Virus record (IMG/VR): IMGVR_UViG_3300031998_000043
From: a virus
Lineage: Duplodnaviria; Heunggongvirae; Uroviricota; Caudoviricetes
DNA length: 64,000 nt
Direction: 5' to 3' (one strand)
Shown piece by piece: positions 1 through 64,000 of this stretch. A program made the translations under genes and the position numbers. The notes beneath the pieces are model-generated. The model did no database searches, had not been told where the DNA came from, and worked only from the letters and a program-made list of their open reading frames with translations. How positions within the stretch are numbered: position 1 is the first letter of the stretch; every line of letters begins with the position of its first letter.

Positions 1-102
1 AGGATGACTGGAGAATTTCAAAATGTCCATAATGTTAATGAAGACGACTTAAAAGAGATGAAAATTAGTTTTGAAAGCTTCGACGGGGAAATTATTAAAT
101 GA
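1..102 (+). CDS. 3' end of an upstream gene truncated by the window edge; its stop TGA overlaps the next start (ATGA)
   Basis: open frame from position 1 to TGA at 100-102. Confidence 0.35.
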   Translation, partial: RMTGEFQNVHNVNEDDLKEMKISFESFDGEIIK

Positions 103-542
103 CTATGCTGGAATTTCTTGTGCATAAGAAGCTCGACGAGCTTATGAGAGCATTTGGACAAAACGACCGTGATCTTGATGCATATGTGCCTAACGATATG
201 TTTCCATTTATAAGTAGAAACTGGTCTTCAATGTTCTATAATGTTAAGCAACTTACAACCAAAGTTTGCGAAGTCTTGATAAATATTAGAACAGAGATGA
301 GCTACTTCGGTGGTGAACATATTTACTTAACAAAAGGAAGCACTCAAGTTTATAACATTGAGCATGTGACAGGTCTCAACCTACAACCGACTATTAAATC
401 TATGATGGGTCTATTAGAGAAGTGTATGATGATAAGAAACCTTCCTGACGTTATTGCAGGTAACAACGATCTTACTAATACAACTTTACCTGATGACGAC
501 TTCTGGTCTGATATTGGTGTTGAGTATCGAGTAGATGGATGA
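99..542 (+). CDS. hypothetical protein
   Basis: 147-aa ORF; start overlaps the upstream stop. Confidence 0.55.
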   Translation: MTMLEFLVHKKLDELMRAFGQNDRDLDAYVPNDMFPFISRNWSSMFYNVKQLTTKVCEVLINIRTEMSYFGGEHIYLTKGSTQVYNIEHVTGLNLQPTIKSMMGLLEKCMMIRNLPDVIAGNNDLTNTTLPDDDFWSDIGVEYRVDG

Positions 543-1011
543 TATGAGAATGATATATCCTACTAATAGTACATCTTTGACCCACTTTATCCAATCTGCC
601 TTTTATGGAGAGACCTCTGATGATGCATTCAATATGGCAAAGGCATTTGGAATGCACATGACCAGAGCAAATAATGGGACATCCGAATTAATACTTAACT
701 TCAGAGTATCATTATGCGAAGACCTTTATCCATCTCCAGTATCACCTTTAGTGATAGATTCATACAGACAGTTTTCTAAAGATGCTTCGGTTGTTCCAGT
801 AGTACTCTTTAAGAAATGTACAGAATTTAGGACTTTTAGGTATGATGGAATGCTTAAGATAGATCCTATTATCTCTAATATCAGACAAGATGCGCTTATA
901 GATCCACAAGTAGGTGATCTTACAAAACATCTTATTGGTCTATTAGAATGTACAATAGATGCACTGAACAAAGCTTTTCCAGATGAATGGAAGAAAGAAT
1001 GTCTGAGGTAA
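535..1011 (+). CDS. hypothetical protein
   Basis: 158-aa ORF overlapping the previous gene by 8 nt. Confidence 0.55.
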   Translation: MDDMRMIYPTNSTSLTHFIQSAFYGETSDDAFNMAKAFGMHMTRANNGTSELILNFRVSLCEDLYPSPVSPLVIDSYRQFSKDASVVPVVLFKKCTEFRTFRYDGMLKIDPIISNIRQDALIDPQVGDLTKHLIGLLECTIDALNKAFPDEWKKECLR

Positions 1012-1015
1012 ATTA

Positions 1016-1306
1016 ATGGATAAATATCCCGGTCTTGATTTTGTTATAGCTATTACAATTATAGCTATGATACTCGTTTCTATTGGCCCTATTGCAATAG
1101 CCACTTATCAGAAGGTTTATTACAGCCTACTGCGTATGAAGTTCAAACCTGACAGGTATCAGTCTGTTGCTAGGTACAAGAGAAAAAGAATTCTTGTGTA
1201 TGATGACTATATGCACACGTTTGCAGTCTATCAGTACTATAATAAAACATGGAACAAGATAGCATCTGCATTCCATGAGAAGAGTCTTGAGAATTATTTT
1301 AGGTGA
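1016..1306 (+). CDS. small membrane protein
   Basis: 96 aa; N-terminal hydrophobic helix FVIAITIIAMILVSIGPIAIATY; start 5 nt after the previous stop. Confidence 0.5.
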   Translation: MDKYPGLDFVIAITIIAMILVSIGPIAIATYQKVYYSLLRMKFKPDRYQSVARYKRKRILVYDDYMHTFAVYQYYNKTWNKIASAFHEKSLENYFR

Positions 1307-1342
1307 TGAACTTAATAGTGATCCTAACCAAAGGAGAACTAT

Positions 1343-1561
1343 ATGTTTCATGTGATCATAACTTTCAAGCCTGATTCTCATGGTTTAAAAGCCAAGAATC
1401 GCAAGTTTGATCTGGATTTCGATCCGAAGCTCAATGAGAATTTTGACAAACTTTGCACCGTCCTTAAGGAATCTTATTGGGAAGGTGTACCGGAACCAGT
1501 CAGGAACTCATTCGGAGAGAATCTCCAGATGAACATTCTTAATCTAATAACACTCTCGTAG
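1343..1561 (+). CDS. hypothetical protein
   Basis: 72 aa; RBS AAAGGAGAACTAT before the ATG. Confidence 0.5.
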   Translation: MFHVIITFKPDSHGLKAKNRKFDLDFDPKLNENFDKLCTVLKESYWEGVPEPVRNSFGENLQMNILNLITLS

Positions 1562-1573
1562 TGTTATTTTTTT
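1548..1573 (+). terminator. rho-independent terminator (weak)
   Basis: TAACAC-tctcgta-GTGTTA hairpin followed by TTTTTTT. Confidence 0.4.
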
Positions 1574-1600
1574 CTATAACTAGAAATTGAAGGAGGCGTT

Positions 1601-1747
1601 ATGCAACCCGAACAACTTGATCTCTTCGGTTACACTGCTTCTAATGAGGCTATCACCGCCGCTACTAACATAGAAGCGAAGGAACCTGAAAAGAAAAAGA
1701 AAGAAGAAGATTTCACTCCCTGTAAAGGGCAGACTTCTTTTTTGTAA
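1601..1747 (+). CDS. 48-aa mini-protein with an N-terminal QLDLF beta-clamp-binding-like motif
   Basis: strong RBS GAAGGAGGCGTT-ATG; sequence MQPEQLDLFGY; lysine-rich and acidic tail; too short to appear in the supplied ORF track. Confidence 0.4.
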   Translation: MQPEQLDLFGYTASNEAITAATNIEAKEPEKKKKEEDFTPCKGQTSFL

Positions 1748-1756
1748 TTTTCTATG

Positions 1757-1786
1757 CTCCTATGGACTCCATAGGAGTAATTTTTA
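1757..1786 (+). terminator. rho-independent terminator
   Basis: CTCCTATGGA-C-TCCATAGGAG inverted repeat followed by TAATTTTTA. Confidence 0.5.
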
Positions 1787-1798
1787 CCAGAGGAAAAA

Positions 1799-3607
1799 AT
1801 GGAACAATCTCAGTGGACAAATTCCCAACCTATTGATCTAGTTATCCCTTACGTTGATTCTGCTGACCCATTGTGGAAGTCCGATTTCCGCAGAATGCTT
1901 ACAAAACAGATTGGCGGAAATAGCCCTCAACGCTATAGAGGAAACGGTCTTTTCAAGTATTTCTTCAGAGGTGTGTGTCAAAACATGCCTTGGATCCGTA
2001 CTATTCATGTGGTATTAGCAAGGCCATCACAATTACCTAAATGGCTAAATACTAATAATCCTAAGATCCATGTTGTTTATCACAAGGATTATATTCCTGC
2101 TACAGAACTTCCGACATTTAATAGTAATGTAATCGAGATGTTCTATCATAAAATTCCTGGCCTGTCAGAGAATTTTATTATTGCTAATGATGATTTCTAT
2201 GTACTCCATCCGGCAAGCGAATATGATTTCTTCCGTAACGATAAGCCAGTGGATACAGCTATTCTTGCAGCAGATGATTATAAGAAGAAGGGTCTTGTTT
2301 ATAACTTCAGATGTACTCTCTGGCATAACAACACGCTTCTGTGTAAACTTCTGAAAGTACCGAAAGTTCCTTCTTATAAGATCTTCCATGCATTTACTCC
2401 TATGAAGAAATCCACATATGAGTATGTTTGGCAAAAATGCGGAAAAGATCTAATGGAAGGTATTCATAGATCGGCATTTAGACTATCCAGAAACTTTACT
2501 TGGCATCTGTTCAGAGCATATAGACTGTATAAGAAAGACTATATTGAAGATGGCAGCGTTGTACATGATTACAAATATACCGAAATCAAAGTCTTTAAGG
2601 ATATTGAAAAAGTAACATTTGATTCTACTTATCTTTGTCTTAATGACAAAGCCGGTATGCAAGCTGAAAGAACTTTTGGTGCAATTAGACAAAAGTTTAA
2701 TAGGTTTTTCCCGACTGATTGTCAGTACGAAAAAACAGTGATTGACACAAGTGCAAGAAAAATCATAGGAAGCCCAAAGAGAATGGAAGATTCCTATAAT
2801 GAATTCATGTGTCTTTCTAAAGAAGAACTTGCGGAAAAGTACAAGAATCCTGAAAAATTTGATTATGTAGTTTCTTTTACTTCATTTGGAAGAAGACTAA
2901 AATATGTCCCTATTATGGTATTCTCGTATGTTGTTCTAAAACGAAAGAATATGCGTCTATGTCTTACCATTTATAAGGATGACTACAAAAATATTCCTCC
3001 TGATTTGATGAGGCTTATTGATGCCGGTATTGTTGAGCTTCTTATTTCTGATGTAGACTATGGGCCGCATTTGAAATATGTTGTAGCTATGGACTGCTAT
3101 TATGATAAGCCCATTATCACGATTGATGATGATAGATACTGTTCTAATACTACATTTGATGGCTTGATCAGGGTCTATGAACGCACAAAATTCAAGACCG
3201 TTATCTCCAACTGTTCTATCAAGATGCAGAAAGAGGGTGCTGGTCTTGCTCCACTTAAGAAGTGGCAAGCTTCTAGACAGGATCCCAATACTACATCATT
3301 CATCGGTATGGCTGAAGGTTTTGCTGGTGTATTGTACCCTCCTAAATGCTTTGAAGACTTTGAAAATCATAAGAAAGAAATCATCGAATGCAAATATGAC
3401 GATGATCTATTCCTTAAGGTTAGAGAAATCGAAGCAGGTATTCCTGTGACGACAACCAGTATGGTTGATGTCCATGAAGGAAGTACACAGATCCGTGCAA
3501 TGCTACCTTGGAATCTTCATAAGAATGTGAATAGCAATGCCTCCGATAATCGAAACAAGATGATTAGGAAGTTTGCTAAACGTCTGTTAAAAGGATTTCA
3601 GTTATAG
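1799..3607 (+). CDS. Stealth-family (CR1-CR4) hexose-1-phosphoryl transferase with a C-terminal extra domain carrying a DDD motif
   Basis: CR1 IDLVIPYVDSADPLW; CR2 IRTIHVVLARPSQLPKWL; CR3 VYHKDYIPATELPTFNSNVIEMFYHKIPGLSENFIIANDDFYV. Confidence 0.85.
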   Translation: MEQSQWTNSQPIDLVIPYVDSADPLWKSDFRRMLTKQIGGNSPQRYRGNGLFKYFFRGVCQNMPWIRTIHVVLARPSQLPKWLNTNNPKIHVVYHKDYIPATELPTFNSNVIEMFYHKIPGLSENFIIANDDFYVLHPASEYDFFRNDKPVDTAILAADDYKKKGLVYNFRCTLWHNNTLLCKLLKVPKVPSYKIFHAFTPMKKSTYEYVWQKCGKDLMEGIHRSAFRLSRNFTWHLFRAYRLYKKDYIEDGSVVHDYKYTEIKVFKDIEKVTFDSTYLCLNDKAGMQAERTFGAIRQKFNRFFPTDCQYEKTVIDTSARKIIGSPKRMEDSYNEFMCLSKEELAEKYKNPEKFDYVVSFTSFGRRLKYVPIMVFSYVVLKRKNMRLCLTIYKDDYKNIPPDLMRLIDAGIVELLISDVDYGPHLKYVVAMDCYYDKPIITIDDDRYCSNTTFDGLIRVYERTKFKTVISNCSIKMQKEGAGLAPLKKWQASRQDPNTTSFIGMAEGFAGVLYPPKCFEDFENHKKEIIECKYDDDLFLKVREIEAGIPVTTTSMVDVHEGSTQIRAMLPWNLHKNVNSNASDNRNKMIRKFAKRLLKGFQL

Positions 3608-3615
3608 GAGATCTT

Positions 3616-4224
3616 ATGATTATCTTGTCTAACTCATGCTTAGGTGGAAATCTTTATAAGCACTTTCTTAAGTCAGAATATAAATCCGTTTTCGTATGGA
3701 ACGCAATACGTTATATAGACTTTTTTGAAATAGCGTCTAAATTTCCTAATATCGACCTTAGTATTAAGAACTTAGGCATACAAGATGACTCCTTTGCATT
3801 TGTAAGACTTAAGAATGATATGAAGATCTTGTTCACTCATTATCATATCTCAGAAAATTCAGATATAGTACAAGATGGTGAAGATGTATTTAGTAAGGAT
3901 ATTCTGCTTTATACCAAAGCAAAGTACCTATCGAGATACAAGAGAATGGAGGACGCTATCAAACGAAAAGAGGATAAAATCCTCGCATTTCAAGACACTA
4001 TGTTCGAATTTGAACCAAAGAAATATGGGCCAATTTCAGAAAATCTTGTTTTGAAATTATTAGGACTAGAGGGATACAAGAAAAAGATTATTATGACTAG
4101 ATATAAAGCCCTCGAAAAATTAAGCAATGATAATGTTATGATAAAAGGAATAGATGCGCATATTCCGCCTATGACATTTCTTAATGAACATAAAACAGAA
4201 ATAAAAGAATTTTTAAATTGTTAA
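3616..4224 (+). CDS. hypothetical protein
   Basis: 202 aa; starts 9 nt after the Stealth gene stop. Confidence 0.55.
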   Translation: MIILSNSCLGGNLYKHFLKSEYKSVFVWNAIRYIDFFEIASKFPNIDLSIKNLGIQDDSFAFVRLKNDMKILFTHYHISENSDIVQDGEDVFSKDILLYTKAKYLSRYKRMEDAIKRKEDKILAFQDTMFEFEPKKYGPISENLVLKLLGLEGYKKKIIMTRYKALEKLSNDNVMIKGIDAHIPPMTFLNEHKTEIKEFLNC

Positions 4225-4227
4225 AAT

Positions 4228-4260
4228 ATATCTCTAGGATTATCCTAGAGATATTTTTAT
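4228..4260. terminator. bidirectional terminator between convergent genes
   Basis: perfect palindrome ATATCTCTAGGAT-T-ATCCTAGAGATAT followed by TTTTTAT. Confidence 0.6.
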
Positions 4261-6350
4261 TATCTAACAGGGCCAGCCGAGAATAACGACCAAGCTTTTC
4301 TGGAGTAGATACTTTCTGTAGCACCTTTAGCAGCAGATGGCATCAATTTAGCAAACTGTGTTGCAGCCTTCAATTTATGAGCCATACTACCGCCAGAATA
4401 GATTTCCTGATAGCCTACGCCACATAGAGAATCAAGCCAAGCAGCCATATTAATATCGGCAGCAAATCCAGCAGGGCCAGTTGGCACCGAAAGATATGGA
4501 TCTATATCAGTAATTGACATATTAACTTCAATCGCAGAAGCTAGACCATTGGCTGTATAGGTATTTTGATCAGGAGCTCTTCTAAAGTCGATGGTAGAAA
4601 CATATCCTTCACTGATTGTAAACATACCCGGACAGTCACATCTAATAACAAATGGAGTAGTGGCTCCATAAAAAGAAGTCTGTATAGGTAGAGAACAAGC
4701 AAGCAATGCCAAGAAGGGTTTATACACATATTCTACTAAAGACTGATAATTTCCATATGGAGATTCAAGTCTGAACGAAAGTGTATAAGATCTTGACATG
4801 TCAGAGCTTTGCCAGAACTTAGGCCAGTGCATGGTACTATTACCAATAACGGCAGAAATCGGATTCTTGGCTCCAGCCATCTTTTCTAGTCGGCCTATAG
4901 CTTTTCCAGAAAATGCCGTTCCGAAATATGAGGAAATAGTCTTTCTAAAGTTATTTACTTGATCCTTCAATCCGTCGATTGTTGACTCAAGCTGTCCACC
5001 TTCAAAACTGTTACTAGCATTCTCAGTAATAGTACAGTTTGGCCCAAGGGCTATGGCTATATGTCCCCAGCCGTTCATATTTAAACCGCCAAGCGGATCC
5101 TTTACATCATCAATAGACATAGACATAGCTGGCTTATTAGAAATTCTAGCCAGAACTTTGGCCATTAGAGCAGAATACACACGCTGAAATTTCATAGGCG
5201 TAGGTTCAAACCAACCCATACGCTTATTTTTATCAGCAGAGTATCTAACCATTTTATAGATGGCTGAATCCGTGTCAAATACAAATTCACCAGTTTCGCC
5301 TTTCTCAAAATCCTCCAATTCTTTTTCTAGCTGATAGGAGGATGTTCTAGCTTCTCTGGCTGTAAAGCCACCATACCAAAGATTTCCGGGAATGATATTC
5401 AGAACATGTGTTGTAGCCATTACATGATTATTATAATTTCTGTGCATAGGGTCTATAATCATGCTAGCAGTTGGAGGCGTGTTCATCACATAAGTTCTAT
5501 ATAAAGCAGAAGGAGTTCCTTTCATTACATCTTCTGCCTTAATATCGTAGACACGTCTGAATAAGCTAATAGCCTTTGTGAAAACCGAACCAGTAAGCTC
5601 AATAAGCTTATCTATTGCTGCAGATCCAAGAGCTTTAAGTGAGAAACCTTCTTGTACAGATAATGCAAAAGCTTCGGCTGCTGTTACCTTATCGTCAAAC
5701 CATGTTGAGAGTCTATCTGTAATAAAATCTTTCGCATTTGTAAAATCTTTAAATACAGAATCAAGGAATTTATCTTTTAATCCTCCAAGATCTACGCCTT
5801 TAAGATTTTCCATACCACCAGCAAGGCTTTGATAAACCTTGTCCACGGTCGTTCCTTCAAGAGCAGATGCGAGAGCTTTAACTTCATCAGCATTACCACC
5901 GCCTACGCCGGACTTACCAAGAAAAATGCTAAGAGCATATCCTAGACCAGTCTTAGTTCCATAGCGGTCATCTTTAAGCTTTAGATTATCCATTGCATCG
6001 GCAAAAACCTGATGATTAGCAATCTGACCATATCCAGCATTAACCATAGCGTAAAAAGCCCAGCTATCTGCAGCTCTAATGTTGGAGGTAATGTCAGCGA
6101 TACCTTGGTTTGTCTCAGACATCCATTGCAAACGCATCTGGTAATTCATCTTATTAACTGCTTTTTTACGATCTGCCCCAATATTCTCTCTACCAGTCAT
6201 ATACTCAGCCATGCTTCTATACGGGCTATTTCCGAACCCATAAGGTTCGGCCTTTGCATCTTTGGCTTTGTATTCAACATCCCAAGTTTGATTTTCCTTG
6301 ACACCATCAGCGTAAGCAATTTGTGCCCAAGTATTTGCTGTGTCTGCCAT
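4260..6350 (-). CDS. large, probably highly expressed virion structural protein (696 aa; function unknown)
   Basis: single long reverse-strand ORF with RBS AAAGAGGTATAT; GC-enriched codon usage compared with its neighbours. Confidence 0.6.
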   Translation of the reverse strand: MADTANTWAQIAYADGVKENQTWDVEYKAKDAKAEPYGFGNSPYRSMAEYMTGRENIGADRKKAVNKMNYQMRLQWMSETNQGIADITSNIRAADSWAFYAMVNAGYGQIANHQVFADAMDNLKLKDDRYGTKTGLGYALSIFLGKSGVGGGNADEVKALASALEGTTVDKVYQSLAGGMENLKGVDLGGLKDKFLDSVFKDFTNAKDFITDRLSTWFDDKVTAAEAFALSVQEGFSLKALGSAAIDKLIELTGSVFTKAISLFRRVYDIKAEDVMKGTPSALYRTYVMNTPPTASMIIDPMHRNYNNHVMATTHVLNIIPGNLWYGGFTAREARTSSYQLEKELEDFEKGETGEFVFDTDSAIYKMVRYSADKNKRMGWFEPTPMKFQRVYSALMAKVLARISNKPAMSMSIDDVKDPLGGLNMNGWGHIAIALGPNCTITENASNSFEGGQLESTIDGLKDQVNNFRKTISSYFGTAFSGKAIGRLEKMAGAKNPISAVIGNSTMHWPKFWQSSDMSRSYTLSFRLESPYGNYQSLVEYVYKPFLALLACSLPIQTSFYGATTPFVIRCDCPGMFTISEGYVSTIDFRRAPDQNTYTANGLASAIEVNMSITDIDPYLSVPTGPAGFAADINMAAWLDSLCGVGYQEIYSGGSMAHKLKAATQFAKLMPSAAKGATESIYSRKAWSLFSAGPVR

Positions 6351-6426
6351 ATATACCTCTTTTATTCATTCAAAAGTTTCCATAAGCTAAAATACCATAT
6401 TAAACCATACCTTTATAGGAGATAAT

Positions 6427-6621
6427 ATGACTGAACAAAACAGACAATTCCTCGACACTGTTGTCGAAAAACTGAACGCCGAGTGCAATGCAGAAATTAA
6501 GATTTCTTCGCAATATGGGAGCGTCGGAATCGAAACCGCCACCGGCTGGTATAATATTGACGGTTACAATACTCTCGGTATGCTTAGGATTATTGCTAAA
6601 GCTACCGATTACATCCAATAA
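6427..6621 (+). CDS. hypothetical small protein
   Basis: 64 aa; RBS TAGGAGATAAT-ATG. Confidence 0.5.
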   Translation: MTEQNRQFLDTVVEKLNAECNAEIKISSQYGSVGIETATGWYNIDGYNTLGMLRIIAKATDYIQ

Positions 6622-6631
6622 GGAGCAAATT

Positions 6632-6811
6632 ATGGGTATATTCTCTAATTTTAGAAAGACACCAGCAGAAGATACTACTAAGACTACTGCTAAGACAACT
6701 TCTGACAAAAATGGATTCTTTGGAAAGTTCAGGATTGCCGAGGACACTGCTAAGGATGACAAAAAGCCTAAAGTTGGGTTTTTCGGTAATATTCTTTCTG
6801 ATGCCAAATAG
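6632..6811 (+). CDS. hypothetical small lysine- and threonine-rich protein
   Basis: 59 aa; RBS AGGAGCAAATT-ATG; this internal start is preferred over the ATG at 6488. Confidence 0.5.
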   Translation: MGIFSNFRKTPAEDTTKTTAKTTSDKNGFFGKFRIAEDTAKDDKKPKVGFFGNILSDAK

Positions 6812-6819
6812 AGGAAATT

Positions 6820-7266
6820 ATGGACTATACAAAGATTGGCTATGAGGCTCTTGGACAGCTGATTGGCGAAAGACAGTTTTGGGATGCATGGAAAAATGTG
6901 CCTGAAACTATGCCAAGAGACTTCTCTATTGAAGCCTTTAAGGACTACAAAGAGAATGCTAAGAATCAGATCTTTGCCTATGCAGACAATGCTGATGGCG
7001 AAAAAGCACCCGGAATCTTCAGGATCGTTGTTATGCCTTTGCATGATGATGGTATTCACCTGCTTGATTTCGAGTACACTGGTATTAGCGAAAACATTAT
7101 CCATATTGGTTTCACTGATTATGCCGAAGCTCATGTGATGCCTGTATCCTTTGACAATGATGACCTGACATGCCAAAAGTATGCCAAGTCTATCTTCACC
7201 ATCTTTAGGGATTGCTTCTCTGAAGCTGATAGGACAAAGTTGATGAAGGACTTCGCAAGCATCTAA
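6820..7266 (+). CDS. hypothetical protein
   Basis: 148 aa; RBS AGAGGAAATT-ATG. Confidence 0.55.
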   Translation: MDYTKIGYEALGQLIGERQFWDAWKNVPETMPRDFSIEAFKDYKENAKNQIFAYADNADGEKAPGIFRIVVMPLHDDGIHLLDFEYTGISENIIHIGFTDYAEAHVMPVSFDNDDLTCQKYAKSIFTIFRDCFSEADRTKLMKDFASI

Positions 7267-7312
7267 AGAACTTCTAAACTCGTCATCGAATAAGTGCAAC
7301 AAGGGAGTTTGT

Positions 7313-7813
7313 ATGATTTTCGATTTGAGAGAGTTTAGAGATCTTGGGAAATGTTCCACTGGTTCCATGCTGGACTATTGGGATACCGATAAATGCACTA
7401 TCCATACGGATGGAGACAAGGTTGAGATCCAAAAGGTTCAAGACCTCTTTCCGTTCTTATGGAGAAGTGCAGGTATCTCTTCTGGTTCAGCTGATGGAAC
7501 TAGGAACTTTTTCTTTTTTGGAAAGTCCGGCTACTGGTGGGATAGATACGAAAATGATAGACAAGATCGTGTTATAAAACAAGCTAGACGATGGATCAGA
7601 CAGAAAGGTAAGGATGATATTGAAGGATTCCTTAATAGTCTGTTTACTAATGATGAAAAATCTATTGGGAAGATTATCTTTGATACTATAGCTGCCAAGC
7701 CGTATTCTAGAAAGAAATTAGAGATTCCAGAAGATTGTAAGTCCGATAGCTACAAGCAATACATGATTAGGATGAAAGAGATTCAACGAAAGCTAATCGA
7801 AGCAAATAAGTAA
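7313..7813 (+). CDS. hypothetical protein
   Basis: 166 aa; RBS CAAGGGAG before the ATG. Confidence 0.55.
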   Translation: MIFDLREFRDLGKCSTGSMLDYWDTDKCTIHTDGDKVEIQKVQDLFPFLWRSAGISSGSADGTRNFFFFGKSGYWWDRYENDRQDRVIKQARRWIRQKGKDDIEGFLNSLFTNDEKSIGKIIFDTIAAKPYSRKKLEIPEDCKSDSYKQYMIRMKEIQRKLIEANK

Positions 7814-7818
7814 AATAT

Positions 7819-7849
7819 ATCCGTAGGTTAAGCCTACGGATTATTTTTG
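7819..7849 (+). terminator. rho-independent terminator
   Basis: ATCCGTAGG-TTAAG-CCTACGGAT followed by TATTTTTG. Confidence 0.65.
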
Positions 7850-7851
7850 TC

Positions 7852-7862
7852 TTGTATATAAT
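7852..7862 (+). promoter_or_regulatory. promoter-like TTGTATATAAT element in front of the paralog array
   Basis: variant of the reiterated GTATATTAA motif; 33 nt upstream of the ATG at 7886. Confidence 0.4.
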
Positions 7863-7885
7863 TTTTTGTATACTTTAGGAGAGTT

Positions 7886-8248
7886 ATGTTTAACAATATA
7901 ATGCGATCTTGTGGCTTTAGGATTGACGCATCACAATCACACATGATAAAATACTTCCTTGAACTTCGTGGGATAACTGGTGTTTTGCATCAATGGCCAT
8001 CATTTGACTATGACATTAATACTGCTATAGCAGTTATTTATAAGCACAGAAGAGATGCTTATCTGGCTGGATTAGGTACAGAATTAAAACTTTTTACAAT
8101 ACCAGAATACGAAATTATGAGATACATTATCGGCTCAATAGAGAAGTCGATTGAAAAAGAAATCAGGCTGACCAAACGGAAGGCAAATAATTTTGAAATA
8201 AGGATACAGGATAATGGATACGGAGATTATGTTTACGCGCATGGCTAA
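7886..8248 (+). CDS. array paralog P1 (shared C-terminal helix family)
   Basis: N-terminal MRSCGF; C-terminal EIMRYIIGSIEKSIEKEI; RBS AGGAG. Confidence 0.65.
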   Translation: MFNNIMRSCGFRIDASQSHMIKYFLELRGITGVLHQWPSFDYDINTAIAVIYKHRRDAYLAGLGTELKLFTIPEYEIMRYIIGSIEKSIEKEIRLTKRKANNFEIRIQDNGYGDYVYAHG

Positions 8249-8516
8249 AGCTAACGGGTTTATGGTCGATCGACCGTACTTTGTATTACGTATAGCTAGA
8301 CAGAATAGAAGACGTATAGACCATTTGTTTTCTGATTTTGAATTTATTGATTACTGCACACGAGTTTCTCTGAAGAGGCATAAGACGAAGGCTGCCGCTG
8401 CAAGACTTGATGAAAATTTTGCAATTATAGGAGGAGACAGGAATCTCATGATGAGATATATTATGGGAGATCTTGAAGCCTCTATTGAACGTGATTTACA
8501 TCCACATGGAGCATAG
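8214..8516 (+). CDS. array paralog P2
   Basis: MAKANGF ... LMMRYIMGDLEASIERDL; overlaps P1 by 35 nt. Confidence 0.6.
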   Translation: MDTEIMFTRMAKANGFMVDRPYFVLRIARQNRRRIDHLFSDFEFIDYCTRVSLKRHKTKAAAARLDENFAIIGGDRNLMMRYIMGDLEASIERDLHPHGA

Positions 8517-8519
8517 AAA

Positions 8520-8840
8520 ATGCCTACTTGGGACTTTTTAACAATGATTATGGCTTGTGGCTATAGACATGACAGTGGGAATAGATTTATTCTTACACTC
8601 GGATATGAGGAGGCATCTAGCAATGCTCTTCCAGACTTTATTCTGAGCAATGATGGAACATTTATACAACAAAGATTTCTTTCTGTCATTGCGAAGGCCG
8701 ATCTTAGCCCTACTCAGCCTTACAAGGGATTGCCAAATTCATTTATGTTACGTTATCTTATAGGACTACTAGAAGAGCATGTAGAGTTCAATAGAATGTT
8801 CTGGGATGTGCCGGAGGATGCATGGTCACTGGCGTACTAG
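8520..8840 (+). CDS. array paralog P3
   Basis: MIMACGY ... FMLRYLIGLLEEHVEF. Confidence 0.65.
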   Translation: MPTWDFLTMIMACGYRHDSGNRFILTLGYEEASSNALPDFILSNDGTFIQQRFLSVIAKADLSPTQPYKGLPNSFMLRYLIGLLEEHVEFNRMFWDVPEDAWSLAY

Positions 8841-9196
8841 ATCGTTTTCACGATGATTATCATCTCTTCAAGTTCTTGCAAGTTATGATGCACAAAGATA
8901 ATGACTTGACATTAGACAATGAATCGCAAACTTCGATAGGGTTCACACTTGAAATATATGATCATACTCCACGATTCAGGGGAGTTCATCTTATAGCAAA
9001 GTATACCTACATCGGCTTATTCATAACGGCAGACAGTTATGGTTATCATCCACCGTTTAACAAACACTTTCTCCTTGAAATAGATCCATATGACATAGCT
9101 GGATATATGATAGGAACACTTGAAAAATGTATTGAGGCAACAAATCATGATCCTTCATCTATCGATACCACTTTTACACGAAATATTGATCTCTAA
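8822..9196 (+). CDS. array paralog P4
   Basis: IDPYDIAGYMIGTLEKCIEATN; overlaps P3 by 19 nt. Confidence 0.6.
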   Translation: MVTGVLDRFHDDYHLFKFLQVMMHKDNDLTLDNESQTSIGFTLEIYDHTPRFRGVHLIAKYTYIGLFITADSYGYHPPFNKHFLLEIDPYDIAGYMIGTLEKCIEATNHDPSSIDTTFTRNIDL

Positions 9197-10052
9197 CAAT
9201 TTCGTGGAAAATGGAGGAAACGGAACTGGAGCTTACATTATTCGTAATAGGAGTTTCACAGACTGGTTTCCGGCATTTAATTGCCATACTGACTCATTTA
9301 ATCTTTCGTATAGAATATCACAGACTAGATTTCATGACATTAATCCTAAACCGATCCTCGAAAAGCGCATAGATGAATTCACTAGCGAAGAATTTATGAG
9401 AGCTATCATTGGGGTATTGGAAGATGCTAATTCAGAGCATATAAACGGAGCAGAACCTCCGGTTGCTGATGTTGATCCTTGGCATGGTGCAGAAATGTCT
9501 ATAGAGCAATCCAATAGATTCCTGAGAGATATAGCTAACGCAGCTAATGTTCCTCCAAGTTTCTTAGGTGTGACTCCTGATGATGTTTCTGAAATACAAG
9601 CAGTACCACTAGCAGATGCTGGTGACGCTACTGCACAGACAATCTTTACTTCTACACCTAATAGAAATGGTAGAATATTCCATGGTGATACAATTAGGCT
9701 AGAAACACCGATCTCCGGTAATGAAAGATTGACACTTAGCGTTCCAGATAGTGATGGTACAATAAGAGCCATTGATGCAACTACTCTAATACGGAATTCT
9801 CTAACATTACGCAATGATACTTTGAGTGAAATCCATGTACGACAGATGCTTCAGCACATTAGAAATTCTATAGAGGAGTCGATTGAAAACAGAATCGGAA
9901 CTGTTGTGAATGATGACACTAGAGAAGAGATTGCTGCTGACGTAAGTCAACAACTTTCGCACTATCTTGAAACAATAGGAATATCATTAGATGGATACGA
10001 GCACTTTTCTGAAAACAATGAAAGCTCTAGGAATCAAAGAAGAGAGAGCTGA
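9120..10052 (+). CDS. array paralog P5, a fused or extended member with two copies of the family helix and a GC-rich Ala/Pro linker
   Basis: EFMRAIIGVLEDANSEH at about aa 95 and MLQHIRNSIEESIENRI at about aa 245; the true start is uncertain (an in-frame GTG at 9204 is possible). Confidence 0.5.
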   Translation: MKNVLRQQIMILHLSIPLLHEILISNNFVENGGNGTGAYIIRNRSFTDWFPAFNCHTDSFNLSYRISQTRFHDINPKPILEKRIDEFTSEEFMRAIIGVLEDANSEHINGAEPPVADVDPWHGAEMSIEQSNRFLRDIANAANVPPSFLGVTPDDVSEIQAVPLADAGDATAQTIFTSTPNRNGRIFHGDTIRLETPISGNERLTLSVPDSDGTIRAIDATTLIRNSLTLRNDTLSEIHVRQMLQHIRNSIEESIENRIGTVVNDDTREEIAADVSQQLSHYLETIGISLDGYEHFSENNESSRNQRRES

Positions 10053-10335
10053 GTTAGGCTTCTACTATCATCTCCAGCACAAGTATGGAGAGATTAGAGT
10101 AGCACCTATAGCCTTTAGACCTTATAGAGCATTCATGGTCTCTACGTTTACCACGGTTCCTGAAGTTCCGCATAGAATCAAGTATGGAACCAGACGACTT
10201 GGAGAAGAAGAGTGCATGGATCTTATAGATACAGACGTAACGAAAATACGATCTGAGTGGCTAATCAGAAGAATGATTGGAGCTACGGAGTGGCACTTGC
10301 AATGGACTGATGCAGGAATAAGGAGTCTGCCATGA
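9991..10335 (+). CDS. array paralog P6
   Basis: MKALGIKEE ... WLIRRMIGATEWHLQW. Confidence 0.55.
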   Translation: MDTSTFLKTMKALGIKEERAELGFYYHLQHKYGEIRVAPIAFRPYRAFMVSTFTTVPEVPHRIKYGTRRLGEEECMDLIDTDVTKIRSEWLIRRMIGATEWHLQWTDAGIRSLP

Positions 10336-10676
10336 GATTTATAACATCACATAGAGATCGTGTCTTAGCTGTATTTGAAGCTTTTGCTACTGTTCGTAAC
10401 AGAGGATTTATTAGTCACTATTTCAATATAGACACTAAATATGGCAGTGCAAATTGCCCAATAGCGGAAATTGAGAATTTTAATAGTGACCATGCAACTC
10501 TGACGACTTATACGCATCCGATTTCAACTAAGCTTCTTATGTACGGCGTTTCGCACAATGACTTTTCGGCTGATCCAATAGAATTCATTAATATCTCAAG
10601 ACTGGTAAGACGGCTAATTGGCTGTTCTGAAGCTAGTCTTGCGATTATTCTTAATAGGGATTGCATTAATGACTAA
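10332..10676 (+). CDS. array paralog P7
   Basis: RBS AGGAGTCTGCC-ATG; RLVRRLIGCSEASLAII; ATGA overlap with P6. Confidence 0.65.
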   Translation: MRFITSHRDRVLAVFEAFATVRNRGFISHYFNIDTKYGSANCPIAEIENFNSDHATLTTYTHPISTKLLMYGVSHNDFSADPIEFINISRLVRRLIGCSEASLAIILNRDCIND

Positions 10677-10986
10677 AGAAAACTTCTTTTTACTACTTGG
10701 AGCAATGATGACCGAAAATCGTTTCCACGGAGCTAATGTAGTTTATCTAGATGGGCCAATAGGAAACCATCGGTCATCTTTTCTACTTATAGAGACGGAT
10801 TATGTGTGGTCATTTTCACATATTACTTGTAGCGAAGATATATTTAAAAAGAATGAACAAGACTATCATGGATGCCATATGTCGCATATTGATCCTTATG
10901 CTCTTCTAAAAAGAGTCATAGGCATTATGGAAAGATCTATTGAGCTCTATGAAGCTGGTCTCTATCACTTCGGGAGAGAATTATGA
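10669..10986 (+). CDS. array paralog P8
   Basis: start ATG overlaps the P7 stop; IDPYALLKRVIGIMERSIELYEAG. Confidence 0.6.
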   Translation: MTKENFFLLLGAMMTENRFHGANVVYLDGPIGNHRSSFLLIETDYVWSFSHITCSEDIFKKNEQDYHGCHMSHIDPYALLKRVIGIMERSIELYEAGLYHFGREL

Positions 10987-11393
10987 CTGACGGAGAATTA
11001 AAAGGCATAGCAATCGCTACTGGACATGTTGACCTTTCGGCTACGCCTGAATCATCATACAAGACATTTGCACTAGATGAGAAATATGGAAATAGCTCTG
11101 ATTATGACCTAATTGCAGACGGTAGAAGCGGATGTTTTTATACATATACAAGAATAGCCGATAATCGTTTATTTGTAGATCCTCAGGATTTCAAAGGAGC
11201 TTTTCCGTTATCCCATATCCATCCAAAAGCCTTGCTTAACAGACTAATTGGCTTCTTTGAAAAATCTCTTGAGTGCTATTTGAACGATCACTACCGAGGT
11301 ATAAACTTGCGTGATGATAGATTCTTTTACCAGCCTGAAGGATCCGAAGAAGATGAGGAGGATGAAGAAGAAGACGATGACTACGATTACTAA
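10983..11393 (+). CDS. array paralog P9 with an acidic tail
   Basis: IHPKALLNRLIGFFEKSLECYL; C-terminal EEDEEDEEEDDDYDY; ATGA overlap. Confidence 0.65.
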   Translation: MTDGELKGIAIATGHVDLSATPESSYKTFALDEKYGNSSDYDLIADGRSGCFYTYTRIADNRLFVDPQDFKGAFPLSHIHPKALLNRLIGFFEKSLECYLNDHYRGINLRDDRFFYQPEGSEEDEEDEEEDDDYDY

Positions 11394-11736
11394 TTTGGAA
11401 TTTGTCCATCTTTTGTTGAAAACAAATGGTTTTGACTGCCACAATAGACTGAGTTGTTTACAACAGTTTTGGGTAAACATACCGAGAGGAAACATGTTTC
11501 CATTTCAAGCTTTCTCTATCTTCTTCAGCGAAAAAGGTATAGATCTTACTTCTTATTCAGACATTAATTTCGAGGAAGGAACATGCCGCTATCAAGAAGG
11601 AGATTGGAAGAAAGCCAATCCTTTGAACGAGCCTATAGAAGAATACCTTAGACGTTCTGTTGGCTTCCTAGAAAAATTTATAGTAGAAGTCAATAAATTT
11701 GAGGAGAAACATAATGGAATTCTTCACCTTAGATAA
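11377..11736 (+). CDS. array paralog P10
   Basis: the ATG at 11377 overlaps the end of P9 and restores the N-terminal LLKTNGFDCH motif; EEYLRRSVGFLEKFIVEV; the supplied ORF track starts this frame at 11311. Confidence 0.5.
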   Translation: MTTITNLEFVHLLLKTNGFDCHNRLSCLQQFWVNIPRGNMFPFQAFSIFFSEKGIDLTSYSDINFEEGTCRYQEGDWKKANPLNEPIEEYLRRSVGFLEKFIVEVNKFEEKHNGILHLR

Positions 11737-12028
11737 ATTTATGCACAGTTTGGGTTTCAGAGACGAGCCAACATCTAATGGCGAATTCATTATTTACTAT
11801 ATGAATGCCGGAAGATGTAATAACAGTGACTATGGAAACCTCTGTATAGACCATGCTGGCAAAGCCTTTCAGACTTATACGAATATTGTTTCATTTTCGC
11901 ACAAAATATTTACGGGAGAACATGATACTTTTGAAGAGCTAAAAGGCGCTAAGGTAAAAAGTATATTTCCCAGAATGGTTGGTGCGATAGAGGACTATCT
12001 TTATTATGTTAACAACGGAGTACTGTAA
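11714..12028 (+). CDS. array paralog P11
   Basis: RBS GAGGAGAAACATA-ATG; MHSLGFRDE ... IFPRMVGAIEDYLYYV. Confidence 0.6.
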   Translation: MEFFTLDKFMHSLGFRDEPTSNGEFIIYYMNAGRCNNSDYGNLCIDHAGKAFQTYTNIVSFSHKIFTGEHDTFEELKGAKVKSIFPRMVGAIEDYLYYVNNGVL

Positions 12029-12030
12029 TC

Positions 12031-12396
12031 ATGCACTCTATTCTAATCGGAAAGATTGCTGAAGCCTTTGGTTGTGTTATTCATGGTGCTATAGGAACTT
12101 TTTCTGTAAACGTTCCGGCAGTGATTGGTGGTACAAATGCACCATTTCTTTATGTTGGCGTTGGAAAAAACGAAGACACAATAGAATTTTACTCAAAGGT
12201 TGAAGCTAACCATGTAGCCTATGATGACTATTACATATCTACATTTGCAGATGATAAGATTATCGAATCGACACAGAAGTTATATGATATGACTACTCCT
12301 TATGTGACAAAGTACATTGTTGGAATGATGGAGAATATATTTCAAGTATACACAGAAATAGGGAGACCTAATCCTTATGAATCTAACGGAAATTAA
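12031..12396 (+). CDS. array paralog P12
   Basis: IAEAFGCVIHGA ... YVTKYIVGMMENIFQVY. Confidence 0.65.
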   Translation: MHSILIGKIAEAFGCVIHGAIGTFSVNVPAVIGGTNAPFLYVGVGKNEDTIEFYSKVEANHVAYDDYYISTFADDKIIESTQKLYDMTTPYVTKYIVGMMENIFQVYTEIGRPNPYESNGN

Positions 12397-12748
12397 TTTG
12401 ATAGCCATTTCAAATGCCTTTACAGCTTCGCATGGATGGGCTTACCAAGACATTCCAATGTTAGGTAATCCATACCATCAAGGAATGCATCTATCTATTG
12501 ATGAGATTCAAACAAGGTTCACTGAAGGTACAAACTTTTATGGCAAACCTGCTTTCGCCAGACTGAACGATCCAAGGACTGTTTCAGACTGGATAGCACC
12601 CTGTCAAGAAATTAAATGTACCAGTGAACAACTACAGATGACTGACTATTTGAGAATGATTATAGGCGGTGTTGAATCGTCGCTCAAACTTTTTGTAAAC
12701 GGAGATTACTGGGATGTCCCTATCGACTTTAAGAATAGACGCTGGTAG
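12377..12748 (+). CDS. array paralog P13
   Basis: ISNAFTASHGWAY ... YLRMIIGGVESSLKLFV. Confidence 0.6.
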   Translation: MNLTEINLIAISNAFTASHGWAYQDIPMLGNPYHQGMHLSIDEIQTRFTEGTNFYGKPAFARLNDPRTVSDWIAPCQEIKCTSEQLQMTDYLRMIIGGVESSLKLFVNGDYWDVPIDFKNRRW

Positions 12749-13370
12749 AGAAGAAGTCGAAATACCTCCCGTAATTCCGGAAGGTATAAGATCTAACTTC
12801 GAATACTATGACTTTATAGTGAATATTGGAGACAATGCTATCCCAAATGAAGCTGTCAATTTTCCTATGTATGGAAGAAGTGACTATAGGGATTACTTCA
12901 GAGGAGCTATTTGGGGAGCATTAGAATTTAATCCAAGAATGAAGCCTTACAGAAATATTATCTCTATTCTTTATACGCATGGATGGAGAATTTATCGAAT
13001 AGACAAATGGAATGAAATGATTAACATTGGTTCTGCAATTTATGGAAGAATTATTGTATTCAGATTTCCAGATAGTAGAGCAAGTTCTGAGATTAAGATT
13101 TACGAAGCTCTTAGTGGCATGTATACAAGAGATCTTAAGTTCATAGCCTTACTTATCGAATTCGATAATGACTTTTACCGCAAGGTTTTAAGCCCGCATA
13201 GTCCTATTCTTTCTGAGCATATTACCGAGATTCCAAAGCATACTGTCAAGTACGAGATTGTTACTGAAGCTCCCTATGAACAGATCTTGCAAACTATCGC
13301 AGGAGAGTATGAACAAGTGACGTCACTTAGGGCTTACGGTAGACGTAGATATGTGCGATATGATATCTAG
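12714..13370 (+). CDS. array paralog P14 (divergent, longer)
   Basis: 218 aa; degenerate C-terminal helix YEQILQTIAGEYEQVTS. Confidence 0.5.
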   Translation: MSLSTLRIDAGREEVEIPPVIPEGIRSNFEYYDFIVNIGDNAIPNEAVNFPMYGRSDYRDYFRGAIWGALEFNPRMKPYRNIISILYTHGWRIYRIDKWNEMINIGSAIYGRIIVFRFPDSRASSEIKIYEALSGMYTRDLKFIALLIEFDNDFYRKVLSPHSPILSEHITEIPKHTVKYEIVTEAPYEQILQTIAGEYEQVTSLRAYGRRRYVRYDI

Positions 13371-13409
13371 ATGATAATTGCATATAAAAATGTGAAGAAT
13401 GAGGTTTAA

Positions 13410-13877
13410 ATGTACCAACATGATGTCGAGAAAGTCTTAATAGCAAACCTTATGGAAATCTGCTATGATGACGATGACGAAAATGAACAAGACTATGCCT
13501 TTTCTTATGACATATCTCCGGACTTCGACTCGGATTTTTGTGTAAAATTTGCTGACGAATATAATGACGAAGATGAAGAGACTCATAGAATTGTAAAATT
13601 CTTTACAAGAGTTGATCCCGGAGTATTTCCTAAAGAAACTGAAATAGGATTTAATTTTGCTTATGACGGAGATATGTTTGGTCTATGCTATCTTGAGAAT
13701 CTCACAAGAGCATATCTTATGAAAAAGATAGTTGCTCTAATGGAGAATACTATCGAAGCCTTTGACAGTGGTGTTGGCGATTACAATGGCTGTGTCAATG
13801 GCTTCTTTAGGACTATTCCAAAGAGAGAATGGATGCATATCTTCGAACTTACAGATGGGAGTGGTCATGGGCGGTAG
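13410..13877 (+). CDS. array paralog P15
   Basis: acidic N-terminus; YLMKKIVALMENTIEAF. Confidence 0.6.
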   Translation: MYQHDVEKVLIANLMEICYDDDDENEQDYAFSYDISPDFDSDFCVKFADEYNDEDEETHRIVKFFTRVDPGVFPKETEIGFNFAYDGDMFGLCYLENLTRAYLMKKIVALMENTIEAFDSGVGDYNGCVNGFFRTIPKREWMHIFELTDGSGHGR

Positions 13878-14346
13878 ATGGTCTAATGAAGCTGAAAGAG
13901 TAGATTTCTTTGATGCTGATCAGATGACGATGATATTTTCAGCTTGTGGCATGAAGATATGGTATTACTCTCTGGATATGAATGGGGAACTTGAACCCGG
14001 AACTTTCAGAGCGTATATAGAAGATGCTGTCAACAATGAAGGTTATGATGAACATGATTACATCTTTAGTGTTGAGGATGGTGACTCAGTCGTGTTCTAT
14101 CTAGAGCTGACAGATGCAAATGATGGCACTTTAATGCATACCGATCGAAACTGGCTCAATCCTGAGTATGACCCTTGCTATATTGAGCGTCTGTCAAAGA
14201 CAAAGCTTTTGTCTATTGTCATTGGCGCTCTTGAGCAATATCTAGACCAGCGTGATAACAACCCAAGATTTTGTTGTCCTGACACACAAAACATTCACTT
14301 TACTCCAAGGCGAGAAGGTGAACGAAATGGTAAGGACTTCTTATAG
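13867..14346 (+). CDS. array paralog P16
   Basis: the ATG at 13867 overlaps the P15 stop; MIFSACGMKIWYYS ... LLSIVIGALEQYLDQ. Confidence 0.55.
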   Translation: MGGRWSNEAERVDFFDADQMTMIFSACGMKIWYYSLDMNGELEPGTFRAYIEDAVNNEGYDEHDYIFSVEDGDSVVFYLELTDANDGTLMHTDRNWLNPEYDPCYIERLSKTKLLSIVIGALEQYLDQRDNNPRFCCPDTQNIHFTPRREGERNGKDFL

Positions 14347-14348
14347 AT

Positions 14349-14376
14349 AAGAGGTTATGACTTAGAACCTCTTTTC
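14349..14376 (+). terminator. rho-independent terminator closing the paralog array
   Basis: AAGAGGTT-atgacttag-AACCTCTT followed by TTC. Confidence 0.6.
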
Positions 14377-14452
14377 ACCATAAAGCTCAGTCATGGTAAT
14401 TTTCAATGACATCAAGATTACTAGACGTGAGAAATGTAACAGGGAGTACATT

Positions 14453-14623
14453 ATGGCTACTAATAACCCTATCAAATTCCCCACTAGAATTAGACTTAAT
14501 TCAACCGTAAAGTGGGAAAAATCTTTCGCAAAACCTATCAAGGCTCAAGAAGAAAAAGCTGAGACTGAAGTGACCGAAAGTGAACCTGAAGAGAGTGCTG
14601 TCTCCGAAGATTCAGATGAGTAA
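14453..14623 (+). CDS. small protein with an acidic tail
   Basis: RBS GGGAG 7 nt upstream of the ATG; sequence MATNNPIKF ... SEPEESAVSEDSDE. Confidence 0.45.
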   Translation: MATNNPIKFPTRIRLNSTVKWEKSFAKPIKAQEEKAETEVTESEPEESAVSEDSDE

Positions 14624-14641
14624 CACTTACCGGGAGATGCA

Positions 14642-15040
14642 ATGATCACAACTCCGAAAGAACTTTACGAAGCACTGAAGCGCAGACCTCCACAATCCCG
14701 AATCATAGTCTGCCCAGTTGTTGTTGATAAGAAGGGAGAATACATCTGCACTTCCATACACACATGCAATTTCGAAGTCGTCGTATCTATCGATGTGAAC
14801 GAGAATAATTGCTACATTAGAGAGACTGCCGACTCTCTTGTTGCAGCATTAGACAGGTGTCGCATTGGTGGAAGCTATGACGAGAAGTATTGGGATAAAG
14901 GACGTATTCTACTTGCCTACTGTGCTGTAAATGGGGCAGTGAAACACGTTCATGTCAATGCTACCTTGAATCGTGGAAGACTAAAGCTAGTGAAAGCAAA
15001 AGAAGTAATTTCAGAAGATTCAGAAGAAGCAGAGGCCTAA
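14642..15040 (+). CDS. hypothetical protein
   Basis: 132 aa; RBS CGGGAGATGCA-ATG. Confidence 0.55.
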   Translation: MITTPKELYEALKRRPPQSRIIVCPVVVDKKGEYICTSIHTCNFEVVVSIDVNENNCYIRETADSLVAALDRCRIGGSYDEKYWDKGRILLAYCAVNGAVKHVHVNATLNRGRLKLVKAKEVISEDSEEAEA

Positions 15041-15043
15041 TAC

Positions 15044-15145
15044 ATGTTCGATGCAAACATTTCCCAAGCCGTTATAGCTTTCGCTATAGCCGCAGTCATA
15101 ATCGCTGTGTTGATTACTGATATTCGTAATCATAAGGATGACTAA
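15044..15145 (+). CDS. 33-aa hydrophobic mini-protein
   Basis: MFDANISQAVIAFAIAAVIIAVLITDIRNHKDD; a terminator follows immediately. Confidence 0.3.
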   Translation: MFDANISQAVIAFAIAAVIIAVLITDIRNHKDD

Positions 15146-15150
15146 TTAAC

Positions 15151-15180
15151 GGGGTGCTGAAGCACCCCATTTTTTTTTTA
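15151..15180 (+). terminator. rho-independent terminator
   Basis: GGGGTGCTGAAGCACCCC hairpin followed by nine T residues. Confidence 0.7.
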
Positions 15181-15201
15181 GCTTTGCTTATGGCAAAGCT
15201 A

Positions 15202-15209
15202 TATATAAT
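15202..15209 (+). promoter_or_regulatory. TATATAAT promoter-like element after the hairpin AGCTTTGC-ttatg-GCAAAGCT
   Basis: related to the reiterated GTATATTAA motif. Confidence 0.35.
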
Positions 15210-15250
15210 TTCACGATGATATTCTCACATTACTTGCCAAGGAGTAATAC

Positions 15251-15427
15251 ATGACTACTGTTTTGATTGTGTGGTTAATTTTGGCCACTGCCATTTCTTG
15301 CGTATCGTTTACACTCACTGACTGGCGAACGGCAGGAGTGTCAACTGTCGTCAGACGTGTTCTGATGATTTACTTCTTCTTTCCGATCGCCATCTTCTAC
15401 GTGCTTATAACCCTCTCCAAACGCTAG
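15251..15427 (+). CDS. 58-aa membrane mini-protein with two transmembrane helices
   Basis: RBS AAGGAGTAATAC-ATG; hydrophobic throughout. Confidence 0.4.
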   Translation: MTTVLIVWLILATAISCVSFTLTDWRTAGVSTVVRRVLMIYFFFPIAIFYVLITLSKR

Positions 15428-15464
15428 GCTGTGATTCAACCTTAGCATTGATAAGGATACAAAA

Positions 15465-15743
15465 ATGAGTGAAAAAACCTATGATACTCTACAGGTGACA
15501 AGAGTCAGTATTAATCCACGTTCTAGTGGAAAGTATATACTTGCTACAGCAAATGTAGTATTAAATGACCAGATTATTCTGCGGGGCATCAAAGTTAGAG
15601 AAGGACAGAATGGGTTTTATGTATCCATGCCTGTTGATAGACTCTCTACGGACGAAAGAGTTTTCTTTGATCCGATTACCAAAGACCTTAGAGACAATAT
15701 TGAGAATTCTGTTCTTGAAGCTTATACAAAAGGTATCACATGA
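15465..15743 (+). CDS. spoVG: SpoVG-family protein
   Basis: aligns along its full length with B. subtilis SpoVG (VTxV...AxAxVxL...IxVxxGxNGxxVxMP...DPIxxxxRxxIxxxVLxxY). Confidence 0.85.
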   Translation: MSEKTYDTLQVTRVSINPRSSGKYILATANVVLNDQIILRGIKVREGQNGFYVSMPVDRLSTDERVFFDPITKDLRDNIENSVLEAYTKGIT

Positions 15744-16498
15744 AAGCCATAGCTAACTATGAATCGGCGGCTAAAGAGATCGTGAACTGGACAAGAGAAA
15801 CGGTCGAATCCAATGGCACAAAGGATGCTGTTATCATTCTAAATGGTGATAGAGATTCCGCCATAGTCGCTAACATTCTCGTAAAAGCCTTAGGTGAAGA
15901 TCATGTACTTGGTCTAATCATGCCCTTTGAACCTTCGATGGACTGTTCGAAGACTTACATGATTGCCAGACAGGTTGGCATGAAGAAACTTAAAGAGGTT
16001 GACATTACTCTTACTACACAAGCTGCCGAGTGTACTACAAAGATAGCTTGTGATAATGAAGACATCCTCTGGGTAACTTCTGCCGACATTATTCCAAGAA
16101 CAAGAACCTTGTTAGCTCAGACGATTGCTTCCCAAATCAATGCCGTGGTTATTTCTACTTTAAACCTATCGGATTACACTATTGGGAACTTTACGCTCTG
16201 GAGTAATGTAGGTATGCTTGCTCCACTTGGAAAACTTACAAGTACAGAAGTTGCTGAACTTGGAAAGGCTTTAGGACTTCCTGATGAAATTGTTGAAATG
16301 CAGCAGTATGAAGATGCCTATGGACAAACTTCAGAATCAAAGATCGGATTCAAATACGCAGATCTTGACATGTGGATCAGAGGGGGTGATGACATTCCCG
16401 AAGGTGTCAAGAAGGTTATTGAAGACCGATTCTCGAAGTGTAGTCATAAGTGCAAGCTGATTAATATGCCAGCTTTCCATCCTGCAATTATCCAATAA
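15740..16498 (+). CDS. NH3-dependent NAD+ synthetase (NadE)-like PP-loop protein with a degenerate SGGxDS motif
   Basis: the PP-loop position reads NGDRDS; the C-terminal region DMWIRGGDDIPEGVKKVIEDRFSKCSHKCKLINMPAF parallels the E. coli NadE tail; ATGA overlap with spoVG. Confidence 0.65.
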   Translation: MKAIANYESAAKEIVNWTRETVESNGTKDAVIILNGDRDSAIVANILVKALGEDHVLGLIMPFEPSMDCSKTYMIARQVGMKKLKEVDITLTTQAAECTTKIACDNEDILWVTSADIIPRTRTLLAQTIASQINAVVISTLNLSDYTIGNFTLWSNVGMLAPLGKLTSTEVAELGKALGLPDEIVEMQQYEDAYGQTSESKIGFKYADLDMWIRGGDDIPEGVKKVIEDRFSKCSHKCKLINMPAFHPAIIQ

Positions 16499-16511
16499 AG
16501 TTGGGGGTAGG

Positions 16512-16547
16512 GTACGGTGTGTCACAGATACACCGTACTTCTTTTTT
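16512..16547 (+). terminator. rho-independent terminator
   Basis: GTACGGTGT-gtcacagat-ACACCGTAC followed by TTCTTTTTTG. Confidence 0.65.
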
Positions 16548-16552
16548 GCATA

Positions 16553-16561
16553 GTATATTAA
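16553..16561 (+). promoter_or_regulatory. GTATATTAA promoter-like motif
   Basis: 31 nt upstream of the GTG start at 16584. Confidence 0.5.
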
Positions 16562-16583
16562 GATGTGTCTATAAGGAGATGAA

Positions 16584-16832
16584 GTGAGCAGATATCTTGT
16601 TTCATTTGTTGCCCAATATAACGAAGACATCCCTAACAATCCAGTAGCAGTCATCCAACGAAAAGAAGAATTAGACTTGGAACTGAAGTGGAATGGCTGG
16701 GATGTACCAGAATTAAAGGATACGCTTAGAAAGTACGCTAAAGATCTTCTTAAGGTTGGCGAATACACAGAGATGGCGATCGTAATTAAATCAATCTTCG
16801 AACTAAAAAGGAAACCATATGAAGACTTCTAG
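16584..16832 (+). CDS. hypothetical protein; paralog of 18036..18263
   Basis: GTG start with RBS AAGGAGATGAA; shares YLVxF...WNGxxVxxLK with the 18036 gene. Confidence 0.5.
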   Translation: MSRYLVSFVAQYNEDIPNNPVAVIQRKEELDLELKWNGWDVPELKDTLRKYAKDLLKVGEYTEMAIVIKSIFELKRKPYEDF

Positions 16833-17223
16833 AATTAATCCATATCAAGACATGAGATGGAAGACTATTGACAAACTCTGTCGAAAAAAGTTAGGACTTC
16901 CCAGATATGTCTGTAAGGGAATGGTTGGAGATGGCCCATTAGTCAAGAGGAGACTCATTGGCTGGGAACTTAACATTCCACAGTTCAATGCTGGAGAATT
17001 TTACCATATCTTTGGGGTTCCGGGAATTTATTTCTCTGGATTCCTTCCCACTGAGGAATGGGCTTCCAAAAGTGCTCCGGCTGGAGAAATTCCGTCCGAA
17101 GACGTTTCCAACTTCGAATTTGAAGTAAAGAATATGGAAATGTTTTATGATATCCTGCGAGATATAAAGCGTCTTGTTTGGGATAACAAGGAGTTGGAAT
17201 TACATGTCAGAAGTGAAACCTAA
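16819..17223 (+). CDS. hypothetical protein
   Basis: 134 aa; overlaps the previous stop. Confidence 0.5.
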   Translation: MKTSRINPYQDMRWKTIDKLCRKKLGLPRYVCKGMVGDGPLVKRRLIGWELNIPQFNAGEFYHIFGVPGIYFSGFLPTEEWASKSAPAGEIPSEDVSNFEFEVKNMEMFYDILRDIKRLVWDNKELELHVRSET

Positions 17224-17398
17224 ACCGCAAATGAAGTTCACGGATGAACAGTTTGAAGCATTCATGACAATGATGAAGACTGCTCCGGGATATGTCAAGG
17301 AAAACGTCATGTGTTATTATTACTATAACAATGGCGTTTGTTCTAAATGTCCGATCTGTGATACTTGTCCGAGTTCCGAAAGGAAACTGAAAAGATAG
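17204..17398 (+). CDS. small Cys-rich mini-protein
   Basis: RBS AAGGAG; CSKCPICDTCPSS. Confidence 0.45.
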   Translation: MSEVKPKPQMKFTDEQFEAFMTMMKTAPGYVKENVMCYYYYNNGVCSKCPICDTCPSSERKLKR

Positions 17399-17409
17399 CA
17401 GTGCTAAGG

Positions 17410-17443
17410 GCGTGGTACGAAAGTACCACGCTCTTTTTATTTT
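17410..17443 (+). terminator. rho-independent terminator
   Basis: GCGTGGTAC-GAAA-GTACCACGC followed by TCTTTTTATTTT. Confidence 0.7.
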
Positions 17444-17449
17444 GAGGTA

Positions 17450-17641
17450 ATGATGGTAAAGTGCAATCGTTGTAGATGTCAGGTTGAACCTGATCAAGCC
17501 TATATTTTAGGAATTTATCCTTTGAATACGGAAAAGCCTAATGAATCTAGAAAATTCCAGTTGTGCGAGAAATGCAGATGTGGAATTCTTCAGTATATTC
17601 TTCAGGGCGATCCAATCCAACAGAAATGTGATGCAGGTTAA
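17450..17641 (+). CDS. zinc-ribbon mini-protein
   Basis: RBS GAGGTAATG; CNRCRC...CEKCRC. Confidence 0.5.
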   Translation: MMVKCNRCRCQVEPDQAYILGIYPLNTEKPNESRKFQLCEKCRCGILQYILQGDPIQQKCDAG

Positions 17642-17642
17642 T

Positions 17643-17900
17643 ATGCCGAACAGATACAAAACAGTTAGATTTAGACTAGGAGCTGAAGTAGATCTTTCTG
17701 ATGAAGAAATAGAATCACTTATCAGTGGCAAGACTTATCCTCTTCAGCTTGCCTTGGAAGAGGGAAGAGTTAAGATCGGAAATGGCATTGATTCCTACAT
17801 TCCGCAAATCTGGTTAGACGACATTGGAATAAAAGTTAAAGATGATGTCTCGCTGGTCGTGCTTGACACATTTGTAACCAAAGAGAAGGAAGGACAATGA
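17643..17900 (+). CDS. hypothetical protein
   Basis: TAATATG junction with the previous gene; 85 aa. Confidence 0.5.
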   Translation: MPNRYKTVRFRLGAEVDLSDEEIESLISGKTYPLQLALEEGRVKIGNGIDSYIPQIWLDDIGIKVKDDVSLVVLDTFVTKEKEGQ

Positions 17901-18043
17901 CTCTGAAATGCTTGAACCCAAAGTGCAAGAATGAAGTAGGAAGCTATGATTCCACATGTAATAAGTGTGGAATGGATCTTTACTACAAATACCACTATGG
18001 CATAGACATGTTTAACAAGAAACCAGAGAAAAGAGATGAGTGA
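17897..18043 (+). CDS. 48-aa zinc-ribbon mini-protein
   Basis: ATGA overlap; CLNPKC...CNKCG. Confidence 0.4.
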   Translation: MTLKCLNPKCKNEVGSYDSTCNKCGMDLYYKYHYGIDMFNKKPEKRDE

Positions 18044-18263
18044 AAGAGTTAAATTCCGTGGAGAGACTCATAAATATTTGGTTTGTTTTGAGGCTACGTA
18101 TGGCTTTAGCACAACGAAATTTGATGAGGTAGTCGATTGGAATGGTAGAAGCGTAGATGGACTCAAGGAAGAATTGAGAGAAATTATTCGAGAAAAATAC
18201 TGCAATGGTAGGGACACATCCATTGGCATTACTTTAACAGGAATCTTCAAGCTGGAGACTTAA
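18036..18263 (+). CDS. hypothetical protein; paralog of 16584..16832
   Basis: ATGAGTGA overlap; YLVCFEATYGF...VDWNGRSVDGLKEEL. Confidence 0.5.
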   Translation: MSERVKFRGETHKYLVCFEATYGFSTTKFDEVVDWNGRSVDGLKEELREIIREKYCNGRDTSIGITLTGIFKLET

Positions 18264-18264
18264 C

Positions 18265-18765
18265 ATGACAGAAGAAGTATTACATGTTGGCGTGAATAAA
18301 GACTTATACATGTTCGGTGTGAATATGGCAAAGGCTGACAGTGGCTCTGAAGTTTATGCCGATATACAGAAGGCAATTCAATCCGGTATAATTCTCAAGA
18401 AAGAGAATATCCGAATTGTCTGTACTGCTATATCTGAACCAAGGATAGCTACTGGGCCTTGGTCTATCCATTCTGCCGAAGAAGTTGTTAGTGGAGACCA
18501 TTCAAATGATCAGATTACTGGAGTAGTCTTCAATACAGGCCATTACGATCTTTCTACCGTAAATACAGAAGAACGAATGTCCTTCATGAAGGGCGCAATG
18601 GAGAAATTCGGAAAGTTAGCTTTGTATGAACCTTATCACTTGGTTCCCGAAGTGATATGCAAGCCGAACTACTACTACATTGTCGCAGATCTGAACTACA
18701 AGTTCAGGTTAAAATTTGACTTTGAAAAGGAATCACCTAATGAAAATAAAGAAGATCATTCTTAA
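18265..18765 (+). CDS. hypothetical protein, the partner encoded upstream of the ABC ATPase
   Basis: 166 aa; overlaps the downstream ATPase start. Confidence 0.5.
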   Translation: MTEEVLHVGVNKDLYMFGVNMAKADSGSEVYADIQKAIQSGIILKKENIRIVCTAISEPRIATGPWSIHSAEEVVSGDHSNDQITGVVFNTGHYDLSTVNTEERMSFMKGAMEKFGKLALYEPYHLVPEVICKPNYYYIVADLNYKFRLKFDFEKESPNENKEDHS

Positions 18766-19585
18766 GAATGGTTTTATGGACTGGTACTATAACATAGATG
18801 TTTATTACAACCTATGTCTGACTGGCCCTAACGGATCCGGAAAGTCCATAATCATGTTTATGGCTAATGCCCTTATGGAATTGATCGTGACTAAATCTCC
18901 AGATGCTATTGTAAATCTTCTCTGGGATGGCGATGAGCAGAAATGGAGGAATATTGTAGACGAATTTAGAATCGAAACTGATGATGGACAGTACGCCTAT
19001 ATTAGATCTGCTGTAGTCAAGTTTGAACCTACATTCTTCTATAACATCAACGATGCTGGAGAACAAGAGCTTCCTAAGAAGACTTTTGAAAATTTCTCTG
19101 GCATTGTACCATTTCTTCCAGAAGATCGTGACTCATATTCGGGGGAATTGTTTGCGGAACTGCTAGGATACAATGACAATAGAATTCCAAAGGATATAGT
19201 TGAACGACTCTGTAAAAGCATTCTGGATAAAGAAGCCTATCCAAAGTATTTTACTCCAATGCCTATGGAGCTTTCTTTCGAGAATAGAGAGCCATGGTTG
19301 AAAGCCTTGAATAAATGGCTTAATGATGAATTCTCTCATGGCGAAAGAGAGATCGTTAGATTTGCTATGGCTATGAGCATGGCTAAAGAGACATGTGGAA
19401 TTCTGTTTATTGATAGTATTGAATGCGGATTGCACTTATTATCACAAAGACAGATCATTAATGTCTTCTTGCCATGGCTTAATGAGAATGGCATTCAACT
19501 TATCTATACCACACATTCTCCAGAATGTCTGATAAGCCAAGAAGAATGCTATAATTTGGATGAACATAGAAATACAGGAGTCTAA
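18740..19585 (+). CDS. small ABC-type (AAA_15/21-like) ATPase
   Basis: MKIKKIILKNGF N-terminus; Walker A GPNGSGKS; signature-like FSHGER; Walker B ILFIDSIECGLH; H-loop IYTTHSPE; RBS AAGGAA. Confidence 0.65.
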   Translation: MKIKKIILKNGFMDWYYNIDVYYNLCLTGPNGSGKSIIMFMANALMELIVTKSPDAIVNLLWDGDEQKWRNIVDEFRIETDDGQYAYIRSAVVKFEPTFFYNINDAGEQELPKKTFENFSGIVPFLPEDRDSYSGELFAELLGYNDNRIPKDIVERLCKSILDKEAYPKYFTPMPMELSFENREPWLKALNKWLNDEFSHGEREIVRFAMAMSMAKETCGILFIDSIECGLHLLSQRQIINVFLPWLNENGIQLIYTTHSPECLISQEECYNLDEHRNTGV

Positions 19586-19586
19586 T

Positions 19587-19787
19587 GTGAAAGATACGAT
19601 TATTCTTGTCATACAGATAATTTTTGCTCTCTCTAGCCCGTATGTTATCTATTGTGCTTTTAAGGTTGCCCAAGAAGAATCTGCAAAAGCAAACTTCGAT
19701 GAGGATACAGGAGCAGGATGCATGTTTGTACTTATATGTATGTTATGCCTTGTTAACCTTGTAAGCCTATCTAATAAATTTTTATAG
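19587..19787 (+). CDS. small membrane protein
   Basis: GTG start with RBS AGGAG 6 nt upstream; hydrophobic. Confidence 0.4.
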   Translation: MKDTIILVIQIIFALSSPYVIYCAFKVAQEESAKANFDEDTGAGCMFVLICMLCLVNLVSLSNKFL

Positions 19788-19795
19788 GAGGTACT

Positions 19796-20026
19796 ATGCC
19801 AAATACCAAATTAAAAGCTTATACACAGGATGAAATACTCGATTCTTCAATAGGAGATGACGTTTATCTTCAGCCAGATGCCGATAAGGTTATTAATGAG
19901 CTTGAACGCAAGGACGGTATTCTTTGCTCAATCATAAAGTGTATTCTGTACAGAGATCTTATGAAGGATTGTCCTGAAAAGGAATCTTTGAAGAAACTCG
20001 CAGCAGAAACAGGATGGTTCAATTAA
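19796..20026 (+). CDS. hypothetical protein
   Basis: RBS TAGGAGGTACT-ATG. Confidence 0.5.
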   Translation: MPNTKLKAYTQDEILDSSIGDDVYLQPDADKVINELERKDGILCSIIKCILYRDLMKDCPEKESLKKLAAETGWFN

Positions 20027-20027
20027 T

Positions 20028-20516
20028 ATGCTCATAAAAGACAAACTCAAATTCATTGCCGGATGGCTTGAAAATACGACTAATTCTGAAGAAGGCAAAA
20101 AGGTTCTCTCTAAAAAGAAGACTCCGTATGGAGAGGATCTCTATGACTTTTATGAAGACAAGGATGATTTTCTGTACGAAGCCGGGGCTGGAGACAATAG
20201 CCCTTTCAAGGAAATCCTCGAATCTATCTGTGGAAAAGACTACCTGAAAAAGAGTCCACTTAGGTTCAATAGTGATGATGAACTGATTACTGAAAGCTTA
20301 GACGATTATCATATAGCTCATGGAAAGCAGTATCTGAATCAGTTTGATATCCTTGCCTTCTCCGAATGTACTACTGATACTGGCACTTGTTCCACCAATG
20401 AAATCTTTGTTGTAGACTATACTCATCGGAAGATCTATCCTTTTGTCTATGAACAGGAAGACGAAGGTGACGAACAATGGCTAGAATATGACAGTGACGA
20501 AGTAGTGGAATTCTAA
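20028..20516 (+). CDS. hypothetical acidic protein
   Basis: 162 aa; TAATATG junction. Confidence 0.5.
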   Translation: MLIKDKLKFIAGWLENTTNSEEGKKVLSKKKTPYGEDLYDFYEDKDDFLYEAGAGDNSPFKEILESICGKDYLKKSPLRFNSDDELITESLDDYHIAHGKQYLNQFDILAFSECTTDTGTCSTNEIFVVDYTHRKIYPFVYEQEDEGDEQWLEYDSDEVVEF

Positions 20517-20539
20517 CTGTCAGTAAGCGTTAAAATTAT

Positions 20540-20570
20540 AAGGTCTACCTTCAGGTAGGCCTTTCTTTTT
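20540..20570 (+). terminator. rho-independent terminator (copy 1 of the repeated hairpin family)
   Basis: AGGTCTACC-TTCA-GGTAGGCCT followed by TTCTTTTTTG. Confidence 0.7.
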
Positions 20571-20579
20571 TGTATATTA
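20571..20579 (+). promoter_or_regulatory. GTATATTAT promoter-like motif
   Basis: follows immediately after the terminator T-run; 37 nt upstream of the ATG. Confidence 0.55.
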
Positions 20580-20607
20580 TAAGAGGTACTGTTTAACTAG
20601 GAGACCT

Positions 20608-21405
20608 ATGCCTAAACCAATCTATTCGATGGCACATGCCGACATAATCGTTACTCATAAGTGCAATATGAAAGGAAATTGTCTGCCAACTTGTGCAGAC
20701 AAATTTGTGAATACCTCCGATAAAGAGATAGAGGTATCCACTGTAGAAAAATTTTTAGATTTATTTAGTAAGCATATTGCTAAACGGAAGACTGAGAATG
20801 TGATATTTTATGAACAGCCGCAGATTCTAGTTCTAGGCGGTGAGCCTACTTTGGTCGGATCTGAAAAGCTTATAGCCATAGCCGAAATAGCCAAGAAATA
20901 TGGCTTTGAGAGGATAATCTCATCTAATGGTTTAAACTTCAGGGTTCTTAAAGAGATTCTTCCATATTATGATTCTTTACAAATTACTCTGCAAACTTAT
21001 GGATCTAAAGCGGAGCTTCGCAGACTGCTGGATCTTGGATCAAAAAAGATTAATGTAAAGCTACGTTGCGATGTCAACCTTACTTTTGACGATCTAGTTA
21101 ATTTTATTGCAAGTACTAAAAGTTTTAAGCGCAGAAGTGTAGTTAGATATTGGGATTATAAGAATCATTGTTTTACAAATAAGGATCCGGCTATAGAAGA
21201 ATTTATGAATGCATTAGAATGGAAGCCATTTACAGACAGCATCAGTACTAGTATGTATGCAATGTTTGATGGAGTAAGATTCAAAAAAGAAACGGAAGAA
21301 ATCTTATCTGCCGAAATGCCAGACATTCCTAAACTGTATCCGAGTGGTGTGTACAACTGTACATGGAAAAATGAAGATTCTAATCCTTACTTTGGAGAAT
21401 TGTAA
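20608..21405 (+). CDS. putative radical-SAM-like protein with a non-canonical Cys cluster
   Basis: HKCNMKGNCLPTC (Cx5Cx3C) and a GGEPTL motif; RBS CTAGGAGACCT-ATG. Confidence 0.45.
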   Translation: MPKPIYSMAHADIIVTHKCNMKGNCLPTCADKFVNTSDKEIEVSTVEKFLDLFSKHIAKRKTENVIFYEQPQILVLGGEPTLVGSEKLIAIAEIAKKYGFERIISSNGLNFRVLKEILPYYDSLQITLQTYGSKAELRRLLDLGSKKINVKLRCDVNLTFDDLVNFIASTKSFKRRSVVRYWDYKNHCFTNKDPAIEEFMNALEWKPFTDSISTSMYAMFDGVRFKKETEEILSAEMPDIPKLYPSGVYNCTWKNEDSNPYFGEL

Positions 21406-21411
21406 ACTCTT

Positions 21412-21444
21412 AGGTCTACCTGAAGGTAGGCCTTTTATTTTTCG
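21412..21444 (+). terminator. rho-independent terminator (copy 2 of the repeated hairpin)
   Basis: AGGTCTACC-TGAA-GGTAGGCCT followed by TTTATTTTT. Confidence 0.7.
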
Positions 21445-21464
21445 TACTATGGGATAGCTTGGTT

Positions 21465-21473
21465 GTATATTAA
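21465..21473 (+). promoter_or_regulatory. GTATATTAA promoter-like motif
   Basis: 38 nt upstream of the ATG. Confidence 0.55.
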
Positions 21474-21502
21474 TTTATGCTTAACTAAATCAAGGAGGTA
21501 TC

Positions 21503-22207
21503 ATGGCAAGGCCATTTAAACCACTACCAAATTGGTATCGCGCTGATCTGACAATCGCGGAAATGTCAGAGATAAGCGGACACCAAAAAGGTGGTATTAG
21601 AAAATTTCTACAAAGAAGAAACCTTCCGTATATTAAAAAGAGAATTGATACGGAAGGAGAATTAGAGTGGTATGATCCTTCGTTGACTGTTGATGAAATG
21701 GCAGCGAAGTCGAAATATACTACTACACGCATTTCTTGGATTCTAAATAAAAGGAATCTTCCCTTCAAAGAAAAACCAAAGGAAATTCCAGAATGGTATA
21801 ACCCTAACTCTACTGCTAAAGAAATGGCTATCAGAGCTGGTATTGGGTTAAAGGCGGTATATATCATTCTCAATGCAAAAGGATTGGAATACAAAAAGAT
21901 TACCAAGAAACCCGGAGGCCCAAGACCACGCAAATTTACTATAGATGACTTCATGAAGTTTTATAATAAAAACCTGACTGTACAGGAAATGCATAAGATT
22001 TCTAAAATCCCTACTAGCAATATACGTGGATTTATATCAGTATACAAGCTTCCTTTTAAAAGGCTAGCAAGGAAGCTAATAATCGGAGATTGGTATAGGG
22101 AAGATCGAACAATCTCTGAAATGGCCTATTTAAGTGGGCTTGAACCCGGAACGGTCTCGACTCTACTATATCGGCGGAATTTGCCGCATAGCAGAAAGAA
22201 ATATTAG
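21503..22207 (+). CDS. protein built of five tandem HTH-like repeats of about 40 aa; putative DNA-binding protein
   Basis: five repeats of [ED]WYxxxLTxxEMAxxSG...RRNLP...KK; RBS AAGGAGGTATC-ATG. Confidence 0.55.
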   Translation: MARPFKPLPNWYRADLTIAEMSEISGHQKGGIRKFLQRRNLPYIKKRIDTEGELEWYDPSLTVDEMAAKSKYTTTRISWILNKRNLPFKEKPKEIPEWYNPNSTAKEMAIRAGIGLKAVYIILNAKGLEYKKITKKPGGPRPRKFTIDDFMKFYNKNLTVQEMHKISKIPTSNIRGFISVYKLPFKRLARKLIIGDWYREDRTISEMAYLSGLEPGTVSTLLYRRNLPHSRKKY

Positions 22208-22209
22208 AA

Positions 22210-22241
22210 AGGTCTACCTTCGGGTAGGCCTTTCTTTTTTT
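22210..22241 (+). terminator. rho-independent terminator (copy 3 of the repeated hairpin)
   Basis: AGGTCTACC-TTCG-GGTAGGCCT followed by TTCTTTTTTT. Confidence 0.7.
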
Positions 22242-22264
22242 CGTAAATTTTCTATGATCGCTGA

Positions 22265-22272
22265 TATATTAA
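22265..22272 (+). promoter_or_regulatory. TATATTAA promoter-like motif
   Basis: GATATATTAAAT; 56 nt upstream of the ATG. Confidence 0.45.
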
Positions 22273-22320
22273 ATACTGCGTAGTCTCATAATAACATTAA
22301 CATTCTCAAGGAGGTTCATT

Positions 22321-22599
22321 ATGAAACTTAAGAAAGCAATAGAATTTGGAAAACACTTTGATCAGATTCGTTCTTTCCTCTTTGAACACCATTTCTGGGA
22401 AATTACTGAACTGATTGCGATTGAAGGAGAATTTGACAAGAAAATCTCATTTAGAAGTAATAATGGCTGGTTTGTGCTAAATTGTAAATTAGACGGTAAT
22501 ACTGAAATTTACAAAATAGGGAGAATTTGCGAAACTGGCTATTTCGTAAAGTGTGGACTTGATACGATTTTCAGTGAACTAGGAAAATTGGAGAAATAA
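22321..22599 (+). CDS. hypothetical protein
   Basis: RBS AAGGAGG. Confidence 0.5.
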   Translation: MKLKKAIEFGKHFDQIRSFLFEHHFWEITELIAIEGEFDKKISFRSNNGWFVLNCKLDGNTEIYKIGRICETGYFVKCGLDTIFSELGKLEK

Positions 22600-22659
22600 A
22601 CCATGCATATTGATGACATTAAATGTGGAAAGGTAAAAGTGATCAAGCACTAAGTAATT

Positions 22660-22690
22660 GGCTCACCTTCGAGTGGGCCTTTCTTTTTTG
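22660..22690 (+). terminator. rho-independent terminator (divergent copy of the repeated hairpin)
   Basis: GGCTCAC-cttcga-GTGGGCC followed by TTTCTTTTTTG. Confidence 0.55.
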
Positions 22691-22696
22691 TTTTAT

Positions 22697-22703
22697 ATAT
22701 TAT
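22697..22703 (+). promoter_or_regulatory. TATATTA promoter-like motif
   Basis: TTTTATATATTATAG; 38 nt upstream of the ATG. Confidence 0.5.
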
Positions 22704-22734
22704 AGTAAGTACAATTTAATTCAAAGGAGTAATT

Positions 22735-23604
22735 ATGTCTCTTAAGGACACAGTAAAGTACAAGAAAGTTATCAAGGAGCTTAGAAGCCGTCATGATGCA
22801 AGTCATCCGATTATGTTCATGTGCGTCTGTGGATTTGGCGATGGCTGGCACTACGATCACATGACTGCCAAGGAGCGTCAGGAAGGAATCTCTAAAGAAA
22901 TGAAAGAGAATTTTTCCATTCCTGAAATCAAAGAATTTCTTGAAGATGAAGAAGATGCAAGACTGTTCTTCGGTTTAAATTGCAGTGCCAGCTATGAGCT
23001 TGATGGTATTAACCATTATCGTCATTGGTTTGGACAAAGTAACGAGCGTTGGAAGAGGTGGCTCGAAGTAGAAAAAATTATCGATGATGCTTGCCAGAAA
23101 ATCTATGGAGTACCGTGGGGAAAGCAAGAACAGAAAGTTCCTAATCTCATGGCTCCTATCGGAAAGTACAAGAAGATTCCTTCTACATTGCTTAACAAGA
23201 GGGAACATCTCGACATCCAAGAGCTGAAGACTGAGGAGATCATTCCGTATCTGATAAACCGTCCAGTCTACTGGGAAGATGAATTTGTCGGAACTGTGAT
23301 GAAAGTCGAAAACTTCTCTAAGTATCTATTTACTAGGAGAGTCAAAGATCCGACAGCAGAATGGGACGAGCCTGATGAATACGACAAGGACTTTTACGCA
23401 GACTGTATCACTAGCTTGTATCTTCATGAATATTATTCTGACGTAACAGACAAAAGTATTCTTGAATTCAAAGATTGGATCGGTCTGGTTATTCCTATGA
23501 TGAATTTCTCTGACATCATCGTTACAGATGATCGAATCATTCTGAAAGAAAATACAAGTATTAAGGTCAAGCAAATTGGTGCTGGATCCAACTGGATGTT
23601 CTAA
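22735..23604 (+). CDS. hypothetical protein
   Basis: 289 aa; RBS AAAGGAGTAATT-ATG. Confidence 0.55.
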   Translation: MSLKDTVKYKKVIKELRSRHDASHPIMFMCVCGFGDGWHYDHMTAKERQEGISKEMKENFSIPEIKEFLEDEEDARLFFGLNCSASYELDGINHYRHWFGQSNERWKRWLEVEKIIDDACQKIYGVPWGKQEQKVPNLMAPIGKYKKIPSTLLNKREHLDIQELKTEEIIPYLINRPVYWEDEFVGTVMKVENFSKYLFTRRVKDPTAEWDEPDEYDKDFYADCITSLYLHEYYSDVTDKSILEFKDWIGLVIPMMNFSDIIVTDDRIILKENTSIKVKQIGAGSNWMF

Positions 23605-23680
23605 GGAGCCATAATGAAACAGAAAACACACTCAGAATATATTGCAGAACTGAAAGAAGAACTCCGGAAGAGGAGAAATA

Positions 23681-23905
23681 ATGCGAGAATTGAAAAATGA
23701 AATTGGTGAAGAAATAAAGGAACTCTGTATATTTAATCCTCCTAGACTAATGTATTGCTGGAATGGACTAGAGACACCAGTAGAAAGAGATGTCACTGCG
23801 GTAGCTCTCTGTTATACTGGACTTGTGGCTATCACCTTTGAAAGAGAAATGTTTAATCATTGTGCCGCAATAGGAGAACCCATACAATTAAAGCAGGTAG
23901 AGTGA
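23681..23905 (+). CDS. hypothetical small protein
   Basis: 74 aa; a possible 28-aa upstream ORF at 23613..23699 overlaps its start. Confidence 0.45.
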   Translation: MRELKNEIGEEIKELCIFNPPRLMYCWNGLETPVERDVTAVALCYTGLVAITFEREMFNHCAAIGEPIQLKQVE

Positions 23906-23930
23906 CGGAATGTGCAAATATTACAAGATA

Positions 23931-23961
23931 AGGATTATGCATCCTTATCTTTTTTGTAAAA
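23931..23961 (+). terminator. rho-independent terminator
   Basis: AGATAAGGAT-tatgc-ATCCTTATCT followed by TTTTTTG. Confidence 0.6.
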
Positions 23962-23988
23962 CTGCTCATTGAATAACTGAGAGGATTT

Positions 23989-24753
23989 ATGAGAACATTG
24001 TATGTGGGCGACGTTCATGGCTGTAGTGTTGAGCTATTGATGTTGCTAAAGAAATTCAAGTTTAAGAAGGGCGAAGACAAGCTATACTTTACAGGTGATC
24101 TTATTGACAAGGGTTACAACAATATCCGTGTAATGGAGCTATTTAAGGAGTACGATGGTAAGTCTGTAATGGGCAACCATGAGCAGTACTTTATGGAAAT
24201 GTACGAAAAGCACAATACTAAGAAGTTTGCCGGATCTGTAGCCTCTAACGCTAGAAGAATGGACGGATCTCCTTCTGATGTGTTCCTGAATAAATTTCAT
24301 CTGAATGACTTTAATCAAGCTAGATCTATCTACGATGTTGTAAAGAAGTTTCCATTATACATGAAGACTCCTGATGGAATTCTTGTTCATGCTGGTATCG
24401 ATCCTAGAGAAAAGGACTACAAAAATACTGATAAGAGATTCTTTACAAAGATCAAGAGAATGCTTGACGGCAAGCCTTGGTTTGAAAACTATGAAGGTAA
24501 AACCAGAATCATCTTTGGACACTGGTCTGCCCAAAATTACATTCATAAGGATAATCTCATTTGCCTTGATACTGCTTGTGTGTATGGTTATCATCTGACT
24601 GGATGGTGTCCTGAAGAAGACAAGTTTTATCAAGTCAAGTCTACCATTAAGGAGAAATGGCATAGAAGCGAAGATAGACATGCCAAGAAGGTAGATAAAG
24701 ATGAGTATGACGCAAAGAATATCAAAGAAGATTTGATTGCATCGATGCTTTAA
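23989..24753 (+). CDS. PPP-family metallophosphoesterase (lambda-phosphatase / ApaH-like Ser/Thr phosphatase)
   Basis: GDVHG, GDLIDKG, GNHE and a later HAG/GHW motif, all in the canonical order. Confidence 0.8.
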   Translation: MRTLYVGDVHGCSVELLMLLKKFKFKKGEDKLYFTGDLIDKGYNNIRVMELFKEYDGKSVMGNHEQYFMEMYEKHNTKKFAGSVASNARRMDGSPSDVFLNKFHLNDFNQARSIYDVVKKFPLYMKTPDGILVHAGIDPREKDYKNTDKRFFTKIKRMLDGKPWFENYEGKTRIIFGHWSAQNYIHKDNLICLDTACVYGYHLTGWCPEEDKFYQVKSTIKEKWHRSEDRHAKKVDKDEYDAKNIKEDLIASML

Positions 24754-24761
24754 TCTAATAA

Positions 24762-24796
24762 AAGATAAGGACTTAGTTCTTATCTTTTATTTTTGT
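24762..24796 (+). terminator. rho-independent terminator
   Basis: AAGATAAGGAC-tta-GTTCTTATCTT followed by TTATTTTTG. Confidence 0.55.
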
Positions 24797-24803
24797 ATAT
24801 TAA
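24795..24803 (+). promoter_or_regulatory. GTATATTAA promoter-like motif
   Basis: 46 nt upstream of the ATG at 24841. Confidence 0.55.
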
Positions 24804-24840
24804 ACCATGTCTAACATTACAAATTGTAAAGGTGACTAAA

Positions 24841-25713
24841 ATGAAACCAGCAGAAAACCATTTAATAAATTTAATGGAGAAAGTTAATTATAAGAGCTTT
24901 AAGCTCATCAATGATTTGAAACGCATAGTTAGATTTAACAAAAAATTCAAGATTCCAGAAATAGAAACATTCCTGTCCGATCTTAATACGGCAATGTTTG
25001 ATTATATGTATCCGAATTATCTCAATCCACTATTTACGGCATTTCCGAAATTCTCCAGATACTGCATGGCTATTTACGTCATGTACCTTAAGGAGAGATA
25101 TTTTGAGAATTCCCTAGAAATATGTAGCGAAGTTATAGAATACAATTACAAGTATAACTCAATCCTTGTTGGTGGAGCTTGTACAGTTGAACAAATAAAA
25201 TCAAGTATGCAATTATTTGATGAAGGAAAATTAATTTTAGGAAGGCTTAGGAACTCCATTGATGACCTGTGTAGATTCTTGAGAGAGACTAAAAATGGAC
25301 GTTTTGATCATTTTGACTTGTTCAACCAAAAGGTCATAGACAGTTTTACTGAAGCTAGGCGAGATAAACTGGGAAATCCTAGAGAGGGATCATCTTGGAA
25401 TCAGCTGGTATTGTTCCTGTTTAAAGCCAAGACTGTACAAAATGCGAATCTGATTAATTCAATAAGGATGGCTTTTCAGGCTGGCAACCTATCCTTTTTA
25501 GAAGATCTTACTGTCTCAAAAATGGTGGACGTAGCTGTAGCAGAGATTCAGCGCAATCCTATGTTTTATCTCAATTATTATAAGAAGCAAGCTGCGGAAG
25601 ATGAAAGCCACATGGGTGAACCGGGTGACTGGTATCTTTGGCCTCATCCAACGATCTGGATTAGAGATAAGATTCTATCCGAGTTTGCTGACCTTGAAGA
25701 TGAAAATTATTAA
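24841..25713 (+). CDS. hypothetical protein
   Basis: RBS AAGGTGACTAAA-ATG; the TTG at 24793 in the ORF track lies within the promoter. Confidence 0.55.
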   Translation: MKPAENHLINLMEKVNYKSFKLINDLKRIVRFNKKFKIPEIETFLSDLNTAMFDYMYPNYLNPLFTAFPKFSRYCMAIYVMYLKERYFENSLEICSEVIEYNYKYNSILVGGACTVEQIKSSMQLFDEGKLILGRLRNSIDDLCRFLRETKNGRFDHFDLFNQKVIDSFTEARRDKLGNPREGSSWNQLVLFLFKAKTVQNANLINSIRMAFQAGNLSFLEDLTVSKMVDVAVAEIQRNPMFYLNYYKKQAAEDESHMGEPGDWYLWPHPTIWIRDKILSEFADLEDENY

Positions 25714-25721
25714 TTGTAGAT

Positions 25722-25755
25722 AAAGGAAAGAGTAATCTTTCCTTTTATTTTTTGT
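25722..25755 (+). terminator. rho-independent terminator
   Basis: AAAGGAAAGA-gtaa-TCTTTCCTTT followed by TATTTTTTG. Confidence 0.6.
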
Positions 25756-25774
25756 AGATTTCTGTATTCAAGAA

Positions 25775-25783
25775 GTATATTAA
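25775..25783 (+). promoter_or_regulatory. GTATATTAA promoter-like motif
   Basis: 43 nt upstream of the ATG. Confidence 0.55.
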
Positions 25784-25817
25784 TAGATAGTCATAAACAC
25801 AACAACAGGAGGTTAAT

Positions 25818-26312
25818 ATGGCTGATGAACCACACGAACGTAAGTTTCTTCTCTCCGAACTTGCGTTTAACGAAATTGTTCGTGATATGGAAGTGGAATT
25901 CCTTATTGCAATAGAGCAATTTCAGGAGAGATGCATGAAATTCAGAAAGGGATACTACCTTCTTCCGGAGAACATGAAATATGTGGAATTCTACCATGAA
26001 TATATCAGGATTGGTAAGTTTTTCCATATGACTGAGCTTACCGAAGGGGAGTGGGAGGCGGCTAAGGAGCTTGTAAAGCAACCTGAAACTGTCATCCTGC
26101 GAAAACGAAGGTATGTAGGACATAAGGATGGCTATGATTTGGACGTAGATCAGTTCTTTCATCCTACAAAATTGTTCATGCTGGAAGTTTCCAGTAAGGA
26201 CAAGCCCTTGAAGGATTTCATTCCATCATGGTCAGTGATCAAAGAAGTCACCGACGATCCTGCATACAAGAATGTGAATATTGCTGCGGGATCTCTTAAG
26301 GAAAGCCAGTGA
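25818..26312 (+). CDS. hypothetical protein
   Basis: RBS ACAGGAGGTTAAT-ATG. Confidence 0.55.
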   Translation: MADEPHERKFLLSELAFNEIVRDMEVEFLIAIEQFQERCMKFRKGYYLLPENMKYVEFYHEYIRIGKFFHMTELTEGEWEAAKELVKQPETVILRKRRYVGHKDGYDLDVDQFFHPTKLFMLEVSSKDKPLKDFIPSWSVIKEVTDDPAYKNVNIAAGSLKESQ

Positions 26313-26329
26313 CAGTGGCTTTTCTTTTC
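26302..26329 (+). terminator. weak terminator overlapping the stop codon
   Basis: AAAGCCA-gtgacag-TGGCTTT followed by TCTTTTC. Confidence 0.4.
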
Positions 26330-26330
26330 A

Positions 26331-26338
26331 CATATTAA
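26331..26338 (+). promoter_or_regulatory. CATATTAA promoter-like variant
   Basis: 37 nt upstream of the ATG at 26368. Confidence 0.4.
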
Positions 26339-26367
26339 TTCACAATAACTACAACAAAGGAGTTCTT

Positions 26368-26466
26368 ATGTACAAAATTCTCAACGCAGTTGCCATTAAT
26401 TTGGCTGTCATCATCACTTTGGACACCATAGAAAAAATCTGGCTGAAGTGGAGGAGACATGAATAA
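26368..26466 (+). CDS. 32-aa hydrophobic mini-protein
   Basis: RBS AAAGGAGTTCTT-ATG; MYKILNAVAINLAVIITLD. Confidence 0.35.
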   Translation: MYKILNAVAINLAVIITLDTIEKIWLKWRRHE

Positions 26467-26830
26467 TGAGATAAAGAGAGTCGTACTCTCTGATCACGCA
26501 AAAGATCGATGTATTGAAAGATGCATCGATACTTATATGTGTGATTATGCACGTAAGTACGGCAAAAGGATTAGAAGAGATTGTTATGTTCTCCACATGA
26601 AGGACATTCCGGATGAAGTGTTGTCAAAGATGACCCCAGAGTACAAAAAGAAGCTCGATAAGACGCTTCCGATATGCTCGATCTGGGCGATCAATGACGA
26701 CATGTACGTCTGCTTGACTGCATGGCGGATATTCGCTAATGCGACTAAGAAAAGGTTGAATTGGCGAAAAGGACAACCGGGTAAAAAGATTCATAGCTAC
26801 AAGGAATTAAGAAGGAAGAACGCTACATAG
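26459..26830 (+). CDS. hypothetical basic protein
   Basis: 123 aa; ATGA overlap. Confidence 0.5.
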   Translation: MNNEIKRVVLSDHAKDRCIERCIDTYMCDYARKYGKRIRRDCYVLHMKDIPDEVLSKMTPEYKKKLDKTLPICSIWAINDDMYVCLTAWRIFANATKKRLNWRKGQPGKKIHSYKELRRKNAT

Positions 26831-26847
26831 CGTTCTTTCTTTTTTAT
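26818..26847 (+). terminator. rho-independent terminator
   Basis: GAACGCTA-ca-TAGCGTTC followed by TTTCTTTTTT. Confidence 0.6.
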
Positions 26848-26852
26848 ATTAA
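26845..26852 (+). promoter_or_regulatory. TATATTAA promoter-like motif
   Basis: 42 nt upstream of the ATG. Confidence 0.5.
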
Positions 26853-26886
26853 GACTAGATTAACTCTTCACTGAAAGCGAGGTTTT

Positions 26887-27195
26887 ATGAAAGTAAAGAT
26901 CAAGGATATGGAGATTGAATGCACTGTTGATGAATTCGAGGAGCTTTATACTCGTGGAATTCTCGACAATAAAATGTCTCCCGCCGAAGCCCTAAAAGAA
27001 TTCATTATAGACAATCCTCCAAAGGATAAGTCTATCACACCCATAAAGTCTTTTCCGGGTGTAGTTGCTGTATATGGTTGTCAGATGCCTGAAGCCGTAG
27101 CTTTGTATGGATGCCAAGTGAGCGATCCTAACATATTCCGTACAGAGATCACTTCTACATCTGGTATTAAGACAGAGAAAGACGATTATCAATAA
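26887..27195 (+). CDS. hypothetical protein
   Basis: 102 aa; RBS GCGAGG. Confidence 0.5.
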   Translation: MKVKIKDMEIECTVDEFEELYTRGILDNKMSPAEALKEFIIDNPPKDKSITPIKSFPGVVAVYGCQMPEAVALYGCQVSDPNIFRTEITSTSGIKTEKDDYQ

Positions 27196-27226
27196 TAGAA
27201 AGAGCTTTTGCTCTTTCTATTTTTTG
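27196..27226 (+). terminator. rho-independent terminator
   Basis: TAGAAAGAGC-TTTT-GCTCTTTCTA followed by TTTTTTG. Confidence 0.6.
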
Positions 27227-27247
27227 TAATTTTTATGAGTCTGTAGA

Positions 27248-27255
27248 TATATTAA
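27248..27255 (+). promoter_or_regulatory. TATATTAA promoter-like motif
   Basis: GATATATTAAAT; 43 nt upstream of the ATG. Confidence 0.5.
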
Positions 27256-27290
27256 ATAGTAGCTTAACCTTATAACAACGGAGGTCTAAT

Positions 27291-27494
27291 ATGGTAGGCG
27301 ACGTCAGATATATCCGATTCACGGACACAGAAGGAGAAATTCATATCGTTAAGTTTGATGCGATCAAACAGGCTATCAAGTGGTCAAAAATTGACGAATA
27401 CGAATTTGATATCGGTGACAGTGAAGATGGAAAAATCAAGATTACTGAGGATACGTTCAACTATTTCCAGAAGCTCGCTGGCTTCGATAACTAA
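27291..27494 (+). CDS. hypothetical small protein
   Basis: RBS ACGGAGGTCTAAT-ATG. Confidence 0.5.
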   Translation: MVGDVRYIRFTDTEGEIHIVKFDAIKQAIKWSKIDEYEFDIGDSEDGKIKITEDTFNYFQKLAGFDN

Positions 27495-27496
27495 AG

Positions 27497-27524
27497 GAAA
27501 GCCCAATAGGGCTTTCTTTTTTTA
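27497..27524 (+). terminator. rho-independent terminator
   Basis: GAAAGCCC-AATA-GGGCTTTC followed by TTTTTTT. Confidence 0.6.
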
Positions 27525-27529
27525 TAAGA

Positions 27530-27538
27530 GTATATTAA
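27530..27538 (+). promoter_or_regulatory. GTATATTAA promoter-like motif
   Basis: 34-43 nt upstream of the start. Confidence 0.55.
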
Positions 27539-27563
27539 GAAAAGCCTTTGAATTTTAACATGG

Positions 27564-28001
27564 ATGGTTACTATGAAAACTACTGACGGAAAAGAATTAG
27601 AAGAAGCCGTAGTTGGCGAAGGTTCAATGCCCAATAATGAGACATTGGAAAAGCTCATGGAACAAGGTAAAGCTGTATATACCGGAATCTATGAGTTCTT
27701 TTGCGATTATGTCTACAAACAGGAAAAAGACATTTCTAGAATGACAAAAGAGGAATTCAATCAAGTTGTATTTACATTCATGACGGAACTTCCACATACA
27801 CTGAACAAGCACTACATCGAGATTTACAAAGCATTCTTGGAACCATATCTTAAGAGCGATGAAGACCTTAATATGATCTACACATATATAGGGAATCTTT
27901 ATCTTCAGCCTTTAGTTATCAAGGTAGCTACCGAGTTTATTGAAAAGAGACAGATTGATTTTCGAAAACCTAATAATGGTTTCAGAGAAGTTCTGAACTA
28001 A
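27564..28001 (+). CDS. hypothetical protein
   Basis: 145 aa; the start could be 27564 or 27573. Confidence 0.5.
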   Translation: MVTMKTTDGKELEEAVVGEGSMPNNETLEKLMEQGKAVYTGIYEFFCDYVYKQEKDISRMTKEEFNQVVFTFMTELPHTLNKHYIEIYKAFLEPYLKSDEDLNMIYTYIGNLYLQPLVIKVATEFIEKRQIDFRKPNNGFREVLN

Positions 28002-28019
28002 ACTAAGGTAGAGGGCAAG

Positions 28020-28214
28020 ATGATACAGAATAAAGTGCATGTTATTGTTGACGAATTCCTAGATCCTCTAGGAGAAAATCCAACATACGAATTCCATATT
28101 GGATATACGCAGCTTGATAAAGCCAAGGAAGAGCTGCCGAAGCACGCCAGCATTGCCAAGAAAAAGGCTGGATACAGTACTTCATTTATCCAAGAAGTCA
28201 CGATCTTTGAATAG
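28020..28214 (+). CDS. hypothetical small protein
   Basis: 64 aa; RBS GGTAGAGGGCAAG-ATG. Confidence 0.45.
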   Translation: MIQNKVHVIVDEFLDPLGENPTYEFHIGYTQLDKAKEELPKHASIAKKKAGYSTSFIQEVTIFE

Positions 28215-28236
28215 ACCTAGACTAATCATCAAAGTG

Positions 28237-28265
28237 GGGAAGACGCAAGTCTTCCTCATTTTTTA
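28237..28265 (+). terminator. rho-independent terminator
   Basis: GGGAAGAC-GCAA-GTCTTCCT followed by CATTTTTTAT. Confidence 0.5.
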
Positions 28266-28267
28266 TT

Positions 28268-28276
28268 GTATATTAT
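28268..28276 (+). promoter_or_regulatory. GTATATTAT promoter-like motif
   Basis: 33 nt upstream of the ATG at 28301. Confidence 0.55.
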
Positions 28277-28300
28277 AAAGTGTCTTTTAATGGAGTTATC

Positions 28301-28711
28301 ATGAACCATATAAACCTTACTGACAATCCAAGATATGAAGCCTTGAAAGAACAAGAGAAAAATACTATGCTCCGGGATATGCCTTTAGACTGTTTGCATA
28401 TCAAGGACATGTGGGAGAGAGACGGACAATGGCCAGCTCCTAAGCTTCCTGCAGCATTCTCTTATTATGTTTCGAATCTGAAGTTTGATAATGAATATAT
28501 AGGTGTTCATTACTACTTCTGTGTCTCTGGTATACTGTGTGACTTTGAACAGTGGTACAATGATGAAGATGCAGAAGTTGATAAGTTCGTAAATCTCTAC
28601 AATGCTTTGATCCATAAGGATCCACCAGAGATCATCGAAAGTGATATCGAAAACATCTATAACTGGGCTGAACGACTTCAGCATAAAGTTTGCCTGATGG
28701 CTGCGGATTGA
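28301..28711 (+). CDS. hypothetical protein
   Basis: RBS GGAG 7 nt upstream; the ATG at 28280 in the ORF track lies inside the RBS. Confidence 0.5.
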   Translation: MNHINLTDNPRYEALKEQEKNTMLRDMPLDCLHIKDMWERDGQWPAPKLPAAFSYYVSNLKFDNEYIGVHYYFCVSGILCDFEQWYNDEDAEVDKFVNLYNALIHKDPPEIIESDIENIYNWAERLQHKVCLMAAD

Positions 28712-28926
28712 TGATGGACGATACTTGCTATAAATGTGGTAAACCGGCAGTATGCAAGAATCTCATAGCACGAGTTGGACATATGACTACAGTTTCGAAT
28801 AGTGATCATAGCGATATAAAGCATGAGATCATTCAGACTTGGGTTGATACTCCAATGTGCGAATCTTGTCAAAATGCTCTTGTAGAATACCTTAATGGAG
28901 AACAAAATGAAATACGCGGTTATTGA
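28711..28926 (+). CDS. zinc-ribbon mini-protein
   Basis: TGATG overlap; CYKCGK...CESCQ. Confidence 0.45.
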   Translation: MMDDTCYKCGKPAVCKNLIARVGHMTTVSNSDHSDIKHEIIQTWVDTPMCESCQNALVEYLNGEQNEIRGY

Positions 28927-28996
28927 ATTTCTCAAGAATTTCTTTCTCATCGGAGTAGGATTCTTTCTTGGGAAAGTGACAACATTCGGAGGATAA

Positions 28997-29248
28997 ATGA
29001 AAGCCTTCATATATAAACTCATTCCAGCTATAATCGTAGGGCTGGTTGCCATGAACACAATCTTTATTATCATAGCCCTTAGTGGATGCAACGGTGCAGA
29101 TGCCGCTGAAAGTCGCCATTATCAACTTTGGATCGACGATAAGCTTATCTGCACTGGTATGTACTACTATGTGTCTAGTGGAATATACAGATTCAACTGT
29201 GATGATGGTAGTATAGTTGTGGGATTGCACAATGCGATCATAAAATAA
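28997..29248 (+). CDS. small secreted or membrane protein
   Basis: RBS GGAGGATAA-ATG; N-terminal hydrophobic segment with a possible lipobox-like ALSGCNG. Confidence 0.45.
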   Translation: MKAFIYKLIPAIIVGLVAMNTIFIIIALSGCNGADAAESRHYQLWIDDKLICTGMYYYVSSGIYRFNCDDGSIVVGLHNAIIK

Positions 29249-29258
29249 AGGAAAACAC

Positions 29259-30185
29259 ATGCAGAAAACATCAACAAAACAATTCCAGCAGAGTGACATA
29301 CGCAGTTGCTTTAGGCTGGACTTTTCTGGCCCGTCTTTCAGACTGTTCTACAAAGACAATAGTGGAACATATCACGAAATTGAAAACAAGGCAGATCTTA
29401 TTCATGAGATCTGCTTCTCTAGGGATCCCAATACCGAAGGTCATCCCTTGTATATCTACCACAGGTTCTCCCATCCCAAATACGGGATCATTATCGACAA
29501 GACTAAGGATAATGATATCTATGTGGAATTCCAGAAGCACTTCTTCCGTCTTGAAAAGGGTTTGATGGAATGCTTTTCTCTCAATGCTGGCTGTTCTATC
29601 ACGATCCGAGAAAAGTTTGGCAAATCGGATAACTACGAGACATACCGAGTTCTGAACAATTACACTATGAGCAAGTTTGTTTATAGAGTGATTGATGGCG
29701 AATGTAAGTTGTCCGACAAACTTGTTGAAGATAAATGGTACAAGTACAAGATTGGAGTCTTCGAATCTGAAGAACATCGCCCTGAGTACAGTGACTACCG
29801 TTCAGCTGTGTTCTACGAGAAGGCCAAGATCGAAGGTGAAGACTGCACTCCTATGGCCAATTATGTTTGTCTTACCAGTGCACAGAGGGCACAGATCGAC
29901 GAACTCGTTAAGAATTTCAAGGAAAAGCTTGACGAGATTGGCGCAAAGGTCTATCTTGACGTTGAGTATGACAAACTTGCATTTATCTCCAGCGATGCAA
30001 AGCTTCCTGAAAACACGACATATATGATTCGTGATTACAGTGATCCGGATGCAGAGAATGAAGTGTCTATTCCCGTGAGTGCCTTCTACGTACCTGATGA
30101 CAGGTTTATGACATATTTGAATGACTGTACTGATATTAGGGCAGTCTATCAGAAACCTCCTCAGGCTGTCACTGAAGAAAAGTAA
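29259..30185 (+). CDS. hypothetical protein
   Basis: 308 aa; RBS AAAGGAAAACAC-ATG. Confidence 0.55.
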   Translation: MQKTSTKQFQQSDIRSCFRLDFSGPSFRLFYKDNSGTYHEIENKADLIHEICFSRDPNTEGHPLYIYHRFSHPKYGIIIDKTKDNDIYVEFQKHFFRLEKGLMECFSLNAGCSITIREKFGKSDNYETYRVLNNYTMSKFVYRVIDGECKLSDKLVEDKWYKYKIGVFESEEHRPEYSDYRSAVFYEKAKIEGEDCTPMANYVCLTSAQRAQIDELVKNFKEKLDEIGAKVYLDVEYDKLAFISSDAKLPENTTYMIRDYSDPDAENEVSIPVSAFYVPDDRFMTYLNDCTDIRAVYQKPPQAVTEEK

Positions 30186-30202
30186 TCCCTAAACATCAAA
30201 CA

Positions 30203-30235
30203 GAAACCGTTACGAATGTAGCGGTTTCTTTTTTA
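30203..30235 (+). terminator. rho-independent terminator
   Basis: GAAACCGTTAC-GAAT-GTAGCGGTTTC followed by TTTTTT. Confidence 0.65.
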
Positions 30236-30241
30236 TATTAA
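30234..30241 (+). promoter_or_regulatory. TATATTAA promoter-like motif
   Basis: 33 nt upstream of the ATG. Confidence 0.5.
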
Positions 30242-30266
30242 TCAATGACTTCTATACGAGGTAATA

Positions 30267-30656
30267 ATGGAAACATCTGAAGAACTGGAAGAGCCGAAAG
30301 AAGATTTCGTAGCTCCGCACTTAGATACTGATATAGACAGGATCGAAGAGTCATTCAAGTATACAGATGCGCAAGGAAAAGAAGTGGAAGTGACAGTAGA
30401 GTTTCTTCCAAACGATTGCGAGAAAGCCTCAAATAACCTAGCTACTCTTGTACAGCCGATTACTGGAATCAGAGTCGGAGACAGAGAGAAGGTCAGATCC
30501 ATGATTAACACAATCCTAGGTGATTACAAGTGCTGCTTCTCAATAAGGATTCTGCCTAGAGAAGTGGAACTAAAGTTCACAGATTGTGAGGAAGTCATTG
30601 GAAAAATGATCACGGAGTTTGTACAGGTTCTCAATGAAAATCCTAGTAAAAACTAA
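30267..30656 (+). CDS. hypothetical protein
   Basis: RBS ACGAGGTAATA-ATG. Confidence 0.5.
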   Translation: METSEELEEPKEDFVAPHLDTDIDRIEESFKYTDAQGKEVEVTVEFLPNDCEKASNNLATLVQPITGIRVGDREKVRSMINTILGDYKCCFSIRILPREVELKFTDCEEVIGKMITEFVQVLNENPSKN

Positions 30657-30900
30657 AGGTGGAAAGGCTATCACTGGAGAAATGACATTAGTATGTCTGA
30701 ATCCAGATGGTGGTGGCATGATTTGCCTATCTTACCATAAAAACTTTGACATTAGTTTTGAAAATATTGAAGAGATCTATATTATACAGAATAATAGGCT
30801 CAAAGCCCTTAATCTTGAAAATATGGATTGCAAAGATATCTTTGACCAATTATCTTTGTATTATTTCCGAGATAGAGGCGAATACAACTTCACCATTTAA
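30634..30900 (+). CDS. hypothetical protein
   Basis: internal ATG (MKILVKTKGG) overlapping the previous stop. Confidence 0.45.
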   Translation: MKILVKTKGGKAITGEMTLVCLNPDGGGMICLSYHKNFDISFENIEEIYIIQNNRLKALNLENMDCKDIFDQLSLYYFRDRGEYNFTI

Positions 30901-30912
30901 CAAAGGAAAGAA

Positions 30913-31191
30913 ATGGAAGCAGGAACGTTCGGTTGGGCTCTCGAACAGCTTAAGGCTGGTAAGAAAGTCCAGAGAAAAGAATGGAACGGAAAGGGTATGT
31001 TTTTGACTCTTCAACCCGGATCCATCGTCAAAGGTGAAATGATGCGTAATGAACCCGCTAGAGAGTTCTATACTGGAAAAGATTGTGTGATCCAGCCACA
31101 CATTGATATGAAGGCAGCTGATGATAGTTATACTGTCGGCTGGACGGCTAGCCAAGTTGATATGCTTGCTAGCGATTGGCAGCTTGCCTAA
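30913..31191 (+). CDS. DUF2829/Tad2-like mini-protein (candidate Thoeris anti-defence sponge)
   Basis: WALEQLKAGKKVQRKEWNGKGMFL ... GWTASQVDMLASDW matches my recollection of the DUF2829 pattern; RBS AAAGGAAAGAA-ATG. Confidence 0.5.
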   Translation: MEAGTFGWALEQLKAGKKVQRKEWNGKGMFLTLQPGSIVKGEMMRNEPAREFYTGKDCVIQPHIDMKAADDSYTVGWTASQVDMLASDWQLA

Positions 31192-31211
31192 TAACAAAAA
31201 GGAAACAAACA

Positions 31212-32831
31212 ATGGAACAAATCATAAATGCCCAAAACATCGGCATCGCCGCTGGCGTTGCTATCGTCATCATTCTGGCCATCGTATTTATCCTTGGCTA
31301 TGTTAAGGCACCTCCTGACAAGGTGTTTATCATTTCTGGTTTCCGTAAGGAGCCGAAATTCGTTACCGGAACTTCTGCGATCCGTATTCCGTTCCTTCAG
31401 CAGAAAGATGAACTGACACTCGCTCTTATTAAAGTTAACGTTGTGACTGATGAAGACATTCCGACTTCGGAATATATTAACATCAGGGTGGATTCTAATG
31501 TTAACGTGAAGATTGATAAGACAAAGCTTGCAATTGCAGCCCAGCACTTCTTAAACGCAAATGAAGGTCAAATATCTAAATTCGTGTGTGATGTTCTTCA
31601 GGGCAACCTTCGTGAAATTGTTGGTCAGATGAAACTCGAAGACATGATTAAAGACCGCACTGAGTTTAACAAGCGAGTCACTGAAAACGTCAAACCCGAC
31701 CTTGCCGCTATGGGTCTTGAACTTGTATCTTTCAATGTTCAGAACTTCTCCGACAAGAATAGTGTGATTGTGAACATGGGTATTGACAACGTAGAAACCA
31801 TTAGAAAGACTGCCGAAATTGCAAAGGCCAATGCCCAGCGTGATATTGCTGTTGCTAAGGCCAAGGCAGACCTCGAAGAAAATGATGCCCGTGTTAAGGC
31901 TGATACCACGATCGCTGAACGCAACAATGCTCTCGAAATTAAGCAGCATGAACTCAAGCAAGCAGAACAGACAAAGAAAGCCGTTGCTGACTCTGCATAT
32001 AAGATTGAGCTTGCGAACCAGCAGAAGGACATCAATGTGGCTAATGCTAAGGCTGAAACGGCAAGACAAGAACAGCTTATTCTCGTGCGTGAGAAGGAAG
32101 TTGAAGTTAAGGAAAAAGAACTTAACGCCAATGTCATCAAGCCCGCAGAAGCCGAAAAGACTGCTGTCATTCTTCAAGCTGAAGCTGCCCGTGAAGCTGA
32201 AATCATCAATGCTGATGCTAACCTTAAGAAGACCGAGAAGAATGCTGAAGCTAATCTCATCAAGGAAACTAAAGATGCAGAAGCCCAGCTTATCAAGGAA
32301 ACCAAAGACGCAGAAGCCGAACTTATCAAGAATCAGAAGGCTTCTGAAGCCAAGCGTTACAATGATGAACAGACCGCTATCGGTACTGAAGCTCTAGCCA
32401 AGGCAAATCTTGTCAAGGCTAAGAACGAAGCTGAAGGTATCGAGGCTAACGGTAAGGCTACTGCATCTGCCATTGAAGCTAAGGGTAAGGCTGAAGCTGA
32501 AGCTCTTGACAAGAAGGCAGATGCTATGAAGAAGTATGGCGATGCTGCTATCATGGATATGCAGCTTCAGGTATCCAAAGCTCTTGTTGAAAAGATGCCT
32601 GAGATCGCTGCTGCCGTTGCTGCTCCGTTTGCTAAGGTCGGTAAGATCGAAATGTATGGCTCTGGTAATACCAAGATGCTTGCAGAAGATATTACCAGCA
32701 TTATCAATCAGGTAAGCGGTGGCTTGTCTTCTACCCTTGGGATTGATGGCAAGATGTTCTTGAGCTCTGCTCTTGCAAATATTGCTACTAAGGGCGCAAC
32801 CTCTACAGCATCTGCACCTGCAAAGAAATAA
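31212..32831 (+). CDS. flotillin / SPFH (band-7) family membrane protein
   Basis: N-terminal transmembrane segment IGIAAGVAIVIILAIVFILGY; SPFH core; long Glu/Ala/Lys coiled-coil (EAxxEAE repeats); GC-enriched codon usage. Confidence 0.8.
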   Translation: MEQIINAQNIGIAAGVAIVIILAIVFILGYVKAPPDKVFIISGFRKEPKFVTGTSAIRIPFLQQKDELTLALIKVNVVTDEDIPTSEYINIRVDSNVNVKIDKTKLAIAAQHFLNANEGQISKFVCDVLQGNLREIVGQMKLEDMIKDRTEFNKRVTENVKPDLAAMGLELVSFNVQNFSDKNSVIVNMGIDNVETIRKTAEIAKANAQRDIAVAKAKADLEENDARVKADTTIAERNNALEIKQHELKQAEQTKKAVADSAYKIELANQQKDINVANAKAETARQEQLILVREKEVEVKEKELNANVIKPAEAEKTAVILQAEAAREAEIINADANLKKTEKNAEANLIKETKDAEAQLIKETKDAEAELIKNQKASEAKRYNDEQTAIGTEALAKANLVKAKNEAEGIEANGKATASAIEAKGKAEAEALDKKADAMKKYGDAAIMDMQLQVSKALVEKMPEIAAAVAAPFAKVGKIEMYGSGNTKMLAEDITSIINQVSGGLSSTLGIDGKMFLSSALANIATKGATSTASAPAKK

Positions 32832-32870
32832 AAGAATCTCCTTTGTCGCTAATAACGACGGTTAAAGTAA

Positions 32871-32913
32871 AGAGAGGGGCCGATGCCTTTTGTGCCCCTC
32901 TCTTTTTTTTTTC
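32871..32913 (+). terminator. rho-independent terminator
   Basis: AGAGAGGGGC-13 nt loop-GCCCCTCTCT followed by ten T residues. Confidence 0.65.
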
Positions 32914-32935
32914 GTAGGTTTCTGTGATCCGAGTA

Positions 32936-32943
32936 TATATTAA
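32936..32943 (+). promoter_or_regulatory. TATATTAA promoter-like motif
   Basis: GAGTATATATTAAATA; 41 nt upstream of the ATG. Confidence 0.5.
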
Positions 32944-32976
32944 ATAAAGCGTATATCATATCAACAAGGAGGCATC

Positions 32977-33579
32977 ATGATTTACGAGTACAAAATGACG
33001 GAAGAAAATGCCGATAAAATTATCAAGCTAATCGAAAATCATAAAATCCATCGGATAGAATATACCGAAGGATCTGCTATGCCATACTGTTCAGTTCGTC
33101 TGGGCAGACATGGCGAAATCTACTTGACGGGAAATTTGTGGACAGGGATTCCTTCTCTTATGAATGCTATAGGAGATCTTCTTGACAGATTCCACGTATT
33201 TAAGGTTGAAAGAATTAACTATATTGATTTCTTCGACTTTGAATCTGGTGGAAACAAGATATTCCTTAGGGAAGACGAGAAATTTCTGCCAAAGAATAAA
33301 ATAGAGACCAAAAGGCTCTATTATAGGACGTATGGCGAAATTGTAATGATGTATAGGGCATCGAGAATAGACCTCTCACAGAAGAAGTCTAGATATAAAG
33401 GGTACCCTAAACACGACCTTGTCGGTAAGTTCGAAGCACGTATCGAAATGCTTAAAGCAGAGATAAAGTGCAGAGAGCTTAAGGACGAGTACGAAAAAAG
33501 AAAAAGCGGAGATATGGCTGAATATAGAAAAAAGATGGCCAAGATCCGTCGTACAAGAAATAAAAGGGTGGCAGCTTAA
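32977..33579 (+). CDS. hypothetical protein with a basic C-terminus
   Basis: RBS AAGGAGGCATC-ATG. Confidence 0.55.
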   Translation: MIYEYKMTEENADKIIKLIENHKIHRIEYTEGSAMPYCSVRLGRHGEIYLTGNLWTGIPSLMNAIGDLLDRFHVFKVERINYIDFFDFESGGNKIFLREDEKFLPKNKIETKRLYYRTYGEIVMMYRASRIDLSQKKSRYKGYPKHDLVGKFEARIEMLKAEIKCRELKDEYEKRKSGDMAEYRKKMAKIRRTRNKRVAA

Positions 33580-33597
33580 GCTGCTTCCCTTTTTTCT
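33564..33597 (+). terminator. rho-independent terminator overlapping the stop codon
   Basis: palindrome GCAGCTTAAGCTGC flanked by AAGGG/CCCTT, then TTTTTTC. Confidence 0.6.
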
Positions 33598-33610
33598 ATT
33601 TTTAGAAAAA

Positions 33611-33618
33611 TATATTAA
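33611..33618 (+). promoter_or_regulatory. TATATTAA promoter-like motif
   Basis: 44 nt upstream of the ATG. Confidence 0.5.
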
Positions 33619-33654
33619 ATTTAGCCTAACTTAACCAATACAGGAGATTAAAAA

Positions 33655-34059
33655 ATGAAAATGTTTACTCGTAAAGAATTTGACGAGCATTGTGACTTTT
33701 ATTTGCGATACCTCAAGCATGTCTGGTATCGCGATAATAACGAGAATGGGAATAATATCTCATTCATCAATATCACCGGTGGTAGCTTTAATAAGGAGCA
33801 TGATACTTTTACTCCGAAGTGTACCATTATCACTGTCAAGACCAATGGGAATACCTTTGAAGGTATTGACATCAAGCGCAATGTTGATATTTCGGCAGCT
33901 GCTACTGTCAATGTTGAAATCGACGAACGTAAATATGCCGAACCTAAGGAATTTGCCAAGATGATTTCTGAAGATTGGCATCGTGACATCTATGACAGAA
34001 TAACAGAAAAAGATGTGCGTGACTTTATCAAGGAAACGATTCGCACTCACAACTTTTAG
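33655..34059 (+). CDS. hypothetical protein
   Basis: RBS CAGGAGATTAAAAA-ATG. Confidence 0.55.
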   Translation: MKMFTRKEFDEHCDFYLRYLKHVWYRDNNENGNNISFINITGGSFNKEHDTFTPKCTIITVKTNGNTFEGIDIKRNVDISAAATVNVEIDERKYAEPKEFAKMISEDWHRDIYDRITEKDVRDFIKETIRTHNF

Positions 34060-34070
34060 AGGCCAATCAA

Positions 34071-34292
34071 ATGAATGCTATCAAGCAGATAATTAAGGAT
34101 GGATTATTCTATCTTGCATCAATGCTAATGGTTATTGCTATTGCATGTATTCTTGGAGTTCCTATCTTTATTGGCCTTATAATCGATTCTATTCCATTGA
34201 TTCTATTTGGTATTTTGTTCTTTGGTGCATTTGGAGGAGCAATAGCCAAGTATGGAATTGATAGATACGAAAAAAGCCAACGGAAAAAATAA
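34071..34292 (+). CDS. small membrane protein with two transmembrane helices
   Basis: hydrophobic segments LFYLASMLMVIAIACILGVPIFIGLII and ILFGILFFGAFGGAIA. Confidence 0.5.
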   Translation: MNAIKQIIKDGLFYLASMLMVIAIACILGVPIFIGLIIDSIPLILFGILFFGAFGGAIAKYGIDRYEKSQRKK

Positions 34293-34293
34293 A

Positions 34294-34327
34294 AAGAGCA
34301 GCTCAAGCAGCTGCCCTTTCTTTTTTC
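34294..34327. terminator. bidirectional terminator between convergent genes
   Basis: AAAGAGCAGCT-CAAGC-AGCTGCCCTTT followed by TCTTTTTT; contains the stop codon of the minus-strand gene. Confidence 0.55.
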
Positions 34328-34593
34328 TTTGCTTTGGATCTTCTGCAAGCTTCTAGATACTTTGCATACCTTACAGGATCCTTCTTCATCGCTTCACGCT
34401 TTTTAGCATTCCTAATCCTTTCTTTTTCTCTAAACAGTGGATCAGTAGCTTTACGATGGTCATATGATTTCTTTGATCTAACGGCATCAGGAGTTCTACC
34501 TTTGCTCTTTCGCTTCTTCTTTACAGGAGCCATAATATATGAGTAAATAAGAGCCATAGAAGATTTTGTAAGCTTATCTTTTAATTCGCTCAA
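34303..34593 (-). CDS. highly basic small protein (possible DNA- or RNA-binding protein, or a virion internal protein)
   Basis: TTG start with RBS AGGAGGATACAACC; 96 aa and strongly Lys/Arg-rich. Confidence 0.5.
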   Translation of the reverse strand: MSELKDKLTKSSMALIYSYIMAPVKKKRKSKGRTPDAVRSKKSYDHRKATDPLFREKERIRNAKKREAMKKDPVRYAKYLEACRRSKAKKKERAAA

Positions 34594-34858
34594 GGTTGTA
34601 TCCTCCTGTATTTCCAGTAGCCAGAGTTAGTATAAGAGAAATGAAATCCTAGACAGATTAGATTAAAATCAAAACAGTTGTCTCTGCCTTTGATTGCTCC
34701 ATTAGTCGAACAAGAGAAATTAAAGAATAAATTTGAATTCCAGCTTAGAGAGATAAATTTATCTGGATAAATGTCCCACTGTATTCTAAATAGTTCCATA
34801 TAAATCCTTTAATTGGTTACATTCTCAAGTTTATATATTTTTCTTTTTTAATAAACAG

Positions 34859-34899
34859 AAAAAAAAAATAAATGGTCTAGACCGAAGTCTAGACCATTT
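34859..34899 (-). terminator. rho-independent terminator of the minus-strand structural gene
   Basis: AAATGGTCTAGAC-CGAA-GTCTAGACCATTT preceded on the plus strand by ten A residues. Confidence 0.6.
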
Positions 34900-34915
34900 A
34901 AAGTCTTCACAACAA

Positions 34916-36757
34916 TTAGTGGATGAACGTTTCCGTCGGGAGGTACGGAGAAGTACCAGCGAAGGAGTAGAAGTTCGCACTGTTGTTGGTGATCGTAACA
35001 CGACCAGCACCCGGAAGCACGTCAACGTAAGCGTAACGGCGAGAGGTGAGGATCGTCGGAACATAGGTATTTCTGGGGCTGTTGTAGCCAGAGCCAGCCT
35101 GTTCCAGCATGAAGCTGTAGGTGTACAGCTTGTAGGTCATCTGATCCTGAACAGTCGGAATGAAGAGCACACGGATGGCACCCTGAGGAATGTTCGGGGA
35201 GGACACAACCTTCCAGCTGTTGATACCCTGATACTGACCGAAGGCAATGTTAGCATTCACGCCAGCATATTCAGCCTGACCGTTGCCCTGGAACACCCAG
35301 TTGATTTCCGGCACGAGGGCGGCATCAAGCGGGTTGCAAGCAGCAACGAAGTAACCCTGTTCGTAATGGTACATGTTGATGATGCTCATGGAGAGGTGGT
35401 CGAGCACCTTGCCAAGCATCTTGGGCCATTCGGCAGGATTGAGCTGGTAGTTACCAACCGGCTTAGCAGAGAATGCACGCACGAAGTCGCCATTCGGAGC
35501 CTGTTCAATAGCGTCGTCGATAACTTCATCCATGAAGTTCACACCGTCCAAGTCCATCTTCTGAGCGAGGAAGCTAGAGAGGATTTCGACGAGCTTGGAG
35601 ACACCGTTCAGAGTGAACATACGGAGCAAGTCCGTGATGTATTCATTCGGAACCGGAGCTTCAAGGTGTTCGCCAGTACCGATGTGGATTTCCTTATCGC
35701 GGATATCGAAACCGACCTGAAGAGTGCTGTTGTTCATGACGGAGGACACGAAGGCCTTGATCATGACCCAATTCAGCTTGTCACCCTGACACATGAGGGT
35801 AAGACGACCGGACTTCACGTCAACGTCACCATACACGGAGTCCGTGAGGGTAACAATGACAGTACCAGCTTCGCCACCAACGCAAGCAGCGTCAACTTCA
35901 ACATCAACAGAGATCACACCCTTGATGCCACCACGACGAGTACCGCATTCGATCTTGCAGTTCTTGACGAGGTCATTAGCAGTGAGGGCTTCACCATTGA
36001 GGGTGAGTTCGGTAGCAAGTTCAGTAGCAACGCCATTGTAGAACACGGTGTCGCCAGCGGCAGGAGCCTTGAACTGAGCGCAAACAATAGAAACGTTCAC
36101 GTCAACTTCATCGTTGTCCTTAACCATAGCAAGAGCATCCACATACTTCTGCGTGACAGAATCAGTGTAGGTAGTCGTGGTCTTGTCATTACCGTATTCG
36201 TCCACGTCCTTACCAGTGAGGAGGTTCATGGAGAAGCAACGGTTCGTGAACTTGAACTTCACATCTTCAGCAAGGCGAACCTTAGAGACAGCGGTATCGA
36301 TGTCCATGAGGTTTTCAGGCACATAGTGCTTGTTGCCCTGAAGATCCTTCAACCACGGATGGAGGTAGTTGATGGTGAATTTCGGCTTTTCGACAGCTTC
36401 GGTCGGGAGAGCCTTGTTCATGGCAGTACGAGCCCAGCTCTTACGGAGCATCGGGGTCTGGAGGAAAGACATCGGAGCCACCGTACCGAGAGCAGCTTCT
36501 TCAAGAGCTTCGAGACGAGAGGATTCAGCGATGGTCTTGAACTGCTCGGCTTCTTCGTCATTAAGACCCTGAGCGAGCATTTCGGTGTAACGACCAAAGA
36601 GGGAGTTGTCAGACATCACATCTTTAAAGTCATCAGCATTGAACACGTTGATGTTGCTAGCGGAGAATTCTTCAGCCACTTCACGAAGAGTAGAGGTAAA
36701 GGAATCACTGCAAGCAGACACCTTCGAGGAGGGTTGCATGTAAGAAATGTTAGACAT
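34916..36757 (-). CDS. highly expressed virion structural protein (major capsid protein candidate)
   Basis: 613 aa; markedly higher GC and biased codon usage than its neighbours; RBS AAGGAAAAAGAAA-ATG; a dedicated terminator; the antisense 649-aa ORF is an artefact. Confidence 0.65.
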   Translation of the reverse strand: MSNISYMQPSSKVSACSDSFTSTLREVAEEFSASNINVFNADDFKDVMSDNSLFGRYTEMLAQGLNDEEAEQFKTIAESSRLEALEEAALGTVAPMSFLQTPMLRKSWARTAMNKALPTEAVEKPKFTINYLHPWLKDLQGNKHYVPENLMDIDTAVSKVRLAEDVKFKFTNRCFSMNLLTGKDVDEYGNDKTTTTYTDSVTQKYVDALAMVKDNDEVDVNVSIVCAQFKAPAAGDTVFYNGVATELATELTLNGEALTANDLVKNCKIECGTRRGGIKGVISVDVEVDAACVGGEAGTVIVTLTDSVYGDVDVKSGRLTLMCQGDKLNWVMIKAFVSSVMNNSTLQVGFDIRDKEIHIGTGEHLEAPVPNEYITDLLRMFTLNGVSKLVEILSSFLAQKMDLDGVNFMDEVIDDAIEQAPNGDFVRAFSAKPVGNYQLNPAEWPKMLGKVLDHLSMSIINMYHYEQGYFVAACNPLDAALVPEINWVFQGNGQAEYAGVNANIAFGQYQGINSWKVVSSPNIPQGAIRVLFIPTVQDQMTYKLYTYSFMLEQAGSGYNSPRNTYVPTILTSRRYAYVDVLPGAGRVTITNNSANFYSFAGTSPYLPTETFIH

Positions 36758-36989
36758 TTTCTTTTTCCTTATATTTTAGGTGAATTTCAGAACCAAAACA
36801 TAATGTTATCTTGGCTCTTAGACAAAATACCTATTTGTGCTAGGATCCTAGGCATTTTCAATGAATAGTTAGATGGGGGTAGAATTTTGCGAGCAAAAAT
36901 TGTAAGTTTTTTGCGTATCTAGATGTGCAACGAAAAGTATTGATTTATCGAATGAACTTTTAATAAATACGATAACCAAGGAGCCCATC

Positions 36990-37556
36990 ATGGCAGAATC
37001 CGTAGATAAAGCCGAAGTCAAGCTAAGTAAGAAAGAACTTCGTGAGCAAAAAGAATATGAACGCCTTATTGAAGAAGAAAAGAAAAAGGTCACTAGGACT
37101 TTACATATTACTATACTAGGAGAACCTAAAGCTTGGCAAAGACATAGGGCTAGACTTGGAAAAGGCGGTAAGTTTGTTTCCATGTACGATCCCAATTCGT
37201 CTGTCAAGAAGATCCTTCAGGATTATATAATCGAAGAAATGCAAGAACAAGGTGTTTCTATGATTAAGGATTCTCCGATTATGCTTACTGTAGAAAGCTA
37301 CAAGAAGATTCCGAAGTCCGTCAGTCCAGTGAAGGCTAGATTGTATGAAGAAAAGTGGTTACTTCCGACTTCTAAGCCAGACGTAGACAACTATTCGAAG
37401 CTTTTTATGGATGCCGCAAACAACGTTTTATGGGATGATGACAAACAGATCGCCCACTTGGATACATGGAAATATCTTTCCTTTAATCCAAGACTAGAGA
37501 TTACTGTTGAATTCAAGGAGACAAAAAATGAATCTATCAATAACGGGGATCAATAA
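36990..37556 (+). CDS. rusA: RusA-family Holliday-junction resolvase
   Basis: ITILGEPKAWQRHRARLGKGG ... KPDVDNYSKLFMDAANNVLWDDDKQIAHLDTWKY. Confidence 0.8.
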   Translation: MAESVDKAEVKLSKKELREQKEYERLIEEEKKKVTRTLHITILGEPKAWQRHRARLGKGGKFVSMYDPNSSVKKILQDYIIEEMQEQGVSMIKDSPIMLTVESYKKIPKSVSPVKARLYEEKWLLPTSKPDVDNYSKLFMDAANNVLWDDDKQIAHLDTWKYLSFNPRLEITVEFKETKNESINNGDQ

Positions 37557-38724
37557 CTACCGTTCTAAGGTCAGCGATGAACTTGGGGCTGCAGAATTTA
37601 TGAATGCCCTAAGTAGTGTTCATTTGGCCACCAAAAAGAATATTAACGAGGCTGTAACAAGACTTAATGCAGCTCTATACTTCTGGATCAGCCGTTGCAA
37701 TGGAGAATTTGATAGCAAGTGGATTCTCAAGGTTAATAGTATGATTGAGAATGCAAGACTTGCCGTTATGAGTAAAGGAAAGCAAGGCATCAGAGCCAGA
37801 AAAGACCTGTTCAAGCATTTTATTAAAATCTGTTTCTACGCAGATAATGCTGTAAGATTCTTAGTTTGTTCAGATGAGGATAACTTCTCAAAGACTATGA
37901 CATTCTTCTCTTCCAGAGCTTTCTATAACAAGAATGGTATAGAAAAAGTCGTTGCTATGGATGATAAGTTCCAGATTGTAGATCGAGAAATTGATCCTGA
38001 CTGTTCAGGTACTACCATGATTCTAAATATCCTGACAAGAAATAGGGTTTCTGAGTTGGATGAAATGGATATCATGGGATGGGCTAATGAACTACAGTAC
38101 TACACTGATGACAAAGAACCTGAAGAGATAGCTAACGAGGTTAAGGATGACGATAATAGCACCTCTGCTATAATTATTAAGGTTCCGTCCGGTGGTTATG
38201 TTGTAGATACAATGAGAGAAATCGAGGCTATGGAGGATCCATACTTTTCAAGTAAGGACGCTCTATATGGTACTATTACTCTTCTATCCGATTTCTTTGG
38301 AACAGAAAAAGGAAAACAGGAAGATAGCTCTTTTCTCGATAATCTTAAAGAATTCTGGATGTATCTGGATGGAAAACACATGGGCGATTCTAAGATTGCA
38401 GAAGAATATTTGGCGAACTGTTCTAAGTACGCTGATGATTTGACTGCCGCCTATGATATTCTTTCCAAGTATAATCTTCCCAGAGTTGTAATGGCATGGC
38501 CTATTGACGAATATTACAATGAAGTCAAGCTTGTCGTTGGTCTACTAATGACAGGCGAAAATGAGACGTTCTTTAGGCTTATCAAACCGGAAACAAGAGA
38601 CGATATGTATATCGAGTGTTCCGATTATGATGCCTACACTAGCCTTGTGGAAGGAATTGGTCGTTCTTATGAGCGAACAAAAACTGCCATTAGCAAGGCT
38701 ATGGGAAATAAAAATAAAGCATAG
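37528..38724 (+). CDS. hypothetical protein
   Basis: RBS AAGGAGACAAAAA-ATG; 398 aa. Confidence 0.55.
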   Translation: MNLSITGINNYRSKVSDELGAAEFMNALSSVHLATKKNINEAVTRLNAALYFWISRCNGEFDSKWILKVNSMIENARLAVMSKGKQGIRARKDLFKHFIKICFYADNAVRFLVCSDEDNFSKTMTFFSSRAFYNKNGIEKVVAMDDKFQIVDREIDPDCSGTTMILNILTRNRVSELDEMDIMGWANELQYYTDDKEPEEIANEVKDDDNSTSAIIIKVPSGGYVVDTMREIEAMEDPYFSSKDALYGTITLLSDFFGTEKGKQEDSSFLDNLKEFWMYLDGKHMGDSKIAEEYLANCSKYADDLTAAYDILSKYNLPRVVMAWPIDEYYNEVKLVVGLLMTGENETFFRLIKPETRDDMYIECSDYDAYTSLVEGIGRSYERTKTAISKAMGNKNKA

Positions 38725-38748
38725 GAGCTTCCTATGCTTTTATTTTTT
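38717..38748. terminator. bidirectional terminator
   Basis: AAAGCATAGG-agctt-CCTATGCTTT followed by TATTTTTT; contains the stop codons of both convergent genes. Confidence 0.6.
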
Positions 38749-39283
38749 CATACATTAAGGCATTATTCAACAATAACTTTGATGCCATATACAAGTCAAA
38801 CTTCAGACAAATCTCAACTAACGATGCAAAGCTTCCGTATGGAACAAATGTTGAAATGTCATCTGTAAAATATATGGATACTCCCGGTTCAGATGTATGA
38901 GTTTCTTCATTATTATCCACGAATGGAATAAATAATAAAGACCTTCCATTACAGAGATCCTCGATCTTGAAACCGCCACGATATTCTTTCTTCACATAAT
39001 AAGAATTATCTCGACAGTCAAAAGCCTTCTCCATAAATTCTCGACACTCTTTCATACCTGCTTTAAATATATCCATACATAAGTATGAGACAGTTACCGA
39101 TGCGAATACTCCTGTATCTCTTACAGACAAAGATAAATAATCGCTTGTCAGCATTTTTAAGTGTCTGGTTCCGTCATTATGCGTAACCTCTTTAAATGTC
39201 TTGTCATCGTTTCTGATTAGGAGAGACAATCGTAGTCCTGTGTTTGGAACAATTAGAATAGTCTCTTCAATCGTATCGTACAT
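38732..39283 (-). CDS. hypothetical protein
   Basis: 183 aa on the reverse strand. Confidence 0.5.
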   Translation of the reverse strand: MYDTIEETILIVPNTGLRLSLLIRNDDKTFKEVTHNDGTRHLKMLTSDYLSLSVRDTGVFASVTVSYLCMDIFKAGMKECREFMEKAFDCRDNSYYVKKEYRGGFKIEDLCNGRSLLFIPFVDNNEETHTSEPGVSIYFTDDISTFVPYGSFASLVEICLKFDLYMASKLLLNNALMYEKIKA

Positions 39284-39324
39284 AAAAATACTCCTTGTTG
39301 GTCTTCAACAAGGAGTTAAGAGGA

Positions 39325-39762
39325 TTACTGAATTGGTCTGTTTCTTAGTTGGCTAATCTTATGCTTATTGATTTCTATCACTGCGTGCTGAATTACATTG
39401 AATTCGCCAGTTACATAAGAAACAAGGTTTTCCATTGTACCTAAATAAATAAGAAGGATTTGTCTGTAAGTGTCAGAAACCTCGGAAATAGTCTCTGTTA
39501 CCAACTTAGCAATATCCATCATGCTCTTTGCAGAGCTTACAATATCAGTTTGGTCACTATTTTTTGCAATAGCAGAAGTAATGGCTACATAGTGCTTTAC
39601 CTTCTTATTAATGATCTCGGACATGAGAGCAAAATCACGCTCCTTGTTCAGACCATACTTCAATAGGTAACTGTTCCTCAGTTTCGCTGCTGCTATTGCT
39701 TGTTTCTTCGCTCTGCGTTTCGCAAAGAAATTCTTTATCCACTTGAACATTGGTTTCTCCAT
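39325..39762 (-). CDS. hypothetical protein
   Basis: 145 aa; overlaps the 3' end of the next gene by 128 nt. Confidence 0.45.
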   Translation of the reverse strand: MEKPMFKWIKNFFAKRRAKKQAIAAAKLRNSYLLKYGLNKERDFALMSEIINKKVKHYVAITSAIAKNSDQTDIVSSAKSMMDIAKLVTETISEVSDTYRQILLIYLGTMENLVSYVTGEFNVIQHAVIEINKHKISQLRNRPIQ

Positions 39763-40438
39763 TTTGGTTAGTTATCTGAGTAATTCGTTCAACATGCCTA
39801 GGCATAATTCTAAGTTTCCTGATATTAGAATTATTTAGGCTTTCAGAAGCTGATGCTTTGACCAAAAAAGAAAGACGCTCTAAGTCCTCTTTAGTCATTA
39901 CATAAGCAAATTTCTTAACAAAGGCTTGCCAGTCTCCAGTTACATTTTTTAGTGAAAGAGTAATAGAACCACTATGAGCCAGTTCATGAGCAGTCAATGA
40001 TAGAGGAATTAAACCAACATGGCCTAGGAAGTGTTCCAATACTACTCTAGATACAATAGCAAAACTAGATACATCTTCATTATTTTCTAGAGCATCATCA
40101 AGAATAATTCTCGTAATGTCAAATAAAGAAAACGGGAAATGATGAATCTCTATTCTACAATCCTCTCTGGAAACTCCAGCGAAGATTGCACAATTATTCA
40201 TTTCTGCATTTTCTTTAAGGAAAGACAAATAGTCACGCAGTTCTAGAGAACCTCTTACAAGTCTTTCAAGATACTTAACATATTTAGCTTTTGCTTTATA
40301 GTCTTCTTTCAGATATGCCAATGTTTCAAACTTGGCATATCCGTCGAATTTATCAGTATCCTTAAAAGTAACCTTAGACGACAACTCGTTAGAAGTCGTG
40401 GTTTGGGTAGGTTGCTCTAAGTCCTTGGGTAATTGCAT
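39635..40438 (-). CDS. hypothetical protein; paralog A of the His-motif pair
   Basis: IEIHHFPFSLFDI ... LSLTAHELAHSG; homologous to 40591..41319. Confidence 0.5.
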   Translation of the reverse strand: MQLPKDLEQPTQTTTSNELSSKVTFKDTDKFDGYAKFETLAYLKEDYKAKAKYVKYLERLVRGSLELRDYLSFLKENAEMNNCAIFAGVSREDCRIEIHHFPFSLFDITRIILDDALENNEDVSSFAIVSRVVLEHFLGHVGLIPLSLTAHELAHSGSITLSLKNVTGDWQAFVKKFAYVMTKEDLERLSFLVKASASESLNNSNIRKLRIMPRHVERITQITNQNGETNVQVDKEFLCETQSEETSNSSSETEEQLPIEVWSEQGA

Positions 40439-40619
40439 ATTTTTCCTGTTTCGTTGGGTTAATGATTGAGATACTACGGGTCTCTGGATTTACCTCAAAA
40501 CCAAATCGTCTGGCGTCTTCTATCATTTTTGGCGTGATTTGTTCTCCAATGAGGCTATAAAGAACTTGTACACGATCCATTAATATTGGATTAATCAGTT
40601 GGAACGGATCCCTCAGCAC
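40389..40619 (-). CDS. hypothetical small protein
   Basis: 76-aa ORF bridging the two paralogs. Confidence 0.3.
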   Translation of the reverse strand: MLRDPFQLINPILMDRVQVLYSLIGEQITPKMIEDARRFGFEVNPETRSISIINPTKQEKYAITQGLRATYPNHDF

Positions 40620-41319
40620 TATTATATCCTACCTTTGGAATCTCTGACGGAGCATAGATATCCTGATGTTTGACTGTTAGAAAAGATTGATCTCTATTCA
40701 TTTTATATCCTTTCTTAGTCATATCAATTAACTTCGAGAAACTTGTGAGAGTCTCCGGCTCAAGGTCTTCCTTATACTCCTTAAAGAACTCCATAAAATG
40801 ACCAGCAACATCAGATAGAGGAATAAATACTTTTCCGCTATGTCTGAGTTGATGAACAGTCTTTGATAGGACAGTAAATCCGATTTTGAGATCGAAATGT
40901 AGTTTCATTACTACTTCGGCTACCATAAATGTATTAAACGGAACATGCTCTCTAATAAATTTACTGGTAACAGCAGAACAGATTTCATACAAGGTAAATG
41001 GATAGTGGTCTACTTCAAGAGTAGCTTCTTCTCCAGTAACCATTCCAAGGATATTACAAGATTGAATTCCAGAACCGCCAAATTCATTATGCACTTTGTA
41101 AATAAAAGTCTTGTATTCATCAGACTGTCTAATCATTTTTTCACAAGACTTAATGAATGTATTATATTCTCTAGAATCTAGAATTTTCTCTCTTTTGAAT
41201 ACTTCTTTAAAATAATCACCAGATACGGCACCATCTTTATGGGTAACATTGATAGGATTTTCAACCTTAATGTTAGCCGAAACAATTTCTTCAATGGGAT
41301 CCATAATATCTCCTTTCAA
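40591..41319 (-). CDS. hypothetical protein; paralog B of the His-motif pair (possible His-Me finger fold)
   Basis: LEVDHYPFTLYEI ... LSKTVHQLRHSG. Confidence 0.55.
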   Translation of the reverse strand: MKGDIMDPIEEIVSANIKVENPINVTHKDGAVSGDYFKEVFKREKILDSREYNTFIKSCEKMIRQSDEYKTFIYKVHNEFGGSGIQSCNILGMVTGEEATLEVDHYPFTLYEICSAVTSKFIREHVPFNTFMVAEVVMKLHFDLKIGFTVLSKTVHQLRHSGKVFIPLSDVAGHFMEFFKEYKEDLEPETLTSFSKLIDMTKKGYKMNRDQSFLTVKHQDIYAPSEIPKVGYNSAEGSVPTD

Positions 41320-41327
41320 GATATAGT

Positions 41328-41357
41328 TCGAAAAAAGAAATGGCTCTATATAGAGCC
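41328..41357 (-). terminator. minus-strand terminator / 16-bp palindrome
   Basis: GGCTCTATATAGAGCC preceded on the plus strand by an A-rich run. Confidence 0.45.
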
Positions 41358-41773
41358 ACTCCTAATATAAGATTGTTATACTGGAACCGATATAGTCTCA
41401 CTATTGCCAATTCTTTCACCGTCAAGTTCTAGACTTATGGTGTATTCTGTGTAAGACTTATCGCTGCCGTATCCAGTAAAGTCATTTGTTGTTATCTTTA
41501 AAGAAAGATGTTCTTTCAGAAATGAGATTAGTTCTTCTCTACTCAAAATTCAAGTCCTCGTTTACCAATAGGCGGGTTAGGTAATGATATCGGAGGACAG
41601 AAAATTCTGGTACGTTGTAATCTTTCTAGCATTGTTTCTTTCTTCATAGTTTATTCCTTTTGTTGTTGTCCTATAATATTATAGGCACTTATTTATATAT
41701 AGCTGGACTGTTCTAAACTACATTCTTCAATATTCTGAACTAGAGAATGAACTCAAACCAACAGGAGTACAAC

Positions 41774-42511
41774 ATGTCTGAAGAAACTCAGAAAGTCCAA
41801 GAAGTCATTCCGGAAGCAGTTGATATGGCTGCTGAAAACGAACAGCGCAAGGTGAATGCCGAGCAAGAGCGTGAATATGCTATTAAGCATATGATCGAAA
41901 TCTACAAGGGCGAAACCTTGAAACATATCGAAGTCACAAAGGGATACTATAAGACTTTGTTCTTTGAATTGCAGAAGCGTATGACGGAGTCTGGAAAGGG
42001 TATTCCCAACTTTGATAAGTCTGCTATGGAATATTTTGAAAACGTCACTTCTCACCATGATGAAGACAAACTCAACAATCCTGAGACTACCAAGTATCTT
42101 GCTCTTCGTCACTTTAATCATACTACAAATGGTGAATTCCGTTTGTCTGAAGAAGAACAGGAAAAGGGTGAAGAACTCATCCGTCAACATCGTATCTCCA
42201 ATACACACCATGTTGAATGCGGTATGTTCCATCTTGCCAGATGCACCACTTTTGGCGAGAACAAGACTCCGTTTAAGTATAACTACTTTGCACTGATGGA
42301 AATGGCAGCTGACTGGTGTTCTGTTGCTGAAGAACTTGGTGTGGATGTCATTCGCTGGTTTAGAACCCAGTTGAAGCGTGGAGTTTACGTTCTTCCGGAT
42401 GAAGTCATCGACACTCTTGAAGAATTCGCAAGGATTCTTAAGCCATTTCTTGATGAGAACAGGAAGCTTTGCAGGTTTGGTTTGCATCAGCCTGACCACT
42501 GCATCAAGTAA
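41774..42511 (+). CDS. hypothetical protein
   Basis: RBS ACAGGAGTACAAC-ATG; 245 aa. Confidence 0.55.
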   Translation: MSEETQKVQEVIPEAVDMAAENEQRKVNAEQEREYAIKHMIEIYKGETLKHIEVTKGYYKTLFFELQKRMTESGKGIPNFDKSAMEYFENVTSHHDEDKLNNPETTKYLALRHFNHTTNGEFRLSEEEQEKGEELIRQHRISNTHHVECGMFHLARCTTFGENKTPFKYNYFALMEMAADWCSVAEELGVDVIRWFRTQLKRGVYVLPDEVIDTLEEFARILKPFLDENRKLCRFGLHQPDHCIK

Positions 42512-42566
42512 ATAACTTATAGCTGAAGAGAAATCTTCAGCTATTATTTTATAATGTGAGGATTTT

Positions 42567-42782
42567 ATGGATCAAGGTCTTATAGCATTCTGTCTAATAT
42601 TTGGAATTATCATTATATTTATTATCCTACAGATGATTGGTAAGAAATTATGCAAGCATGAATGGGATATTGTTGATTCTGAGTATGTAGTAGACAATCT
42701 TACATTTTCTACAAGAAAATATATAAGGTATCATCTCAGATGCAAGAAGTGCGGAAAGATGAGATGCAAGAATATGAGGTAG
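42567..42782 (+). CDS. membrane-anchored zinc-ribbon mini-protein
   Basis: RBS GTGAGGATTTT-ATG; transmembrane helix; CKHEWD...CKKCGKMRC. Confidence 0.45.
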   Translation: MDQGLIAFCLIFGIIIIFIILQMIGKKLCKHEWDIVDSEYVVDNLTFSTRKYIRYHLRCKKCGKMRCKNMR

Positions 42783-42784
42783 TT

Positions 42785-43198
42785 ATGGAAGAGGTTAATA
42801 TCGATCTTGTTGAAATTTCTCTTGAGGATTTCCTTAATAAGTATGAATCCATTGTCAAACAATTTGTTGTCAAGGTTCCGGCTGGAAATAAGGAGATGTT
42901 CTCTAACATTGTTTTGAAGATATTATCAGATAAGAATATTAAGCTTCTATCTGTAGTCGGAACCAGACTTAAAAGAGAAATTGGATTTCAACAGGAATTA
43001 AAGATACTATTATGGTTTATAGCCGAGAAAATTACCTTAATAGGTAATAATCAGTGGAGTAGAATGTCTGGCGGTTTGTATGGATCATTCCCTGATACCA
43101 TCAAGAAAGAAATTCTTAGTCGAAAAGTTTATATCGCAAGTATAAATGAAGCTGATTTCAATGGTTTGACTGTAAAAGATATCGAGAATTCAATATAG
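42785..43198 (+). CDS. hypothetical protein
   Basis: RBS GAGGTAGTT-ATG. Confidence 0.5.
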   Translation: MEEVNIDLVEISLEDFLNKYESIVKQFVVKVPAGNKEMFSNIVLKILSDKNIKLLSVVGTRLKREIGFQQELKILLWFIAEKITLIGNNQWSRMSGGLYGSFPDTIKKEILSRKVYIASINEADFNGLTVKDIENSI

Positions 43199-43212
43199 GA
43201 ATGGGTCTTATG

Positions 43213-43295
43213 GTTAACTAACCATTGAAATACGGGTCGCGACCGAAGAAACCTGTAATTCTCTAAACGTTTAACTTACAAACAAGGATATATAT
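43213..43295 (+). promoter_or_regulatory. conserved leader or regulatory element (copy 1) with palindromes GGTCGCGACC and AAACGTTT
   Basis: about 85% identical to 44409..44492, located upstream of the duplicated gene. Confidence 0.5.
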
Positions 43296-44366
43296 ATGTA
43301 CTTTGACAAATTTATTGACGGCTCTTATGCCGCCTCTGAAAGCGTTTCGCACATCGATATTCTCACCTCTGCTTTGGAAGGTGCTGAATTCGCTGCTGAT
43401 GCTGAAATTGCTCTCATCGAAGAAGATGGTCGTCTCTGCATGACTGTTGGCGCTGAAGGTATTGGTGACGCTATGGCTGCTGTGGCTGACAAGGCCAAGG
43501 AAGTTGGTACCAAGATCTGGAAGTGGCTTGTCGAATTCGTTCGCAAGGTTCGTGCTTTCGTGTCTCAGGCTATTATCTCCCTTCGTAATGGTGCTATTGT
43601 TAACACCCTTAAGAAGATTATGGCTAAGTCCAAGGCTAAAGCCAAAAACGACGAATGGAAGGAAAATGCTCCGAAGCCGGAACGTGTGACCAAGTGGAAC
43701 GTTGATGTGCAGCGTGCTCTCAATGGTATTTGGTTCATTTCTGATGCTGCTATTGACAAGCTTAAGATGGCTAGTGAGGAGGCCGAGAAAAAGCTGGACA
43801 AAGCTGCCAGCAAGACTACTGCCTTTGGCTCTGATAGAGATTACAATGGTGGCCCAGATGATGATGGAACGTTTAGAGCCATCCTCGCAGAAATTCCCCA
43901 GATCACGGATGAGGAAGGTCACAGACCATACGACAGGCATTGGAACAAGGGCACTACCAAAACCACTAATACCAAGTGGCTAGAACGTGTTGGCAACGAT
44001 GTTGTTGCCCTTTTCAAGCTTGATTCTGAATCCAAAAATGACCAGATCATCGAAAAGGCTGTCAAGATTGCTAATGGTATTATCAATCGCATGAGAAGAG
44101 ATCCTATCATGGAAATTTATAATACCCTAAAGGTTCTTGATACTGAAGTTGATATTGTTAAGAAGCTTTGCTCTGATGCTGGTAAGGATGGTGCTAGAGA
44201 ACTTAAGAAGATCAAGAAGTTCCAGAAGATTATCTCTAAGGTCGGTACCACTTGCACGCTCTTCTGTCGTCGTCAGCTTGGTTCCTACAAGAAGCTCACT
44301 GCTCTTACGATGCGCCTGTTCTCTATGGCTGGTTCTATGGAGAAGGAAGACTATAACGAAGACTAA
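43296..44366 (+). CDS. duplicated Ala/Lys-rich helical protein, copy 1 (highly expressed; possibly a structural or scaffold protein)
   Basis: 356 aa; the N-terminal ~150 aa and C-terminal ~45 aa are near-identical to copy 2; GC-enriched codon usage. Confidence 0.7.
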   Translation: MYFDKFIDGSYAASESVSHIDILTSALEGAEFAADAEIALIEEDGRLCMTVGAEGIGDAMAAVADKAKEVGTKIWKWLVEFVRKVRAFVSQAIISLRNGAIVNTLKKIMAKSKAKAKNDEWKENAPKPERVTKWNVDVQRALNGIWFISDAAIDKLKMASEEAEKKLDKAASKTTAFGSDRDYNGGPDDDGTFRAILAEIPQITDEEGHRPYDRHWNKGTTKTTNTKWLERVGNDVVALFKLDSESKNDQIIEKAVKIANGIINRMRRDPIMEIYNTLKVLDTEVDIVKKLCSDAGKDGARELKKIKKFQKIISKVGTTCTLFCRRQLGSYKKLTALTMRLFSMAGSMEKEDYNED

Positions 44367-44408
44367 TGTCTTTTAATATCACTTTACACCTGTAAAGTGA
44401 TATTTTTT

Positions 44409-44492
44409 ACTAACTATCCATTGAAATACGGGTCGCGACCGAAGAAACCTGTAGATTTCAAAACGTTTAACTAACAAAACAAGGATACATAT
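44409..44492 (+). promoter_or_regulatory. conserved leader or regulatory element (copy 2)
   Basis: CCATTGAAATACGGGTCGCGACCGAAGAAACCTGTA...AAACGTTTAAC...ACAAGGATA. Confidence 0.5.
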
Positions 44493-45569
44493 ATGTACTT
44501 TGATAAATTCCTCGACGGCTCTTACGCCGCCTCTGAAAGCGTTTCGCATATCGACATTCTCACCTCCGCCCTTGAAGGTGCCGAATTTGCCGCTGATGCC
44601 GAAATTGCTTTGATTGAAGAAGATGGTCGTCTTTGCATGACGGTTGGTGCCGAAGGCATTGGTGATGCTATGGCTGCCGTGGCTGATAAAGCCAAGGAAG
44701 TTGGTACCAAGATCTGGAAGTGGCTTGTTGAATTCGTTCGCAAGGTTCGTGCTTTCGTCTCTCAGGCTATCGTTTCTCTTCGCAATGGTGCTATCATTAA
44801 CACCCTCAAGAAGATTATTGCCAAGGGTAAGACCAAGGCTAAGAATGACGAATGGAAGGAAAATGCTCCGAAGCCGGAACGTGTGACCAAGTGGAACGTT
44901 GATGTGCAGCGTGCTCTCAATGGTATTTGGTTCATTTCTCAGGCTGCTGTTGACAAGCTCATGGCTGCAAACTCCAAGCTTGCTAAGAAGGCTGATAAGG
45001 CTGAAGCTAAGACTGCTTCCTTCGGCGCTGACGGTAGAGGTGCCAATCCTGGTGCTACCGATGATGATGGAACGTTCGAAGCCATCCTTGAGGAAATTCC
45101 CAAGATCAAGGATGAAGAAGATCACAATCCCTACAGCAGACATAGCGGACTGGGCGATACCAAGACCACTAATACTAAGTGGCTTGAAAGACTTGGACCC
45201 GAGATGGCTAAGATGTTTAAGCTTGACTCGGAAGAACCCAATGAAAGGATCATCAACAAGGCTTTGAACTTGGCCAATACGACCATCAATAAGATGAAGA
45301 ATGATCCTATCCTTAAGATGTATGATGCACTCAAGGTTCTTGATACCGAAGTTGCTATTGTCAAGAAGCTTTGTGCAGATGCCGGTAAGGATGGCGCTAA
45401 GGAACTCAAGAGAATCAAGAAGTACCAGAAGGCTGTGTCCAAGGTTGGTACGACTTGCACGCTCTTCTGCCGTCGTCAGCTTGGTTCCTACAAGAAGCTC
45501 ACTGCCCTCATTATGCGTCTTTACTCTATGGCTGGTTCTATGGAGAAGGAAGACTATAACGAAGACTAA
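44493..45569 (+). CDS. duplicated Ala/Lys-rich helical protein, copy 2
   Basis: 358 aa; tandem paralog of 43296..44366. Confidence 0.7.
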   Translation: MYFDKFLDGSYAASESVSHIDILTSALEGAEFAADAEIALIEEDGRLCMTVGAEGIGDAMAAVADKAKEVGTKIWKWLVEFVRKVRAFVSQAIVSLRNGAIINTLKKIIAKGKTKAKNDEWKENAPKPERVTKWNVDVQRALNGIWFISQAAVDKLMAANSKLAKKADKAEAKTASFGADGRGANPGATDDDGTFEAILEEIPKIKDEEDHNPYSRHSGLGDTKTTNTKWLERLGPEMAKMFKLDSEEPNERIINKALNLANTTINKMKNDPILKMYDALKVLDTEVAIVKKLCADAGKDGAKELKRIKKYQKAVSKVGTTCTLFCRRQLGSYKKLTALIMRLYSMAGSMEKEDYNED

Positions 45570-45664
45570 GTTTGGCTTTGTTTTTATCGCTTCTGATAAA
45601 CCTATAAGGGTAAAACCTTATAGGTTTATTTTATTGAACTCATGATTGAAAGAAAGAGGTTTTT

Positions 45665-46057
45665 ATGGACTTGAAAGAATTTGAAAATCTCTCTGTAGAG
45701 GATAAAGAAATCCTAATGGAGATTCTTAATGATACTATGGATATTTTTAGAGAATATCCTGAAAATGAAGATGATGAAAAGCTTCCTGAAGCTAATGAAG
45801 GTGTGATGATTAAGCGTATGAACTGGACTACGCAGGGTGTTATTGATAAAAAGGTATCCAAAGTCTGTGTTCTTCTTGCTAAGTCTAATGGTGACCCGCT
45901 ATATGAAAGATTTAAGTTCTTCAAAACAAAATGGAGATTCTTCAGAGAGAAGATCCGTATGAAATATGGTGGAAGAGCCAGAGCTATTGTGCTTTCTAAT
46001 GGTGGTGTTAATGCTACCGATCTCGGTGAAGCTGTCAAGGCTGCCTTACACAAATAA
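45665..46057 (+). CDS. hypothetical protein
   Basis: RBS AAGAGGTTTTT-ATG. Confidence 0.5.
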   Translation: MDLKEFENLSVEDKEILMEILNDTMDIFREYPENEDDEKLPEANEGVMIKRMNWTTQGVIDKKVSKVCVLLAKSNGDPLYERFKFFKTKWRFFREKIRMKYGGRARAIVLSNGGVNATDLGEAVKAALHK

Positions 46058-46105
46058 TAATAGTGTCTCTTCGGAGACACTTAATTTTAATCAAAGGAAC
46101 CAAGT

Positions 46106-46864
46106 ATGGAAATTGAAGGATCTAATTTTGATGAAGAAATTAACATTCTTAAATCTGAAATGGGCGAACTAGACAAGCTCTATAAGGACTCTGAAGCGCT
46201 TCTAAAGAATGTTCAGAATTCCAGAAGCCGAGGAAGTTTAGCATTCTCTCATCTTCAGACTGGTAACTTGATTGCCATTAAGAATGCTAAAATCTCTGCC
46301 ATAAAAGGCATAATGACACTTAAGGAAAAGAAGTTCAAGCAGGAAATTCAGCAGAAGCTTATGAATGATGCTGCTAATTCCGGTGGATTCTCTGTCGGAG
46401 AACTTGTTGATATTCTTTCTGCGAATAATGTTTCATTTAATCCTAAGAACTTTACTGAGGCACAAATTGTAGAAAGTGAAGAAGACTTTGAGAAAAAGGT
46501 CAAAGAACAGATTGAGAAATCCAAAGATATTGCTAAGGCTTCTCAGGCTGAAAATGACTCTGCCGATTTTGTTCCAGATGAGTATCAACCTCCCGAACCA
46601 GAAAAAGATCTTTCAATGGTCGCTGTTGAGGATCTTATCGATATTCCTGCCAAGACTGAAGAATATGAGATCGTGGCAGAAGCCAAGACTGGTGTTCTTC
46701 ATGTCATAGACCTTTCTGCTAGCCATGACGATATTATTGTCGAAATGGACAAAGACCTTGTTGGTATTGATGCTGATGAAAAAGCTGAAATGGATTTTTC
46801 CGGTGTCATTCCTAAAGCAAAATTCCGTGGACAAGATATTGAAGTGGTCGAAATCGAGACTTAA
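46106..46864 (+). CDS. hypothetical acidic coiled-coil protein
   Basis: RBS AAAGGAACCAAGT-ATG. Confidence 0.55.
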   Translation: MEIEGSNFDEEINILKSEMGELDKLYKDSEALLKNVQNSRSRGSLAFSHLQTGNLIAIKNAKISAIKGIMTLKEKKFKQEIQQKLMNDAANSGGFSVGELVDILSANNVSFNPKNFTEAQIVESEEDFEKKVKEQIEKSKDIAKASQAENDSADFVPDEYQPPEPEKDLSMVAVEDLIDIPAKTEEYEIVAEAKTGVLHVIDLSASHDDIIVEMDKDLVGIDADEKAEMDFSGVIPKAKFRGQDIEVVEIET

Positions 46865-46938
46865 ATATAATGGTATACTCCGGTATACCATTTTTTAATA
46901 CTCCGAACTTCTAAATGCACGAAAATAGAGAGGAATAT

Positions 46939-48846
46939 ATGAGCCATAAGTACAAACTAGTCTCTGTCAAGAAATTGACAACAAAGACTGATGTTAAGAA
47001 GTATAACAATGGTATTCTAACAGTCTATTATGAAGACGGAGTCAGAAAGTTTGACTTCGATGCAGATCCAACAGTAAGATTTCATGTTTCTAAACCTGAA
47101 TTTGTTGCCAAACATGGTGACAATCCATATGTAGTACCTCTTGAAGAAACAGAAGAGATTGAATGTAAGTATAGAGAAATCTATGAAGCAATCATTGATT
47201 ATCAGGCCACATTTGACCCTGAAGCAGCAGTAAAAAATGTTGCGTTACTTGATAGCTTCAGAAAAAATAAAAAGAATCCTGAGAATTTCTTTTTGTGTCC
47301 TTTTGTTCATGGTGCTGATGTAGAGCTTACCGACCATTATATTCGTAGATTTAATGATGAGAAAGTTGCCCCGAATGGTGGAGAAGACAAAGATGTTCGC
47401 TTGAACAAGGTCTTCTGGGATATCGAATGCGATAACCGTCAGATCAGACGATTTGTGGAAGCTGAAGAAGCTCTGACTCCTATTAACGCTATTTCTTGCT
47501 TTGACAGTAGAACATCTACTCTAGTATTAAGATTTCTTGATGATACCGTTGAAGGACAGTATGTTGAGAAGAATCCACAAATTGATAAATTTAAGTCTCG
47601 TATAGAAGAGATTAGAAGCAAGTATGAAGAGGAATGGAATGCCATTCAGAAGAAAATCTTTAAAGACATAGAGAAACCTCACATTAATGTCGAGATTAAG
47701 TTCTATGGTGAAGAAATTGATTTGATTCAGGATCATTTTAATGACTTGAACTACAGGTTTGCTGCTGACGTTGTTATAGCATTTAACCATGGTTTTGACT
47801 GGGGCTATACAATCAATCGTCTTGATCGTCTTGGATTTGATGCAGGTGATATTATTGCACCTAAAGAATTTCCGAAAGACTATCGTAGAGCCTATTATAT
47901 TGCAGATAAATTTGCAAAGGATATTAAGAAGCGTCACGATGCATTCTATATTCCGGCATTCTATTCTATTATAGACATGCAGCAGAATTATTATGCAATT
48001 CGTAATATGAGTCCTGAAGACTATACTCTTGACTGGTTGGCTGAAAGTGTCATTGGTGTCCGTAAGGTTGAACACGATGATATTGAAATGGCTGACTTCC
48101 CGTATGAGGATTATGAATTGTTCTGTAAGTACTCTGGGCAAGATACTCTAGTCATGTATTGGATCGAACAGAAAGTCAACGATGTCGATACAATCATGCT
48201 GTTTAGAGGTCTGACTCATACTCGTGAGAATAAGGTACTTACCAAGACTACAATGCTTCGTAACTTTATCGAATGGTTCTTCATAAATAAATGTGACCTA
48301 GTTCTATCGAATAACCGTACTAGATTGTTCAATAAGATCTATGACAAGAAGAAAGCCAATGGTGGAAATCCGATTAAGTATCCTGAATTGGAACCTTATC
48401 GAAAAGATGCTATGGCTGCTGACTATACTGAAGTTGGTGAGGATGAAGATGAAGAACTGGTTACTGAGGATCTTGAGGAAGTTGTATCGCAAGTTTCTAA
48501 GATCCAAGAGGAAAAGAAGGTTAAGTTCAAAGGTGCATTTGTAGCTGACCCGAACCTGCTTATCGCTAATGGTATCCAGATTCTTGGCAAAGCCAGTACA
48601 CTGATTTATGACTTTGTTTGTGACTCTGACTTGTCGTCACTATATCCGTCCATTAAGATTGCATGGAACCTCTTTATCACTACTATGCTTGGAAAGATTC
48701 TTCCGAAGAGCAATACGAATGATATTGAGTATTCTGCAACACTTGCCAATTATATCATGACAAGAAATGATATTAAGATCGGTGAGCAGTATTTCGGACT
48801 TCCGTCTCATACTGAATGGACTAAGTTAATTCTCTCTCGTGCATAA
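46939..48846 (+). CDS. family B DNA polymerase, N-terminal part (3'-5' exonuclease domain plus palm motif A); the gene is truncated or split
   Basis: Exo I FWDIECD; Exo II FNHGFDWGY; Exo III YSGQD; pre-A GAFVADP; motif A DLSSLYPS; no motif B or C; ends 70 aa after motif A at a terminator. Confidence 0.75.
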   Translation: MSHKYKLVSVKKLTTKTDVKKYNNGILTVYYEDGVRKFDFDADPTVRFHVSKPEFVAKHGDNPYVVPLEETEEIECKYREIYEAIIDYQATFDPEAAVKNVALLDSFRKNKKNPENFFLCPFVHGADVELTDHYIRRFNDEKVAPNGGEDKDVRLNKVFWDIECDNRQIRRFVEAEEALTPINAISCFDSRTSTLVLRFLDDTVEGQYVEKNPQIDKFKSRIEEIRSKYEEEWNAIQKKIFKDIEKPHINVEIKFYGEEIDLIQDHFNDLNYRFAADVVIAFNHGFDWGYTINRLDRLGFDAGDIIAPKEFPKDYRRAYYIADKFAKDIKKRHDAFYIPAFYSIIDMQQNYYAIRNMSPEDYTLDWLAESVIGVRKVEHDDIEMADFPYEDYELFCKYSGQDTLVMYWIEQKVNDVDTIMLFRGLTHTRENKVLTKTTMLRNFIEWFFINKCDLVLSNNRTRLFNKIYDKKKANGGNPIKYPELEPYRKDAMAADYTEVGEDEDEELVTEDLEEVVSQVSKIQEEKKVKFKGAFVADPNLLIANGIQILGKASTLIYDFVCDSDLSSLYPSIKIAWNLFITTMLGKILPKSNTNDIEYSATLANYIMTRNDIKIGEQYFGLPSHTEWTKLILSRA

Positions 48847-48849
48847 AAG

Positions 48850-48885
48850 TTATCCACTAGGCTTTTGCTTAGTGGATAATTTTAT
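48850..48885 (+). terminator. rho-independent terminator
   Basis: TTATCCACTA-ggcttttgct-TAGTGGATAA followed by TTTTAT. Confidence 0.6.
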
Positions 48886-48918
48886 ATAAAAACTAGCCTT
48901 ATCCTAGGAGAATTTAAA

Positions 48919-49044
48919 ATGGCAACAAAAGAAGAAACCGAAGACGAAGAAGAAAGAAGCTTCAAAGACATCGAAGCTGAAGTTAAAGATAATTTCAAGA
49001 ACGTAATTGACGGAAAATTTGCGGAGGTACTATATGGAGAATAG
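48919..49044 (+). CDS. 41-aa acidic mini-protein
   Basis: RBS TAGGAGAATTTAAA-ATG; MATKEETEDEEERSF. Confidence 0.35.
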   Translation: MATKEETEDEEERSFKDIEAEVKDNFKNVIDGKFAEVLYGE

Positions 49045-49948
49045 CGGAATTGCAGAAGCCGTACATACAATGGAAAGCATCAATCCATCTCCTAATCCAA
49101 CACAGTTTGTTAAGTCTGCTAATCTGTTCAAGTATGTTCTTCGTATGAAGCATAAGATTGCAGAAGAACATATTGACTATGTGGAACTGTGTCTTAACTA
49201 CATTCTTGCAGATGAAAAGCCTGTGAACAACTGTGTGATGTTCACAGACGTTGAAAATGAAATCATGGATCAACCTTTGTGGTACTTTGGTCTCAATCAA
49301 GAAACGCTGATGCCTGAACCGATCGATGTTGATAATATTCCGGATTACCAAACATATGCGCTCATCGTAATCTCTGGTGGCGAGAATGTGTGTATTCCGG
49401 GAAATTGGAGAGACAGTATAGTTTATCCGAGAATCAACAAAAAGAAATTGTTTGCTGGTGTTAAGACTGCAAAGGGTTATAACCCCATCTTCGCAAATGT
49501 TAAGGCTCTCGAAGCTTCTAACTGTGGAAGGCTTACTTTGTTCTATACAAGAGAAGTTCCGTTGATGTTCAACATGGCAGAATGGAATCTTGCACATGGA
49601 ACTTACAAGGATGAAAATGGTGACTTGCACATTAGTCTTGCCAGAGGTCAAGGTCTTATTGTTAAATTTAAGGAATTGATCGATCATCCCGAAAAGTACG
49701 CCAGGTACCTTGTTGAAGGTGAAGACTCGCTTAGTGAACATGATAGGTTCTATATGTCTACTGAAGTGACTTCGAACTCGGAGTATGCCAAGTACAGAAG
49801 ACTTCCCGGTGTTGTCTTGCGTAAGACTTCCAAGGGAAAGCTTTTCCCAACAGTTGAATTGCAATCTATCTGTGAGGGAGAGCCTCTGCCGTATAAGGAA
49901 GAGTCCAGTGAAATGTCTGAATACTGTGTACTGTTAGAGACTGCGTAG
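49034..49948 (+). CDS. hypothetical protein
   Basis: RBS GAGGTACTAT-ATG; overlaps the mini-ORF by 11 nt. Confidence 0.55.
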   Translation: MENSGIAEAVHTMESINPSPNPTQFVKSANLFKYVLRMKHKIAEEHIDYVELCLNYILADEKPVNNCVMFTDVENEIMDQPLWYFGLNQETLMPEPIDVDNIPDYQTYALIVISGGENVCIPGNWRDSIVYPRINKKKLFAGVKTAKGYNPIFANVKALEASNCGRLTLFYTREVPLMFNMAEWNLAHGTYKDENGDLHISLARGQGLIVKFKELIDHPEKYARYLVEGEDSLSEHDRFYMSTEVTSNSEYAKYRRLPGVVLRKTSKGKLFPTVELQSICEGEPLPYKEESSEMSEYCVLLETA

Positions 49949-49966
49949 GGGCGAAATTAGCCCAAA

Positions 49967-50002
49967 GACAGGAGGGTCGTATCCTCTCCTCCTGTCTTTT
50001 TT
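49967..50002 (+). terminator. rho-independent terminator
   Basis: AGACAGGAGG-12 nt loop-CCTCCTGTCT followed by TTTTTTG. Confidence 0.65.
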
Positions 50003-50009
50003 GTATATG
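50001..50009 (+). promoter_or_regulatory. TTGTATATGG promoter-like variant
   Basis: follows the terminator T-run, as in the moron cassettes. Confidence 0.3.
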
Positions 50010-50044
50010 GAACTTTCTAATGAAAAAATTTACAAGAGGCTGAT

Positions 50045-52858
50045 ATGGCAACTGAAGTTGATCCGACTCTCAACACTATAAGTAATGACCAATATGGATT
50101 TATGCAAGCTTTTATGAAGCTTGCAGAAGAGTGTTTTCCGCAAGTTCCAGAGTCTGCCGAAGATACCGTAAAGACTGGTATGTTCGGTTATCTTACTGAA
50201 ATTGCTTCTCATTCTGCAAAGAGCTCTCAGTTCCATAGGGCTATGATGTATAATGAGTTCTTCCTTAATACTGCTATGATGCCGACAACGGTATATAACA
50301 TGGCTGAATCTGAAGGTGTTGAACTTAAGGCTTCAAGACCGGCTTCTTGTACTATTATTATGGAAATTGAAAAGACTAAGTTCCTTAGTCTTATTGATTC
50401 TAACGAAAATGGTTGGCTAGAAATTAACCGTGATTATTTTTTGATCAAACTAGATAATACAGAATTTAGACTTCCATTCTCTTTGATTTTTAGCAGAAAT
50501 GCAAATGGTATAAAAGGATTCTATCGTAGTGTTTCTATCTCTAATGGAGGTAGAACTCTTAGTGCTGAAACACCACTATTTGCTACTGTTTATGATTTTG
50601 CAAACGGATGCTCGATTCCTGTAAAGGAATACTATGATGAGGCTAAGAAAGCTACTATGGTATCTTTCTCCATTCTGGTATTCAATGTAATGTATAGCTA
50701 CTATGAGAATACCTATACAGATGCTTCTAATGCTAGTATTAGTAAATATATGATAGACTTTGAAAATAAGTATGTAGGAGCTACAGCATTTGAGAAATTT
50801 AATGAGAATGATGAATGGCAGCCACTTGAAGTTGTTACATCATCGCTAAAAACAGTAAACGAGTCCTCTCATAGCGTTTATCTGAAACGCCTTGATGCGG
50901 ATACCGTCCTCTTCTACTTTGGGCGTGATGATAGAACTTACATTCCTGTTAACGGAACTAACCTGAAGTTTATTGTTGCCACTACTAATGGCGAAAACGG
51001 TAATTTTACCTTTAAAGGTACTCCAGCTATTAGCATTGATAATGTTGACTATGCGTCTGAATTCTCTTCTTGGGTCTTCTCGTCTCCGGCAGGTGGATCT
51101 GACGAAGATTCTATTATGACGCATAAGAAGGACATCTACACCAATCGCACTAAAGCAAAGCTCCTCGGTTCTGAAAATGACTTGAATGAGTTCTTTGCTA
51201 GTACTTCTGTTGGTAATGAAAAGTCTAAAGTACTTGTATTTAAAAAGCGTGATGATCTCATTAACCGTGAGTTTAATTCTTTCGCTATGCTTTCTGACGA
51301 TACATGTACGTATGAAACCAATACCATACCTATGGTAAAAATTGATAATGCAATTACAGTTGGAGAAGAATGTAAAGCAAAAATTCTTCCATACATGCCT
51401 ATTAAATATACATTTGATGAATATGATGAAACAGATGAAACTGACAAATACTATCTATATGGAGAAGTCATTGATGTAAATGATCCCGTTAATGATGTTA
51501 AGAGTCTTCTTCTCGATCGAAATAAATTCATTTACTTTACTCCATACTCGTACTACATTTATGGAAGTAATACTTCCCTTTACAATGTATATGTCTACGA
51601 TGAGCATATCAGCGAAAACTATTCAGTTTTTATCAAGACCCTAACTTCTGAATCTATAGATACGCCTATTGTTAACTACGTTAAAGCAAATAGAAATCCC
51701 GCTTTGAGCAATCTTATTCATGTGTATACCTATATTACTGAATCTGAAATCAGTAAGAATAGATATTTTCTTATGATTAAAGATAGGGATGAAAATATCA
51801 TAGCTTTTGAGATGAATAAGAATGAATCTGAAGGCTGTTATGAAATTGCTTTATATACAGAAGAGATTAGAGAAGATACTGGTTATAATAGACATAAGAT
51901 GAAAATATCTAGCATTGGCTATGTCATGTACGATACATCTGCCTCCTCTGATGAAGTACCGGAATGGAAGCCAATGGAAGAAGGCGACTGGTTCTTGGAT
52001 ATTAGCGAGGCGTATGTATATTGTCTTGAGCCAATCGATGATAACAATCTTATTCCAGATAACAAAGACTCCTATGAAGTTCTTAGAGGAGCTACAGGTG
52101 TTCTATTTGACTATAGACTGAAATCTATTAGCACTATCACTGGTGGGTTTAAGTTCTTTGAGAATATGAATGACATTCTATCTATTGATCTTAAGCCTGT
52201 TAATAATGACCAAGAAGGTCACAATCTCTATCTAGAAATGATGCCTGTGGTTGGTGGTAGAATGCTATTCTCTAATTCTGTGTATGAAAGTTTCATGGCA
52301 TTGAATAAGAGTGTTATAGATTCTGTTCGTGCAGCAGCAAAGAGACTGCATAACAATACTAAACTGACTTTGAAGTACTTTAATACATATGGGAGAACTA
52401 ACTTCTGGAATGGCCAGATTTTGTCACTTGAAGGTGATGAAGCTTTACCGATCAATCTTAAAAAGCCTAATTTGTTCTATGAGATTATTGTCGATAGACA
52501 AAATGGGTATGATGAAGAGATTGAGAAGAGTATTTCTGCCATTGTTAGAGCATGGACTGAATCCTTATTTGATCTCGTATATAACAATGTTCTTATTACT
52601 GAAAGAATCTCTCTTAGTAACCTTCTCAAAGAACTTGAGACTAAGATTACTGACTGTGACTCTATAAATATTAAGGCTGTTAATGAGATCGAGCACTTAA
52701 AATACATTCTCCCTATCGAAAGATATAGAGAGCTGTTGAATGGTGAAAGCTCCAGTCCTTACTTTGTACCTTCATTCCCGTCAGTTAACCTTGGTGTGTT
52801 GAATGAAAGTCGTGCATTGAAGAAGGAAAACGACATCCTTATTCAGTTCGTTTCGTAA
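50045..52858 (+). CDS. large virion-associated protein (937 aa; portal or structural candidate, function unknown)
   Basis: RBS AAGAGGCTGAT-ATG; long uninterrupted ORF located near the terminase gene. Confidence 0.6.
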   Translation: MATEVDPTLNTISNDQYGFMQAFMKLAEECFPQVPESAEDTVKTGMFGYLTEIASHSAKSSQFHRAMMYNEFFLNTAMMPTTVYNMAESEGVELKASRPASCTIIMEIEKTKFLSLIDSNENGWLEINRDYFLIKLDNTEFRLPFSLIFSRNANGIKGFYRSVSISNGGRTLSAETPLFATVYDFANGCSIPVKEYYDEAKKATMVSFSILVFNVMYSYYENTYTDASNASISKYMIDFENKYVGATAFEKFNENDEWQPLEVVTSSLKTVNESSHSVYLKRLDADTVLFYFGRDDRTYIPVNGTNLKFIVATTNGENGNFTFKGTPAISIDNVDYASEFSSWVFSSPAGGSDEDSIMTHKKDIYTNRTKAKLLGSENDLNEFFASTSVGNEKSKVLVFKKRDDLINREFNSFAMLSDDTCTYETNTIPMVKIDNAITVGEECKAKILPYMPIKYTFDEYDETDETDKYYLYGEVIDVNDPVNDVKSLLLDRNKFIYFTPYSYYIYGSNTSLYNVYVYDEHISENYSVFIKTLTSESIDTPIVNYVKANRNPALSNLIHVYTYITESEISKNRYFLMIKDRDENIIAFEMNKNESEGCYEIALYTEEIREDTGYNRHKMKISSIGYVMYDTSASSDEVPEWKPMEEGDWFLDISEAYVYCLEPIDDNNLIPDNKDSYEVLRGATGVLFDYRLKSISTITGGFKFFENMNDILSIDLKPVNNDQEGHNLYLEMMPVVGGRMLFSNSVYESFMALNKSVIDSVRAAAKRLHNNTKLTLKYFNTYGRTNFWNGQILSLEGDEALPINLKKPNLFYEIIVDRQNGYDEEIEKSISAIVRAWTESLFDLVYNNVLITERISLSNLLKELETKITDCDSINIKAVNEIEHLKYILPIERYRELLNGESSSPYFVPSFPSVNLGVLNESRALKKENDILIQFVS

Positions 52859-52865
52859 AAAATTA

Positions 52866-52898
52866 AATTCAGAATACTTATGTATTCTGAATTTTTTA
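52866..52898. terminator. bidirectional terminator
   Basis: AATTCAGAATAC-TTAT-GTATTCTGAATT followed by TTTTAT; the minus-strand gene stops immediately after it. Confidence 0.65.
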
Positions 52899-53630
52899 TT
52901 AGTCAATATCTGGAACAAGAGATACAGGAAGAAGATCCGAATCAGTAATAGTGTCAGTCTTGACACCTGCGCCAATCATGTACGTATCAAAGGTATTTAA
53001 AGCAACCTTTTCGAATACAGAGGATCCCTCTTGAATATCTTTCAAGTTTACATAGCCATCGGCTTGAATCTTCTCATACATAATTCTCTTGGCACCCATA
53101 TTATCGCTTCGTGCGCCCATGAGTTCATTAAGAGTGGCTTCATTCTGCTGAAGGATAAGGGCATAAGATTCAACGTCAGAGTTTCTGGCAACCTTGGAAT
53201 CAGAAGTAACAGTACCGGTAAGCTGGTTTCTCTTATCAATATCAAGAGTCACACCAGACTTATGGGTCACAACCTGTTCAAGTCTCTTAATGGACAGATA
53301 GATTACAGGAACTCTAGTAGCTGTACGGACAAACTGTCCATCGCTATTCTTCTGGTCTCTGAAGTATACATATTCTTCCATAGGAATGTTAAGTATCTTC
53401 AAAGCTTTTTCGATCTGATTGAAATCAGGTTCATTCTTAAATGGAAGAACTTCAAGCCTAAAGTTAGCATCCTTATCAGCAAGAAACTTGTTCATCCAAG
53501 TATTGAACTGTGCATCGCTCATTTTGTTAAACATCGTGCGATACTTTTCAGTATTCTCACCAGTCTTGTCAAGAGTGCTCATCACACTATATACAAGATC
53601 TTCTACTTTCTTTCTTTTTCCGGTACTCAT
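52899..53630 (-). CDS. hypothetical protein, transcribed divergently from the terminase gene
   Basis: 243 aa; RBS on the minus strand AAAGGAGTCTTCTA-ATG. Confidence 0.55.
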   Translation of the reverse strand: MSTGKRKKVEDLVYSVMSTLDKTGENTEKYRTMFNKMSDAQFNTWMNKFLADKDANFRLEVLPFKNEPDFNQIEKALKILNIPMEEYVYFRDQKNSDGQFVRTATRVPVIYLSIKRLEQVVTHKSGVTLDIDKRNQLTGTVTSDSKVARNSDVESYALILQQNEATLNELMGARSDNMGAKRIMYEKIQADGYVNLKDIQEGSSVFEKVALNTFDTYMIGAGVKTDTITDSDLLPVSLVPDID

Positions 53631-53692
53631 TAGAAGACTCCTTTCTATTATTGAGTTCTGCCCTAACTAGTTATTGAACCAAAGAGGTAATT

Positions 53693-55663
53693 ATGACAAT
53701 GAAACTTTCAGACTTGGCAGCCCGTAAAGTTTCATATCAGTTAACTAAAAATACTAGCTTTCTAAGAATGCATACATTCTTGAAAGAGAAAGGAATCAAG
53801 AACAATAAGTTCTTTCTAGTATTGTACGATAAAGACCTTGAAAATGTTGATCCACGGGCTGACAATCTCTCTAAAGAGATAAAAGCCAAGATTATTACTG
53901 AATGTAGAGTAAACCCTTGGTACTTCATCAGAGAAGTAGTAAGAATCCCTGTTCCGGGTGGTGATATTCCATACGAACTTCATCGTGGTAATCTTGCATT
54001 GAATTTTCTATCACTGAACAATATCGATACTATCGTTCTCATGCCTAGACAGCATGGTAAAACGATCGGTGCCGTGGTATTGTTTGTCTGGCTTTTCTTT
54101 TTTGGCACTAAGAACACTACTGTAACCTTCATGAACAAGAAGTACAGCGATGCTCAGGTTAACCTTAAGAGATTCAAGAATATTGTTGAACTTATTCCGA
54201 AGTGGATGATTGAACCGAGAAGTCCTAGAGAAGATCAAGAGTCTTCTACAACCTTCTCTAGAATGAATAGACTTCATAATACAATTACGGCTATGCCAGC
54301 TGCTACTTCTCCTGAAGATGCTGATAAACTTGGTCGTGGTCTTACGATGCCTTGCTGGTACTTTGACGAAATTGCGTTTGCCAAATATAATGAGATCATC
54401 TATACGGCTGCTGCTCCTGCTGTCTCTCAAGCTGCTATCGAAGCTGAAAAGACTGGAGTGCCGCACTTCAAACTGTTTACAACTACGCCTAATTCTATTG
54501 ACGTAGATGAAGGTGGTTGGTGCAAGCATGAAGTGATTGAAGCTGCTTGTGAATTTGATGAAGAGATGTACGATGTACCTCCTGAACTACTCAAAAAATA
54601 TGTGTATGATAGATCTACCAATAACTTCGTCCATATTGAATTTACTTGGAAGGAACTTGGCAGAGATGAAAAATGGTATGAACAACAGTGTAGAGATCTC
54701 CAGTACAATAGACAAAGAATCAAGAGAGAAGTGGATCTTGAATGGACGCTTTCTGCTGATAAGTCTCCATTCTCTGAAGAAGAACTTGAAAAGGTTTCTA
54801 ACTTCATTATTCCTAAAGAAAGAGAATATACTCTTCGAATTGGCGATGAAGGAAATCATAAGTTCACAGTTCTTGAGCAGATGGACTTCCATGATCCTGT
54901 AATATTGGCAGTTGACGTTGGCGGTGGACAAGGATCAGACTTCTCCGTTGTTCACATGCTTGATATTGATGACTTCCACGAGAAAGGATATTTTGCTTCT
55001 AATCGAATAAATCCCATACCATTCGCTAGAATCATTATATCAATAGTACAAAACCTATTCTATAATTCCGTTTTGATAGTGGAACGAAACAGTTATGGTC
55101 TAGATGTCATTACTACACTACTTGAAAGTAATGTAACCAGAAACAAAGTCTTCTATAGAACAATCAATAATCCTATTCCTAATCAGGGAAATAAGATTCA
55201 GAGAGTTTATGGAATTGATACTACGTCTGGATCTAGAGAAATAATGATATCTAATTGCTTTATGTATGTGGCTGATGAGCCTCATCTATTTAGATGTAGG
55301 AATACATACAATGAACTAAAGACTATGGAAAGAAAATCTAACGGAAAAGTGGAACATGCTACAGGTGCTCACGATGACTTTGTAATGTCTTTCTTGATTG
55401 GTCGCTATGGAGCTACATTTGATAGCTTTAAGATGTTCAAGAGAAGAGTATGTGCATCATCGCTTAGAGAACGCCGTAATGTTGCCGTTCAAGAAGAGAA
55501 GGAAACTACCATTAAGGACTCTGTAAGAAGTGTGGAAGAGTTCTACACCAAAGAAGACTCTAAAATGAGAAAGATCTTCTCTCTTAACTTTGATAATCAG
55601 CCGAACTCTTTACTGAAAAACAATAATAAAGGATTTGAATCATGGGTAAATACAAAGAATTAG
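53693..55663 (+). CDS. terL: terminase large subunit
   Basis: ATPase Walker A MPRQHGKT and Walker B WYFDEIAF; C-terminal RNase-H-like nuclease motifs ILAVDVGGGQGSDFSVV and TGAHDDFVMS. Confidence 0.85.
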   Translation: MTMKLSDLAARKVSYQLTKNTSFLRMHTFLKEKGIKNNKFFLVLYDKDLENVDPRADNLSKEIKAKIITECRVNPWYFIREVVRIPVPGGDIPYELHRGNLALNFLSLNNIDTIVLMPRQHGKTIGAVVLFVWLFFFGTKNTTVTFMNKKYSDAQVNLKRFKNIVELIPKWMIEPRSPREDQESSTTFSRMNRLHNTITAMPAATSPEDADKLGRGLTMPCWYFDEIAFAKYNEIIYTAAAPAVSQAAIEAEKTGVPHFKLFTTTPNSIDVDEGGWCKHEVIEAACEFDEEMYDVPPELLKKYVYDRSTNNFVHIEFTWKELGRDEKWYEQQCRDLQYNRQRIKREVDLEWTLSADKSPFSEEELEKVSNFIIPKEREYTLRIGDEGNHKFTVLEQMDFHDPVILAVDVGGGQGSDFSVVHMLDIDDFHEKGYFASNRINPIPFARIIISIVQNLFYNSVLIVERNSYGLDVITTLLESNVTRNKVFYRTINNPIPNQGNKIQRVYGIDTTSGSREIMISNCFMYVADEPHLFRCRNTYNELKTMERKSNGKVEHATGAHDDFVMSFLIGRYGATFDSFKMFKRRVCASSLRERRNVAVQEEKETTIKDSVRSVEEFYTKEDSKMRKIFSLNFDNQPNSLLKNNNKGFESWVNTKN

Positions 55664-56460
55664 ATTCTGATGTAGAGGATCAGGAATTCGGTACATCGAA
55701 TTCTTCTTTTAGATTGGATGATCCTGTTCTAGCCCTTGAAGAGAGATTACTTCAACAAATGGAAAATCTAAAGGCTATTCCAACAGAATCCCAAGAGGAT
55801 GTCTTGACAGCCTTTACGAATTCCATTATGGCGCTTAGAGAAGCTGCTAGACAGAAAGGTGATACTGATAAGGCTAACTTCCTTACAGAATATATCTACG
55901 ACATCCGTACCAGAATGCTTACGAAGTTTAAAGAATTCATTGGGATTGAAACTAATGGGAATTCTTTTGGAAGCATCGAAGGCGGTGGAGCAGATTTTGC
56001 CGATCTTGTTCAGGCTTTCTATATGTTCCTTGTTATCTATCGTAAAGAAGGACTCACTAATTATATCGTGAAGTCCATTATGAAACATAAGAAGGAATTT
56101 CTCTCAACATATAAGAGCAAGTCCTCTAGAAAGAATATTGGCGCACAAAAGAAGTATGCTTCAATTAGTGATACCTCGATCCTTGTGATTTTGGATTGTC
56201 TTGAGGATATCATTAATGATGTACTTGAAGGAACCGTTGCTTCTGAAGACTTCTATAAAGAATTCGAAGTAATGTGTGCCGATAATGAAGAGGAATGGCA
56301 GAATGCTGTCTTGCTTGATGCACTGGAACTTCCTGTGCTTCCCAAGGCATTTGACTCTCTTATTAAGTCATTGAATGATCCAATCAATGCTGAAGCCAAA
56401 CATCTTATTACACTGAATGTGTATCAGCAACTTAGCGACACTGCTTTTAAAAACCAATAG
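55642..56460 (+). CDS. hypothetical protein
   Basis: 272 aa; overlaps the terL stop. Confidence 0.55.
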   Translation: MGKYKELDSDVEDQEFGTSNSSFRLDDPVLALEERLLQQMENLKAIPTESQEDVLTAFTNSIMALREAARQKGDTDKANFLTEYIYDIRTRMLTKFKEFIGIETNGNSFGSIEGGGADFADLVQAFYMFLVIYRKEGLTNYIVKSIMKHKKEFLSTYKSKSSRKNIGAQKKYASISDTSILVILDCLEDIINDVLEGTVASEDFYKEFEVMCADNEEEWQNAVLLDALELPVLPKAFDSLIKSLNDPINAEAKHLITLNVYQQLSDTAFKNQ

Positions 56461-56469
56461 GAGTAACCA

Positions 56470-57357
56470 ATGGAACCAAATAAAGAATTGCTGGACGAAT
56501 CTGAAAAGCAACTCAATGAAATTCTTAGCTCTACTGAAGCCAATCTTAAAGAGGCTGATGATAAATTTAAAGAGATTGCCAAAGATAATGAGGAGCTTCG
56601 TTCTCAGATGGAGGAGGACGAGCTCAAGGCTTTCGATAAGGCTAAAGAGATTCTTGAATCCGAAACAGACGAAAGTACTGAAGCACAGGCTAGAGTCATG
56701 CGTGAAGCAGCAGCTACTGCTCTCGTAAGAGATACTATTCGTCAATTCAATTTGATGCATAAGGTATCTAGATCTTTCCTTGAAATGTCTGAAGAACACG
56801 GCTTGGAGAATTTCATTCGTGAAAATCTTAAGGGTTGTAAAGGTGGTAAGGCTAAGGCTGCAAAGACTCGTAAGCTTACGATCGAGTACAATGTTCTTCG
56901 TAACGGACACAAACAGTTCCAAGAGGGCGTCACTCTTTCTAATGTGACTGAAATATTCTTCAAGGACTTTAAGCCTTGTCAGAATGATGCTGAATTCCAC
57001 AAAGCTACCGATACGACTATCGCAGAGCTTATTAAGATTTCCGGTCAACCCCAGATCAAGTCTTTACTCCTTAATCTTCGCTATTGTGTGAAGTTCCCTA
57101 TGAATTGCTTGTATGGCTATTTTGCTATGGCTATTAATAAGTATTGCCACAAGATTGGTGGGTTTGATTCTAGACAACTTGTAAAGAGTATCATCAAGAA
57201 TCTTTCCACGATTGCTGTTGTGGCTGTAGCATCCAAGGGTCTTGGAGAAAGCGAGATTAAGAAACTTGATCTATCCGTTATTGAAACCTTCGCTGCCGGA
57301 GTAGAGAATTTCGACAAGAAACTCTCTGAATATATCTCGGAAAAGAAAGAAGGATAA
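56470..57357 (+). CDS. hypothetical protein
   Basis: RBS ATAGGAGTAACCA-ATG. Confidence 0.55.
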   Translation: MEPNKELLDESEKQLNEILSSTEANLKEADDKFKEIAKDNEELRSQMEEDELKAFDKAKEILESETDESTEAQARVMREAAATALVRDTIRQFNLMHKVSRSFLEMSEEHGLENFIRENLKGCKGGKAKAAKTRKLTIEYNVLRNGHKQFQEGVTLSNVTEIFFKDFKPCQNDAEFHKATDTTIAELIKISGQPQIKSLLLNLRYCVKFPMNCLYGYFAMAINKYCHKIGGFDSRQLVKSIIKNLSTIAVVAVASKGLGESEIKKLDLSVIETFAAGVENFDKKLSEYISEKKEG

Positions 57358-57386
57358 AACTTCATTAATGAATAGAGAGGATTACT

Positions 57387-58118
57387 ATGGCTTTACCGTT
57401 CCTAAAGAAAGTAGAAAATGACTATATCCTTACAGCTCCCAAGGCTGTGGTATATGTTCCATTGTATTTTTTCGACAATGAAAAGATTGCCACTACTGAA
57501 GGCGACGTGCTAAAGACCATAGGATTTGTCTTTATTGAAGTGTATAAGACTCTCACTTCAAAACCTGACCTATATCAAATGGACTGTCCACTAAGGATTT
57601 CCATTCCTTTCTCTGAATCCAAAAAAGAAAAGAAAAACTTTAAAGGAAGCAGAGGAGAGGATGACTTCATGGCATTTACTGTAGAAGGTAATTCCGTGAT
57701 GATCCAAGAAGCTCTGAATGTTCAAAATGGCAAAAACAGTGAATTATTCATGAACTTCCTGCTTGGTGGAAAGCTTCCTGAGAACCTGAAGTACTCCGAT
57801 ATTGCCCTCTTCTTGAAGGAAGTCTCCATCATGAATGGCACGTCTCTAGGAGTGCCCATGTCGGTAGTCGAGGCAATGGTAGGCGAAATGTGCCGAAGTG
57901 CCAAAGATATTTATACTCCATACCGTAAGATAGCTGGGCGGACTGGTGACGAGAATGGATATATGAATATCAGAATTCAAGAACTGCCGAGAGTAACTTC
58001 TACTTTTTCCGGTATCGCATTCGAAGATGTCACTTCAGCCGTATCCGTTGGATGCGTAGCTGGTAAGAAGGGAATCAAGGGTGTTGAAACACCGTTTGAA
58101 AAAGTTATCCACTGTTAA
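57387..58118 (+). CDS. hypothetical protein
   Basis: RBS AGAGAGGATTACT-ATG. Confidence 0.55.
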   Translation: MALPFLKKVENDYILTAPKAVVYVPLYFFDNEKIATTEGDVLKTIGFVFIEVYKTLTSKPDLYQMDCPLRISIPFSESKKEKKNFKGSRGEDDFMAFTVEGNSVMIQEALNVQNGKNSELFMNFLLGGKLPENLKYSDIALFLKEVSIMNGTSLGVPMSVVEAMVGEMCRSAKDIYTPYRKIAGRTGDENGYMNIRIQELPRVTSTFSGIAFEDVTSAVSVGCVAGKKGIKGVETPFEKVIHC

Positions 58119-58158
58119 AAAAATAAGCGTGGCTCCGAAAGGATCCACGTCTTATTTT
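58117..58158. terminator. bidirectional terminator
   Basis: AAGCGTGGCTCC-gaaa-GGATCCACGTCTT flanked by an A-run and a T-run. Confidence 0.5.
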
Positions 58159-58363
58159 AACAGAAGAAGCTTGATGCCATCTGTGCAACCTCAGCAGTCT
58201 TTTCAACCACTTCAGGTATTGCCGGAGCAATAGCATCGTAGATCTTCCATAACAAAACCACTACAAATATGAGCCCGATGAGAATAGGCAGCATCATAGT
58301 GGCAATGGCACCCAAGAAGAGCACCGCCAAGAATGCGAGTCCGCCGATAATGCAATAGAACAT
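58157..58363 (-). CDS. small membrane protein with two transmembrane helices (holin-like candidate)
   Basis: 68 aa; hydrophobic; minus strand. Confidence 0.5.
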   Translation of the reverse strand: MFYCIIGGLAFLAVLFLGAIATMMLPILIGLIFVVVLLWKIYDAIAPAIPEVVEKTAEVAQMASSFFC

Positions 58364-58388
58364 AATAGCCTCCTGAGCTATGGTGGAG

Positions 58389-58511
58389 TTAAAAGATTAC
58401 CGCCAGAAGCATCCCCACCAAGAATGCTAAAAGCAGTTTCCTTCGAATTGTAATCATGCTGTAGATGAAGGAGACTACAACAAGTGGAATAAGAATGATT
58501 GCTATTATCAT
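58389..58511 (-). CDS. 40-aa membrane mini-protein
   Basis: RBS AATGAGGTAAGTT-ATG on the minus strand; MIIAIILIPLVVVSFIYSMI; too short for the ORF track. Confidence 0.35.
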   Translation of the reverse strand: MIIAIILIPLVVVSFIYSMITIRRKLLLAFLVGMLLAVIF

Positions 58512-58526
58512 AACTTACCTCATTAT

Positions 58527-58535
58527 TTAATATAC
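58527..58535 (-). promoter_or_regulatory. GTATATTAA promoter-like motif on the minus strand
   Basis: reads CCTAGTATATTAAATAATGAGG on the minus strand, upstream of the two membrane-protein genes. Confidence 0.45.
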
Positions 58536-58687
58536 TAGGATCTTAGAAAATTTTACGGAACATAGAAACCTCATTCTTCAAATCTAGAAACTTTAAAATT
58601 TAACAATCGTTACAGGAACTCTAAAATGAGCATCGATATTTCATAAATGTCTATGAATATTAACTTTAGCATACAAGGAGGCCAATA

Positions 58688-61600
58688 ATGGCTGCAGATT
58701 CTCTACCGAAATATATGCACCCGCATTCGAGTGCACGTATTATCGATAATGCCGTTCTGACTGTCTCGTCTAGCGGCTTGACTAATATGTTCATTGCCCT
58801 TGAAGCTGAAAAAGGTATGCCGAATGAAGCCACTTATATCACTACTCAGAGTGAGTGGATTTTCAACTTTGGTGAACCTAACTACAGCAAATATGGTCAA
58901 GGTGCTTTGAATGCACTGAATTACATCAACGCCGGTGGTGGTGCTTGGGTGATTCGTGTTGTTCCTGATGATGAAAGATTTGCTTCTCTGTCGCTTGGCA
59001 TTGGCTTCCGCAAAGATCAGGCCTTTACTAACGATCAGGAAAAGTATCGTCGTCTTGAAATGACTTCTGAACAGATCAAGATCTGGAACGCAGCCCAGAC
59101 TGATGAAAATCAGAAGATTGCTATTGATAAGAAGTCTGGTAACTTCGCTATCATGCCTCTCTTCTACATTGAAGAAAATGGTAGCATCAATACGGCTCTC
59201 AAGCTTCAGACGATGGATGAAATTGAGCTCTACAAGCTCAAAAATAAGGATGCTAGCAAGGTTATCAATGCTGTTGCCAAGAAGAACGTGGTGACGTATT
59301 CTAATCCTTACATTGAAGTGTCCGGTGTGTTTGATCTTGGTCTGGAAAATGCTATTCCGACTAAGAAGCATAAGGCTAATCCCGCACAGCCTGAATTCAC
59401 TGAAGATGAACCGATTGAAAACGTTGCCTTCTCCAATCCGACGAATGAAACTTGTGATGCATACATTCGCATTGACAAGTACTTCGTGACTAATGGTGCT
59501 GGTGAAGCCATTATTGAAAATGGTAGAATCGCTACTTTCGATTACTACGATATGGCTAAGACCAAGGCTGCTGCCTACATTGATGACAGCACGGATGAAG
59601 AAGAGGAAGAGGATAAGCCGGAAGATCACATCTTCGCTTACTCTGCCACGATTCGTATCTATGCTAATGCTGCATCTGCTGAAGGTGAATACGGTCAGAT
59701 TATCTTTGATGTCTTGAGTAATCTCTTTGGTGCTGTTGTTGGTGCTGAAGCTCAGACCTTTATCAAGGAGCTGAACGGCAAGGCCAGCTTTGCTGACGGT
59801 ATCTACAATGGCAATAAGCACACTACGAAGTGGTTGCAGGATAACCGTAACGAGTTCTCCAATGCCAGAACCGTTTTCAAGAAAGTGAGACCTGAATCCT
59901 TCTTCGGTGGTGTTGAAAGTGAAGGTCATGTTTCTAGAATCAATACCAAGATTCTTCTCAACATTGGTACTCCTGATTCCTCGACTTGGAGCTACTCCTT
60001 CGAAGTATATAAGGAAGGCCTTGAAGGTCAGTTTATTCCTGTTCAGGCTGCTCTGATTGACAATAATACTGCCTTTACTGAAGTTGAGCTTCTGGAATGG
60101 AATGCCCTCCACGATCTCGACTACAGACTTGGTGGAAAGGCTGATGAAGAATTCCCCGATGAATATGTCATTGGTGAAGGTCAGATCAACCTCGTTAATC
60201 GTGAAGCTACCACTGGTGCTACCAAGAATTCTGTGCTTTACTATGTGAAGTACATCACCAGCAATGAGCCGGTCTACTCGACCTCGATTACGATGGCTGA
60301 GGCTTACAGATTCAATCGTGTTAAGGCTAACTCTGAAGATGAAGTTTGTTCTCTCTCTTCTGAAGCTACCTTTGCACCTACTTCGATGAATACGAAGTAT
60401 GCTAGCCTCCTTAACACTAAGGCTGCTTTCAGTGCAGACGTTAGCACCGATATCCATTGGCAGATCGATCAGGGTAGCATTGAAGATGTCCTGACTCGTG
60501 TTGAAGCTATTGAGTACGTCAATTTCTTCTACAATACTCCGGGTCTGATTTCTCTTGAAGCTCATACCTCTGGTGGTGAAGAACTTGTTGATGTTACAAT
60601 CGATACTTCTGCTGTCATTACGGAAAGTGCATACAATTCCATCAAGGATACTTCCCTCGGTAATCTCTTTGAAAAAGTTAGTGCAGGTGTCGAAGATGAT
60701 GAAGGTGATGAACTGACTGATGAAAATAGCGAAGCCATCACTAACGAAGATTACGAAGAAGGCACTGTTACCTATACTCTTAGGAAGAACATCGAAGCTT
60801 CTGAACTTCCGTTCAGCTTTGTTTCCAAGGTGCTTGTTGGTGGTTGTCTCCAGCCTGTTACTATCAATAACATTCCCGTGACCAAGACTCTGTCTTTGCT
60901 CATCAAGGGAAGAGAGTCTGGTAAGGCTGAACTTGACACTGCCCGTCCTGATGGTAATGCTTATGGCGATCCGTACTACTTCGAATTTGCCAATGCTACA
61001 GTATTGCTCTCTGGTATTGATTCCTTGACTGGTTTCAATGGCACGTTTGCTCTGCACTTTGTTTCTGACTCTATCGAAAACCTTGCTCTCAAGGCTTACG
61101 ATATTGCTGTCATGGATGAAGCTACATCGATCACTGCTAGCCAGATTCCTGGTGAGAAAGTCGCATATGTCAGATTCTATGACAACTTTGATGGTTCTAT
61201 CTTTGAACCTAACTATGACTATATTGAACGCGTCTATGACACTGTTGGTCTTGTAACCACTACGTTCACTTCTTATGAACTTGAAGAGAAGGTCTATTCT
61301 CCCTACACCATCATTGATGGTATCAAGATTAAGAATACTGAAGTATGGAACAACATTGACGAAGCCAAGGAAGGCTATGTCATTGGTGCAGCTCGTGACG
61401 AGATCACCGATGTCGATATTCAGGAAATGAAGCTCGACAAGACCTGCGTCGCTGAGTTCTGTCGTTTCTTGCCTAAGGGTTCCGGTAAGTGGTACAACCG
61501 TCTTGGTGTGTCGCTCTCCTATGACGATAACTATGATGGAACGTATCCGGATTGGAGCATGTTCAAGCTCACTATCTTCGAAAGAAGCAATGGTGAAGAG

Positions 61601-62986
61601 ATCTCTCGCGAACAGTTTGCTGTCGCTTTGGATCCTGATGCTGTGTCTGCTACCAAGGAAAGCCTCTTCATTGAAGATGTCGTTAACACCTACTCGTCTT
61701 ACCTGACTTGTGTGGTGAACTACGATAACCTCCAGAACTTTGTTGAAACCAAGCTTGCCGTTAAGGATGATGCTGGTAAGGTTGTGGAAGATGAAGATGG
61801 TAATGAAATCTTGGTTAAGGTTGATACCGTTATCAAGTACATCTTCAACCGCATCGATCTCGATGACTTCAACAAGAGAACGTTTGGCGACGATTACCAG
61901 ACCAACGAGTACAGTAAGTATGCTTTCACTTCGCTCATGAGCGTGACTGGCGTTGATGAAGAGGGTTGTGCCTTTGATACTTCTCGCTACAATAGTGATA
62001 GCCTCTATGAATATACTGAACCGTTCAATTCCTTCTGGATCTTCAACACTGTCTCTGCTGCTGCTTCCCTCTACTTGGGTGGTGGTTCTTATGGCAATGG
62101 TTGGGAACATGCCTATGAAGATGAGGAAGGTAATCCTCAGTACACGAGCTCCTTGACTCAGGCTCTCGTAAGGGCTTACAGTGGCGTGACGGATCCGTTC
62201 ATCACGAACACGAACCTTTGCGAATTCGACCTTATGTTCGATGCTAACTACGATACCGATGTTCGCACGGCTATGACTAAGCTGGCCTCTGAAACTCGTC
62301 AGGACTGCATTGTCTTGCTCGATCAGGGTCTGTCTATTGCCAATGCTACTCAGGCTATTGACAAGAGAAAGAACGAAGAAAACTTCGATACCTTCTATGC
62401 TGCTCTCTTCACCCAGCATCTTGTGGTGAGCGATGTGTGGTCTGGTAAGGTCATTAAGGTTACTCCGACATTCTTCCTTGCTTCCAAGATTCCTTCGAAC
62501 GATACCGCTAACGGTAAGACGATGAACTTCGTTGGCCCCCGTCGTGGTACGATCGGTGGGTTCCGCAGCATTTCGTATATGCCTACGGCTTATGAAATGA
62601 GCGAACTCTACAAGAATCAGGTGAACTACATCGAACGTGATGCTCTCGGTGTGTTCTTCGCTACTGAGCTTACCACTCAGGTTAAGAATACTCCTCTCAC
62701 GTTGATCCATGCTGTTCGTGCTATCTTGTCTCTGAAGAGAGACTTCCTGAAGATTAGCCGTAACTACCGTAGTGAATATGCTACTGGTGCTGTTCAGGCT
62801 AACTTGATGGGCGAACTCAACGCATGTGCTGCTGAATACATCCTTCAGGGTGCGTTCAAGTACATCACGCCGAAGATTGCCTCTACGGACTACGATGTCC
62901 AGCAGAGAATCTGCCGCATTGATGTATCTGTGGCCTTCGTTGACATCATGGAACGCTTCGTGTTCTCCTTCGTTGTTGAACGCTAA
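58688..62986 (+). CDS. tail sheath protein (giant, 1432 aa)
   Basis: the N-terminus SEWIFNFGEPN...ALNYINAGGGAWVIRVV parallels T4 gp18 (VDLVNTFGQP...AMNFLQYGNDLRVVRAV); RBS CAAGGAGGCCAATA-ATG; GC-enriched. Confidence 0.75.
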   Translation: MAADSLPKYMHPHSSARIIDNAVLTVSSSGLTNMFIALEAEKGMPNEATYITTQSEWIFNFGEPNYSKYGQGALNALNYINAGGGAWVIRVVPDDERFASLSLGIGFRKDQAFTNDQEKYRRLEMTSEQIKIWNAAQTDENQKIAIDKKSGNFAIMPLFYIEENGSINTALKLQTMDEIELYKLKNKDASKVINAVAKKNVVTYSNPYIEVSGVFDLGLENAIPTKKHKANPAQPEFTEDEPIENVAFSNPTNETCDAYIRIDKYFVTNGAGEAIIENGRIATFDYYDMAKTKAAAYIDDSTDEEEEEDKPEDHIFAYSATIRIYANAASAEGEYGQIIFDVLSNLFGAVVGAEAQTFIKELNGKASFADGIYNGNKHTTKWLQDNRNEFSNARTVFKKVRPESFFGGVESEGHVSRINTKILLNIGTPDSSTWSYSFEVYKEGLEGQFIPVQAALIDNNTAFTEVELLEWNALHDLDYRLGGKADEEFPDEYVIGEGQINLVNREATTGATKNSVLYYVKYITSNEPVYSTSITMAEAYRFNRVKANSEDEVCSLSSEATFAPTSMNTKYASLLNTKAAFSADVSTDIHWQIDQGSIEDVLTRVEAIEYVNFFYNTPGLISLEAHTSGGEELVDVTIDTSAVITESAYNSIKDTSLGNLFEKVSAGVEDDEGDELTDENSEAITNEDYEEGTVTYTLRKNIEASELPFSFVSKVLVGGCLQPVTINNIPVTKTLSLLIKGRESGKAELDTARPDGNAYGDPYYFEFANATVLLSGIDSLTGFNGTFALHFVSDSIENLALKAYDIAVMDEATSITASQIPGEKVAYVRFYDNFDGSIFEPNYDYIERVYDTVGLVTTTFTSYELEEKVYSPYTIIDGIKIKNTEVWNNIDEAKEGYVIGAARDEITDVDIQEMKLDKTCVAEFCRFLPKGSGKWYNRLGVSLSYDDNYDGTYPDWSMFKLTIFERSNGEEISREQFAVALDPDAVSATKESLFIEDVVNTYSSYLTCVVNYDNLQNFVETKLAVKDDAGKVVEDEDGNEILVKVDTVIKYIFNRIDLDDFNKRTFGDDYQTNEYSKYAFTSLMSVTGVDEEGCAFDTSRYNSDSLYEYTEPFNSFWIFNTVSAAASLYLGGGSYGNGWEHAYEDEEGNPQYTSSLTQALVRAYSGVTDPFITNTNLCEFDLMFDANYDTDVRTAMTKLASETRQDCIVLLDQGLSIANATQAIDKRKNEENFDTFYAALFTQHLVVSDVWSGKVIKVTPTFFLASKIPSNDTANGKTMNFVGPRRGTIGGFRSISYMPTAYEMSELYKNQVNYIERDALGVFFATELTTQVKNTPLTLIHAVRAILSLKRDFLKISRNYRSEYATGAVQANLMGELNACAAEYILQGAFKYITPKIASTDYDVQQRICRIDVSVAFVDIMERFVFSFVVER

Positions 62987-62993
62987 AGTAATA

Positions 62994-63029
62994 GAATTCC
63001 TCTATCCAAAAGATAGAGGAATTTTATTT
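62994..63029 (+). terminator. rho-independent terminator
   Basis: AATTCCTCTATC-caaaa-GATAGAGGAATT followed by TTTATTTTC. Confidence 0.65.
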
Positions 63030-63058
63030 TCTGAACTTTGACATTGAAAGGAGTATAT

Positions 63059-63898
63059 ATGATTAGAGAAAAGCTTGTCAATCCTCTGGATCTAAGCGGA
63101 TTCTTTGAGGGTATTGTTGTAAAGAATGATGATCCTAAGAAACAAGGGAGAGTCGGTGTATCCATTAAGAAGCTAATGCCGTTTACTGGTACATACAAAA
63201 AAGAAAATACAAACCAAGAGACGGTTATTCCAAATCTTAATAAGGATTCTAATAACAATCTCGCCGGTACTAAGATGGTGTTGGAATCTGTTAACTATCT
63301 TTGGTGTAATAGAGCATCCAACAGATTTGAGTATGCAGATGAAACTACAAACAAGAAAGCCGAGACTGGAAGTTTTATTATTCCACCTATCGGTGCATAT
63401 GTCTTTGTAATCTTTTTGAATAACGATATCAGAACGCCGTACTATCTCCCATTCGGCCCTGCTGTAGAAGGAAATGAAAAGCTTATCAATGGTAGTGGCG
63501 ATGGTGATATCAATACTGATCTTATCCATCAGACTATCAATCAAGACATTGTAGGATTTGATAATGATAAACAAGAATTCTATGTGCAGATGAGTGATAA
63601 AAGTGGTTTACTAGTAAATGTTAAAGACAAACACATTCTTATCAATACTGAAAGCGAGTCTGCGAAGATTGATCTAAAGGATGACAAAATAACAGTTGTT
63701 GCCAATACTGTAAAAGTTCAGGCTTCAGATGTAACTGTCGAAGCTAGTTCTAGTATAACGTTTGATTCAAAAGGAACTATTACTATCAAGACACCCGATT
63801 CTACAACTTGGGCTCCAAATATCATTCAAATGTGTCCGATTGGTAATTTCATGCATGGTGGAACTCCAGCTGGAATCATTAACCTCAAAGGATCGTAA
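63059..63898 (+). CDS. baseplate spike / gpV (gp5 OB-fold)-like protein
   Basis: N-terminal GFFEGIVVKNDDPKKQGRVGVSI resembles the gpV/gp5 OB-fold motif; RBS GAAAGGAGTATAT-ATG; lies directly downstream of the sheath gene. Confidence 0.45.
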   Translation: MIREKLVNPLDLSGFFEGIVVKNDDPKKQGRVGVSIKKLMPFTGTYKKENTNQETVIPNLNKDSNNNLAGTKMVLESVNYLWCNRASNRFEYADETTNKKAETGSFIIPPIGAYVFVIFLNNDIRTPYYLPFGPAVEGNEKLINGSGDGDINTDLIHQTINQDIVGFDNDKQEFYVQMSDKSGLLVNVKDKHILINTESESAKIDLKDDKITVVANTVKVQASDVTVEASSSITFDSKGTITIKTPDSTTWAPNIIQMCPIGNFMHGGTPAGIINLKGS

Positions 63899-63972
63899 TT
63901 ATAACCTAGGTACTGCACAAGTACCTAGATTTTTTATCTGGAACTTCATAATGAATTCATAGGAGCTGAATA

Positions 63973-64000
63973 ATGTTTTTGAATGATAAAGAGAAGCGTG
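63973..64000 (+). CDS. 5' end of the next gene, truncated at the window edge
   Basis: RBS ATAGGAGCTGAATA-ATG; MFLNDKEKR... Confidence 0.35.

Follow-up and report, generated by a model that had tools for sequence, protein, structure and literature searches.

Two adjacent genes in the genome of an uncultured phage appear to be tandem orphan paralogues, each organized as a self-contained late unit with a stabilizing leader and each encoding a precursor of a head-internal protein, with the pair itself probably reflecting dosage and being partly homogenized by gene conversion. This is the best explanation we can offer for the whole set of observations, and we regard it as moderately probable. Each unit would begin with a promoter of the phage-RNA-polymerase type, AACT-N6-TG, with transcription starting at the final G. 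The first ~35 nt of the 69-70-nt 5' UTR would then fold into a stem-loop from the 5' end, shielding the mRNA from 5'-end-dependent decay and thereby raising output, as in ompA and aprE. A strong Shine-Dalgarno sequence, a single coding sequence and an intrinsic terminator belonging to that copy would complete the unit. The prohead protease would trim the acidic N-terminus of the precursor up to the motif G/A-(A/S)-E, and the basic helical bundle would stay in the head.

The window analyzed here is a stretch of 64,000 nucleotides. Its large terminase is 41-42% identical to those of the Bacillus phages Goe21, BpSp, PBS1 and AR9, with phiKZ-like phages also matching, and its capsid protein is 29-30% identical to those of AR9, PBS1, Staphylococcus S6 and Listeria LPJP1. 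A fragment of an RNA polymerase beta subunit (PHROG), the only subunit gene identified in the window, adjoins the terminase at 52899-53630. The order RNA polymerase fragment, terminase, two genes, virion protein and sheath is the same as in AR9, and related IMG/VR contigs measure 235-242 kb. The sheath gene likewise resembles its AR9/PBS1 counterparts. To judge from these genes, the source is an uncultured jumbo myovirus akin to AR9 and PBS1 and has a split multisubunit RNA polymerase. An open reading frame on the plus strand at 34919-36868 was rejected as a gene; the real gene there is the capsid gene on the minus strand (34916-36757).

The preliminary description reported two adjacent genes of 356 and 358 amino acids, nearly identical in their flanks and completely different in the middle. 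Both genes are present as plus-strand open reading frames, copy A at 43296-44366 (356 aa) and copy B at 44493-45569 (358 aa); we call their product family protein X, or simply X. Over their full length the two proteins are 80% identical, with two one-residue gaps (BLASTP). The flanks are indeed very similar, with 95% identity over residues 1-150 and 88% over residues 291-356, and there are three differences within the final 45 residues. The middle, however, is not completely different: residues 151-290 align colinearly, with 61% identity in protein and 70% in DNA. Nor is its diversification, although genuine, peculiar to this pair. Across the X family the middle is 33-60% identical among lineages, compared with 72-90% for the flanks; the variable middle evolves fast throughout the family and is partly disordered. 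The copy number of X in relatives is one or two: three lineages have tandem pairs, and others have a lone gene.

Synonymous changes predominate in the conserved parts of the two copies. The dN/dS ratio is 0.058 in the N-terminal part, 0.40 in the middle and 0.13 in the C-terminal part, and dS is 0.5-0.8 across all regions. These values support the view, already put forward in the preliminary description, that this is an ancient duplication kept under purifying selection. That description also dismissed DGR-type, A-specific mutagenesis, and our counts agree. The 127 mismatches in the middle region are not confined to adenines, A being the base in copy A at 40 of them and in copy B at 37; there is no A-specific bias, and all 12 substitution types are present. 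The longest exact match between the copies is a 93-nt tract on the plus strand at 43650-43742, identical to 44847-44939. Synonymous differences are absent from its ~29 codons, compared with 0.25 per codon in the background, and the relative L011 has synonymous-site differences within it. It is a probable gene-conversion tract, and the two copies have probably been partly homogenized by this process.

The possibility that the tandem repeat is an artefact of assembly, which the preliminary description had raised against itself, was not borne out. The artefact can be excluded because the copies are ~19% divergent in DNA and because equivalent pairs are found in independent assemblies of relatives (L001 and L016; L014, L018 and L019). 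The terminators also differ between the copies, and both proteins are on record in two contigs from two sources, so that we consider the chance of an artefact negligible. A different proposal is that A and B function as alternative forms, and that diversifying selection, perhaps for host range or anti-defence specificity, acts on the middle instead of relaxed constraint. The middle does evolve far faster than the flanks in every lineage, and some middles are mosaic: that of L001b is 60% identical to the middle of L011 but only 44% identical to that of L001a, despite flanks that are 85-86% identical between L001a and L001b. Against this, the dN/dS of the middle is well under 1, the segment is largely predicted to be disordered, and we see no A-biased or other targeted pattern of mutation. 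The promoter, leader and codon bias are moreover identical in kind for both copies, and for this reason nothing suggests a switch between A and B. We therefore find diversifying selection very unlikely, and both copies look co-expressed rather than being the two alternative forms suggested earlier. The presence of a second copy is probably a matter of dosage, combined with mild divergence where constraint is weakest.

Immediately 5' of each ATG, a stretch of 81 nt (43215-43295 and 44411-44492) shows 91% identity between the copies, with an exact block of 36 nt, in good agreement with the common leader of about 80 nt described earlier. Outside the leaders and genes the sequences are unrelated, at 36% identity further upstream and 46% 3' of the stop codons. 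Near the start of the region is a promoter-like motif on the plus strand, AACTAACCATTG at 43216-43227 in copy A and AACTATCCATTG at 44412-44423 in copy B, with putative transcription starts at G43227 and G44423. The core AACT-N6-TG is present at both copies and is invariant in relatives. In the window, AACT-N6-TGAA occurs 21 times against an expectation of 5.0 +/- 2.4, and 0 of 100 shuffles reach 21. Most of these sites lie 12-30 nt 5' of a Shine-Dalgarno sequence and ATG, and they precede the genes for terminase, capsid and virion protein as well as other genes. For example, the next gene downstream of copy B (130 aa, 45665-46057) has the same motif, AACTCATGATTG, on the plus strand at 45637-45648, but in contrast to X it has a short leader of 17 nt. 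We infer that AACT-N6-TG is a variant of the AR9 late promoter with transcription from the final G; the start site, and hence the 5'-terminal position of the stem described below, rests on this analogy with AR9. A sigma-70 promoter in the leader was rejected, no sigma-70-like site having been found there. The sequence AACA-N6-TA right before the ATG was also rejected as a promoter, since a transcript starting there would lack the Shine-Dalgarno sequence.

That Shine-Dalgarno sequence, AAGGA, was read from the plus strand at 43284-43288 in copy A and 44481-44485 in copy B, and it is conserved in all relatives. Each copy is followed on the plus strand by a predicted intrinsic terminator. The one after copy A (44375-44410) consists of a 13-bp hairpin and a T-run (minimum free energy (MFE) -14.4 kcal/mol, z = -6.1), and the one after copy B (45595-45637) consists of a 15-bp hairpin, AAACCUAUAAGG.., and then a U-rich tail (z = -4.5). 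A terminator of the copy B type is kept after the last or sole copy in relatives.

From the putative start, the 5' UTR is 69-70 nt long and opens with a predicted RNA stem-loop. In copy A the stem-loop spans 43227-43261 on the plus strand, beginning at the inferred +1, with GAA.UACGGGU paired to ACCUGUA.UUC around the loop CGCGACCGAAGAA; it has an MFE of -11.1 kcal/mol, makes up 82% of the ensemble and has a z-score of -2.6. The stem-loop of copy B lies at 44423-44459 on the plus strand, and the leader of that copy folds at -15.9 kcal/mol (z = -3.0). For complete leaders, the z-scores lie in a moderate range of -1.2 to -3.0. The fold, like the promoter motif, is conserved, though support for this is modest: structure prediction gives this stem for relatives too, and seven consensus pairs are maintained through G-C/G-U swaps. 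Among close relatives the changes in the X stem are wobble changes only, with no double compensatory changes. In the distant L014 clade a stem at the same place is built from different outer sequence, which represents a single clade-level event. The leaders of L014a and L018a are identical over the compared upstream stretch, and their proteins are 48-82% identical. An Rfam scan of the leader found no family; its sole match, at 42500-42554 (E = 0.47), was unrelated and sub-threshold.

Among the motif-preceded genes, the longest leaders are those of X, capsid (102 nt) and sheath (~62 nt), compared with mostly 12-27 nt, and in one case 43 nt, for the others. The capsid and sheath leaders are likewise structured. 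In the capsid gene, which we used for comparison, the promoter AACTATTCATTG and the 102-nt leader occupy 36757-36870 on the minus strand and include a palindrome, CTAGGATCCTAG, and two stem-loops. Twenty consensus pairs were found in this leader using four relatives, and three of them have compensatory double changes.

The preliminary description also pointed to the perfect 10-bp palindrome GGTCGCGACC in both leaders. It is present in both, on the plus strand at 43235-43244 in copy A and at 44431-44440, within the stem-loop, in copy B, but palindromes of this kind occur at chance frequency: the window contains 82 of at least 10 bp against ~78 in shuffles, and a general enrichment was rejected on these numbers. 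On comparison with relatives, the significance of GGTCGCGACC is that it is conserved, not that it is palindromic. Its left half would be part of the stem, and its right half would lie in the loop together with the adjacent GAAG, which is invariant. The centre is GC, AT or CG depending on the lineage and is self-complementary every time. The palindrome AAACGTTT, at 43265-43272 on the plus strand in copy A, was also said to be in both leaders. This is correct, but outside the window it is conserved solely in the closest relative, L011; other relatives have AAACTTTT, GAACTTTT or AAATCGTT in its place, and its palindromic form probably has no function. When viral contigs were scanned for ACGGGTCNNGACCGAAGAA, the only matches were already-known contigs and unrelated chance matches with non-palindromic centres, and scanning metagenomes contributed nothing beyond short fragments of these lineages. 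As a shared motif, GACCGAAG was rejected; its copy at 34880 falls in the terminator hairpin of the capsid gene. Two other copies, at 35236 and 36397, are inside the capsid coding sequence.

Copies A and B have codon adaptation indices (CAIs) of 0.71 and 0.74, on par with capsid and sheath and compared with a window median of 0.39. This matches the structural-gene-like codon usage claimed earlier, and codon bias suggests that X is made at levels similar to those of capsid and sheath. In copy A, residues 1-56 are acidic and disordered, with a pI of 4.05, and the core (57-356) is basic and helical, with a pI of 9.4. The acidic N-terminus, conserved and ~55 residues long, ends with the invariant motif G/A-(A/S)-E (residues 52-54), which lies ahead of the ordered core. 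The protein had been described as helical, and the AlphaFold model is an elongated helical bundle, with pLDDT below 50 at residues 173-226.

We found no model matching X in PHROGs, Pfam (E <= 0.01, both copies) or NCBIfam; neither Pfam nor PHROG gave a match to phiKZ_IP (PF12699), the family of phiKZ-like internal head proteins. Single-sequence and profile searches against PDB sequences returned nothing, and 50,697 phage records searched by megablast and tblastn held no match either. The family is very narrow, given seven clusters in a search of 5.8 billion proteins and three matches in an exhaustive profile search of 1.84 billion representatives. It comprises ~10 sequence clusters, all from metagenomes. 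Foldseek gave no match in PDB or BFVD at E <= 0.001. Using hhalign, the family alignment scored a probability of 0.65% against phiKZ gp86 and below 1% against phiKZ gp89 and gp90 and the AR9 virion protein gp095; the homologue search intended to build a gp86 profile returned gp86 alone. The most likely role for X is that of an abundant protein of the head interior or inner capsid whose precursor would be trimmed by the prohead protease, by analogy with phiKZ gp86 and the phiKZ internal head proteins or with the internal proteins of T4. The earlier list of candidates (scaffold, decoration, fibre or internal protein) is thus narrowed only tentatively.

X might instead be abundant without being part of the mature head, as a discarded scaffold, a non-virion late protein that forms a filament or other structure in the cytoplasm, or a protein that coats the DNA of replicated genomes. 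We think this rather unlikely. X groups with capsid and sheath by its late-type promoter, its structured leader and its codon bias, the conserved gene next downstream has a match to a PHROG of virion structural proteins, and the structure matches lean towards virion proteins of phiKZ-like phages. Typical scaffolds are acidic, and a basic core extended by an acidic N-terminus is nearer to internal proteins than to such scaffolds. For the leader, a competing proposal is that GGTC-NN-GACC, just 3' of the start, is a double-stranded DNA operator at which a dimeric phage or host regulator represses or times both copies. A perfect 10-bp palindrome is found in every lineage, with GAAG invariant beside it, and the centre varies yet remains self-complementary, which an RNA hairpin does not demand because the centre bases fall in the loop. 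However, a centre would stay self-complementary through two changes by chance about 1 time in 9, which makes this evidence weak, and palindromes of such length are no more frequent in the window than expected. The capsid leader has the same layout with a different palindrome, CTAGGATCCTAG, at the same relative place, and because the palindromes differ, one sequence-specific protein cannot explain both leaders. In addition, the distal strand changes from ACCUGU to AUCCGU with pairing kept only if G-U is counted, which points to RNA, and no candidate regulator was identified. An operator therefore seems improbable to us.

It is slightly less probable still that the palindromes and invariant loop found in leaders of the late genes with the strongest codon bias form a device dedicated to post-transcriptional control, and that X represents a new class of head-internal protein, abundant, basic and DNA-associated, which has an acidic pro-region and is restricted to a rumen/gut-type lineage of AR9-like jumbo phages. 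The elements of such a device would be GGUCGCGACC and GACCGAAG in X and CUAGGAUCCUAG in capsid, and the sheath leader may have AUCGAU. If this were true, the device could be bound by an RNA-binding factor of the phage or could serve RNA dimerization through loop-loop contacts, and it would coordinate the output of the main building blocks of the virion. The most likely reading of the leader remains a promoter followed by an mRNA-stabilizing hairpin, not an operator. Of the shared regulation by a protein or RNA-structure operator suggested in the preliminary description, the common control region is confirmed, but a promoter and RNA stem-loop fit better than a palindromic operator. The stem-loop model leaves the self-complementarity of the palindrome centre and the invariant loop GACCGAAG unexplained.

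These results have several uses. AACT-N6-TG provides a testable promoter consensus for an uncultured AR9-like branch with its own multisubunit RNA polymerase, the most codon-biased late genes of the phage have long, structured leaders in common, and the orphan X family is flagged as a candidate major head-internal component. Together they can assist the annotation of such phages, including the correction of several start codons.

The AR9 late promoter consensus is AACA-(6N)-T(A/G)+1 (PMC5312081). The motif found here resembles these promoters, which serve the non-virion RNA polymerase, in its four-base element, six-base spacer and T followed by a purine, and in its enrichment directly upstream of late and structural genes. 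It differs in having T rather than A as its fourth base and, at the putative start, a G with AA or GA after it; promoter recognition in AR9 requires uracil in the template strand. The proposed role of the stem-loop has precedents in the 5'-terminal stabilizing stem-loops of the Escherichia coli ompA and papA and Bacillus subtilis aprE leaders (reviewed in PMC3997798). Like these, the X leader is long, has a stable hairpin at its putative 5' end and a strong ribosome-binding site after it, and precedes an apparently highly expressed gene; by this analogy we infer the stabilizing effect. Unlike a simple protective hairpin, its loop GACCGAAG and embedded palindrome are conserved beyond what such a hairpin needs.

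For the protein, the comparators in phiKZ are the inner-capsid vertex-binding protein gp86 (PDB 8y6v chain G; Pfam PF25617) and the tandem internal head protein genes gp92-gp96, which adjoin the head protein gp97. X has no detectable sequence similarity to these proteins and differs from them in size and genomic context. In phage T4, the internal proteins IPI-IPIII are abundant, basic and head-internal, with a conserved N-terminal targeting or pro-sequence of ~10-20 residues that is cleaved after glutamate, and their genes vary in number and sequence across related phages. The N-terminus of X, at ~55 residues, is longer than these pro-sequences, and the T4 proteins are smaller and unrelated in sequence. 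The architecture as a whole, with tandem paralogues, a phage promoter, a 5' hairpin and a terminator, follows known principles and is not a new kind of system.

Two adjacent open reading frames on the plus strand, copy A (43296-44366, 356 aa) and copy B (44493-45569, 358 aa), encode members of an orphan protein family, X. The two proteins are 80% identical end to end, with two gaps of one residue each, and identity varies along their length: 95% over residues 1-150 (dN/dS 0.058), 61% over residues 151-290 (dN/dS 0.40), and 88% over residues 291-356 (dN/dS 0.13). The middle is thus diverged, not "completely different" as a preliminary description had it. Because dN/dS is well below 1 and dS is 0.5-0.8 throughout the gene, the duplication is old and under purifying selection, as that description had proposed, and its exclusion of DGR-type mutagenesis is confirmed by the absence of adenine bias in the A/B mismatches. 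The assembly artefact it had named as a way to be wrong can be rejected, since the copies are too divergent and the same two-copy layout is present in independent assemblies of relatives. Its observation was therefore real yet overstated in places, and its interpretation right in part.

The repeated unit begins 81 nt 5' of each ATG and is 91% identical there, including a 36-nt exact block, while the sequences upstream of this leader and beyond the stop codons are unrelated between the copies. Each copy is followed by a strong terminator hairpin and T-run (z = -6.1 for A and -4.5 for B). Among related contigs (given L numbers here), X has two copies in L001/L016 and L014/L018/L019, as in the window, and one copy in L002-L007, L008, L009/L010, and L011. 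In all three two-copy lineages the between-copy terminators have ATCACT...AGTGAT stems in common and the last X terminator is of another conserved type, a hint of an old two-copy state. The most distant clade (L014, 2873-3982; L018; L019) has a second copy that shares only about 30% identity with the first: 33 residues are missing from its N-terminus, as is the long leader, and a short putative AACT-N6-TG promoter lies immediately 5' of its Shine-Dalgarno sequence. A second tandem paralogue pair lies on the minus strand of the window (39635-40438 and 40591-41319), both members matching phrog_12252 (unknown function).

Among lineages with flanks 72-90% identical, the middle segment of X is 33-60% identical; judged from these alignments, the fast-evolving middle belongs to the whole family and is not special to the window's pair. 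Copies from the same genome resemble each other most in the flanks, and the coding sequences of A and B share a 93-nt exact identity (43650-43742 and 44847-44939), with no synonymous changes, where the one-copy relative L011 differs. Both features point to gene conversion, the 93-nt stretch being likely a recent tract. In the comparison with L011, the synonymous divergence of either copy from that relative was 0.30-0.35, and that of A from B was 0.25.

The large terminase (53693-55663) shares 41-42% identity with those of Bacillus phages Goe21, BpSp, PBS1, and AR9 and has further matches in Staphylococcus S6-like and phiKZ-like phages, and the capsid protein (34916-36757, minus strand) is 29-30% identical to those of AR9, PBS1, S6, and LPJP1. 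An RNA polymerase beta fragment (52899-53630, minus strand) adjoins the terminase, and the order of this fragment, terminase, virion protein, and sheath (58688-62986; 1432 aa vs 987 aa in AR9) is as in AR9. Together with the size of related IMG/VR contigs (235-242 kb), these matches place the window in the genome of an uncultured jumbo myovirus akin to the AR9 group, phages with their own multisubunit RNA polymerases. Unusual phage cargo includes an SPFH/flotillin-type protein (Band_7 and Flot domains; 31176-32831) and a Stealth CR2 protein (1799-3607), a family we take to be sugar-phosphate transferases of capsule synthesis.

The conserved block 5' of both X copies opens with AACTA(A/T)CCATTG, and the gene next downstream carries AACTCATGATTG as its motif. 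In the window, AACT-N6-TGAA occurs at 21 sites against 5.0 +/- 2.4 expected, and no shuffle had as many; most sites lie 12-30 nt 5' of a Shine-Dalgarno sequence and ATG, and the genes concerned include those for terminase, capsid, virion proteins, and others. Because the AR9 late promoter consensus, AACA-(6N)-T(A/G), is similar and its final base is the transcript start (PMC5312081), we infer that AACT-N6-TG is the putative counterpart in this phage and that X transcripts start at G43227 (A) and G44423 (B). No sigma-70-like promoter was found in the X leader. The TG of the motif overlaps the first ATG/TTG of the DNA polymerase (46915), DUF5662 (41747), and 242-aa (41319, minus strand) ORFs, whose true start is probably the next ATG, preceded by a Shine-Dalgarno sequence (M9 of the polymerase, for example). 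Three copies of a 46-nt intergenic repeat (22230-22275, 27213-27258, and 32901-32946), ending in (G/T)ATATATTAAATA, are similar to the AT-rich early promoter that the virion RNA polymerase of AR9 uses, AAATATATATTAT-(6N)-G, and are possibly early promoters here. Four near-identical terminator-like hairpins (GGTCTACCTTCAGGTAGGCC plus T-run; 20533-20571, 21404-21442, 22202-22240, and 22651-22689) each follow one of a succession of small genes.

Measured from the inferred starts, most leaders are 12-27 nt and one is 43 nt, with longer ones for X (69-70 nt), capsid (102 nt), and sheath (about 62 nt), the genes also strongest in codon bias (X copies 0.71 and 0.74, capsid 0.80, sheath 0.72; next gene 0.60; window median 0.39). 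Over the initial 35 nt of the X leader, a stem-loop is predicted that opens at the inferred +1, GAA.UACGGGU / ACCUGUA.UUC (MFE -11.1 kcal/mol; 82% of the ensemble; z = -2.6). The capsid leader, with promoter motif AACTATTCATTG (36757-36870, minus strand), has the same design: an opening stem-loop embeds the 12-bp palindrome CTAGGATCCTAG, a second hairpin follows, and three pairs have compensatory double changes among the four relatives compared. The sheath gene has AACTCTAAAATG about 72 nt upstream and ATCGAT plus a hairpin near the 5' end of its leader (58610-58690). Hairpins at the 5' end are known stabilisers of bacterial mRNAs (PMC3997798), and we prefer a mechanism in which the X stem-loop would stabilise its mRNA.

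The leaders might instead carry a DNA operator, or an RNA-binding or RNA dimerisation element. The 10-bp palindrome GGTCGCGACC has just two occurrences in the window (43235 and 44431). Perfect palindromes of 10 bp or more are not enriched (82 vs about 78 in shuffles), and this one is noteworthy for its conservation, not its palindromic form. The centre of GGTCGCGACC is GC, AT, or CG by lineage, self-complementary every time, and the loop GACCGAAG is invariant. Such roles are possible because a stabilising hairpin explains neither feature. The second palindrome, AAACGTTT, is kept only as far as the closest relative. The distal stem strand is AUCCGU in relatives vs ACCUGU here, and pairing survives only via G-C/G-U swaps, which points to RNA, not DNA. 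A 12-bp stem of different outer sequence, GGAUAA.UCGGU / ACCGG.UUAUCC, occupies the same place in the distant L014 clade, whose proteins are 31-40% identical, and over the upstream stretch compared that leader is identical in two phages whose proteins are only 48-82% identical. The capsid gene's terminating hairpin (34871-34897; GGTCTAGACC GAAG TCTAGACC) contains GGTC-TA-GACCGAAG; we rejected this as an X-leader-core element, as it is only a terminator stem with a tetraloop.

Searches of Pfam, PHROG, and NCBIfam models, PDB sequences, and deposited phages gave no match to X; for the family, only seven clusters turned up among 5.8 billion proteins and three representatives among 1.84 billion. 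Wherever recoverable, its context is RusA ... DUF5662, a 137-152-aa gene, X, a 130-aa gene, a 250-aa gene, and DNA polymerase. AlphaFold models an elongated helical bundle (pLDDT 62.7, pTM 0.61) with helices as long as 75 residues and with residues 1-56 and 173-226 disordered. X is acidic (pI 4.05) and very conserved over its first 56 residues and basic (pI 9.4) in the remainder. Just N-terminal to the ordered core, 10 of the 10 family members have a G/A-(A/S)-E motif with invariant glutamate 54, resembling the (S/A/G)-X-E sites cut by the phiKZ head protease. That protease cleaves gp86 and other minor capsid proteins (PMC11297242). With moderate to low confidence, we read X as the precursor of an abundant protein of the head interior or inner capsid; the main alternative is a discarded scaffold or an abundant non-virion protein.

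The most fitting account of the region is a pair of dosage-type paralogues: copies of an orphan late gene, highly expressed judging by its codon bias, in an AR9-like jumbo phage. Its value lies mainly in the annotation of such phages and in the conserved, unexplained palindrome and loop, a design common to the X and capsid leaders. Each X copy would be equipped with a promoter of phage type, a structured leader that stabilises the mRNA, and a terminator, all elements of already known kinds.

Follow-up and report, generated by a model that had tools for sequence, protein, structure and literature searches.

A phage polymerase gene that ends at the palm-to-fingers junction probably specifies the first subunit of a two-chain, divergent family-B DNA polymerase

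The window, i.e., the whole 64,000-nucleotide stretch of viral DNA analyzed here, carries a polymerase gene on its plus strand. The longest open reading frame (ORF) at this locus extends from position 46915 to 48846 and encodes 643 amino acids; counted from the ATG at 46939, the product has 635 residues. The latter is probably the start codon, because GAGAGGA lies ahead of it and no Shine-Dalgarno sequence accompanies 46915; a 99% identical protein (P0001) has the equivalent start and likewise 635 residues. All motif residue numbers of the window protein given here count from 46915. The features of the locus are as follows.

46870..46891, plus strand: upstream hairpin ATGGTATAC-tccg-GTATACCAT, then TTTTT; terminator-like end of gene 46106..46864
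46939..48846, plus strand: gene for the first half of the polymerase, with the ribosome-binding site GAGAGGA; PHROG, PDB-profile, and Foldseek matches; dN/dS
47413..47433, plus strand: Exo I, FWDIECD (residues 167 to 173); D and E invariant family-wide, aligned to RB69 FDIEV
47785..47808, plus strand: Exo II, NHGFDWGY (residues 291 to 298); N and D invariant, RB69 alignment
48130..48144, plus strand: Exo III, YSGQD (residues 406 to 410); Y and D invariant, RB69 alignment
48331..48522, plus strand: insert or linker rich in acidic residues (473 to 536, about 64 residues with 18 D/E), specific to the clade of the window
48523..48552, plus strand: pre-motif-A box, KFKGAFVADP (residues 537 to 546), from alignments
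48622..48651, plus strand: motif A, DSDLSSLYPS (residues 570 to 579); catalytic Asp equivalent to RB69 D411
48652..48843, plus strand: 64-residue tail past motif A, remainder of the first palm segment; conserved, ending at the family-wide break
48850..48890, plus strand: hairpin resembling an intrinsic terminator, with the T-rich tail TTTTATATAAA; folding energy, conserved in the relative L038

Exo I to Exo III, the pre-motif-A box, and motif A, which the first-pass annotation had reported to be present in this order, were all located, and the alignment with RB69 gp43 agrees with the assignment of Exo I to Exo III and motif A. As that annotation had also stated, the ORF terminates shortly past motif A, with a strong terminator behind it. 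Specifically, the TAA stop codon (48844 to 48846) ends the chain at residue 643, 64 residues past motif A, and a hairpin of the form TTATCCACTAGGC-TTTT-GCTTAGTGGATAA occupies positions 48850 to 48879, followed by TTTTAT, with a folding energy of -21.8 kcal/mol (RNAfold). This hairpin was absent from the output of a simple terminator scan. It is kept in L038; in another relative, L296, the letters of the stem differ yet still pair, and the tail is identical. Downstream of the hairpin, the window shows a fresh ribosome-binding site and the start of another ORF. Within the window, the sequence TTTTATATAAA downstream of the terminator does not recur as a motif, and no promoter is therefore claimed. 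On the upstream side, the hairpin at 46870 to 46891 delimits the polymerase gene as a unit of its own.

The window protein matches PHROG 3011, labeled "DNA polymerase," with an E value of 1.3e-40. A profile comparison with the PDB returned RB69 gp43 (E = 7e-16), with the exonuclease domain (105-339) and motif A (404-434) aligned. The same protein was found by Foldseek with the predicted structure (E = 4e-14, probability 1.0, about 470 columns), a similarity that covers model residues 10 to 470 only. The palm fragment (residues 483 to 643) was predicted with low confidence, and its fold is consequently deduced from sequence alignment only. The acidic insert was likewise predicted with low confidence, and it is missing in the homologs of phages AR9 and phiR1-37. 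In Pfam, PF00136 scored 14.2 bits against a cutoff of 23 and covered motif A only, and PF03104 was not reported; since AR9 g132 passes both PF00136 and PF03104, the subthreshold score is attributed to divergence. tblastn matches with E values down to 2e-36 were obtained in BpSp, AR9, PBS1, phiR1-37, and Staphylococcus jumbo phages. Judged from these comparisons, the similarity of the chain to family-B polymerases is not due to chance.

At E ≤ 1e-30, the family comprises 208 representatives with the same architecture. None of the 150 best representatives exceeds 817 residues, all being stand-alone chains, which are thus the rule. The D-x-D...YP signature of motif A is invariant, phiKZ and EL included, as are the catalytic residues of Exo I to Exo III and motif A throughout the family alignments. 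The neighbors of the gene in the window include those for the large terminase, a 1,432-residue tail-sheath protein, and virion proteins, as well as a 243-residue ORF that matches a PHROG labeled "RNA polymerase beta subunit"; the window yielded no complete gene of a multisubunit RNA polymerase. The contigs of relatives measure 179 to 268 kb. From its sequence similarity, exonuclease residues, motif A, and end point, we assign the window gene to the N-terminal chain of the two-chain, divergent family-B polymerase (PolB) of group-1 (phiKZ/AR9-type) jumbo phages.

The position at which the chain ends is shared by its relatives. Metagenomic relatives with 43 to 99% identity terminate approximately 60 to 70 residues past motif A, and an equivalent end point is found in AR9 g132, phiR1-37 g170, ChrisDB gp60, phiKZ gp82, and EL gp51. 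The stop occupies the same position in independent assemblies (P0001 to P0003, P0005 to P0007, L038, L295, and L296). According to the alignments, the break corresponds to the palm-to-fingers junction, at about RB69 residue 480 and before finger helix N. The comparison with L038 yielded a dN/dS of 0.036 for the whole gene and of 0.014 for the last 53 codons, and the gene is under strong purifying selection. The truncation is real but ordinary for the phiKZ/AR9-type lineage.

The closest described counterparts are consistent with this assignment. The AR9/PBS1 pair g132 and g152 resembles the situation in the window, as the first chain carries Exo I to Exo III and motif A, has the same end, and is separate from its partner: AR9 g132 comprises the exonuclease and a partial catalytic domain, and g152 is the DNA polymerase catalytic subunit. 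The downstream neighborhood in AR9 shares with that of the window an opposite-strand virion-protein homolog and a tail-sheath gene. The first chains share approximately 31% identity, and the partner in AR9 is found 15 kb upstream, oriented like g132, whereas the window contains none within 47 kb upstream. phiR1-37 g170 and g167, the latter a B-family DNA polymerase catalytic subunit, have the same two-gene architecture and end point, with first halves about 28 to 30% identical to that of the window and a partner at a distance of 1.7 kb on the other strand. In phiKZ (gp82), EL (gp51), and Erwinia phage ChrisDB (gp60), exonuclease and polymerase are on separate polypeptides, with DxD...YP and an equivalent end point; the phiKZ-like chains show 16 to 22% identity to the window protein. 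Annotations of AR9, phiR1-37, and BpSp already record the split, and descriptions of it in phiKZ-like phages date back to 2011-2012.

In every relative in which both halves are visible, the second gene encodes the fingers, motif C, and the thumb. Second halves lie 1.7 to 21 kb from the first half, on either strand and in varying arrangements, and many metagenomic contigs bear both. In AR9, BpSp, phiR1-37, and Staphylococcus jumbo phages, they bear the annotation "catalytic subunit"; AR9 g152 and phiR1-37 g167 are examples, with Pfam family PF20286. With respect to the DNA_pol_B profile, AR9 g132 covers positions 45 to 91, the window protein 58 to 93, and AR9 g152 the part from 103 on, plus PF20286 (divDNApol), so that the Pfam coverage of the two halves is complementary. 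Second halves possess invariant residues R110/K114 and K140/N144/G148 (AR9 numbering). Their spacing is that of the RB69 finger residues R482/K486 and K560/N564/G568 (PMC3061061), which places both finger helices on the second chain. A motif A of their own is lacking in the second halves of the AR9-type alignment. A fused protein of 1,270 residues, encoded on one rare contig (L028), contains both halves in order, connected by a linker of about 20 residues, and its sequence equivalent to the tail runs on into the second half. Both AR9 halves carry annotated early promoters.

A region with motifs B and C, the absence of which from the downstream ORFs had been noted in the first-pass annotation, was not detected anywhere in the window by a hidden Markov model (HMM) of 13 second halves in the six-frame ORFs of at least 30 residues, the best E value being 0.75 as compared with about 600 bits for the positive controls. 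tblastn with phiR1-37 g167 and motif patterns gave only chance matches in the window, which takes in 47 kb on the upstream side of the gene and 15 kb on its downstream side. FVFDTDS at 5265 to 5282 on the minus strand, the sole DTDS in the window, was rejected as motif C; it lies within a virion structural protein. In close relatives, the partner was not present within 10 kb on either side in L004, L006, L295, and L296 (of which L004 and L006 were tested with the HMM) or within 3 kb on either side in L038. Scans of viral contigs, metagenomes, and protein databases with profiles, the second halves of L076 and L241 as single proteins, and a degenerate pattern, as well as inspection of contigs that encode P0003, P0007, P0032, P0077, P0119, P0120, and P0131, produced no partner of the clade of the window among the matches listed, which holds also for the scan matches listed for five large IMG/VR contigs of this clade. 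By tetranucleotide signature the clade is cleanly set apart (r = 0.8-1.0), the nearest outsider being L241/L263 (r = 0.82); no shared genes or contigs support a link of the latter to the clade.

Several explanations of the short ORF other than a two-subunit enzyme were considered. The first-pass annotation had allowed for a nonfunctional remnant, i.e., a truncated polB pseudogene that has lost its 3' half, in line with the lack of a second half in the window and with the Pfam DNA_pol_B score below the cutoff. Such decay is very improbable given the low dN/dS of the gene and especially of its tail, the family-wide invariance of the Exo I to Exo III and motif A residues, the architecture shared by the 208 representatives, and an end point, ribosome-binding site, and terminator that are identical or conserved in relatives. 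A frameshift or a sequencing or assembly error that cuts a full-length polB, named in the same annotation as the finding that would overturn it, can practically be dismissed: all that speaks for it is that the chain is shorter than a classical PolB, whereas independent assemblies agree on the position of the stop, the hairpin terminator recurs behind it in L038 and L296 as well as in the window, the window sequence continues with a fresh ribosome-binding site and another ORF, and polB similarity appears in no downstream frame. What held up was the proposal of a genuinely split polB as in some jumbo phages, which agrees with the organization of the phiKZ/AR9-type polymerase family as a whole, with its common end point, its separate catalytic-subunit gene wherever both halves are visible, and its varied arrangements.

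Three further alternatives were considered. An arrangement in which the remaining exons of a single gene lie downstream of a homing-endonuclease cassette or a cis-spliced intron would fit a family that is prone to introns, as seen in the second halves of phiR1-37 and L241 and in an HNH-bearing, intron-like insertion in the N-terminal half of close relatives. Rfam, however, detected no intron in the whole window, and in the region from 46500 to 50200 nothing except the hairpin at both the gathering and permissive E-value thresholds; no HNH, LAGLIDADG, or GIY-YIG gene adjoins the break among the downstream ORFs, no exon with motif B or C occurs within 15 kb downstream, and the break falls where chains end throughout the family, the second gene of relatives lying on either strand and at varied distances. 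This makes cis-splicing hardly credible, and the search for intron, intein, and homing-endonuclease signatures near the break that the first-pass annotation had proposed came back empty with Rfam, Pfam, and PHROG. An ancient mobile-element insertion, mentioned in that annotation as a possible origin of the split, would have left none of these at the break in the window. Joining of the halves by a split intein, i.e., protein trans-splicing, or by RNA trans-splicing would have a precedent in the split-intein "fractured genes" with homing endonucleases described for metagenomes (PMC2677866). It is nevertheless highly unlikely here, since the 64-residue tail is homologous to contiguous L028 sequence and to the AR9, phiR1-37, and phiKZ tails, and the N termini of second halves align to the subsequent L028 sequence; both being native polymerase sequence, no room is left for intein halves, and no match to intein families was obtained. 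Finally, the chain might act alone as a proofreading exonuclease in a clade whose canonical second half has been lost or substituted, which would agree with the lack of the clade's second half among the matches listed. We regard this as unlikely, because motif A and the tail, useless without a palm partner, are the most constrained part of the gene, and second halves in the AR9-type alignment have no motif A.

The reading we prefer, at a probability of about 0.88, is a divergent, replicative family-B DNA polymerase made of two subunits, one encoded by this gene and the other by a partner gene elsewhere in the genome. The first chain consists of an N-terminal domain and the 3'-5' proofreading exonuclease, followed by the first part of the palm, in which motif A supplies one catalytic aspartate. 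The second, encoded by a separate gene that this phage presumably carries outside the window, would contribute both finger helices (motif B), the thumb, and, with motif C (DTDS), the remainder of the palm. The two chains would associate noncovalently, so that the polymerase active site would be built from both. That they form one enzyme is suggested by analogy with the split PolBs of T4-like phages, Methanothermobacter thermautotrophicus, and engineered Pfu. phiKZ has been described as having a "split subunit DNA polymerase" (Thomas et al. 2016, PMC5105663), and in phiKZ-like phages exonuclease and polymerase activities are assigned to separate chains (Kazlauskas and Venclovas 2011, PMC3201878; Iyer et al. 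2021, PMC7824862). Work on M. thermautotrophicus PolB, RM378 PolB, and split Pfu indicates that a two-chain PolB is tolerated, with genes up to 85 kb apart; split Pfu is fully active, and folding of its C fragment needs the N fragment (PMC3061061). The break points of these proteins are located in the palm after the fingers (M. thermautotrophicus), between the N-terminal and palm domains (RM378), and in finger helix αO (Pfu) (PMC3061061).

The parallel with T4-like phages drawn in the first-pass annotation is apt as a functional analogy and fails as to the site of the split. In T4-related Aeromonas and Acinetobacter phages, gp43A and gp43B are two separately translated chains that copurify and are active, and the gene is associated with a homing-endonuclease gene and a group I intron (Petrov et al. 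2006, 2010, summarized in PMC2988022 and PMC3061061). As described there, the split lies within the tip of the fingers and separates the two finger helices, with cistrons 2 bp to 3 kb apart (PMC3061061). In contrast, the window polymerase is interrupted ahead of the fingers, with no linkage between the two genes, and it differs from the T4-related forms in lineage and in split event. Membership in the gp43A/gp43B class is ruled out by the location of the R482/K486 equivalents on the second chain and by the lack of a partner within 15 kb downstream and 47 kb upstream.

In the 2011 model of Kazlauskas and Venclovas, the first chain is a 3'-5' exonuclease, and both catalytic aspartates reside on the polymerase chain (PMC3201878). 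The alignments of the present analysis differ in placing motif A on the first chain. We lean slightly toward the view that in all group-1 jumbo phages, phiKZ and EL included, the motif A aspartate belongs to the "exonuclease" chain and motif C to the other, which would amount to a composite site and to a palm/fingers break unreported for characterized natural split PolBs. If so, neither chain alone could polymerize. For annotation, the ORF is better named "DNA polymerase, exonuclease/motif A subunit" than pseudogene or truncated polymerase, and the genome is expected to hold an unlinked catalytic-subunit gene. The family exemplifies how far a replicase can be dismantled, its active site apparently being shared by two unlinked genes. 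The pairing of the chains and their activity in isolation are of interest for the whole family rather than for the window locus in particular.

Both genes of the family have been targets of mobile elements. The window has an empty site at 48538/48539, in the codon for Phe542, where relatives carry a 792-nucleotide insertion that contains group-I-intron-like sequence and encodes an HNH/AP2 endonuclease. Group I introns are found in the second halves of phiR1-37, where one interrupts the coding sequence between g167 and g164, and of L241. Group I introns and HNH endonucleases have invaded both genes repeatedly, and at their most conserved motifs.

The family B DNA polymerase motifs lie in an ORF whose longest form encodes 643 residues, although the ATG at position 46939 is likelier than position 46915 to be the true start, judging from the sequence GAGAGGA that precedes it. 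It is also the start used in P0001, a metagenomic relative of 99% identity, and that placed by the first-pass annotation. The five motifs listed in that annotation are all present in canonical order (residues counted from 46915), and the protein does end early, with only 64 residues between motif A and its end. The elements concerned are as follows.

46870-46891: hairpin terminator of the upstream gene
46915-48846, plus strand: polymerase ORF (longest form), 643 aa
aa 167-173: Exo I, FWDIECD
aa 291-298: Exo II, NHGFDWGY
aa 406-410: Exo III, YSGQD
aa 540-546: pre-motif-A box, GAFVADP
aa 572-579: motif A, DLSSLYPS
48844-48846, plus strand: stop codon of the polymerase ORF

Directly 3' of the stop codon, a hairpin (48850-48879; folding energy, -21.8 kcal/mol) followed by a T-rich tail bears out the strong terminator previously proposed there; it was not among the output of a simple terminator scan. 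As terminators are found at both ends, the polymerase gene forms a self-contained unit. An acidic insert of approximately 64 residues, 18 of them D or E (window 48331-48522; aa 473-536), separates the exonuclease domain from the pre-motif-A box; it occurs only in the window's clade and is missing from the AR9 and phiR1-37 homologs.

The assignment to the polymerases is far beyond chance. PHROG 3011 ("DNA polymerase") matched the protein with an E value of 1.3e-40, and the family profile matched RB69 gp43 (E = 7e-16) in two blocks, namely, the exonuclease domain (RB69 105-339) and motif A (RB69 404-434), with D572 of the window protein aligned to the catalytic D411. The predicted structure, which is confident for residues ~10 to 470, superposes on RB69 gp43 with an E value of 4e-14. 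Pfam PF00136 sees motif A only, scoring 14.2 bits (cut-off, 23). AlphaFold confidence is low for residues 483 to 643, which would fit a palm fragment needing its partner and could equally reflect a shallow alignment.

The closest cultured relatives, with 22 to 33% identity, are the Bacillus phages AR9, PBS1, and BpSp, Yersinia phage phiR1-37, and Staphylococcus jumbo phages, whose records already annotate two polymerase genes each. In AR9, g132 is noted as [quoted passage not shown] and g152, at a distance of 15 kb, as "DNA-polymerase catalytic subunit"; in phiR1-37, g170 and g167 are 1.7 kb apart on opposite strands; BpSp has gp207/206 (first half) and gp217, and the two genes of Staphylococcus phage MarsHill are 21 kb apart. 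Alignments of the window protein with its homologs revealed a common chain end ~60 to 70 residues past motif A, which is shared by the full-length metagenomic relatives (P0001 to P0003 and P0005 to P0007, 43 to 99% identity; P0004 and P0008 are shortened by an insertion), by AR9 g132 and phiR1-37 g170, and, further out, by Erwinia phage ChrisDB gp60 (L301 1213-2991), phiKZ gp82 (L337 253-2169), and EL gp51 (L338 280-2085), all three with the motif A signature. The two-gene layout and this common end agree with the split polymerase, completed by a separate second gene, that the first-pass annotation favored. Pfam coverage of the two halves is complementary: AR9 g132 and the window protein cover DNA_pol_B profile positions 45 to 91 and 58 to 93, respectively, and AR9 g152 matches from position 103 onward, in addition to PF20286 ("divergent family B DNA polymerase"). 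In the second halves, R110/K114 and K140/N144/G148 are invariant, with the same spacing as R482/K486 and K560/N564/G568 of RB69, whose roles have been described (PMC3061061). Both finger helices therefore reside on the second chain, which places the break at the palm-to-fingers junction, near RB69 residue 480.

A single 1,270-residue ORF in one metagenomic contig (L028, IMGVR_UViG_3300025530_000275, 1135-4944) contains both halves fused, the tail of the first half being followed by a linker of ~20 residues and then directly by second-half sequence. The two genes are therefore consecutive parts of one enzyme, and the tail after motif A is native polymerase sequence and not an intein. Such fusion is rare; when 1.84 billion representative proteins were searched exhaustively with a profile (208 hits at E ≤ 1e-30), the best 150 hits were all at most 817 residues long, and the full-length ones were nearly all of 540 to 690 residues.

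That the gene might be a nonfunctional remnant, as the first-pass annotation had alternatively proposed, is contradicted by several observations. Against L038, a locus 89% identical, dN/dS was 0.036 for the gene as a whole and 0.014 in the 53 codons that follow motif A, with similar values against locus L296. The stop position is kept among relatives, as is the terminator hairpin (window 48850-48890, L038 4935-4975, and L296 11922-11965); in L296, the stem differs in sequence yet still pairs and is followed by the same AATTTTATATAAA tail. All catalytic residues of the exonuclease and motif A are invariant family-wide. On these sequence grounds, the gene is judged to be functional. The AATTTTATATAAA tail might also serve the downstream gene as a signal, but the window contains no further copy of this motif. 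Truncation of the gene through a frameshift or a sequencing error, previously named as the case that would overturn a split, is excluded, because polymerase similarity is lacking in every frame past the stop codon and a new ribosome-binding site and ORF start at 48919.

Intron or homing endonuclease signatures near the break, suggested earlier as a check, were not detected: Rfam found no intron in the window, even when the cut-off was relaxed near the 3' end of the gene, and no ORF downstream of the polymerase gene matched an endonuclease. The polymerase family as such is a frequent target of mobile elements. In the genomes of P0004 and P0008 (83% and 45% identity), the first half is interrupted exactly at the conserved KGA-F-VADP codon, a site that is empty and uninterrupted in the window (48538/48539). 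The element (L039 4610-5401, L043 ~4474-5429, L004 11736-12266, and L006 11705-12310) measures 792 nt in L039, carries an HNH_3 plus AP2 endonuclease ORF, and gave sub-threshold Rfam group I intron matches of 28 and 26 bits. In phiR1-37, g167 and g164 are separated by a genuine group I intron (L026 3906-4305; Rfam, 63 bits). The record lists them as distinct genes and annotates tiny ORFs in the interval; g167 contains motifs B and C and g164, a 244-residue ORF, the KKxY/thumb part, so that they look like two exons of a single catalytic-subunit gene. In L241 (5214-5590, minus strand), and likewise in L263, a group I intron that lacks an ORF (Rfam, 66 bits) is inserted within second-half motif B (...LLAKIDMN / intron / VYGTFG...). 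The BpSp first half is annotated as two CDS (L002 5875-6831 and 7112-7888) with a 280-nt gap, in which Rfam at the gathering threshold found no intron; the gap could be an unrecognized intron, a frameshift, or a genuine extra split. In an unrelated jumbo-phage contig (L302 9366-11293), the second-half gene appears in three fragments, the middle one (P0131) being called on the opposite strand and overlapping a minus-strand fragment, which may reflect a rearrangement or a gene-calling artefact.

The absence of motifs B and C from the window, noted before, was confirmed in six frames. The bona fide second half phiR1-37 g167 (KILANSYYG, SDTDS) gave no tblastn match in the window, and an HMM built on 13 diverse second halves (positive controls, ~600 bits) reached a best E value of 0.75 against all window ORFs of at least 30 residues; the sole DTDS (5265-5282, minus strand) lies within a virion structural protein. 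If present, the partner is located >47 kb upstream or >15 kb downstream of the gene. It was not within 10 kb of the first half in the relatives L004, L006, L295, and L296, and no second half of the window's clade was among the matches listed in pattern scans of contigs, part of which gave other clades, or in word-filtered protein database searches. The tetranucleotide signature unites this clade cleanly (r = 0.8 to 1.0), the nearest outside locus being L241/L263 (r = 0.82), for which no gene-level link to the clade was found.

Most likely, the window chain supplies proofreading together with the palm strand that bears motif A, an unlinked partner contributes the fingers, the hairpin of motif C, and the thumb, and the two would join noncovalently into one replicase. 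This assembly is inferred from the consecutive polymerase parts, from the early promoters of the same type preceding AR9 g132 and g152, and from precedent: the gp43A/B halves of T4-like phages copurify and are active (PMC2988022), and split Pfu polymerase is fully active, its C-terminal fragment folding only with the N-terminal one (PMC3061061). The two-chain architecture is already documented, as a "split subunit DNA polymerase" of phiKZ (PMC5105663), as exonuclease and polymerase functions divided between two polypeptides in phiKZ-like phages (PMC3201878), and as group 1 jumbo-phage polymerases without a fused exonuclease, which is encoded elsewhere (PMC7824862). Unlike the palm-to-fingers break described here, the T4-like polymerase is divided within the finger tip, that of M. 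thermautotrophicus in the palm after the fingers, and that of RM378 between the N-terminal and palm domains (PMC3061061). Whereas both catalytic aspartates were assigned to the polymerase chain in 2011 (PMC3201878), in our alignments the "exonuclease" chains, including those of phiKZ and EL, bear a clear motif A (DxD...YP). The window gene adds an uncultured lineage to a kind of split polymerase already described.

Elsewhere in the window, tandem paralogs of 356 and 358 residues (43296-44366 and 44493-45569, plus strand) are near-identical over the first ~95 residues and again near the C terminus, with a diverged middle, and a second tandem pair (39635-40438 and 40591-41319, minus strand) matches PHROG 12252. 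Long ORFs occupy both strands at 34916-36757 (minus) and 34919-36868 (plus), the plus-strand ORF having no family match in the search of that strand. The ORF at 58703-62710 (minus), antisense to a tail-sheath gene, is probably a compositional artefact. The tail-sheath homolog itself (58688-62986, plus strand) is unusually large, with 1,432 residues; the sheath PHROG matched three stretches of it, the top-scoring one comprising only the C-terminal ~285 residues.
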